Of a DNA stretch of 43,016 nucleotides, positions 1 through 43,016 are shown piece by piece. The first letter of the stretch is position 1, and the number at the start of each line of letters is the position of its first letter. This DNA is from Utricularia gibba (taxonomy: Eukaryota > Plantae > Magnoliophyta): assembly GCA_002189035.1 (NCBI GenBank), contig NEEC01000054.1, positions 1 to 43,016 on the forward strand, in the 5' to 3' direction. The notes below the pieces were generated by a model. That model was not told the origin of the DNA and did not search any database. It was given only the letters and a program-made list of their open reading frames with translations. The position numbers were made by a program, and so were the translations under genes.

Positions 1-794
1 GGCACGACCTCCGGCTCGATCAGGGTGCCCCACCGAGAGCTCCTCCTTAAGTATAAAGTGTGTTGTTGAAAAAAACCGTGTGCGGTTCTCGTGACATCCT
101 AACTTCAACAAATGCATCACGATTTTCGTCGAGTCGGACGGGACCGGGCTCCCGGGGCCCGGACGAGGCGCAGCACCCGCTCCCTCCCCCCCAACTAGAA
201 GGTGTTCCATGGAAAACCATTTAGGCGGCTCGTGACAACCCAAAGTTAATACATGCATCACTTTCTTTGCCGGGCTACAATGACTTTACGCTCGAGCCTG
301 GTACGACGTATGGGAAGATTCGAGTGCCCCCCGAGAGCGTCTCCACAAGTATAAAGCGTGTTGTTGAAAAAAACCGTGTTGGGTGCACGTGACATCCTAA
401 TTTCAACAAATGCGTCACGATTTTCGCCGATGGGACCATACTGGGCTCATCAGCCAGACCGAACCCGGGGCCCAAGCCAAGGGCCCCTCGAGAGCGCCCC
501 CCCACAAAACTAGATGGTGTTCCATGAAAAAAAGTTAGGCGGCTCGTGATAACCCAACGCTAAGAAATGCATCCATTTTTTCGCCGGGCTAAAACTGACT
601 TTGGGCTCATGCCTGGCGCGACCCCCAGCCCGTGTGCATACGCAGCAGCACCACGAGGCCACATGGGCTTGGTTAATGCCAGCGTGCTCGAGCAGCAGCC
701 ACAAGGCCATACGGGCGTGGAACAAAAGCAAACAATCATAAAATACAATAAGCCAAAAATAAAAAATAAAATTGATAAACCCTTGGTTCGGTTC

Positions 795-834
795 GGGCCC
801 AATCAAAACCCGTAGGGTTTAACCCGTTCGGGTT
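795..834. promoter_or_regulatory. Site II (GGCCCA) + telo-box (TAGGGTTT) + two mini-hairpins, present once per monomer
   Basis: GGCCCA 796-801 (reverse complement of TGGGCC), TAGGGTTT 813-820 (reverse complement of AAACCCTA), hairpins AAACCC-GTA-GGGTTT 806-820 and AACCCG-TT-CGGGTT 821-834, second GGCCCA 922-927. The motifs are seen directly; function is not shown. Confidence 0.35.
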
Positions 835-1027
835 GAACAGAAAGACAACCCCATGGGTCATGCAAACTGTAATACCCAGAATTTCATCGGGTTGGGTCCG
901 AACCTGAATGGATCCAACGCAGGCCCATCTCTAATCATAATCATATGATATAGGTTTATTAAATATAAATAATTGAAATACATTATTTATTAAACCGTAG
1001 GATAACTATGAAAGCTTCTTTGACTTA

Positions 1028-1862
1028 ATTATTACCATTTGATCCTCAGTTGTACTTTGGATGGAGTGTGTAGTTTTACTTTAGTTATTTTAATTAGCAT
1101 TCGATCCTTGGTTATGATTCAGATCATATTTGCTATTTTTTTACTTTAAATATTTTTATTATCATTCGATCCGTAAGTATGATGCGGATCGAGCGCGTAT
1201 TTTTTATTTTAATATTTTTATTAGCATTCGAACGTTAGGTATGCTGCGGATCGAGCGTATATTTTTCACTTTCATATTTTTATTAGCCTTAGATCCTTAG
1301 GTATACTTTGGATCGAGTGCATATTCATTTATTTTAAATCTTAATTAGCGTTCGACGTTAGGAGCAATTTAGAACGTGTATACATTACAATGCCATGCCG
1401 CACGTACGGGGTCCACGCGTAAACCACGCCCGTGTCCACACGCTGCAGCACCACAAGGCCACACGGGCGTGGTTTACGCACAACCCACGCCCGTGTGCAT
1501 ACGCTGCAGCACCCCAAGGCCACACGGGCGTGGTTTACGCACAACCCACGCCCGTGTGCCCTGGCAATGTAAACACGCTCCACATTGCTCCTAAGGATCG
1601 AGCGTTAACACAAGTTTCAAGTAAACCATATCCACTCGATCCGAATCATATCTAAAGACCGAAAGCTAATAAAAATATTAAAATAAAAAATATACGCTCG
1701 ATCCGCATCATATCTTAGAATCGAATGCAAATAGAATCGTTCAAATAAAAAATATACACTCGATTGGAATCATAACCAAGGATCGAATGCTAATTAAAAT
1801 GATTAAAATAAAAATGCACACTCCATCCAAAGTATAACTAAGAGTCGAATGCTAATAAAATT
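1028..1862. repeat. ~830-bp degenerate palindrome (foldback) inside each monomer; first copy shown
   Basis: Arms ~1028-1392 and ~1563-1862 are imperfect reverse complements. Examples: TACTTTGGATGGAGTGTG...TTTTAATTAGCATTCGATCCTTGGTTATGATTC (1053-1119) vs its complement at ~1765-1832; TTAGGAGCAATTTAGAACGTGTATACATT vs AATGTAAACACGCTCCACATTGCTCCTAA. The arms are built from AT-rich ~60-bp sub-units. Confidence 0.9.
1417..1557. repeat. 61-bp GC-rich hairpin VNTR at the centre of the palindrome (0, 1 or 2 units per monomer)
   Basis: CCACGCCCGTGT at 1424, 1485, 1546 (period 61). Perfect 19-bp stem GCGTAAACCACGCCCGTGT (1417-1435) / ACACGGGCGTGGTTTACGC (1461-1479) with a 25-nt loop. Monomer lengths fall in steps of ~61 bp. 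A diverged copy of the motif lies at ~625-720. Confidence 0.92.
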
Positions 1863-1971
1863 AAAAACTAAGAAACTTTCACATGTAGTATATGCTTTAA
1901 TAACTAACGTATTTAACATTATTTATAATTTAATAACATATATCACATGATTATAAAAATATTTTTTTTGT

Positions 1972-2219
1972 CATTGTAGAAAGCTCATCACGCCATGTAC
2001 ACCACCCTGGAGAGGTTTCAACAGCAGTCATGAACTCACAACCCTTGCTCAGCAGATTCAGTAAAATTCTCTAACACTTGCGCTTCCAACGGATCATATC
2101 CCATATTCATTCATACGAAATTGTGCAAGAATAATGTGACTTTGAGTTTGAACTAGATAGTAGGACGCTGATCGAAGAATGGCCCATCGAGTCTCTAAAA
2201 TTGCCCGTCCTCGCTCAAC
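1972..2219 (-). pseudogene. Decayed PIF/Harbinger transposase C-terminal fragment (one per monomer, ~14 copies in window; first shown)
   Basis: The minus strand reads VERGRAILETRWAILRSASYYLVQTQSHIILA, frameshift, LHNFV*MNMGYDPLEAQVLE, frameshift, EFMTAVETSPGWCTWRDELSTM. From memory this matches the plant Harbinger DDE_Tnp_4 C-terminus (IERxFGxLKxRWAILRSxSFYPxKTQxxIIxACCLLHNFIRxxMxxDPLE...VETSxEWTxWRDxLAxxM). Stops and frameshifts are present. Confidence 0.82.
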
Positions 2220-3070
2220 AAATGTGGGGTGCACGTGACATCCCAATTTCAACAAATGCATCATGATTTTCGTCGAGTGGGCCCATGAGCCCGACCGAAC
2301 CCGGGGCCGGGCCAAGGGCCCCTCGAGAGCGCCCGCCTCAATACGAGGAGGTGTTCCTTCGAAAACCATATACGCGTCTCGTCACAACCCAACGTTAATA
2401 AATGCATCACTTTTTTTGGCGCGCTACTGCTGACTTTGGGCCCGAGTTCGGCACGACCTCCGGCTCGATCAGGGTGCCCCACCGAGAGCTCCTCCTTAAG
2501 TATAAAGTGTGTTGTTGAAAAAAACCGTGTGCGGTTCTCGTGACATCCTAACTTCAACAAATGCATCACGATTTTCGTCGAGTCGGACGGGACCGGGCTC
2601 CCGGGGCCCGGACGAGGCGCAGCCCGCTCCCCTCCCCCCCAAAACTAGAAGGTGTTCCATGGAAAACCATTTAGGCGGCTCGTGACAACCCAAAGTTAAT
2701 AAATGCATCACTTTCTTTGCCGGGTTACAATGACTTTACGCTCGAGCCTGGTACGACGTATGGGAAGATTCGAGTGCCCCCCGAGAGCGTCTCCACAAGT
2801 ATAAAGCGTGTTGTTGAAAAAACCGTGTTGGGTGCACGTGACATCCTAATTTCAACAAATGCGTCACGATTTTCGCCGAGTGGGACCAGAGTGGGCTCAT
2901 CAGCCAGACCGAACCCGGGGCCCAAGCCAAGGGCCCCTCGAGAGCGCCCCCCACAAAACTAGATGGTGTTCCACGAAAAAAAATTAGGCGGCTCGTGATA
3001 ACCCAACGCTAAGAAATGCATCCCTTTTTTCGCCGGGCTAAAACTGACTTTGGGCTCATGCCCGGCGCGA
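2215..3070 (+). repeat. ~300-bp GC-rich sub-repeat, ~2.8 diverged copies per monomer; first complete set shown
   Basis: GTGACATCC at 2235, 2540 and 2838. Recurring blocks TTCAACAAATGC, AAAACTAGA(A/T)GGTGTTCC, AAATGCATC, GTATAAAG(C/T)GTGTTGTTGAAAAAA. Confidence 0.9.
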
Positions 3071-6000
3071 CCCCCAGCCCGTGTGCATACGCAGCAGCAC
3101 CACGAGGCCACATGGGCTTGGTTAATGCCCGCGTGCTCGAGCAGCAGCCACAAGGCCATACGGCCGTGGAAAAAAGAAAAACAACCATAAAATACAATAA
3201 GCCAAAAAATAAAAAAAAAAATTGATAAACCCTTGGTTCGGTTCGGGCCCAATCAAAACCCGTAGGGTTTAACCCGTTCGGGTTGAACAGAAAGACAACC
3301 CATGGGTCATGCAAACTGTAATACCCAGAATTTCATCGGGTTGGGTCCGAACCTGAATGGATCCAACGCAGGCCCATCTCTAATCATAATCATATGATAT
3401 AGGTTTATTAAATTATAAATAATTGAAATACATTATTTATTAAACCGTAGGATAACTATGAAAGCTTCTTTGACTTAATTATTACCATTTGATCCTCAGT
3501 TGTACTTTGGATGGAGTGTGTAGTTTTACTTTAGTCATTTTAATTAGCATTCGATCCTTGGTTATGATTCAGATCATATTTGCTATTTTTTTACTTTAAA
3601 TATTTTTATTATCATTCGATCCGTAAGTATGATGCGGATCGAGCGCGTATTTTTTTTTTATATTTTTATTAGCATTCGAACGTTAGGTATGCTGCGGATC
3701 GAGCGTATATTTTTCACTTTCATATTTTTATTAGCCTTAGATCCTTAGGTATACTTTGGATCGAGTGCATATTCATTTATTTTAAATCTTAATTAGCGTT
3801 CGACCGTTAGGAGCAATTTAGAACGTGTATACATTACAATGCCATGCCGCACGGACGTGGTCTACGCGTAAACCACGCCCGTGTCCACACGCTGCAGCAC
3901 CACAAGGCCACACGGGCGTGGTTTGCGCACAACCCACGCCCGTGTGCCCTGGCAATGTAAACACGCTCCACATTGCTCCTAAGGATCGAGCGTTAACACA
4001 AGTTTCAAGTAAACCATATCCACTCGATCCGAATCATATCTAAAGACCGAAAGCTAATAAAATATTAAAATAAAAAATATACGCTCGATCCGCATCATAT
4101 CTTAGAATCGAATGCAAATAGAATCGTTCAAATAAAAAATATACACTCGATTGGAATCATAACCAAGGATCGAATGCTAATTAAAATGATTAAAATAAAA
4201 ATGCACACTCCATCCAAAGTATAACTAAGGGTCGAATGCTAATAAAATTAAAAACTAAGAAACTTTCACATGTAGTATATGCTTTAATAACTAACGTATT
4301 TAACATTATTTATAATTTAATAAACATATATCACATGATTATAAAAATTTTTTTTTGTCATTGTAGAAAGCTCATCACGCCATGTACACCCCCTGGAGAG
4401 GTTTCAACAGCAGTCATGAACTCACAACCCTTGCTCAGCAGATTCAGTAAAATTCTCTAACACTTGCGCTTCCAACGGATCATATCCCATATTCATTCAT
4501 ACGAAATTGTGCAAGAATAATGTGACTTTGAGTTTGAACTAGATAGTAGGACGCTGATCGAAGAATGGCCCATCGAGTCTCTAAAATTGGCCGTCCTCGC
4601 TCAACAAATGTGGGGTGCACGTGACATCCCAATTTCAACAAATGCATCATGATTTTCGTCGAGTGGGCCCATGAGCCCGACCGAACCCGGGGCCCGGGCC
4701 AAGGGCCCCTCGAGAGCGCCCGCCTCAATACGAGGAGGTGTTCCTTCGAAAACCATATACGCGTCTCGTCACAACCCAACGTTAATAAATGCATCACTTT
4801 TTTTGGCGCGCTACTGCTGACTTTGGGCCCGAGTTCGGCACGACCTCCGGCTCGATCAGGGTGCCCCACCGAGAGCTCCTCCTTAAGTATAAAGTGTGTT
4901 GTTGAAAAAAACCGTGTGCGGTTCTCGTGACATCCTAACTTCAACAAATGCATCACGATTTTCGTCGAGTCGGACGGGACCGGGCTCCCGGGGCCCGGAC
5001 GAGGCGCAGCGCCCCCCTCCCCTCCCCCCAAAACTAGAAGGTGTTCCATGGAAAACCATTTAGGCGGCTCGTGACAACCCAAAGTTAATAAATGCATCAC
5101 TTTCTTTGCCGGGCTACAATGACTTTACGCTCGAGCCTGGTACGACGTATGGGAAGATTCGAGTGCCCCCCGAGAGCGTCTCCACAAGTATAAAGCGTGT
5201 TGTTGAAAAAACCGTGTTGGGTGCACGTGACATCCTAATTTCAACAAATGCGTCACGATTTTCGCCGATGGGACCATAGTGGGCTCATCAGCCAGACCGA
5301 ACCCGGGGCCCAAGCCAAGGGCCCCTCGAGAGCGCCCCCCACAAAACTAGATGGTGTTCCATGAAAAAAAGTTAGGCGGCTCGTGATAACCCAACGCTAA
5401 GAAATGCATCCATTTTTTCGCCGGGCTAAAACTGACTTTGGGCTCATGCCTGGCGCGACCCCCAGCCCGTGTGCATACGCAGCAGCACCACGAGGCCACA
5501 TGGGCTTGGTTAATGCCAGCGTGCTCGAGCAGCAGCCACAAGGCCATACGGGCGTGGAACAAAGCAAACAATCATAAAATACAATAAGCCAAAAAATAAA
5601 AATAAAATTGATAAACCCTTGGTTCGGTTCGGGCCCAATCAAAACCCGTAGGGTTTAACCCGTTCGGGTTGAATAGAAAGACAACCCCATGGGTCATGCA
5701 AACTGTAATACCCAGAATTTCATCGGGTTGGGTCCGAACCTGAATGGATCCAACGCAGGCCCATCTCTAATCATAATCATATGATATAGGTTTATTAAAT
5801 TATAAATAATTGAAATACATTATTTATTAAACCGTAGGATAACTATGAAAGCTTCTTTGACTTAATTATTACCATTTGATCCTCAGTTGTACTTTGGATG
5901 GAGTGTGTAGTTTTACTTTAGTTATTTTAATTAGCATTCGATCCTTGGTTATGATTCAGATCATATTTGCTATTTTTTTACTTTAAATATTTTTATTATC

Positions 6001-9000
6001 ATTCGATCCGTAAGTATGATGCGGATCGAGCGCGTATTTTTTATTTTAATATTTTTATTAGCATTCGAACGTTAGGTATGCTGCGGATCGAGCGTATATT
6101 TTTCACTTTCATATTTTATTAGCCTTAGATCCTTAGGTATACTTTGGATCGAGTGCATATTCATTTATTTTAAATCTTAATTAGCGTTCGACCGTTAGGA
6201 GCAATTTAGAACGTGTATACATTACAATGCATGCAGCACGTACGGGGTCCACGCGTAAACCACGCCCGTGTCCACACGCTGCAGCACCACAAGGCCACAC
6301 GGGCGTGGTTTACGCACAACCCACGCCCGTGTGCATACGCTGCAGCACCCCAAGGCCACACGGGCGTGGTTTACGCACAACCCACGCCCGTGTGCCCTGG
6401 CAATGTAAACACGCTCCACATTGCTCCTAAGGATCGAGCGTTAACACAAGTTTCAAGTAAACCATATCCACTCGATCCGAATCATATCTAAAGACCGAAA
6501 GCTAATAAAAATATTAAAATAAAAAATATACGCTCGATCCGCATCATATCTTAGAATCGAATGCAAATAGAATCGTTCAAATAAAAAATATACACTCGAT
6601 TGGAATCATAACCAAGGATCGAATGCTAATTAAAATGATTAAAATAAAAATGCACACTCCATCCAAAGTATAACTAAGAGTCGAATGCTAATAAAATTAA
6701 AAACTAAGAAACTTTCACATGTAGTATATGCTTTAATAACTAACGTATTTAACATTATTTATAATTTAATAAACATATATCACATGATTATAAAAATATT
6801 TTTTTTGTCATTGTAGAAAGCTCATCACGCCATGTACACCACCCTGGAGAGGTTTCAACAGCAGTCATGAACTCACAACCCCTTGCTCAGCAGATTCAGT
6901 AAAATTCTCTAACACTTGCGCTTCCAACGGATCATATCCCATATTCATTCATACGAAATTGTGCAAGAATAATGTGACTTTGAGTTTGAACTAGATAGTA
7001 GGACGCTGATCGAAGAATGGCCCATCGAGTCTCTAAAATTGCCCGTCCTCGCTCAACAAATGTGGGGTGCACGTGACATCCCAATTTCAACAAATGCATC
7101 ATGATTTTCGTCGAGTGGGCCCATGAGCCCGACCGAACCCGGGGCCGGGCCAAGGGCCCCTCGAGAGCGCCCGCCTCAATACGAGGAGGTGTTCCTTCGA
7201 AAACCATATACGCGTCTCGTCACAACCCAACGTTAATAAATGCATCACTTTTTTTGGCGCGCTACTGCTGACTTTGGGCCCGAGTTCGGCACGACCTCCG
7301 GCTCGATCAGGGTGCCCCACCGAGAGCTCCTCCTTAAGTATAAAGTGTGTTGTTGAAAAAAACCGTGTGCGGTTCTCGTGACATCCTAACTTCAACAAAT
7401 GCATCACGATTTTCGTCGAGTCGGACGGGACCGGGCTCCCGGGGCCCGGACGAGGCGCAGCGCCCGCTCCCCTTCCCCCCAAAACTAGAAGGTGTTCCAT
7501 GGAAAACCATTTAGGCGGCTCGTGACAACCCAAAGTTAATAAATGCATCACTTTCTTTGCCGGGTTACAATGACTTTACGCTCGAGCCTGGTACGACGTA
7601 TGGGAAGATTCGAGTGCCCCCGAGAGAGCGTCTCCACAAGTATAAAGCGTGTTGTTGAAAAAACCGTGTTGGGTGCACGTGACATCCTAATTTCAACAAA
7701 TGCGTCACGATTTTCGCCGAGTGGGACCAGAGTGGGCTCATCAGCCAGACCGAACCCGGGGCCCAAGCCAAGGGCCCCTCGAGAGCGCCCCCCACAAAAC
7801 TAGATGGTGTTCCACGAAAAAAAATTAGGCGGCTCGTGATAACCCAACGCTAAAATGCATCCCTTTTTTTCGCCGGGCTAAAACTGACTTTGGGCTCATG
7901 CCCGGCGCGACCCCCAGCCCGTGTGCATACGCAGCAGCACCACGAGGCCACATGGGCTTGGTTAATGCCCGCGTGCTCGAGCAGCAGCCACAAGGCCATA
8001 CGGCCGTGGAAAAAAAGAAAAACAACCATAAAATACAATAAGCCAAAAATAAAAAATAAAATTGATAAACCCTTGGTTCGGTTCGGGCCCAATCAAAACC
8101 CGTAGGGTTTAACCCGTTCGGGTTGAACAGAAAGACAACCATGGGTCATGCAAACTGTAATACCCAGAATTCATCGGGTTGGGTCCGAACCTGAATGGAT
8201 CCAACGCAGGCCCATCTCTAATCATAATCATATGATATAGGTTTATTAAATTATAAATAATTGAAATACATTATTTATTAAACCGTAGGATAACTATGAA
8301 AGCTTCTTTGACTTAATTATTACCATTTGATCCTCAGTTGTACTTTGGATGGAGTGTGTAGTTTTACTTTAGTCATTTTAATTAGCATTCGATCCTTGGT
8401 TATGATTCAGATCATATTTGCTATTTTTTACTTTAAATATTTTTATTATCATTCGATCCGTAAGTATGATGCGGATCGAGCGTATTTTTTATTTTATATT
8501 TTTATTAGCATTCGAACGTTAGGTATGCTGCGGATCGAGCGTATATTTTTCACTTTCATATTTTTATTAGCCTTAGATCCTTAGGTATACTTTGGATCGA
8601 GTGCATATTCATTTATTTTAAATCTTAATTAGCGTTCGACCGTTAGGAGCAATTTAGAACGTGTATACATTACAATGCCATGCCGCACGGACGTGGTCTA
8701 CGCGTAAACCACGCCGTGTCCACACGCTGCAGCACACAAGGCCACACGTGTTTCGCACAACCCACGCCCGTGTGCCTGGCAATGTAAACACGCTCCACAT
8801 TGCTCCTAAGGATCGAGCGTTAACACAAGTTTCAAGTAAACCATATCCACTCGATCCGAATCATATCTAAAGACCGAAAGCTAATAAAAATATTAAAATA
8901 AAAAATATACGCTCGATCCGCATCATATCTTAGAATCGAATGCAAATAGAATCGTTCAAATAAAAAATATACACTCGATTGGAATCATAACCAAGGATCG

Positions 9001-12000
9001 AATGCTAATTAAAATGATTAAAATAAAAATGCACACTCCATCCAAAGTATAACTAAGGGTCGAATGCTAATAAAATTAAAAACTAAGAAACTTTCACATG
9101 TAGTATATGCTTTAATAACTAACGTATTTAACATTATTTATAATTTATAATTATATATCACATGATTATAAAAATATTTTTTTTGTCATTGTAGAAAGCT
9201 CATCACGCCATGTACACACCACCCTGGAGAGGTTTCAACAGCAGTCATGAACTCACAACCCTTGCTCAGCAGATTCAGTAAAATTCTCTAACACTTGCGC
9301 TTCCAACGGATCATATCCCATATTCATTCATACGAAATTGTGCAAGAATAATGTGACTTTGAGTTTGAACTAGATAGTAGGACGCTGATCGAAGAATGGC
9401 CCATCGAGTCTCTAAAATTGGCCGTCCTCGCTCAACAAATGTGGGGTGCACGTGACATCCCAATTTCAACAAATGCATCATGATTTTCGTCGAGTGGGCC
9501 CATGAGCCCGACCGAACCCGGGGCCCGGGCCAAGGGCCCCTCGAGAGCGCCCGCCTCAATACGAGGAGGTGTTCCTTCGAAAACCATATACGCGTCTCGT
9601 CACAACCCAACGTTAATAAATGCATCACTTTTTTTGGCGCGCTACTGCTGACTTTGGGCCCGAGTTCGGCACGACCTCCGGCTCGATCAGGGTGCCCACC
9701 GAGAGCTCCTCCTTAAGTATAAAGTGTGTTGTTGAAAAAAACCGTGTGCGGTTCTCGTGACATCCTAACTTCAACAAATGCATCACGATTTTCGTCGAGT
9801 CGGACGGGACCGGGCTCCCGGGGCCCGGACGAGGCGCAGCGCCCGCTCCCCTTCCCCCAAAACTAGAAGGTGTTCCATGGAAAACCATTTAGGCGGCTCG
9901 TGACAACCCAAAGTTAATAAATGCATCACTTTCTTTGCCGGGTTACAATGACTTTACGCTCGAGCCTGGTACGACGTATGGGAAGATTCGAGTGCCCCCC
10001 GAGAGCGTCTCCACAAGTATAAAGCGTGTTGTTGAAAAAACCGTGTTGGGTGCACGTGACATCCTAATTTCAACAAATGCGTCACGATTTTCGCCGAGTG
10101 GGACCAGAGTGGGCTCATCAGCCAGACCGAACCCGGGGCCCAAGCCAAGGGCCCCTCGAGAGCGCCCCCCCCACAAAACTAGATGGTGTTCCACGAAAAA
10201 AATTAGGCGGCTCGTGATAACCCAACGCTAAGAAATGCATCCCTTTTTTTCGCCGGGCTAAAACTGACTTTGGGCTCATGCCCGGCGCGACCCCCAGCCC
10301 GTGTGCATACGCAGCAGCACCACGAGGCCACATGGGCTTGGTTAATGCCCGCGTGCTCGAGCAGCAGCCACAAGGCCATACGGCCGTGGAAAAAAAGAAA
10401 AACAACCATAAAATACAATAAGCCAAAAATAAAAAATAAAATTGATAAACCCTTGGTTCGGTTCGGGCCCAATCAAAACCCGTAGGGTTTAACCCGTTCG
10501 GGTTGAACAGAAAGACAACCCCATGGGTCATGCAAACTGTAATACCCAGAATTTCATCGGGTTGGGTCCGAACCTGAATGGATCCAACGCAGGCCCATCT
10601 CTAATCATAATCATATGATATAGGTTTATTAAATTATAAATAATTGAAATACATTATTTATTAAACCGTAGGATAACTATGAAAGCTTCTTTGACTTAAT
10701 TATTACCATTTGATCCTCAGTTGTACTTTGGATGGAGTGTGTAGTTTTACTTTAGTCATTTTAATTAGCATTCGATCCTTGGTTATGATTCAGATCATAT
10801 TTGCTATTTTTTTACTTTAAATATTTTTATTATCATTCGATCCTTAAGTATGATGCGGATCGAGCGCGTATTTTTTATTTTAATATTTTTTATTAGCATT
10901 CGAACGTTAGGTATGCTGCGGATCGAGCGTATATTTTTCACTTCATATTTTTATTAGCCTTAGATCCTTAGGTATACTTTGGATCGAGTGCATATTCATT
11001 TATTTTAAATCTTAATAAGCGTTCGACCGTTAGGAGCAATTTAGAACGTGTATACATTACAATGCCATGCAGCACGTACGGGGTCACGCGTAAACCACGC
11101 CCGTGTCCACACGCTGCAGCACCACAAGGCCACACGGGCGTGGTTTACGCACAACCCACGCCCGTGTGCATACGCTGCAGCACCCCAAGGCCACACGGGC
11201 GTGGTTTACGCACAACCCACGCCCGTGTGCCCTGGCAATGTAAACACGCTCCACATTGCTCCTAAGGATCGAGCGTTAACACAAGTTTCAAGTAAACCAT
11301 ATCCACTCGATCCGAATCATATCTAAAGACCGAAAGCTAATAAAAATATTAAAATAAAAAATATACGCTCGATCCGCATCATATCTTAGAATCGAATGCA
11401 AATAGAATCGTTCAAATAAAAAATATACACTCGATTGGAATCATAACCAAGGATCGAATGCTAATTAAAATGATTAAAATAAAAATGCACACTCCATCCA
11501 AAGTATAACTAAGGGTCGAATGCTAATAAAATTAAAAACTAAGAAACTTTCACATGTAGTATATGCTTTAATAACTAACGTATTTAACATTATTTATAAT
11601 TTAATAAACATATATCACATGATTATAAAAATATTTTTTTTGTCATTGTAGAAAGCTCATCACGCCATGTACACCACCCTGGAGAGGTTTCAACAGCAGT
11701 CATGAACTCACAACCCCTTGCTCAGCAGATTCAGTAAAATTCTCTAACACTTGCGCTTCCAACGGATCATATCCCATATTCATTCATACGAAATTGTGCA
11801 AGAATAATGTGACTTTGAGTTTGAACTAGATAGTAGGACGCTGATCGAAGAATGGCCCATCGAGTCTCTAAAATTGGCCGTCCTCGCTCAACAAATGTGG
11901 GGTGCACGTGACATCCCAATTTCAACAAATGCATCATGATTTTCGTCGAGTGGGCCCATGAGCCCGACCGAACCCGGGGCCCGGGCCAAGGGCCCCTCGA

Positions 12001-15000
12001 GAGCGCCCGCCTCAATACGAGGAGGTGTTCCTTCGAAAACCATATACGCGTCTCGTCACAACCCAACGTTAATAAATGCATCACTTTTTTTGGCGCGCTA
12101 CTGCTGACTTTGGGCCCGAGTTCGGCACGACCTCCGGCTCGATCAGGGTGCCCCACCGAGAGCTCCTCCTTAAGTATAAAGTGTGTTGTTGAAAAAAACC
12201 GTGTGCGGTTCTCGTGACATCCTAACTTCAACAAATGCATCACGATTTTCGTCGAGTCGGACGGGACCGGGCTCCCGGGGCCCGGACGAGGCGCAGCACC
12301 CGCTCCCCTCCCCCCCAAAACTAGAAGGTGTTCCATGGAAAACCATTTAGGCGGCTCGTGACAACCCAAAGTTAATAATGCATCACTTTCTTTGCCGGGC
12401 TACAATGACTTTACGCTCGAGCCTGGTACGACGTATGGGAAGATTCGAGTGCCCCCCGAGAGCGTCTCCACAAGTATAAAGCGTGTTGTTGAAAAAACCG
12501 TGTTGGGTGCACGTGACATCCTAATTTCAACAAATGCGTCACGATTTTCGCCGATGGGACCAGACTGGGCTCATCAGCCAGACCGAACCCGGGGCCCAAG
12601 CCAAGGGCCCCTCGAGAGCGCCCCCCCACAAAACTAGATGGTGTTCCATGAAAAAAAGTTAGGCGGCTCGTGATAACCCAACGCTAAGAAATGCATCCAT
12701 TTTTTCGCCGGGCTAAAACTGACTTTGGGCTCATGCCGGCGCGACCCCCAGCCCGTGTGCATACGCAGCAGCACCACGAGGCCACATGGGCTTGGTTAAT
12801 GCCGCGTGCTCGAGCAGCAGCCACAAGGCCATACGGCGTGGAACAAAGCAAACAATCATAAAATACAATAAGCCAAAAATAAAAAATAAAATTGATAAAC
12901 CCTTGGTTCGGTTCGGGCCCAATCAAAACCCGTAGGGTTTAACCCGTTCGGGTTGAACAGAAAGACAACCCCATGGGTCATGCAAACTGTAATACCCAGA
13001 ATTTCATCGGGTTGGGTCCGAACCTGAATGGATCCAACGCAGGCCCATCTCTAATCATAATCATATGATATAGGTTTATTAAATTATAAATAATTGAAAT
13101 ACATTATTTATTAAACCGTAGGATAACTATGAAAGCTTCTTTGACTTAATTATTACCATTTGATCCTCAGTTGTACTTTGGATGGAGTGTGTAGTTTTAC
13201 TTTAGTTATTTTAATTAGCATTCGATCCTTGGTTATGATTCAGATCATATTTGCTATTTTTTTACTTTAAATATTTTTATTATCATTCGATCCGTAAGTA
13301 TGATGCGGATCGAGCGCGTATTTTTTATTTTAATATTTTTATTAGCATTCGAACGTTAGGTATGCTGCGGATCGAGCGTATATTTTTCACTTTCATATTT
13401 TTATTAGCCTTAGATCCTTAGGTATACTTTGGATCGAGTGCATATTCATTTATTTTAAATCTTAATTAGCGTTCGACCGTTAGGAGCAATTTAGAACGTG
13501 TATACATTACAATGCCATGCCGCACGGACGGGTCTACGCGTAAACCACGCCCGTGTCCACACGCTGCAGCACCACAAGGCCACACGGGCGTGGTTTACGC
13601 ACAACCCACGCCCGTGTGCATACGCTGCAGCACCCCAAGGCCACACGGGCGTGGTTTACGCACAACCCACGCCCGTGTGCCCTGGCAATGTAAACACGCT
13701 CCACATTGCTCCTAAGGATCGAGCGTTAACACAAGTTTCAAGTAAACCATATCCACTCGATCCGAATCATATCTAAAGACCGAAAGCTAATAAAAATATT
13801 AAAATAAAAAATATACGCTCGATCCGCATCATATCTTAGAATCGAATGCAAATAGAATCGTTCAAATAAAAAATATACACTCGATTGGAATCATAACCAA
13901 GGATCGAATGCTAATTAAATGATTAAAATAAAAATGCACACTCCATCCAAAGTATAACTAAGAGTCGAATGCTAATAAAATTAAAAACTAAGAAACTTTC
14001 ACATGTAGTATATGCTTTAATAACTAACGTATTTAACATTATTTATAATTTAATAAACATATATCACATGATTATAAAAATATTTTTTTTGTCATTGTAG
14101 AAAGCTCATCACGCCATGTACACCACCCTGGAGAGGTTTCAACAGCAGTCATGAACTCACAACCCCTTGCTCAGCAGATTCAGTAAAATTCTCTAACACT
14201 TGCGCTTCCAACGGATCATATCCCATATTCATTCATACGAAATTGTGCAAGAATAATGTGACTTTGAGTTTGAACTAGATAGTAGGACGCTGATCGAAGA
14301 ATGGCCCATCGAGTCTCTAAAATTGCCGTCCTCGCTCAACAAATGTGGGGTGCACGTGACATCCCAATTTCAACAAATGCATCATGATTTTCGTCGAGTG
14401 GGCCCATGAGCCCGACCGAACCCGGGGCCCGGGCCAAGGGCCCCTCGAGAGCGCCCGCCTCAATACGAGGAGGTGTTCCTTCGAAAACCATATACGCGTC
14501 TCGTCACAACCCAACGTTAATAAATGCATCACTTTTTTTGGCGCGCTACTGCTGACTTTGGGCCCGAGTTCGGCACGACCTCCGGCTCGATCAGGGTGCC
14601 CCCCCGAGAGCTCCTCCTTAAGTATAAAGTGTGTTGTTGAAAAAAACCGTGTGCGGTTCTCGTGACATCCTAACTTCAACAAATGCATCACGATTTTCGT
14701 CGAGTCGGACGGGACCGGGCTCCCGGGGCCCGGACGAGGCGCAGCGCCCGCTCCCCTCCCCCCAAAACTAGAAGGTGTTCCATGGAAAACCATTTAGGCG
14801 GCTCGTGACAACCCAAAGTTAATAAATGCATCACTTTCTTTGCCGGGCTACAATGACTTTACGCTCGAGCCTGGTACGACGTATGGGAAGATTCGAGTGC
14901 CCCCCGAGAGCGTCTCCACAAGTATAAAGCGTGTTGTTGAAAAAACCGTGTTGGGTGCACGTGACATCCTAATTTCAACAAATGCGTCACGATTTCGCCG

Positions 15001-18000
15001 AGTGGGACCAGAGTGGGCTCATCAGCCAGACCGAACCCGGGGCCCAAGCCAAGGGCCCCTCGAGAGCGCCCCCCCACAAAACTAGATGGTGTTCCACGAA
15101 AAAAAATTAGGCGGCTCGTGATAACCCAACGCTAAGAAATGCATCCCTTTTTTCGCCGGGCTAAAACTGACTTTGGGCTCATGCCCGGCGCGACCCCAGC
15201 CCGTGTGCATACGCAGCAGCACCACGAGGCCACATGGGCTTGGTTAATGCCCGCGTGCTCGAGCAGCAGCCACAAGGCCATACGGCGTGGAACAAAGCAA
15301 ACAATCATAAAATACAATAAGCCAAAAATAAAAAATAAAATTGATAAACCCTTGGTTCGGTTCGGGCCCAATCAAAACCCGTAGGGTTTAACCCGTTCGG
15401 GTTGAACAGAAAGACAACCCCATGGGTCATGCAAACTGTAATACCCAGAATTTCATCGGGTTGGGTCCGAACCTGAATGGATCCAACGCAGGCCCATCTC
15501 TAATCATAATCATATGATATAGGTTTATTAAATTATAAATAATTGAAATACATTATTTATTAAACCGTAGGATAACTATGAAAGCTTTTTGACTTAATTA
15601 TTACCATTTGATCCTCAGTTGTACTTTGGATGGAGTGTGTATTTTACTTTAGTCATTTTAATTAGCATTCGATCCTTGGTTATGATTCAGATCATATTTG
15701 CTATTTTTTTACTTTAAATATTTTTATTATCATTCGATCCGTAAGTATGATGCGGATCGAGCGCGTATTTTTTATTTTAATATTTTTATTAGCATTCGAA
15801 CGTTAGGTATGCTGCGGATCGAGCGTATATTTTTCACTTCATATTTTTATTAGCCTTAGATCCTTAGGTATACTTTGGATCGAGTGCATATTCATTTATT
15901 TTAAATCTTAATTAGCGTTCCACCGTTAGGAGCAATTTAGAACGTGTATACATTACAATGCCATGCCACACGGGCGTGGTTTACGCACAACCCACACCCG
16001 TGTGCCCTTGCAATGTAAACACGCTCCACATTGCTCCTAAGGATCGAGCGTTAACACAAGTTTCAAGTAAACCATCTCCACTCGATCCGAATCATATCTA
16101 AAGACCGAAAGCTAATAAAATATTAAAATAAAAAATATACGCTCGATCCGCATCATATCTTAGAATCGAATGCAAATAGAATCGTTCAAATAAAAAATAT
16201 ACACTCGATTGGAATCATAACCAAGGATCGAATGCTAATTAAAATGATTAAAATAAAAATGCACACTCCATCCAAAGTATAACTAAGGGTCGAATGCTAA
16301 TAAAATTAAAAACTAAGAAACTTTCACATGTAGTATATGCTTTAATAACTAACGTATTTAACATTATTTATAATTTAATAAACATATATCACATGATTAT
16401 AAAAATATTTTTTTTGTCATTGTAGAAAGCTCATCACGCCATGTACACCACCCTGGAGAGGTTTCAACAGCAGTCATGAACTCACAACCCCTTGCTCAGC
16501 AGATTCAGTAAAATTCTCTAACACTTGCGCTTCCAACGGATCATATCCCATATTCATTCATACGAAATTGTGCAAGAATAATGTGACTTTGAGTTTGAAC
16601 TAGATAGTAGGACGCTGATCGAAGAATGGCCCATCGAGTCTCTAAAATTGGCCGTCCTCGCTCAACAAATGTGGGGTGCACGTGACATCCCAATTTCAAC
16701 AAATGCATCATGATTTTCGTCGAGTGGGCCCATGAGCCCGACCGAACCCGGGGCCCGGGCCAAGGGCCCCTCGAGAGCGCCCGCCTCAATACGAGGAGGT
16801 GTTCCTTCGAAAACCATATACGCGTCTCGTCACAACCCAACGTTAATAAATGCATCACTTTTTTTGGCGCGCTACTGCTGACTTTGGGCCCGAGTTCGGC
16901 ACGACCTCCGGCTCGATCAGGGTGCCCCCGAGAGCTCCTCCTTAAGTATAAAGTGTGTTGTTGAAAAAAACCGTGTGCGGTTCTCGTGACATCCTAACTT
17001 CAACAAATGCATCACGATTTTCGTCGAGTCGGACGGGACCGGGCTCCCGGGGCCCGGACGAGGCGCAGCCCGCTCCCCTCCCCCCAAAACTAGAAGGTGT
17101 TCCATGGAAAACCATTTAGGCGGCTCGTGACAACCCAAAGTTAATAATGCATCACTTTCTTTGCCGGGCTACAATGACTTTACGCTCGAGCCTGGTACGA
17201 CGTATGGGAAGATTCGAGTGCCCCCCGAGAGCGTCTCCACAAGTATAAAGCGTGTTGTTGAAAAAAACCGTGTTGGGTGCACGTGACATCCTAATTTCAA
17301 CAAATGCGTCACGATTTTCGCCGATGGGACCATAGTGGGCTCATCAGCCAGACCGAACCCGGGGCCCAAGCCAAGGGCCCCTCGAGAGCGCCCCCCCACA
17401 AAACTAGATGGTGTTCCATGAAAAAAAATTAGGCGGCTCGTGATAACCCAACGCTAAGAAATGCATCCATTTTTTCGCCGGGCTAAAACTGACTTTGGGC
17501 TCATGCCGGCGCGACCCCCAGCCCGTGTGCATACGCAGCAGCACCACGAGGCCACATGGGCTTGGTTAATGCCCGCGTGCTCGAGCAGCAGCCACAAGGC
17601 CATACGGGCGTGGAACAAAGCAAACAATCATAAAATACAATAAGCCAAAAATAAAAAATAAAATTGATAAACCCTTGGTTCGGTTCGGGCCCAATCAAAA
17701 CCCGTAGGGTTTAACCCGTTCGGGTTGAACAGAAAGACAACCCCATGGGTCATGCAAACTGTAATACCCAGAATTTCATCGGGTTGGGTCCGAACCTGAA
17801 TGGATCCAACGCAGGCCCATCTCTAATCATAATCATATGATATAGGTTTATTAAATTATAAATAATTGAAATACATTATTTATTAAACCGTAGGATAACT
17901 ATGAAAGCTTCTTTGACTTAATTATTACCATTTGATCCTCAGTTGTACTTTGGATGGAGTGTGTAGTTTTACTTTAGTTATTTTAATTAGCATTCGATCC

Positions 18001-21000
18001 TTGGTTATGATTCAGATCATATTTGCTATTTTTTTACTTTAAATATTTTATTATCATTCGATCCGTAAGTATGATGCGGATCGAGCGCGTTTTTTATTTT
18101 AATATTTTATTAGCATTCGAACGTTAGGTATGCTGCGGATCGAGCGTATATTTTTCACTTTCATATTTTTATTAGCCTTAGATCCTTAGGTATACTTTGG
18201 ATCGAGTGCATATTCATTTATTTTAAATCTTAATTAGCGTTCGACCGTTAGGAGCAATTTAGAACGTGTATACATTACAATGCCATGCCGCACGGACGGG
18301 GTCACGCGTAAACCACGCCCGTGTCCACACGCTGCAGCACCACAAGGCCACACGGGCGTGGTTTACGCACAACCCACGCCCGTGTGCATACGCTGCAGCA
18401 CCCCAAGGCCACACGGGCGTGGTTTACGCACAACCCACGCCCGTGTGCCCTGGCAATGTAAACACGCTCCACATTGCTCCTAAGGATCGAGCGTTAACAC
18501 AAGTTTCAAGTAAACCATATCCACTCGATCCGAATCATATCTAAAGACCGAAAGCTAATAAAAATATTAAAATAAAAAATATACGCTCGATCCGCATCAT
18601 ATCTTAGAATCGAATGCAAATAGAATCGTTCAAATAAAAAATATACACTCGATTGGAATCATAACCAAGGATCGAATGCTAATTAAAATGATTAAAATAA
18701 AAATGCACACTCCATCCAAAGTATAACTAAGGTCGAATGCTAATAAAATTAAAAACTAAGAAACTTTCACATGTAGTATATGCTTTAATAACTAACGTAT
18801 TTAACATTATTTATAATTTAATAAACATATATCACATGATTATAAAAAATATTTTTTTTGTCATTGTAGAAAGCTCATCACGCCATGTACACCACCCTGG
18901 AGAGGTTTCAACAGCAGTCATGAACTCACAACCCCTTGCTCAGCAGATTCAGTAAAATTCTCTAACACTTGCGCTTCCAACGGATCATATCCCATATTCA
19001 TTCATACGAAATTGTGCAAGAATAATGTGACTTTGAGTTTGAACTAGATAGTAGGACGCTGATCGAAGAATGGCCCATCGAGTCTCTAAAATTGGCCGTC
19101 CTCGCTCAACAAATGTGGGGTGCACGTGACATCCCAATTTCAACAAATGCATCATGATTTTCGTCGAGTGGGCCCATGAGCCCGACCGAACCCGGGCCCG
19201 GGCCAAGGGCCCCTCGAGAGCGCCCGCCTCAATACGAGGAGGTGTTCCTTCGAAAACCATATACGCGTCTCGTCACAACCCAACGTTGCATCACTTTTTT
19301 TGGCGCGCTACTGCTGACTTTGGGCCCGAGTTCGGCACGACCTCCGGCTCGATCAGGGTGCCCCACCGAGAGCTCCTCCTTAAGTATAAAGTGTGTTGTT
19401 GAAAAAAACCGTGTGCGGTTCTCGTGACATCCTAACTTCAACAAATGCATCACGATTTTCGTCGAGTCGGACGGGACCGGGCTCCCGGGCCCGGACGAGG
19501 CGCAGCACCCGCTCCCCTCCCCCCCAAAACTAGAAGGTGTTCCATGGAAAACCATTTAGGCGGCTCGTGACAACCCAAAGTTAATAAATGCATCACTTTC
19601 TTTGCCGGGCTACAATGACTTTACGCTCGAGCCTGGTACGACGTATGGGAAGATTCGAGTGCCCCCGAGAGCGTCTCCACAAGTATAAAGCGTGTTGTTG
19701 AAAAAACCGTGTTGGGTGCACGTGACATCCTAATTTCAACAAATGCGTCACGATTTTCGCCGATGGGACCATACTGGGCTCATCAGCCAGACCGAACCCG
19801 GGGCCCAAGCCAAGGGCCCCTCGAGAGCGCCCCCCCACAAAACTAGATGGTGTTCCATGAAAAAAAGTTAGGCGGCTCGTGATAACCCAACGCTAAGAAA
19901 TGCATCCATTTTTTCGCCGGGCTAAAACTGACTTTGGGCTCATGCCTGGCGCGACCCCCAGCCCGTGTGCATACGCAGCAGCACCACGAGGCCACATGGG
20001 CTTGGTTAATGCCGCGTGCTCGAGCAGCAGCCACAAGGCCATACGGGCGTGGAACAAAGCAAACAATCATAAAATACAATAAGCCAAAAATAAAAAATAA
20101 AATTGATAAACCCTTGGTTCGGTTCGGGCCCAATCAAAACCCGTAGGGTTTAACCCGTTCGGGTTGAACAGAAAGACAACCCCATGGGTCATGCAAACTG
20201 TAATACCCAGAATTTCATCGGGTTGGGTCCGAACCTGAATGGATCCAACGCAGGCCCATCTCTAATCATAATCATATGATATAGGTTTATTAAATTATAA
20301 ATAATTGAAATACATTATTTATTAAACCGTAGGATAACTATGAAAGCTTCTTTGACTTAATTATTACCATTTGATCCTCAGTTGTACTTTGGATGGAGTG
20401 TGTAGTTTTACTTTAGTTATTTTAATTAGCATTCGATCCTTGGTTATGATTCAGATCATATTTGCTATTTTTTTACTTTAAATATTTTTATTATCATTCG
20501 ATCCGTAAGTATGATGCGGATCGAGCGCGTATTTTTTATTTTAATATTTTTATTAGCATTCGAACGTTAGGTATGCTGCGGATCGAGCGTATATTTTTCA
20601 CTTTCATATTTTTATTAGCCTTAGATCCTTAGGTATACTTTGGATCGAGTGCATATTCATTTATTTTAAATCTTAATTAGCGTTCGACCGTTAGGAGCAA
20701 TTTAGAACGTGTATACATTACAATGCCATGCCGCACGGACGGGGTCTACGTGTAAACCACGCCCGTGTCCACACGCTGCAGCACCACAAGGCCACACGGG
20801 CGTGGTTTACGCACAACCCACGCCCGTGTGCATACGCTGCAGCACCCCAAGGCCACACGGGCGTGGTTTACGCACAACCCACGCCCGTGTGCCCTGGCAA
20901 TGTAAACACGCTCCACATTGCTCCTAAGGATCGAGCGTTAACACAAGTTTCAAGTAAACCATATCCACTCGATCCGAATCATATCTAAAGACCGAAAGCT

Positions 21001-24000
21001 AATAAAAATATTAAAATAAAAAATATACGCTCGATCCGCATCATATCTTAGAATCGAATGCAAATAGAATCGTTCAAATAAAAAATATACACTCGATTGG
21101 AATCATAACCAAGGATCGAATGCTAATTAAAATGATTAAAATAAAAATGCACACTCCATCCAAAGTATAACTAAGAGTCGAATGCTAATAAAATTAAAAA
21201 CTAAGAAACTTTCACATGTAGTATATGCTTTAATAACTAACGTATTTAACATTATTTATAATTTAATAAACATATATCACATGATTATAAAAATATTTTT
21301 TTTGTCATTGTAGAAAGCTCATCACGCCATGTACACCACCCTGGAGAGGTTTCAACAGCAGTCATGAACTCACAACCCCTTGCTCAGCAGATTCAGTAAA
21401 ATTCTCTAACACTTGCGCTTCCAACGGATCATATCCCATATTCATTCATACGAAATTGTGCAAGAATAATGTGACTTTGAGTTTGAACTAGATAGTAGGA
21501 CGCTGATCGAAGAATGGCCCATCGAGTCTCTAAAATTGGCCGTCCTCGCTCAACAAATGTGGGGTGCACGTGACATCCCAATTTCAACAAATGCATCATG
21601 ATTTTCGTCGAGTGGGCCCATGAGCCCGACCGAACCCGGGGCCCGGGCCAAGGGCCCCTCCAGAGCGCCCGCCTCAATACGAGGAGGTGTTCCTTCGAAA
21701 ACCATATACGCGTCTCGTCACAACCCAACGTTAATAAATGCATCACTTTTTTTGGCGCGCTACTGCTGACTTTGGGCCCGAGTTCGGCACGACCTCCGGC
21801 TCGATCAGGGTGCCCCACCGAGAGCTCCTCCTTAAGTATAAAGTGTGTTGTTGAAAAAAACCGTGTGCGGTTCTCGTGACATCCTAACTTCAACAAATGC
21901 ATCACGATTTTCGTCGAGTCGGACGGGACCGGGCTCCCGGGGCCCGTACGAGGCGCAGCACCCGCTCCCCTCCCCCCCAAAACTAGAAGGTGTTCCATGG
22001 AAAACCATTTAGGCGGCTCGTGACAACCCAAAGTTAATAAATGCATCACTTTCTTTGCCGGGCTACAATGACTTTACGCTCGAGCCTGGTACGACGTATG
22101 GGAAGATTCGAGTGCCCCCGAGAGCGTCTCCAATGGTATAAAGCGTGTTGTTGAAAAAACCGTGTTGGGTGCACGTGACATCCTAATTTCAACAAATGCG
22201 TCACGATTTTCGCCGAGTGGGACCAGAGTGGGCTCATCAGCCAGACCGAACCCGGGGCCCAAGCCAAGGGCCCCTCGAGAGCGCCCCCCCACAAAACTAG
22301 ATGGTGTTCCATGAAAAAAAGTTAGGCGGCTCGTGATAACCCAACGCTAAGAAATGCATCCATTTTTTCGCCGGGCTAAAACTGACTTTGGGCTCATGCC
22401 CGGCGCGACCCCCAGCCCGTGTGCATACGCAGCAGCACCACGAGGCCACATGGGCTTGGTTAATGCCCGCGTGCTCGAGCAGCAGCCACAAGGCCATACG
22501 GGCGTGGAACAAAGCAAACAATCATAAAATACAATAGGCCAAAAATAAAAAATAAAATTGATAAACCCTTGGTTCGGTTCGGGCCCAATCAAAACCCGTA
22601 GGGTTTAACCCGTTCGGGTTGAACAGAAAGACAACCCCATGGGTCATGCAAACTGTAATACCCAGAATTTCATCGGGTTGGGTCCGAACCTGAATGGATC
22701 CAACGCAGGCCCATCTCTAATCATAATCATATGATATATGTTTATTAAATTATAAATAATTGAAATACATTATTTATTAAACCGTAGGATAACTATGAAA
22801 GCTTCTTTGACTTAATTATTACCATTTGATCCTCAGTTGTACTTTGGATGGAGTGTGTAGTTTTACTTTAGTCATTTTAATTAGCATTCGATCCTTGGTT
22901 ATGATTCAGATCATATTTGCTATTTTTTTACTTTAAATATTTTTATTATCATTCGATCCGTAAGTATGATGCGGATCGAGCGCGTATTTTTTATTTTCAT
23001 ATTTTTATTAGCATTCGAGCGTTAGGTATGCTGCGGATCGAGCGTATATTTTTCACTTTCATATTTTTATTAGCCTTAGATCCTTAGGTATACTTTGGAT
23101 CCAGTGCATATTCATTTATTTTAAATCTTAATTAGCGTTCGACCGTTAGGAGCAATTTAGAACGTGTATACATTACAATGCCATGCCGCACGGACGTGGT
23201 CTACGCGTAAACCACGCCCGTGTCCACACGCTGCAGCACCACAAGGCCACACGGGCGTGGTTTGCGCACAACCCATGCCCGTGTGCATACGCTGCAGCAC
23301 CCCAAGGCCACACGGGCGTGGTTTACGCACAACCCACGCCCGTGTGCCCTGGCAATGTAAACACGCTCCACATTGCTCCTAAGGATCGAGCGTTAACACA
23401 AGTTTCAAGTAAACCATATCCACTCGATCCGAATCATATCTAAAGACCGAAAGCTAATAAAAATATTAAAATAAAAAAATATACGCTCGATCCGCATCAT
23501 ATCTTAGAATCGAATGCAAATAGAATCGTTCAAATAAAAAATATACACTCGATTGGAATCATAACCAAGGATCGAATGCTAATTAAAATGATTAAAATAA
23601 AAATGCACACTCCATCCAAAGTATAACTAAGGGTCGAATGCTAATAAAATTAAAAACTAAGAAACTTTCACATGTAGTATATGCTTTAATAACTAACGTA
23701 TTTAACATTATTTATAATTTAATAAACATATATCACATGATTATAAAAATATTTTTTTGTCATTGTAGAAAGCTCATCACGCCATGTACACCACCCTGGA
23801 GAGGTTTCAACAGCAGTCATGAACTCACAACCCCTTGCTCAGCAGATTCAATAAAATTCTCTAACACTTGCGCTTCCAACGGATCATATCCCATATTCAT
23901 TCATACGAAATTGTGCAAGAATAATGTGACTTTGAGTTTGAACTAGATAGTAGGACGCTGATCGAAGAATGGCCCATCGAGTCTCTAAAATTGGCCGTCC

Positions 24001-25403
24001 TCGCTCAACAAATGTGGGGTGCACGTGACATCCCAATTTCAGCAAATGCATCATGATTTTCGTCGAGTGGGCCCATGAGCCCGACCGAACCCGGGGCCCG
24101 GGCCAAGGGCCCCTCGAGAGCGCCCGCCTCAATATGAGGAGGTGTTCCTTTGAAAACCATATACGCGTCTCGTCACAACCCAACGTTAATAAATGCATCA
24201 CTTTTTTTGGCGCGCTACTGCTGACTTTGGGCCCGAGTTCGGCACGACCTCCGGCTCGATCAGGGTGCCCCACCGAGAGCTCCTCCTTAAGTATAAAGTG
24301 TGTTGTTGAAAAAAACCGTTTGCGGTTCTCGTGACATCCTAACTTCAACAAATGCATCACGATTTTCGTCGAGTCGGACGGGACCGGGCTCCCGGGGCCC
24401 GGACGAGGCGCAGCGCCCGCTCCCCTCCCCCCAAAACTAGAAGGTGTTCCATGGAAAACCATTTAGGCGGCTCGTGACAACCCAAAGTTAATAAATGCAT
24501 CACTTTCTTTGCCGTGCTACAATGACTTTACGCTCGAGCCTGGTACGACGTATGGGAAGATTCGAGTGCCCCCCGAGAGCGTCTCCACAAGTATAAAGCG
24601 TGTTGTTGAAAAAACCGTGTTGGGTGCACGTGATATCCTAATTTCAACAAATGCGTCACGATTTTCGCCGAGTGGGACCAGACTGGGCTCATCAGCCAGA
24701 CCGAACCCGGGGCCAAGCCAAGGGCCCCTCGAGAGCGCCCCCCACAAAACTAGATGGTGTTCCATGAAAAAAAGTTAGGCGGCTCGTGATAACCCAACGC
24801 TAAGAAATGCATCCATTTTTTCGCCGGGCTAAAACTGACTTTGGGCTCATGCCCGGCGCGACCCCCAGCCCGTGTGCATACGCAGCAGCAGCACGAGGCC
24901 ACATGGGATTGGTTTATGCCCGCGTGCTCGAGCAGCAGCCACAAGGCCATACGGGCGTGGAACAAAGCAAACAATCATAAAATACAATAAGCCAAAAATA
25001 AAAAATAAAATTGATAAACCCTTGGTTCGGTTCGGGCCCAATCAAAACCCGTCGGGTTAACCCATTCGGGTCATGCAAACTGTAATACCCAGAATTTCAT
25101 CGGGTTGGGTCCGAACCTGAATGGATCCAACCCAGGCCCATCTCTAATCATAATCATATGATATAGGTTTATTAAATTATAAATAATTGAAATACATTAT
25201 TTATTAAACCGTAGGATAACTATGAAAGCTTTTTTGACTTAATTATTATCATTTCATCCTCAGTTGTACTTTGGATGGAGTGTGTGTTTTTACTTTAGTC
25301 ATTTTAATTAGCATTCGATCCTTGGTTATGATTTAGATCATATTTACTATTTTTTTTATTTTAATATTGTTTTTAGCATTCGAACGTTAGGTTTAATATT
25401 TTT

Positions 25404-25595
25404 TACCTACATGACCAGTAAGGGGTTAGTCTATTGTAACACAATTCCTATGCGCAATGACAAGGAAAGAAGAAATCCGTGGTTCGTGTAACATTCTGTG
25501 TGGTCCTAAGACCCTCCCTTGATCCTCTATGGTCGATGCCCTTTGATTGAACCAGAATGTTCTCCCTTGATTGGCTTTTCAGCCCTTGTATGCCC
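25404..25595 (-). repeat. Left copy of 192-bp inverted repeat (inverted duplicate of LTR 3' end + flank)
   Basis: Reverse complement of 26761-26952 at 190/192 identity by manual comparison. Both mismatches read T in the left copy where the complement of the right copy has C. Confidence 0.96.
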
Positions 25596-26010
25596 CTTGG
25601 AAGAGGATCACTCGACAAGGGAAGTTTGGCAAATTAGGGCCACGCTACATCGGACCATACGAAGTGACAGCTCGGGTGGGCGAGGTAGCCTACTGACTTG
25701 CACTACCCTCAAACATGGGAGCAATGCACGATGTGTTCCACATCTCGCAACTCAGGAGACATGTCCCTCGCCAGATATAGATGTAAGGGCACATGACGTC
25801 GTGCTCAGAGAGAACCTAACGTACCAGAACAAGCCCTTGAGGGTGCTGAACCGCAAGATTACCATGGTAAATCGAAGACCGACATGGTGGGTGAAGGTAC
25901 AATGGATGGGGTGTGGCGTAGAAGAATCTACGTGGGAGAAAGAAACAGCCATGAAAGCTGAGTACCCAACATTCATGGAAGATGAAGTTTCGGGGACGAA
26001 ACTTCTTTAA
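25596..26010 (+). mobile_element. Ty3/gypsy chromovirus (Tekay/Del-like) pol 3' fragment: integrase GPY/F tail + chromodomain, pseudogenised
   Basis: Reads PWKRITRQGKFGKLGPRYIGPYEVTARVGEVAY*LALPSNMGAMHDVFHISQLRRHV, then frameshifts into ENLTYQNKPLRVLNRK...WVKVQWMGCGVEESTWEKETAMKAEYPTF. One in-frame TGA and one frameshift. The 5' part of the element is absent. Confidence 0.93.
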
Positions 26011-26021
26011 GTGGGGGAGTT
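26009..26021 (+). other. Polypurine tract of the retrotransposon
   Basis: Purine-rich AAGTGG...GAG tract directly before TGTAAC, preceded by TTTCGGGGACGAAACTT, resembling the TTTCGxGGACGAAA motif typical upstream of chromovirus PPTs. Confidence 0.85.
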
Positions 26022-26921
26022 TGTAACGATGTACGAAACAAGGTACCAATGCTACCCTCAAACTCGTCTGATTGATGTTCATATGTGATGGAAAGGAAGC
26101 TCCAGACGAAGGGATGGCCGGGAGTAGTTCACAAGAAGCCAAGAAGGGCGAAAGAGGGTGTGCAGGAGGGCTGTCGCATAGAGGTTGGCGCGCAGAATTG
26201 CGCGCGCGCGCGCGCGGGTCATTGGTCGCAACATGTGCGAAACACGGGACCAGCAGAGCGAATTAAGGCATGATTGGAACAAGATATGACAAGGACTCAG
26301 TCAAGGGAAGTTACCGAATCAAGGGGAGCCAAATGTGGAAATTATGGTCATGGGGAAAGGTTCCCCAATTCAAGGGACCAAATCTGTGAGATATGGAAAT
26401 ATCCATACCAAGGGGGAGGCTAACCTCTATATAAGCGGAAGGGTCGAAGCTCTCCTTCCTCCCCCACTCCCCACACCACGAAGGCGCAAGGCTGAAGGGC
26501 TCAAGGCTAGACGAACATCCATAAGAGTGGGAGGGAAGGAGGTTCTTCGATCCGGTAAGGGGATTTCCATACGGTTTAGTGACTAACATGGGTGTTCAAT
26601 GTGTCAAGGGCACAGGTTACGGTATTGAACGTATCAGGGGCACAGAACATGAGTCAGAGGTCATAGGGGTCGATGCAATCAAGGGGAGGGAAGGGGAGAT
26701 GGCCACCCCAACCCAAAGGCAATGCGCTTGCGCGGGATTTACGCCACTCAAGGAGCCTTCGGGCATACAGGGGCTGAAAAGCCAATCAAGGGAGAACATT
26801 CTGGTTCAATCAAGGGGCATCGACCATAGAGGATCAAGGGAGGGTCTTAGGACCACACAGAATGTTACACGAACCACGGATTTCTTCTTTCCTTGTCATT
26901 GCGCATAGGAATTGTGTTACA
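26022..26921 (+). mobile_element. 3' LTR (900 bp) of the gypsy element
   Basis: Starts TGTAAC immediately after the PPT and ends GTTACA (6-bp terminal inverted repeat, TG...CA). TATATAAG at 26428-26435, (CG)8 at 26201-26216, recurring ATCAAGGG motif. No 5' LTR is present, so the TSD cannot be verified. Confidence 0.88.
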
Positions 26922-26952
26922 ATAGACTAACCCCTTACTGGTCATGTAGGTA
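26761..26952 (+). repeat. Right copy of 192-bp inverted repeat (last 161 bp of LTR + 31 bp flank)
   Basis: Reverse complement of 25404-25595. Confidence 0.96.
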
Positions 26953-27069
26953 CTGCTGGAGATGAGTCATTGGAAGGGGCGGATGGCGAGGGTGGAGTGG
27001 CTGAGTAGTGGAGTCCTAGGCGAACAACGCGACTAGAGCGCAACCCCTTACAATAGACTAACCCCTTAC

Positions 27070-28557
27070 GTGTGAACCACGCCCGTGTGGCATGGCATTG
27101 TAATGTATACACGTTCTAAATTGCTCCTAACGGCCGAACGCTAATTAAGATTTAAAATAAATGAATATGCACTCGATCCAAAGTATACCTAAGGATCTAA
27201 GGCTAATAAAAATATGAAAGTAAAAAATATACGCTCGATCCGCAGCATACCTAACGTTCGAATGCTAAAAACAATATTAAAATAAAAAAATAGTAAATAT
27301 GATCTGAATCATAACCAAGGATCGAATGCTAATTAAAATGACTAAAGTAAAAACACACACTCCATCCAAAGTACAACTGAGGATCAACTGGCAATAATTA
27401 AATCACAGAAGCTTTCTTAGTTATCCTACGGTTTAATAAATAATATATTTCAATTATTTATAATTTAATAAATATATATCATATGATTATGATTAGGGAT
27501 GCACCTGGGTTGGATCCATTCAGGTTCGGACCCAACCTGATGAAATTCTGGGTATTACAGGTTGCATGACCCGAACGGGTTAACCCGACGGGTTTTGATT
27601 GGGCCCGAACCGAAACAAGGGTTTATCAATTTTATTTTTTATTTTTAGCTTATTGTATTTTATGATTGTTTGCTTTGTTCCACGGCCGTATGGCCTTGTG
27701 GCTGCTGCTCGAGCACGCGGGCATAAACCAAGCCCATGTGGCCTCGTAGTGCTGCTGCGTATGCACACGGGCTGGGGGTCGCGCCGGGCATGAGCCCAAA
27801 GTCAGTTTTAGCCCGGCGAAAAAAGTGATGCATTTCTTAACATTGGGTTATCATGAGCCGCCTAATTTTTTTTCATGGCACACCATCTAGTTTTGCGGGG
27901 GCGCTCTCGAGGGGCCCTTGGCTTGGGCCCCGAGTTCGGTCTGGCTGATGAGCCCAGTCTGGTCCCACTCGACGAAAATCGTGACACATTTATTGAAATG
28001 AGGATATCACGTGCACCCAACATGGTTTCTTCAACAACACGCTTTATACTTGTGGAGACGCTCTCGGGGGCACTCGAATCTGCCCAGAGGTCGTACCAGG
28101 CTCGAGCCCAAAGTCATTGTAACACGGCAAAAAAAGTGATGCATTTATTAACTTTGGGTTTTCACGAGCCGCACAAATTGTTTTCCATGGAACACCTTCT
28201 AGTTTTGGGGGGAGGGGGGCGGGTGCTCTCGAGGGGCACCTAGTTCGGTCCCCGTGTTCGATCTGGCTCGGGAGCCTGGTCCAGTCCGACTCGATGAAAA
28301 TCGTGACGCATTTGTTGAAGTTAGGATGTCACGAGAACCCCACACGGTTTTTTCAACAGCACACTTTATACTTAACAAGGAGCTCTTGGGGGCACCCGGA
28401 TCGGACCAGAGGTCTTGCCAAACTCGGGCCCAAAGTCAGTTGTAGCCCGCCAAAAAAAGTGATGCATATTTTAAGGTTGGGTTGTCTCGAGACGCGTATA
28501 TTGTTTTTAAAGGAACACCTCCGCGTATTGTGGCGGGTGCTCGCGAAGGGCACTTGG
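27070..28557 (-). repeat. Diverged partial satellite monomer, reverse orientation (block R0, ~0.6 monomer)
   Basis: Reverse complement of the monomer from the VNTR edge through the left palindrome arm and the 300-bp sub-repeats, with many transitions. Similarity ends at ...GAAGGGCACTTGG (28557). Confidence 0.93.
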
Positions 28558-28661
28558 ATAGTGTCAGGGTTAAAATACGACCCTTGTTTTCGGTTGAAGA
28601 GCAGTCCACCTATTCATCGGTTTGTGTGTGGTACTGGATCACCAGGGCTGTCTTCATGGGT

Positions 28662-28712
28662 TGGGCCTCTGATGTTGCTTCTTGGGCCAGCTGTCTTGAG
28701 TGTTGAGGCCCA
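28662..28712 (+). promoter_or_regulatory. Three site II elements (TGGGCY) in the NOP56 proximal promoter
   Basis: TGGGCC at 28662-28667 and 28683-28688, GGCCCA at 28707-28712, ~175-225 bp upstream of the ATG. Site II clusters are characteristic of plant ribosome-biogenesis and translation gene promoters. Confidence 0.6.
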
Positions 28713-28885
28713 AGGATGTTAAGGCCTTTCTCACAGTCTAATCGAGGGCTGCTTCTCCTGGAGGGAGCAGAGGTGTGCGGCGTTCTTCTTCGCGAGTTGA
28801 GACTTCCCGGATCTTCGCTGCTCCATCATTCGCTGACAGGACACCGCAGCCTCCAGTAAGCCACTGCCTTCTCGGGCCGTCGTCG

Positions 28886-31447
28886 ATGGCGCTGTACGTG
28901 CTGTACGAGTCAGCCTCGGGATACTCCTTGTTCGTGGCTAAGGAGATTGATGAAATCAGTCAGAATACAGAAGCTGTTCGCGGGTCTATTGCGGACCTGA
29001 ATCGTTTTGGAAAGGTGGTGAATTTGGTTGCCTTTAGTCCCTTCGCATCCGCGCTCGACGCTCTTAACCAGTGCAATGCAGTCTCTGAAGGTAGGTTCCA
29101 AAGGCTAAACTTGAATAAGAACTTAGTAAACTTCAAGGAGCAAGAGTTGGTTTTTCTATATTCTAAGCATGCTTGTTTTGAATATTACGTGCTTGTTTGG
29201 AAATGAATGCCGTGTTTACAGGTTCTGAATATTACGTGCTTTCCTTTCTCCTCATCAATACTGATATTTTTTTTTCCATGTACCATTATGGTTGAAGGTG
29301 GACTCGTGCCCTGTTATTGCAGATATTTCCATTTAATTTAGTAGTATGCCTGGAACTGTACTGTAACTAAAGATTCTGCTAGCTTAATGTGGGAATATAC
29401 AGCATGCATATCAATTGCTGTACATATGGTTTTGAGTACATATTAACTGTGCCTACGTGGTATTCCTTTTTGGGTGGCTAGGTCAGATGACACCTGAATT
29501 AAGGAGTTTCTTGGCGTTAAATTTGCCTAAAGTGAAGGAGAGCAAGAAACAAAAATTCAGCCTTGGAGTTGCAGAGCCGAAGCTGGGATCACATGTTTAT
29601 GAAGTGACTAAAATTCCATGCCAAAGCAATGAGTTTATTCTGGAGATTATCCGAGGAATTCGGCTACACTTTGCTCAGTTCATCAAAAACTTAAAGGTTG
29701 GCCACTTTTTTCTGTATATTGAGCTAATTTTCAAGGGTATATTTTATCCATTTATACTTTTCGTATTGCTTTGTGTTGAACAACGGCAGCCTGGAGATTT
29801 AGAGAAAGCACAACTTGGTCTAGGGCACAGCTATAGCAGGGCAAAGGTCAAGTTTAATGTGAATCGTGTGGACAATATGATTATTCAGGCGATTTTTTTA
29901 TTGGACACCCTAGATAAGGACGTCAATTCCTTTTCGATGAGAATAAGGTTGGTGCTTTCCTTTCATGATGCTGTCTGCATAATTGCAGTTGCATCAAAGG
30001 CATTAACTATACTTCATTTTGTACTGGTATTGGATGTCTAGTGTAGTTGTGCTTTATGTTTGGTGGACTGTATCAATGCATTCTATCATGATTTTTATAG
30101 GGAATGGTACTCTTGGCATTTTCCCGAGTTAGTGAAAATTGTCACCGACAATTATTTGTACGCAAAAGTTGCAAAGTATGTGGAGGACAAATCTAAGTTG
30201 TCGGAAGACCATTTATCAGGTCTCACAGACATAGTTGGGGATGAAGACATGGCAAGGGAAATCACAGAAGCTGCCAAAGCATCCATGGGTATGTTTGTTA
30301 AGATGTGCCATGTATAGGTCATTGCTTATGATTGTCATGCCGTCTATATTGTGTTGTCTACCATGGATCTATGCTTACATGGATTTCTATTGTCAGGTCA
30401 GGATCTCTCACCCGTCGATTTAATTAATGTAAAGCTATTTGCACAGAGGGTGATGGACCTTGCCGAGTACAGAAAGAAGCTTCATGACTATTTGGTTACC
30501 AAAATGAATGATATAGCCCCCAATTTGGCTGCATTGATTGGTGAAGTAGTTGGTGCCCGTTTAATTTCACATGCTGGTAGTCTTACGAACTTGGCCAAGT
30601 GCCCCTCATCAACTCTTCAGATTCTTGGTGCAGAGAAAGCTCTGTTCAGGTATATTTCTCAAGGTGCCTATTTCTTCTTGGCTGCTATTGATACATGGTT
30701 TTTTTTTTTTAATGTATGTTTTCTTTGTTATCTCCAGGGCATTAAAAACACATGGGAACACTCCAAAATATGGACTTATTTTTCACTCTTCATTCATTGG
30801 TCGGGCAGCTGCTCGAAATAAAGGACGCATGGCTCGTTATCTTGCCAACAAATGCTCCATTGCGTCTCGTATTGACTGTTTCTTGGGTAACTAGGCATTC
30901 CCTCTCTGAATTGTTTATTAGATCTCATGTGTAACGAATTAACCGTGTAGATAAATATGCATCTGTATCACAGAGAAGAATACAAATGCTTTTGGAGAGA
31001 AGCTACGGGAACAAGTGGAGGAGCGATTAGACTTTTATGACAACGGTGTTGCTCCTAGGAAGAATATTGACGTGATGGTGTCTGCTCTAAAAACTGTCGA
31101 TATTAAAGGTTTTGATTACTCTCTTTGAAACTATTACTTGATGCAGGCAGCCGTTTGTTGGTTGATCCCTTTTCATTAACATTAGCAGGTGGACATATTT
31201 TTATCCTAACCCCCCATTTGTTTTGATATCCACAATATGCAGAGAATGGGGAGGCAACTGAACCAGTGAAGGGGGGAATGTTGAGGAGGACAAGCCCGCA
31301 ACTGAGAAGAAGAAAAAGAAAGAGAAGCGAAAACGAGATGCAGAGGAAGATGAAGCAGCAAAAGTGGAGTCTAATGGAATTGGTAGTGAAACTGTAGGCA
31401 TGAAAAAGAAGAAGAAAAAAAAAGGCAAAGACAGGAGGACAGACTAA
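28886..31447 (+). CDS. NOP56: Nucleolar protein 56 (box C/D snoRNP core protein), 8 coding exons; apparent -1 frameshift in last exon
   Basis: Exons 28886-29090, 29482-29696, 29790-29947, 30101-30288, 30397-30649, 30738-30886, 30974-31108, 31243-31447. All introns are GT-AG with consistent phases. Translation includes [13 protein letters not shown]..., [99 protein letters not shown] and [16 protein letters not shown], matching plant NOP56 as recalled. As read, the ORF stops at 31395-31397 (485 aa). The K/E-rich tail ending at 31445-31447 (502 aa) needs one more G in the run at 31271-31276. Confidence 0.95.
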
Positions 31448-31699
31448 TGCAGGGCACGGGTCGAGTCCCGACGGTGAACTCGTCGGGTCAATATGTACTG
31501 GGCGGATTCAGACGGGTCGACCTGTCATGGGTCAAACCTCTACCCGACCCGTAACGAGTTAGACTCGTCATCTACAGTTTTTTTTTTTGTTTTTTGGTGA
31601 CTTGAACTTGAAAGTAGATGATTAATGACTTGTCCTTCGCCTCTCTCTCCATGCTCAGGTTCTCACACGACGATGCTCATGTTCTCACACCACGTCGTT

Positions 31700-32501
31700 T
31701 TACCCTTGTCAGAAGTGTTTGATTAGCGTTTTACTTATATATAACATGTTTGTAATTTAAAGTAATTCAAAATCTAATAATAAGAATAATAAAATGTGAT
31801 ACATTGTTTTTGTTAAAAAAAATTTCAATATTATATTAAAGATAAAAAAATGAAATAAATTTCATGTATAAATATCAAACATATGATAAGATGGAATATC
31901 AAAATTAGATTATATAAAAAATTTATTATTAATATATATTGTATATCAAAAGAAATTATTATATAAGACAAGTGAGTATTTATAATATTCATGTATCAAA
32001 AGAAATCATTAAATTTTAAAACTTAAATCCAAAATAAAATAAAAAAAACTAAATCCTAAATATTAAAACCTATTAAAATTGAAATGTTACATTCCAAATT
32101 CAAAATATATTGTTGAGGTAAAATATAAAAAAAATCTAATTTTTTTTATGATTAGCAAAATATTTATAAAAGTAGGGTAAATTGTAAAGGGAATAAAAAA
32201 GTTGAGGTATTTGCCCTGTTTGCACATGAATCACTAGAATGCAATTAGTACTTCATATTAAATTAAAACATTTAAAAATCTCAACACCAATGATAACATG
32301 ATAGGAGATCAGTATACTACTTCAAGTAATGTGTGAATCATCATCATCATTCGCCTCATCATATGTAGTAATATTATGCAACCTTAATTCTGCCTAAAAA
32401 AGTCAGAAGATTGAGGTATTAAGTAGATAAAAACAGCACTGAAAAATTATAAAAATATATTTTGAAATTATATAAAACTATTTAGCCAAAGAGTGGATTG
32501 A
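31700..32501. other. Very AT-rich unique spacer between NOP56 and the satellite
   Basis: Low-complexity A/T-rich sequence with no ORF in the track and no recognisable element termini. Confidence 0.5.
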
Positions 32502-35500
32502 TTCGGTCTTTAGATATGATTCGGATCGAGTGGATATGATTTATTTTAAACTTGTATTAACGCTCGATCCTTAGGAGCAATTTGGATCGTGTCTACATTG
32601 CAAGGGCACACGGGCGTGGGTTGTGCGTAAACCACGCCCGTGTGGCCTTGTGGTGCTGCAGCGTGTGGGCACGGGCGTGGTTTATGCGTAAACCACGTCC
32701 GTGTGGCATGGCATTGTAATGTATACACGTTCTAAATTGCTACTAACGGTCGAACGTTAATTAAGATTTAAAATAAATGAATATGCACTCGATCCAAAGT
32801 ATACCTAAGGATCTAAGGCTAATAAAAATATGAAAGTGAAAAATATACGCTCGATCCGCAGCATACCTAACATTCAAATGCTAATAAAAAATATTAAAAT
32901 AAAAAATACGCGCTCGACCCGCATTATACTTAAGGATCGAATGATAATAAAAATATTTAAAGTAAAAAAATAGCAAATATGATCTGAATCATAACCAAGG
33001 ATCGAATGCTAATTAAAATGACTAAAGTAAAAATACACACTCCATCCAAAGTACAACTGAGGATCAAATGGTAATAATTAAGTCAAAGAAGCTTTCACAG
33101 TTATCCTACGGTTTAATAAATAATGTATTTCAATTATTTATAATTTAATAAACCTATATCATATGATTATGATTAGAGATGGGCCTGCGTTGGATCCATT
33201 CAGGTTCGGACCCAACCCGATGAAATTCTGGGTATTACAGTTTGCATGACCCATGGGGTTGTCTTTCTGTTCAACCCGAACGGGTTAAACCCTACGGGTT
33301 TTGATTGGGCCCGAACCGAACCAAGGGTTTATCAATTTTATTTTTTATTTTTGGCTTATTGTATTTTATGGTTGTTTTTCTTTTTTTCCACAGCCGTATG
33401 GCCTTGTGGCTGCTGCTCGAGCACGCGGGCATTAACCAAGCCCATGTGGCCTCGTGGTGCTGCTGCGTATGCACACGGGCTGGGGTCGCGCCGGGCATGA
33501 GCCCAAAGTCAGTTTTAGCCCGGCGAAAAAAGGGATGCATTTCTTAGCGTTGGGTTATCACGAGCCGCCTAATTTTTTTTCATGGAACACCATCTAGTTT
33601 TGTGGGGGGCGCTCTCGAGGGGCCCTTGGCTTGGGCCCCGGGTTCGGTCTGGCTGATGAGCCCAGTCTGGTCCCACTCGGCGAAAATCGTGACACATTTG
33701 TTGAAATTAGGATGTCACGTGCACCCAACATGGTTTTTTCAACAACACGCTTTATACTTGTGGAGACGCTCTCGGGGGCACTCGAATCTTCCCATACGTC
33801 GTACCAGGCTCGAGCCCAAAGTCATTGTAGCCCGGCAAAGAAAGTGATGCATGTATTAACTTTGGGTTGTCACGAGCCGCCTAAATGGTTTTCCATGGAA
33901 CACCTTCTAGTTTTGGGGGGAGGGGAGCGGGCGCTGCGCCTCGTCCGGGCCCCGGGAGCCCGGTCCCGTCCGACTCGACGAAAATCGTGATGCATTTGTT
34001 GAAGTTAGGATGTCACGAGAACCGCACACGGTTTTTTTCAACAACACACTTTATACTTAAGGAGGAGCTCTCGGGGGGCACCCTGATCGGGACGGAGGTC
34101 GTGCTGAACTCGGGCCCAAAGTCAGCAGTAGCGCGCCAAAAAAAGTGATGCATTTATTAACGTTGGGTTGTGACGAGACGCGTATATGGTTTTTGAAGGA
34201 ACACCTCCTCGTATTGAGGCGGGCGCTCTCGAGGGGCCCTTGGCTCGGGCCCCGGGTTCGGACGGGCTCATGGGCCCACTCGACGAAAATCATGATGCAT
34301 TTGTTGAAATTGGGATGTCACGTGCACCCCACATTTGTTGAGCGAGGACGGACAATTTTAGAGACTCGATGAGCCATTCTTCGATCAGCGTCCTACTATC
34401 TAGTTCAAACTCAAAGTCACATTATTCTTGCACAATTTCGTATGAATGAATATGGGATATGATCCGTTGGAAGCCCAAGTGTTAGAGAATTTTACTGAAT
34501 CTGCTGAGCAAGGGGTTGTGAGTTCATAACAGCTGTTGAAACCTCTCCAGGGTGGTGTACGTGGCGTGATGACCTTTCTACAATGACAAAAAAAATATTT
34601 TTATAATCATGTGATATACGTTTATTAAAATATAAATAATGTAAATACGTTAGTTATTAAAGCATATACTACATGTGAAAGTTTCTTAGTTTTTAATTTT
34701 ATTAGCATTCGACCCTTAGTTATACTTTGGATGGAGTGTGCATTTTTATTTTAATCATTTTAATTAGCATTCGATCCTTAGTTATGATTCCAATCGAGTG
34801 TATATTTTTTATTTGAACGATTCTATTTGCATTCGATTCTAAGATATGATGCGGATCGAGCGTATATTTTTTTTTTTAATATTTTTATTAGCTTTCGGTC
34901 TTTAGATATGATTCGGATCGAGTGGATATGGTTTACCTGAAACTTGTGTTAACGCTCGATCCTTAGGAGCAATGTGGAGCGTGTTTACATTGCAAGGGCA
35001 CACGGGCGTGGGTTGTGCGTAAACCACGCCCGTGTGGCCTTGGGGTGCTGCAGCGTATGCACACGGGCGTGGGTTGTGCGTAAACCACGCCCGTGTGGCC
35101 TTGTGGTGCTGCAGCGTGTGGACACGGGCGTGGTTTACGCGTAAACCACGTCTGTGTGGCATGGCATTGTAATGTATACACGTTCTAAATTGCTCCTAAC
35201 GGTCGAACGCTAATTAAGATTTAAAATAAATGAATATGCACTCAATCCAAAGTATACCTAAGGATCTAAGGCTAATAAAAATATGAAAGTGAAAAATATA
35301 CGCTCGATCCGCAGCATACCTAACGTTCGAATGCTAATAAAAAATATTAAAATAAAAAATACGCGCTCGACCCGCATTATACTTAAGGATCGAATGATAA
35401 TAAAAATATTTAAAGTAAAAAAATAGCAAATATGATCTGAATCATAACCAAGGATCGAATGCTAATTAAAATGACTAAAGTAAAAATACACACTCCATCC

Positions 35501-38500
35501 AAAGTACAACTGAGGATCAAATGGTAATAATTAAGTCAAAGAAGCTTTCACAGTTATCCTACGGTTTAATAAATAATGTATTTCAATTATTTATAATTTA
35601 ATAAACCTATATCATATGATTATGATTAGAGATGGGCCTGCGTTGGATCCATTCAGGTTCGGACCCAACCCGATGAAATTCTGGGTATTACAGTTTGCAT
35701 GACCCATGGGGTTGTCTTTCTGTTCAACCCGAACGGGTTAAACCCTACGGGTTTTGATTGGGCCCGAACCGAACCAAGGGTTTATCAATTTTATTTTTTA
35801 TTTTTGGCTTATTGTATTTTATGGTTGTTTTTCTTTTTTTCCACAGCCGTATGGCCTTGTGGCTGCTGCTCGAGCACGCGGGCATTAACCAAGCCCATGT
35901 GGCCTCGTGGTGCTGCTGCGTATGCACACGGGCTGGGGGTCGCGCCGGGCATGAGCCCAAAGTCAGTTTTAGCCCGGCGAAAAAAGGGATGCATTTCTTA
36001 GCGTTGGGTTATCACGAGCCGCCTAATTTTTTTTCATGGAACACCATCTAGTTTTGTGGGGGGCGCTCTCGAGGGGCCCTTGGCTTGGGCCCCGGGTTCG
36101 GTCTGGCTGATGAGCCCAGTCTGGTCCCACTCGGCGAAAATCGTGACACATTTGTTGAAATTAGGATGTCACGTGCACCCAACATGGTTTTTTCAACAAC
36201 ACGCTTTATACTTGTGGAGACGCTCTCGGGGGGCACTCGAATCTTCCCATACGTCGTACCAGGCTCGAGCCCAAAGTCATTGTAGCCCGGCAAAGAAAGT
36301 GATGCATGTATTAACTTTGGGTTGTCACGAGCCGCCTAAATGGTTTTCCATGGAACACCTTCTAGTTTTGGGGGGGAGGGGAGCGGGCGCTGCGCCTCGT
36401 CCGGGCCCCGGGAGCCCGGTCCCGTCCGACTCGACGAAAATCGTGATGCATTTGTTGAAGTTAGGATGTCACGAGAACCGCACACGGTTTTTTTCAACAA
36501 CACACTTTATACTTAAGGAGGAGCTCTCGGGGGGCACCCTGATCGGGACGGAGGTCGTGCTGAACTCGGGCCCAAAGTCAGCAGTAGCGCGCCAAAAAAA
36601 GTGATGCATTTATTAACGTTGGGTTGTGACGAGACGCGTATATGGTTTTTGAAGGAACACCTCCTCGTATTGAGGCGGGCGCTCTCGAGGGGCCCTTGGC
36701 TCGGGCCCCGGGTTCGGACGGGCTCATGGGCCCACTCGACGAAAATCATGATGCATTTGTTGAAATTGGGATGTCACGTGCACCCCACATTTGTTGAGCG
36801 AGGACGGACAATTTTAGAGACTCGATGAGCCATTCTTCGATCAGCGTCCTACTATCTAGTTCAAACTCAAAGTCACATTATTCTTGCACAATTTCGTATG
36901 AATGAATATGGGATATGATCCGTTGGAAGCCCAAGTGTTAGAGAATTTTACTGAATCTGCTGAGCAAGGGGTTGTGAGTTCATAACAGCTGTTGAAACCT
37001 CTCCAGGGTGGTGTACGTGGCGTGATGACCTTTCTACAATGACAAAAAAAATATTTTTATAATCATGTGATATACGTTTATTAAAATATAAATAATGTAA
37101 ATACGTTAGTTATTAAAGCATATACTACATGTGAAAGTTTCTTAGTTTTTAATTTTATTAGCATTCGACCCTTAGTTATACTTTGGATGGAGTGTGCATT
37201 TTTATTTTAATCATTTTAATTAGCATTCGATCCTTAGTTATGATTCCAATCGAGTGTATATTTTTTATTTGAACGATTCTATTTGCATTCGATTCTAAGA
37301 TATGATGCGGATCGAGCGTATATTTTTTTTTTTAATATTTTTATTAGCTTTCGGTCTTTAGATATGATTCGGATCGAGTGGATATGGTTTACCTGAAACT
37401 TGTGTTAACGCTCGATCCTTAGGAGCAATGTGGAGCGTGTTTACATTGCAAGGGCACACGGGCGTGGGTTGTGCGTAAACCACGCCCGTGTGGCCTTGGG
37501 GTGCTGCAGCGTATGCACACGGGCGTGGGTTGTGCGTAAACCACGCCCGTGTGGCCTTGTGGTGCTGCAGCGTGTGGACACGGGCGTGGTTTACGCGTAA
37601 ACCACGTCTGTGTGGCATGGCATTGTAATGTATACACGTTCTAAATTGCTCCTAACGGTCGAACGCTAATTAAGATTTAAAATAAATGAATATGCACTCA
37701 ATCCAAAGTATACCTAAGGATCTAAGGCTAATAAAAATATGAAAGTGAAAAATATACGCTCGATCCGCAGCATACCTAACGTTCGAATGCTAATAAAAAA
37801 TATTAAAATAAAAAATACGCGCTCGACCCGCATTATACTTAAGGATCGAATGATAATAAAAATATTTAAAGTAAAAAAATAGCAAATATGATCTGAATCA
37901 TAACCAAGGATCGAATGCTAATTAAAATGACTAAAGTAAAAATACACACTCCATCCAAAGTACAACTGAGGATCAAATGGTAATAATTAAGTCAAAGAAG
38001 CTTTCATAGTTATCCTACGGTTTAATAACTAATGTATTTCAATTATTTATAATTTAATAAACCTATATCATATGATTATGATTAGAGATGGGCCTGGGTT
38101 GGATCCATTCAGGTTCGGACCCAACCCGATGAAATTCTAGGTATTACAGTTTATATGACCTATGGGGTTGTCTTTCTGTTCAACCCGAACGGGTTAAACC
38201 CTACGGGTTTTGATTGGGCCTCAACCGAAATAAGGGTTTATCAATTTTATTTTTTATTTTTGGCTTATTGTATTTTATGATTGTTTGCTTTGTTCCACGG
38301 CCGTATGGCCTTGTGGCTGCTGCTCGAGCACGCGGGCATAAACGAAGCCCATGTGGCCTCGTGCTGCTGCTGCGTATGCACACGGGCTGGGGTCGCGCCG
38401 GGCATGAGCCCAAAGTCATTTTTAGCCCGGCGAAAAAAAGGATGCATTTCTCAGCGTTGGGTTATCATGAGCCGCCTAATTTTTTTTCATGGAACACCAT

Positions 38501-38856
38501 CTAGTTTTGTGGGGCGGGGGGGGGGGGGGCGCTCTCGAGGGGCCCTTGGCTTGGGCCCCGGGTTCGGTCTGGCTGATGAGCTCAGTCTGGTCCCACTCGG
38601 CGAAAATCGTGACACATTTGTTGAAATTAGGATGTCATGTGCACCCAACACGGTTTTTTCAACAACACGCTTTATACTTGTGGAGACGCTCTCGGGGGGC
38701 ACTCGAATCTGCCCAGAAGTCGTACCAGGCTCGAGCCCAAAGTCATTGTAGCCCGGCAAAGAAAGTGATGCATGTATTAACGTTGGGTTGTGACGAGACG
38801 CGTATATGGTTTTTGAAGGAACACCTCCTCGTATTGAGGCGGGCGCTCTCGAGGGG
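32502..38856 (-). repeat. Satellite block R1, reverse orientation (~2.7 monomers)
   Basis: Starts TTCGGTCTTTAGATATGAT (reverse complement of monomer position ~1645-1663). Period 2453-2456 (33246 to 35699; 34902 to 37358). Confidence 0.97.
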
Positions 38857-38880
38857 ACCGGGCCCGGGCCCCTCGAGAGC
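38845..38880. repeat. 36-bp near-perfect palindrome at the reverse-to-forward strand switch
   Basis: GCTCTCGAGGGG-A-CCGGGCCCGG-G-CCCCTCGAGAGC is self-complementary except for one A/G pair. Confidence 0.95.
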
Positions 38881-41800
38881 TAAAAATAAAAAATAAAATT
38901 GATAAACCCATGTTTCGGTTCGGGCCCAATCAAAACCCGTAGGGTTTAACCCGTTCGGGTTGAACAGAAAGACAACCCCATAGGTCATGCAAACTGTAAT
39001 ACCCAGAATTTCATCGGGTTGGGTCCGAACCTGAATGGATCCTACCCAGGCCCATCTCTAATCATAATCATATGATATAGGTTTATTAAACTATAAATAA
39101 TTGAAATACATTATTTATTAAACCATAGGATAACTATGAAAGCTTCTTTGACTTAATTATTACCATTTGATGCTCAGTTGTACTTTGGATGGAGTGTGTA
39201 TTTTTACTTTAGTCATTTTAATTAGCATTCGATCCTTGGTTGTGATTCAGATCATATTTACTATTTTTTTACTTTAAATATTTTTATTATCATTCGATCC
39301 TTAAGTATAATGCGGGTCGAGCGCGTATTTTTTATTTTAATATTTTTTATTAGCATTCGAACGTTAGGTATGCTGCGGATCGAGCGTATATTTTTCACTC
39401 TCATATTTTTATTAGCCTTAGATCCTTAGGTATACTTTGGATCGAGTGCATATTCATTTATTTTAAATCTTAATTAGCGTTCCACCGTTAGGAGCAATTT
39501 AGAACGTGTATACATTACAATGCCATGCCACACGGGCGTGGTTTACGCACAACCCACACCCGTGTGCCCTTGCAATGTAAACACGCTCCACATTGCTCCT
39601 AAGGATCGAGCGTTAACACAAGTTTCAAGTAAACCATCTCCACTCGATCCGAATCATGTCTAAAGACCGAAAGCCAATAAAAATATTAAAATAAAAAATA
39701 TACGCTCGATCCGCATCATATCTTAGAATCGAATGCAAATAGAATCGTTCAAATAAAAAATATACACTCGATTGGAATCTTAACCAAGGATCGAATGCTA
39801 ATTACAATGATTAAAATAAAAATGCACACTCCATCCAAAGTATAACTAAGGGTCGAATGCTAATAAAATTAAAAACTAAGAAACTTTCACATGTAGTATA
39901 TGCTTTAATAACTAACGTATTTACATTATTTATATTTTAATAAACGTATATCACATGATTATAAAAATATTTTTTTTGTCATTGTAGAAAGGTCATCACG
40001 CCACGTACACCACCCTGGAGAGGTTTCAACAGCAGTCATGAACTCACAACCCCTTGCTCAGCAGATTCAGTAAAATTCTCTAACACTTGGGCTTCCAACG
40101 GATCATATCCCATATTCATTCATACGAAATTGTGCAAGAATAATGTGACTTTGAGTTTGAACTAGATAGTAGGACGCTGATCGAAGAATGGCTCATCGAG
40201 TCTCTAAAATTGTCCGTCCTCGCTCAACAAATGTGGGGTGCACGTGACATCCCAATTTCAACAAATGCATCATGATTTTCGTCGAGTGGGCCCATGAGCC
40301 CGTCCGAACCCGGGGCCCGAGCCAAGGGCCCCTCGAGAGCGCCCGCCTCAATACGAGGAGGTGTTCCTTCAAAAACCATATACGCGTCTCGTCACAACCC
40401 AACGTTAATAAATGCATCACTTTTTTTGGCGCGCTACTGCTGACTTTGGGCCCGAGTTCAGCACGACCTCCGTCCCGATCAGGGTGCCCCCCGAGAGCTC
40501 CTCCTTAAGTATAAAGTGTGTTGTTGAAAAAAACCGTGTGCGGTTCTCGTGACATCCTAACTTCAACAAATGCATCACGATTTTCGTCGAGTCGGACGGG
40601 ACCGGGCTCCCGGGGCCCGGACGAGGCGCAGCGCCCGCTCCCCTCCCCCCCAAAACTAGAAGGTGTTCCATGGAAAACCATTTAGGCGGCTCGTGACAAC
40701 CCAAAGTTAATACATGCATCACTTTCTTTGCCGGGCTACAATGACTTTGGGCTCGAGCCTGGTACGACGTATGGGAAGATTCGAGTGCCCCCGAGAGCGT
40801 CTCCACAAGTATAAAGCGTGTTGTTGAAAAAACCATGTTGGGTGCACGTGACATCCTAATTTCAACAAATGTGTCACGATTTTCGCCGAGTGGGACCAGA
40901 CTGGGCTCATCAGCCAGACCGAACCCGGGGCCCAAGCCAAGGGCCCCTCGAGAGCGCCCCCCCACAAAACTAGATGGTGTTCCATGAAAAAAAATTAGGC
41001 GGCTCGTGATAACCCAACGCTAAGAAATGCATCCCTTTTTTCGCCGGGCTAAAACTGACTTTGGGCTCATGCCCGGCGCGACCCCCAGCCCGTGTGCATA
41101 CGCAGCAGCACCACGAGGCCACATGGGCTTGGTTAATGCCCGCGTGCTCGAGCAGCAGCCACAAGGCCATACGGCTGTGGAAAAAAAGAAAAACAACCAT
41201 AAAATACAATAAGCCAAAAATAAAAAATAAAATTGATAAACCCTTGGTTCGGTTCGGGCCCAATCAAAACCCGTAGGGTTTAACCCGTTCGGGTTGAACA
41301 GAAAGACAACCCCATGGGTCATGCAAACTGTAATACCCAGAATTTCATCGGGTTGGGTCCGAACCTGAATGGATCCAACGCAGGCCCATCTCTAATCATA
41401 ATCATATGATATAGGTTTATTAAATTATAAATAATTGAAATACATTATTTATTAAACCGTAGGATAACTGTGAAAGCTTCTTTGACTTAATTATTACCAT
41501 TTGATCCTCAGTTGTACTTTGGATGGAGTGTGTATTTTTACTTTAGTCATTTTAATTAGCATTCGATCCTTGGTTATGATTCAGATCATATTTGCTATTT
41601 TTTTACTTTAAATATTTTTATTATCATTCGATCCTTAAGTATAATGCGGGTCGAGCGCGTATTTTTTATTTTAATATTTTTTATTAGCATTTGAATGTTA
41701 GGTATGCTGCGGATCGAGCGTATATTTTTCACTTTCATATTTTTATTAGCCTTAGATCCTTAGGTATACTTTGGATTGAGTGCATATTCATTTATTTTAA

Positions 41801-42963
41801 ATCTTAATTAGCGTTCGACCGTTAGGAGCAATTCAGAACGTGTATACATTACAATGCCATGCCGCACGGACGTGGTCTACGCGTAAACCACGCCCGTGTC
41901 CACACGCTGTAGCACCACAAGGCCACACGGGCGTGGTTTACGCACAACCCACCCCCGTGTGCATACGCTGCAGCACCCAAGGCCACACGGGCGTGGTTTA
42001 CGCACAACCACGCCCGTGTGCCCTTGCAATGTAAACACGCTCCACATTGCTCCTAAGGATCGAGCGTTAACACAAGTTTCAGGTAAACCCTATCCACTCG
42101 ATCCGAATCATAACTAAAGACCGAAAGTTAATAAAAATATTAAAATAAAAAATATACGCTCGATCTGCATCATATCTTAGAATCGAATGCAATTAGAATC
42201 ATTCAAATAAAAAATATACACTCGATTGGAATCATAACCAAAGATCGAATGCTAATTAAAATGATTAAAATAAAAATGCACACTCCATCCAAAGTATAAC
42301 TAAGGGTCGAATGCTAATAAAATTAAAAACTAAGAAACTTTCACATGTAGTATATGATTTAATAACTAACGTATTTACATTATTTATATTTTAATAAACA
42401 TATATCACATGATTATAAAAATATTTTTTTTGTCATTTTAGAAAGCTCATCACGCCACGTACACCATCCTCGAGAGGTTTCAACAGCTGTTATGAACTCA
42501 CAACCCCTTGCTCAGCAGATTCTTTAACACTTGGGCTTCCAACGGATCATATCCCATATTCATTCATACGAAATTGTGCAAGAATAATGTGACTTTGAGT
42601 TTGAACTAGATAGTAGGACGCTGATCGAAGAATGGCCCATCGAGTCGCTAAAATTGCCCGTCCTCGCTCAACAAATGTGGGGTGCATGTGACATCCCAAT
42701 TTCAACAAATGCATCATGATTTTCGTCGAGTGCACCCATGAGCCCGTCCGAACCCGGGGCCCGGGCCAAGGGCCCCTCGAGAGCGCCCGCCTCAATACGA
42801 GGAGGTGTTCCTTCAAAAACCATATACGCATCTCATCACAACCCAACGTTAATAAATGCATCACTTTTTTTGGCGCGCTGCTGCTGACTTTGGGCCCGAG
42901 TTCGGCACGACCTTCGGCCCTATCAGGGTGCCCCCCCCCCCCGAGAGCTCCTCCTTAAATATA
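38881..42963 (+). repeat. Satellite block F2, forward orientation (~1.7 monomers), ending at the telomere
   Basis: GTGTATACATTACAATG at ~39507 and ~41840. The terminal monomer is more diverged and is cut inside a 300-bp sub-repeat. Confidence 0.97.
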
Positions 42964-43016
42964 GGGTTTAGGGTTTCGGTTTAGGGTTTAGGGTTTAGGG
43001 TTTAGGGTTTAGGGTT
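42960..43016 (+). repeat. Arabidopsis-type telomere repeat (TTTAGGG)n
   Basis: TATAGGG, TTTAGGG, TTTCGG, then (TTTAGGG)x5 + TT to the window end. The G-rich strand points toward the end, as expected at a right chromosome terminus. Only 57 bp are visible. Confidence 0.93.

Follow-up and report, generated by a model that had tools for sequence, protein, structure and literature searches.

A fossil PIF/Harbinger transposase C-terminus in the units of a subtelomeric macrosatellite of Utricularia gibba

Introduction

In Utricularia gibba, the contig NEEC01000054.1 carries a long tandem repeat in whose monomer the terminal part of a plant PIF/Harbinger transposase had been predicted from the letters of the sequence. 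Such a finding raises the question of how a piece of a transposase gene came to stand in the units of a satellite, that is, whether the satellite itself descends from a transposable element (TE), whether the piece was inserted repeatedly or copied along with its surroundings, and whether it serves any function at present. These questions were addressed for the whole stretch of 43,016 nt, here referred to as the window, by translation, tblastn, blastn and profile searches of the candidate region and of its copies. The candidate region is called the fossil in the following, and its three reading-frame segments are called pieces 1 to 3 (Table 1).

Organization of the chromosome end

The 43-kb window represents a plant chromosome end, which terminates in telomere repeats and otherwise consists nearly entirely of a tandem repeat with a unit length of about 2.4 kb. 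In the head-to-tail arrangement of a long unit and in an identity of 97-99% within a subtype, this repeat has the organization of a satellite. Two monomer subtypes of about 2387 and about 2450 bp were observed, and a comparison of positions 3750-4050 with 1300-1660 attributes the main difference to one 61-bp repeat unit at the centre of a palindrome, which looks like the kind of loss or gain at the centre that long palindromes typically undergo. The unit with the highest divergence, at about 92-93% identity, is the last one before the telomere, as if the terminal unit had escaped homogenisation. This last unit (42434-42963) is cut at unit position 533, and the telomere repeat is attached to it directly. 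The gene island is bordered (28557/28558 and 32501/32502) by one inverted unit at unit position 341 and by the next one at unit position 2080; hence, the island takes the place of approximately 650 bp of satellite that would hold one fossil copy. No family was detected at threshold in an Rfam scan of the window.

Table 1. Features of the window, of the repeat unit (given for the first complete occurrence) and of the transposase fossil.
Feature	Position	Strand	Description	Evidence
Forward satellite units	1-25383		10.5 consecutive units; unit length 2325-2457 bp	
Inverted partial satellite unit	27126-28557			
Gene island	28558-32501		interrupts the array	
Inverted satellite units	32502-38842		about 2.7 units	
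Forward satellite units	38882-42963		about 1.7 units; run straight into the telomere	
Telomere repeat (TTTAGGG)n	42962..43016	+	eight TAGGGTT units; directly joined to a truncated monomer	
Palindrome	937..1954		1018 bp; in every monomer; arms of 62-bp sub-repeats, centre of 61-bp hairpin repeats	
GC-rich sub-repeats of about 300 bp	2223..3071		nearly 3 units; take the place of the gene's upstream three quarters	
10-mer TCAACAAATG	2215..2224	+	spans the junction of fossil and sub-repeat; repeated at 2249-2258	
Piece 1: VERGRAILETRWAILRSASYYLVQTQSHIILA	2124..2219	-	holds the Glu of the RNVIER motif	P0003 residues 85-116, 72% identity
Frameshift 1: TTGCA	2124..2128	-	in both tblastn segment ends; 14 of 14 copies identical here	
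Piece 2: LHNFV*MNMGYDPLEAQVLENFTESAEQG	2042..2128	-		P0003 residues 120-146, 81% identity
In-frame stop TGA	2111..2113	-	LHNFV*MNM versus LHNFVRMNM in P0003; 14 of 14 copies	
Frameshift 2	2038..2047	-	one-base shift between pieces 2 and 3	
Piece 3: EFMTAVETSPGWCTWRDELSTMTKKIFL*	1954..2037 (frame with stop, 1951..2037)	-	tail motif at the extreme C-terminus of plant Harbinger transposases	
Fossil copy 1	1951..2219	-	about the last 90 codons; three frames; stop TAA 1951-1953	translations, tblastn with P0003, profile
Fossil copy 2	4359..4605	-		blastn, 99.2%
Fossil copy 3	6809..7057	-		blastn, 99.6%
Fossil copy 4	9187..9436	-		blastn, 98.8%
Fossil copy 5	11644..11892	-		blastn
Fossil copy 6	14093..14340	-	additional 1-nt loss near start	blastn, alignment, tblastn
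Fossil copy 7	16418..16666	-		blastn
Fossil copy 8	18862..19110	-		blastn
Fossil copy 9	21306..21554	-		blastn
Fossil copy 10	23761..24009	-		blastn
Fossil copy 11	34337..34585	+	inverted block; additional stop, RW -> R*	
Fossil copy 12	36793..37041	+	inverted block; same additional stop as copy 11	
Fossil copy 13	39980..40228	-	same additional stop as copies 11 and 12	
Fossil copy 14	42434..42672	-	nearest to the telomere, most diverged (92%); 10-nt loss within piece 2	

Besides the fossil, the unit comprises a palindrome and a set of GC-rich sub-repeats. The 61-bp unit at the centre of the palindrome is itself a hairpin (CCACGCCCGTGTG...CACACGGGCGTGG). Since the palindrome arms are about 79% alike and the monomers 97-99%, the palindrome must be far older than the array. 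Its outer edge (1954) is situated 1 nt before the stop codon of the fossil, and as this edge coincides with the end of the coding region, the right arm may well represent the 3' non-coding part of the transposase gene itself; for the left arm, either a duplication in inverted orientation or the 5' end of an adjacent element could then be envisaged. Neither a TTA/TAA target-site duplication nor a recognisable Harbinger terminal repeat was found at the outer ends or at the centre of the palindrome.

Further repeats occur outside the palindrome. A diverged extra copy of the 61-bp motif (CCCGTGTGCATACGCAGCAGCACCACGAGGCCACATGGGC...) is located at 3070-3170, between the 300-bp sub-repeats and an AT-rich spacer. 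An inverted repeat of 13 nt (GGTTCGGGCCCAA / TTGGGTCCGAACC), whose arms stand 88 nt apart, was observed within 3240-3353, where approximately 0.02 occurrences are expected by chance. Its left end (CCTTGGTTCGGTT) loosely resembles the terminal repeats of Tourist/PIF elements, with no TAA/TTA duplication seen, and the inverted repeat may be the remnant of a small MITE present in every unit.

Identification of the transposase C-terminus

An exhaustive phmmer search with piece 1, as a 54-residue query, against 1.84 billion proteins yielded three matches at E values of about 2-4e-4, namely P0001, P0002, and P0003. The top match, P0001, is a repetitive protein without a transposase domain and was set aside as spurious. 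P0002 is a Sesamum latifolium protein of 329 aa and P0003 a protein of 146 aa from a Logan contig, and Pfam assigns DDE_Tnp_4 (PF13359) to them at 3.9e-19 and 2.5e-13, respectively, as well as Plant_tran. The fossil agrees nearly literally with the sequence of P0003 (...NVIERAWGILKTRWAILRSASYYPVQTLSRIIFACALLHNFVRMNMAYDPLEAEVSEKFTESAE), both across the first frameshift and across the stop. P0003 is the closest relative; in tblastn, its residues 85-116 align to 2219..2124 (72%) and its residues 120-146 to 2128..2048 (81%) with a joint E value of 1e-16. Named relatives of P0003 belong mostly to the Lamiales and share 70% identity or less, and a metagenome scan with P0003 retrieved distant relatives only (L001-L004, 41-53% identical).

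Approximately 220 plant Harbinger proteins were gathered by two word searches with P0002 and P0003 as seeds. The fossil is matched by all of them (221 of 221), with 131 proteins matching all three pieces and 118 matching them in collinear order. Piece 3 (EFMTAVETSPGWCTWRDELST) aligns to the extreme C-terminal tails of 62 relatives, e.g., EFVSSIETSTAWTAWRDELAS and EYVDQVESSPMWTNWRDELA. A custom profile of 402 positions, which was built from 39 full-length relatives and searched against all 2688 stop-free fragments of the window, matches the fossil copies collinearly at profile positions 305-344 (piece 1, E 2.8e-10), 348-367, and 370-393; the only other matches are four rows at chance level (E 5.6-8.3) in the gene island, at 28598-31757. 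Copy 1, read through with an X inserted at every one of its three breaks, aligns over profile positions 306-393 of 402 with 84.5 bits (E 2.7e-28), and shuffling the read-through residues 2000 times gave no score above 2.9 bits.

The lack of any frameshift-aware match to Harbinger or PIF transposases had been named in the original prediction as its refutation; such matches are present both in tblastn and in the read-through. Together with the 118 collinear relatives, these two results confirm the predicted C-terminus of a plant Harbinger nuclease, beginning at the motif with the Glu (IER/VER) and amplified about 14 times. The comparison with PF13359, which had been proposed as a check, gave a divided outcome. 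In hmmscan, neither the three stop-free pieces nor the 91-aa open reading frame (ORF) match PF13359 directly, even at E 10, the only hit being a sub-threshold match to EF_assoc_2 that was taken as chance, whereas the relatives P0002 and P0003 do match this family. Piece 1 aligns to a part of P0003 that covers roughly the last 40 of the 158 positions of the PF13359 model. Due to the null result of the direct scan, the assignment to DDE_Tnp_4 is based on the Pfam-matching relatives and on the custom profile.

A word-indexed protein search with the 206-aa ORF of copy 2, limited to its last 49 residues, returned no candidate, which carries little weight in view of the length band and the word requirement of this search. 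In case of the 61-bp repeat (1469-1519, plus strand), a weak resemblance to the Harbinger protein motif KPTPI..DC.DPR was considered as a second transposase fragment, but with tblastn E values of 0.004-0.05 and no counterpart in the profile search it was put down to chance. Outside the fossil, no credible match to a Myb/SANT-like ORF1 was found by tblastn, which included fusion proteins with PF12776, and no other part of a transposase was detected in the unit by tblastn or by the profile search of the window fragments. The fossil is described as the last quarter of a transposase, derived from this family; it is neither a functional member nor a gene.

Structure and lesions of the fossil

All peptides quoted in the original prediction were located by translation on the minus strand, at 1951-2258, in three different frames, of which the first yields a peptide that ends in ...FVERGRAILETRWAILRSASYYLVQTQSHIILA (2219..2124, minus strand). 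Homology begins at V-E-R (2219-2211), which aligns to I-E-R of the relatives, and does not reach upstream beyond 2219/2220; the junction of the fossil with the 300-bp sub-repeat lies at 2220-2224. The Glu of this VER/IER motif, which we take to be the third residue of the DDE triad, as it is generally regarded, is kept in 38 of the 39 full-length relatives. Harbinger transposases possess a conserved DDE triad that is required (PMC4671723, PMC2836001). In the fossil, the triad is incomplete, with the Glu (VER, 2211-2219) present and the region that holds both Asp residues (e.g., YYLCD) missing. As the DNA upstream of 2220-2224 consists of the GC-rich sub-repeat of about 300 bp, approximately 300 codons including those of both Asp residues are gone. 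When the alignment was extended beyond VER in the upstream direction, into HLLKLGCHVHPTF, the tblastn score did not increase, and the DNA there is the 300-bp sub-repeat as well. A duplicated 10-mer, TCAACAAATG, had been predicted at this junction. The duplication is real and its second copy was placed correctly at 2249-2258, but the first copy occupies 2215-2224 instead of 2214-2223.

At the first frameshift, the net loss amounts to 14 nt, composed of the missing P0003 residues C-A-L and a 5-nt overlap of the two tblastn segments (TTGCA, 2124-2128). If the ancestor read xTT GCA ... ... ... TTG CAC for (F/L)-A-C-x-L-L-H, two TTGCA words would have been located 14 nt apart, and slippage between two such words would, by this arithmetic, give the present sequence. 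A deletion between short direct repeats, as originally proposed, hence fits the 14-nt net loss at TTGCA, with the ancestral sequence taken from our reconstruction. For the in-frame stop at 2111-2113, a change of CGA to TGA is plausible. The site of the second frameshift includes a run of G residues (2042-2044), which has three G in copies 1, 2, and 4 and four G in all others, and the frame is restored by neither length. Since the linker between pieces 2 and 3 comprises only 5-7 residues in the relatives, no large deletion is required here. The frame ends with the TAA at 1951-1953, six codons past the last aligned residue and with nine profile positions remaining, which indicates that the natural end of the gene is present.

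A blastn search with 1972-2219 (248 bp) against the window detected exactly 14 copies, each in a separate unit of about 2.4 kb, with identities of 92-100%. With respect to the query, ten copies are in forward orientation (1972...24009), followed by two inverted and again two forward copies. In the alignment of the 14 copies, every copy shows the same cut at VER, the same loss of 14 nt, and the same TGA stop, and all copies are out of frame before the tail. Copies 11, 12, and 13 share private changes, among them TGG to TGA as well as several substitutions, and thus the two inverted units and the next forward unit form one sub-lineage, which is consistent with a recent fold-back duplication near the chromosome end. 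In comparison with the distal blocks, the fossil reaches an identity of 96.8-97.6% and whole monomers about 97%, so that the fossil is not better conserved than the rest of the unit.

Origin and amplification of the fossil

Taking these observations together, we are confident that the fossil is the dead, 5'-truncated remnant of a PIF/Harbinger transposase gene that was situated in DNA which later became the unit of a subtelomeric macrosatellite, and that it was passively copied from then on. In this scenario, about the last 90 codons of such a gene, beginning with the RNVIER Glu and closing with the natural stop, would have been left in the DNA of the future unit, and the fragment would have been broken before the unit multiplied. 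Because the same cut, the same 14-nt loss, the same TGA, and a break of the frame before the tail occur in 14 of 14 copies, the fragment was presumably dead before amplification. As every unit holds this fragment with identical main lesions, it was amplified with the unit and not inserted repeatedly. Copying together with the unit may have proceeded by unequal exchange, replication slippage, or break-induced or fold-back replication at the chromosome end; an unstable end would be in keeping with the inverted blocks of the window. An active enzyme cannot be encoded, since the sequence lacks the two catalytic Asp residues together with the entire N-terminal three quarters. Judged from the sequence, a passive passenger without evidence of a present function would be the default reading.

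The share of the unit that is demonstrably derived from a transposon amounts to about 250 of about 2400 bp (about 10%). Of the TE origin of the macrosatellite that had been predicted, the part concerning the monomer holds, as the monomer carries the fossil, whereas a descent of the satellite as a whole from a TE does not follow from a unit of which approximately a tenth has been traced. The unit is built from at least three older parts, namely the tail of a Harbinger gene, the palindrome of 62-bp repeats, and the GC-rich 300-bp repeats, and its amplification took place after the unit had been assembled and recently enough for the copies to be 97-99% alike. The fossil provides a dated marker of how the present subtelomeric macrosatellite formed.

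An alternative that attributes far more of the array to the transposon regards the whole 2.4-kb unit as a non-autonomous Harbinger derivative with long inverted ends, repeated head to tail. The palindrome would then mark the place where one element with its long 3' end meets the long 5' end of its neighbour, the 62-bp repeats would be subterminal, and the satellite would be wholly TE-derived. A precedent is given by VaccSat7, in which tandem units near the 3' end of a Harbinger element gave rise to a satellite (PMC7290377). The inverted repeat indeed starts where the coding region ends, as is to be expected of a gene's 3' non-coding region, and the greater age of the palindrome relative to the array is in agreement with this explanation, but no TTA/TAA duplication or recognisable Harbinger terminal repeat was seen at the outer ends and the centre of the palindrome, and neither a Myb-like ORF1 nor another transposase part was found in the unit. 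Moreover, typical terminal inverted repeats of plant Harbinger elements measure tens of bases, and the palindrome arms with about 450 bases are beyond this range. We therefore consider an origin of the whole unit from a Harbinger derivative rather unlikely. Its most far-reaching form is improbable: the entire unit would be a rearranged, long-ended Harbinger derivative, the chromosome end would have been built by head-to-tail multiplication of a DNA transposon, and the array, with its inverted blocks, might feed small RNAs directed against Harbinger copies of the genome.

It had also been put forward, as a speculation, that small RNAs from the satellite could target Harbinger elements or domesticated genes of the ALP1/HDP type in trans; in this case, the fossil might be kept because it serves to silence them. 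Plant subtelomeric satellites commonly give rise to 24-nt small RNAs, and the inverted blocks of the array could yield double-stranded RNA. A sequence kept for such a function is difficult to reconcile with the lack of extra conservation of the fossil relative to the rest of the unit. Furthermore, the closest relative shares 72-81% and the named relatives among the matches listed share about 41-59% protein identity over the main piece, and at these values long perfect nucleotide matches to ALP1/HDP-type genes would be unlikely. On the grounds of these identities, silencing of ALP1/HDP-type genes in trans appears unlikely; closer Harbinger copies might exist elsewhere in the genome. Overall, we regard a retention of the fossil for silencing as highly improbable. 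The remaining explanation, according to which short peptides of a repetitive DNA match transposases by chance, has next to no probability: the null Pfam scan of the pieces and the marginal E value of a single piece (about 3e-4 among 1.8 billion proteins) could be read in its favour, but it is refuted by tblastn, collinearity, and the shuffles, as 118 independent relatives match the three pieces in order with their C-termini, the 84.5 bits compare with no more than 2.9 bits in 2000 shuffles, and a stretch of 27 residues is 81% identical to P0003.

Comparison with known TE-derived satellites

With PIF/Harbinger transposases, domesticated ALP1, and HARBI1-like proteins, the fossil shares the Glu of RNVIER, LHNF, DPLE, and the W..WRD.LA tail. 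It differs from PIF/Harbinger transposases by consisting of the last quarter only, by two frameshifts and a stop, and by the absence of both catalytic Asp residues. Among the satellites with which the array can be compared, Sobo of Solanum bulbocastanum is presumably not subtelomeric. In general, any part of a TE can seed a tandem repeat, with non-coding and terminal parts prevailing (PMC9659126). Cases from coding regions in the same source are a gag fragment (rye E3900), fragments of LINE ORF2, and the "Tnp2 TPase" region of the CACTA element Jozin in Chenopodium. Harbinger elements are absent from PMC9659126, including its table of cases, and from PMC12628747; for Vaccinium, they are described with regard to non-coding terminal repeats (PMC7290377).

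The satellite VaccSat7 of Vaccinium, which originates from tandem units near the 3' end of a non-autonomous Harbinger element (PMC7290377), resembles the array described here in that a plant satellite is traced to PIF/Harbinger and to sequence near the 3' end of the element. Its monomers are non-coding tandem units inside mobile Harbinger copies with TAA/TTA duplications (PMC7290377). Unlike VaccSat7, the array of U. gibba contains a coding remnant of the transposase that accounts for about 10% of a composite unit of 2.4 kb, and neither a target-site duplication nor a mobile copy was observed. According to Table 1 of PMC9659126, CficCl-61-40 of Chenopodium, related to the CACTA-like Jozin, is likewise a plant satellite tied to the transposase region ("Tnp2 TPase") of a DNA transposon, but CACTA is another superfamily. 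According to the same table, Sobo with its LTR fragment and rye E3900 with its partial gag frame agree with the array in that a TE fragment makes up one component of the unit, and they differ in that the fragment stems from an LTR retrotransposon and not from a DNA transposon.

A Harbinger coding remnant within a 2.4-kb subtelomeric unit therefore is a new example of a known phenomenon. It leaves the general understanding of satellites and Harbinger elements unchanged and adds, to the cases listed above, a satellite that carries a coding remnant of a DNA transposon.

Follow-up and report, generated by a model that had tools for sequence, protein, structure and literature searches.

Fold-back break repair has been firmly documented in yeast, in humans and in cancer. 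Among human inverted duplications with terminal deletion, fold-backs have spacers of 766–70,466 bp and carry 2–8 bp of microhomology or small local insertions (PMC3907307). In yeast foldback inversions, Pol delta carries out the fill-in synthesis from the fold-back, and secondary events mediated by repeats ensue (PMC10622511).

Here we describe a stretch of Utricularia gibba DNA of 43,016 nt (the window) in which a satellite changes strand twice. The first strand switch was confirmed as a real inverted duplication with a spacer, as read in one assembly. Its spacer length and junction features match those of published fold-back inversions (PMC3907307, PMC10622511), which supports a fold-back explanation. 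The value of the locus is that of a clean documented case, not of a new principle.

Results

The two arms of the inverted repeat (Table 1) match at 190 of 192 positions (98.96%, two mismatches) and are separated by 1,165 nt of single-copy sequence, in agreement with the initial annotation. As the DNA of these arms was found nowhere else in the window, the match is not due to chance. The spacer runs unbroken into the right arm, the passage lying inside one 900-bp LTR, and is continuous with that arm only; the right arm is therefore the source and the left arm the copy. Descent of both arms from one sequence is seen in this unique LTR and flank, and again in the adjacent satellite through eight exclusive variants.

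Table 1. Features at and around the first strand switch, by position in the window.
Feature	Position	Strand	Description
Forward satellite array (F1)	1–24992	+	About 10 monomers of 2.39–2.46 kb, main-array type; in register with the copied arm
Left satellite arm	24993–25392	+	Derived inverted copy of 27249–27647; mosaic
Private variant	25053		Single-base change; 0/14 other copies
Private variant	25056/57		1-bp deletion; 0/14 other copies
Private variant	25067/68		25-bp deletion; 0/14 other copies
Private variant	25286		Single-base change in GTGTGTGTTTTT motif; 0/14 other copies
Private variant	25346		Single-base change; 0/14 other copies
Private variant	25356/57		62-bp deletion, equal to one subrepeat; 0/14 other copies
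Private variants	25369 and 25372		Single-base changes in AATATTGTTTTTAGC motif; 0/14 other copies
11-nt island (filler) TTAATATTTTT	25393–25403	+	Stands for 296 bp; exact subrepeat-motif match at 23 other sites
Left inverted-repeat arm	25404–25595	-	Final 161 bp of the LTR with 31 bp of adjoining flank, copied in inverted orientation; 190/192 complementary to 26761–26952
Novel junction J1	25595–25596	.	LTR-internal position joined to integrase tail; possible microhomology within GCCC at 25592–25595
Single-copy spacer (fold-back loop)	25596–26760	+	Integrase SH3 tail, chromodomain, polypurine tract and first 739 bp of the 3′ LTR; unique in the window
3′ LTR of dead chromovirus	26022–26921	+	900 bp; ends TGTAAC...GTTACA; read directly from the sequence
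Right inverted-repeat arm, source	26761–26952	+	Continuous with the remainder of the LTR
Right-only segment	26953–27248	+	113 bp of DNA and 183 bp of satellite in register with the downstream satellite
Reverse edge fragment (R0)	27066–28557	-	Old reverse-oriented satellite edge fragment, 0.6 monomer, with the LTR on one side and the NOP56 gene on the other; left-arm template

The protein family of the retroelement fragment is clear from Pfam. A match to SH3_Tf2-1 (the C-terminal SH3 domain of integrase) spans 25595–25777 and starts at about profile position 13 of 64, and the Pfam search found no integrase-like sequence upstream of the spacer start; the spacer does open abruptly inside the integrase, as first proposed. 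In-frame stops interrupt the SH3 tail at 25694 and 25778. On its 3′ side a chromodomain follows in a shifted frame (25774–26007, a weak match to Pfam Chromo), and a polypurine tract lies at about 26011–26019, just 5′ of the LTR. No intact copy of this chromovirus was present within the window.

Junction J1 is located 161 bp inside the LTR end, away from the LTR terminus, and 17 kb from the contig end. The inverted repeat stops there because 25596 and 26760 are both C and do not pair. At least 1 nt of microhomology is implied by the conserved Pro codon CCT of the integrase PWK motif, which begins at 25595, and up to 4 nt (GCCC) appears possible from the junction sequence. No pre-existing inverted repeat of ≥10 nt that could guide a fold-back was found at the two spacer ends. 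A 10-nt match between 25590–25599 and 26811–26820 was considered as a guide repeat and rejected, being merely a GGGGCAT motif repeated in the LTR.

At its outer side, the copied block extends past the LTR end (26921) and takes in flank and satellite, with the eight exclusive variants in common. Of the 192 bp in each arm, 161 bp are LTR and 31 bp are flank, which identifies a chromosomal rearrangement and not a product of retrotransposition. The left arm then lacks a counterpart of the 296-bp right-only segment and carries the 11-nt island in its place; about 300 bp had been described as missing, with a filler resembling nearby monomer sequence. All 23 further occurrences of the 11-mer in the window fall in 62-bp subrepeats. 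It also matches the right arm at 10 of 11 positions at 27208–27218, within the skipped segment, and could have been templated there. The satellite part of that segment (27066–27248) is 95–99% identical to array monomers. Over most of its length R0 shows 87–94% identity to the array, and its private changes increase toward 28557.

The satellite on both sides was compared with 14 other monomer copies by windowed BLAST and multiple alignment. Eight variants, counted by hand as events from the alignment, were common to the left and right satellite arms and occurred in none of the 14 other monomers, whereas other pairs of monomers had at most three exclusive variants in common. The private variants reported for both flanking satellites thus hold, with a deletion put at about 60 bp now measured at 62 bp. 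Further single-base changes are confined to the left arm.

Similarity specific to the two satellite arms is patchy. The left arm resembles the right at 25253–25392 (2/140 differences) and 25026–25078 (1/53), and between them lies a patch of main-array type (25079–25252) with 15/174 differences from the right arm. This divergence is significantly uneven (15/174 bp in the patch vs 5/385 bp in the right-arm-like tracts, p = 5e-5). All five differences in the faithfully copied tracts were placed on the derived arm, with a direction assignable from the array consensus for only three. The specific similarity is gone by about 24993, left of which the sequence is of main-array type, and left of about 24100 satellite occupies the place that the NOP56 gene would take in a mirror image. 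The mirror is therefore specific over only ~0.4 kb, mosaic, and passes in register into main-array sequence. This arrangement is compatible with a repeat-mediated secondary resolution, without proving one.

Monomers of F1 are 91–99% identical to the reference monomer and are contiguous and in register up to 25383. None of the 10 carries the private deletions or single-base changes, so the forward array was not amplified from the copy. Of the two roles that the initial annotation allowed the copy, seeding the array is thereby contradicted and joining it is upheld; judging from the sequence register, the joint was probably made by homology. Identity between F1 and the reverse array R1 is only ~97.5%, which shows that F1 is no recent mirror of R1.

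The second strand switch lies at 38.3–38.9 kb and has a spacer of ~0.6 kb. Its polarity is opposite: the copy of the first switch is on the centromere side, and that of the second on the telomere side, where it runs into TTTAGGG repeats after 4.1 kb. These telomere repeats begin at 42962, inside a monomer. The second palindrome shows no differences over ~1.6 kb of arms, compared with five in 385 bp for the first, and by this measure the second switch would be the younger. Fold-back junctions of alternating polarity that end in a healed telomere, the pattern of breakage-fusion-bridge cycles, are present here. The two switches fit successive events of that type ending in a telomere.

Discussion

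We consider fold-back break repair in a dead chromovirus, followed by outward copying and homologous resolution with the forward array, to be the probable origin of the first switch. The chromovirus would at the start have resided in a reverse-oriented edge monomer of a subtelomeric satellite, beside the NOP56 gene. A double-strand break within its integrase region would have left a 3′ end (25596 or ≤4 nt leftward) that annealed within the 3′ LTR to a site 1,165 nt away on the same strand, through at most a few bases of microhomology, and primed DNA synthesis outward. Priming could have occurred by fold-back; a template switch with a U-turn would be equivalent. Synthesis would have duplicated 161 bp of LTR in inverted orientation, together with 31 bp of flank; a jump across 296 bp would have left the 11-nt templated island, and the adjacent satellite would have been copied next. 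The outer end of the copy may then have been resolved by homologous recombination with the forward-oriented satellite array, with the first strand switch and a hybrid, patchwork-like monomer as the outcome. The intermediate may have been hairpin-capped or dicentric, as in a breakage-fusion-bridge cycle, or a run of break-induced replication.

The initial annotation had likewise proposed a fold-back of the broken element into its own LTR with outward copying. The inverted duplication, the right arm as source and a copy that reads outward all stand; simple outward copying does not, the satellite being faithful only at 25253–25392 and 25026–25078. Given the short mirror (~0.4 kb) and the lack of a NOP56 copy on the left, simple fold-back and replication needs either a later homologous deletion or an early template switch.

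The same architecture, an inverted duplication with a spacer, would result from fusion of sister chromatids or homologues by end joining, in which staggered breaks in the integrase and the LTR are ligated head-to-head without fold-back priming and a breakage-fusion-bridge cycle starts. Bridge cycles agree with the telomere cap and with the opposite polarity of the second switch, and 0–4 nt of microhomology at the junction is compatible with such joining; strictly, priming and blunt joining are indistinguishable at a fossil junction. End joining requires, however, two independent breaks 1.2 kb apart and a separate event for the 296-bp deletion and the 11-nt island just 192 bp away, and published sequenced cases favour fold-back priming (PMC3907307). 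We regard it as unlikely.

No more likely is break-induced replication that switched template several times in one run. A broken end in the forward array would here have invaded, through satellite homology, the reverse-oriented edge monomer at a donor chromosome end. On this path, 0.4 kb would be copied with slips, followed by a U-turn at J1, 13 kb backward, a second U-turn at 38.8 kb and a telomere cap. One such path can account for the mosaic at the homologous point of entry, for the 296-bp jump and for both U-turns with their opposite polarity, but the palindromes differ in age (5/385 bp vs 0 over ~1.6 kb).

Palindromic chimeras are a recognised artefact of long reads, and a fold-back chimeric read or a misjoin within the satellite could in principle have made the switch. 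The arms are nevertheless non-identical, with two mismatches in the LTR arm, base changes on the left only, a 296-bp indel and a 1.17-kb spacer, and the junction is 17 kb from the contig end. An assembly artefact is accordingly very unlikely.

An origin from the retroelement's own activity, by autointegration, aberrant reverse transcription or nesting of a second copy in inverted orientation, is hardly credible, as J1 involves a base inside the LTR, 161 bp short of its end, instead of a terminus, and the copied block is not confined to the element, passing the LTR end by 31 bp and continuing into host satellite with the same private variants. Simple inversion by recombination between inverted satellite copies, which would entail no gain of unique sequence, was rejected in view of the duplicated 192 bp of non-satellite LTR and flank.

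Fold-back repair with homologous resolution, as preferred here, makes the locus a natural example from the plant germline, at nucleotide level, of a near-telomere tandem-repeat array gaining a strand switch. The route would be a break repair in which DNA is copied back along itself, after which another array is captured through homology. The example also points to quick erosion of such palindromes, with a deletion removing DNA close to the midpoint and conversion altering the arms in patches. Taken with the second switch, it speaks for a role of breakage and healing of chromosome ends in shaping these subtelomeres. A further reading, which we hold to be doubtful, is that the copied arm may record error-prone fill-in and the chromosome end a base-by-base series of germline fold-backs fixed in a plant satellite array, with the satellite orientation switches of this genome then generally arising by the same route. 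Read-through transcription of the 192-bp LTR repeat might possibly give a hairpin RNA against the chromovirus family.

Comparison with known systems

The locus resembles MMBIR/FoSTeS rearrangements, including DUP-TRP/INV-DUP, in its U-turn junctions, its jump with a putatively templated island and its probable entry through homologous repeats. It differs in that the junctions are apparently of different age and no segment is triplicated in the window; a DUP-TRP/INV-DUP structure was rejected, the left-arm/R0 and R1/F2 blocks being different segments present twice each.

Compared with human (PMC3907307) and yeast (PMC10622511, PMC7467729) fold-backs, the present case is not a fresh event: it is ~1% diverged, an old fossil of the germline within a plant satellite. 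Its arms are eroded to 192 bp and a mosaic of ~0.4 kb, and its copy is on the centromere side, which calls for assuming either a second cycle or a two-ended repair. As in those systems, inverted arms flank a single-copy spacer of ~1 kb that is continuous with one arm, and on its other side the spacer meets a novel junction where homology is slight or absent. A nearby telomere and a small, putatively templated insertion of local sequence are likewise common to both, and secondary resolution through repeats may be as well.

With regard to McClintock's breakage-fusion-bridge cycle with telomere healing, the left arm forms no long mirror of the right, and the case is known here from sequence alone. 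The likeness lies in two inverted-duplication junctions of opposite polarity within 13 kb and in a last arm truncated by TTTAGGG repeats inside a monomer.

Layout of the Chromosome End

The window covers the end of a chromosome, and its DNA is that of a plant, not of a human. Satellite monomers of 2.39–2.46 kb fill it, and eight TTTAGGG-type repeats (42962–43016) close it. Forward arrays (F1, F2), reverse-oriented blocks (R0, R1) and the stretches between them were delimited by comparison with one reference monomer (Table). The island between the satellite blocks holds an intron-containing gene that we identified as NOP56-like because it encodes NOP5NT and Nop domains. The satellite coordinates on its two flanks do not match (~1637 on the left, ~930–985 on the right), so the island is no simple insert within a single monomer.

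Table. Features of the chromosome end and of the first strand switch.
Feature	Coordinates	Strand	Basis or detail
F1, forward array	1–25383	+	Reference-monomer comparison
Non-satellite stretch	25393–27065		Reference-monomer comparison
R0, diverged reverse fragment	27066–28557	-	Reference-monomer comparison
Unique 3.9-kb island	28558–32501		Reference-monomer comparison
R1, reverse array	32502–38842	-	Reference-monomer comparison
F2, forward array	38878–42963	+	Reference-monomer comparison
Polypurine tract, then 900-bp LTR	26022–26921 (LTR)		TGTAAC...GTTACA; downstream of chromodomain match
Private deletions, both arms			25 bp, 62 bp, 1 bp
Private single-base changes, both arms	25053, 25286, 25346, 25369, 25372		

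Structure of the First Strand Switch

The inverted repeat that the initial annotation had described at the first switch is present: 25404–25595 and 26761–26952 match over 192 nt with two mismatches, the arms lying 1,165 nt apart. This DNA has no further occurrence within the window. The spacer begins inside an integrase, as had also been claimed, with a Ty3/gypsy C-terminal SH3 domain (Pfam SH3_Tf2-1) encoded from 25595. An in-frame stop at 25694 splits this domain, a second stop lies at 25778, and a weak, frame-shifted chromodomain match follows and ends at 26010. The retroelement is a dead chromovirus fragment.

The right repeat arm consists of the final 161 bp of the LTR plus 31 bp past its end and is uninterrupted with the remainder of the LTR, whereas the left arm adjoins the integrase tail at 25595|25596 (junction J1), and these are not natural neighbours. 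The left arm is hence a copy, with the right arm as its source. The GCCC microhomology proposed for this junction by the initial annotation may be present. An exact 22-nt direct repeat, TTACAATAGACTAACCCCTTAC, occurs at 26917–26938 and 27048–27069, its first copy overlapping the LTR terminus; the 109 bp that it brackets, where the LTR gives way to satellite, have no other match in the window. A small, older insertion that duplicated its target may explain this structure, which was in place before the inverted duplication, since its first 14 nt are present in the left arm.

The reported loss of ~300 bp on the left, with an 11-nt filler resembling nearby monomers, was borne out: 26953–27248 (296 bp) is missing and TTAATATTTTT stands in its place. 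This 11-mer, the standard motif of the 62-bp subrepeat, recurs exactly at 23 further sites in the window and matches 27208–27218, within the skipped 296 bp, at 10 of 11 positions. Given these matches, it can be read as a templated island from two jumps.

Satellite Arms and Age

Private variants had been proposed to link the two satellite flanks, and aligning the arms against 14 further monomer copies yielded eight that are common to both and absent from all 14 (Table); any other pair of copies has at most three exclusive variants in common. The same alignment, which the initial annotation had suggested, shows the left satellite arm to be a mosaic. It tracks the right arm in 25253–25392 and 25026–25078, all departures from the array consensus included, but in 25079–25252 it agrees with the array consensus at 13 positions that are private in the right arm. 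Left–right differences number 15 over 174 bp in this patch versus five over 385 bp in the faithful tracts and LTR arm (Fisher p = 5e-5). To the left of 24993 the sequence is ordinary F1. Private variants were absent by alignment from F1 monomers, and thus the forward array did not grow from the copy. Of the earlier proposal, fold-back-type copying and the joining of the forward array stand and its seeding does not; F1 would have been joined to the copy by homology, in monomer register.

R0 diverges increasingly toward the NOP56-like gene and is an old edge fragment. Its identity to forward-array monomers is uneven (99% in 27150–27269, only 91–94% in 27385–27561), which suggests past conversion patches there as well.

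The faithful tracts have diverged by ~1.3%, a figure based on only five differences; at commonly used plant substitution rates, assumed to lie between 7e-9 and 1.3e-8 per site and year, this would place the first switch roughly 0.5–0.9 million years ago. Three satellite differences could be polarized by the array consensus and all three fall on the copy, a weak hint of error-prone synthesis.

Second Switch and Telomere

The second switch (38260–38883; region 34700–42963) is likewise an inverted duplication and repeats the design of the first, with the polarity reversed. The mirror image runs in F2 from 38883 and in R1 from 38260 (arms 97–100% identical), and the ~0.6-kb spacer is unbroken with R1, which puts the copy toward the telomere. 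These arms include ~1.6 kb without mismatch, which makes this switch the younger. A short GC-rich palindrome lies at 38842–38877. Nearby, the last R1 monomer (37575–38405) carries a cluster of private changes; it also has two otherwise rare variants of both first-switch arms, at the equivalents of 24915 and 25132. The telomere repeats interrupt a satellite monomer near reference position 1829 of 2455, as would be expected of a broken end healed by de novo telomere addition.

Mechanism and Alternatives

The first switch has the architecture of a fold-back inverted duplication. A break within the integrase was likely followed by priming of the broken end in the LTR, 1,165 nt distant, by outward synthesis with a single slip, and by later joining of the copy to the forward array. 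Two cycles of breakage, fold-back and bridge would agree with the switches' alternating polarity and with the addition of the telomere inside a monomer; on this reading, recombination of direct satellite repeats would later have shortened the left arm. At only ~97.5% identity to R1, F1 is not its recent mirror; another array may have been captured, or replication may have proceeded in a single long run with several switches of template. Substitutions and the 296-bp indel distinguish the arms, and a 1.17-kb spacer lies between them, which makes an assembly artefact unlikely. An origin within the retroelement life cycle was excluded: the copied block runs past the LTR end to include flank and satellite DNA, and J1 falls inside the LTR.

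The first switch carries the hallmarks of fold-back inverted duplication: inverted arms, a ~1-kb spacer unbroken with one arm only, a novel junction of apparently low homology, a small, putatively templated local insertion and a probable secondary resolution through repeats. Sequenced human cases have spacers of 766–70,466 bp and, at the junctions, either inverted microhomology of 2–8 bp or short inserts taken from nearby (PMC3907307). In yeast, Pol delta fill-in from a fold-back yields a hairpin-capped chromosome, which becomes dicentric and is later stabilised via repeats (PMC10622511). The first switch is a clean case of an already known kind of rearrangement.
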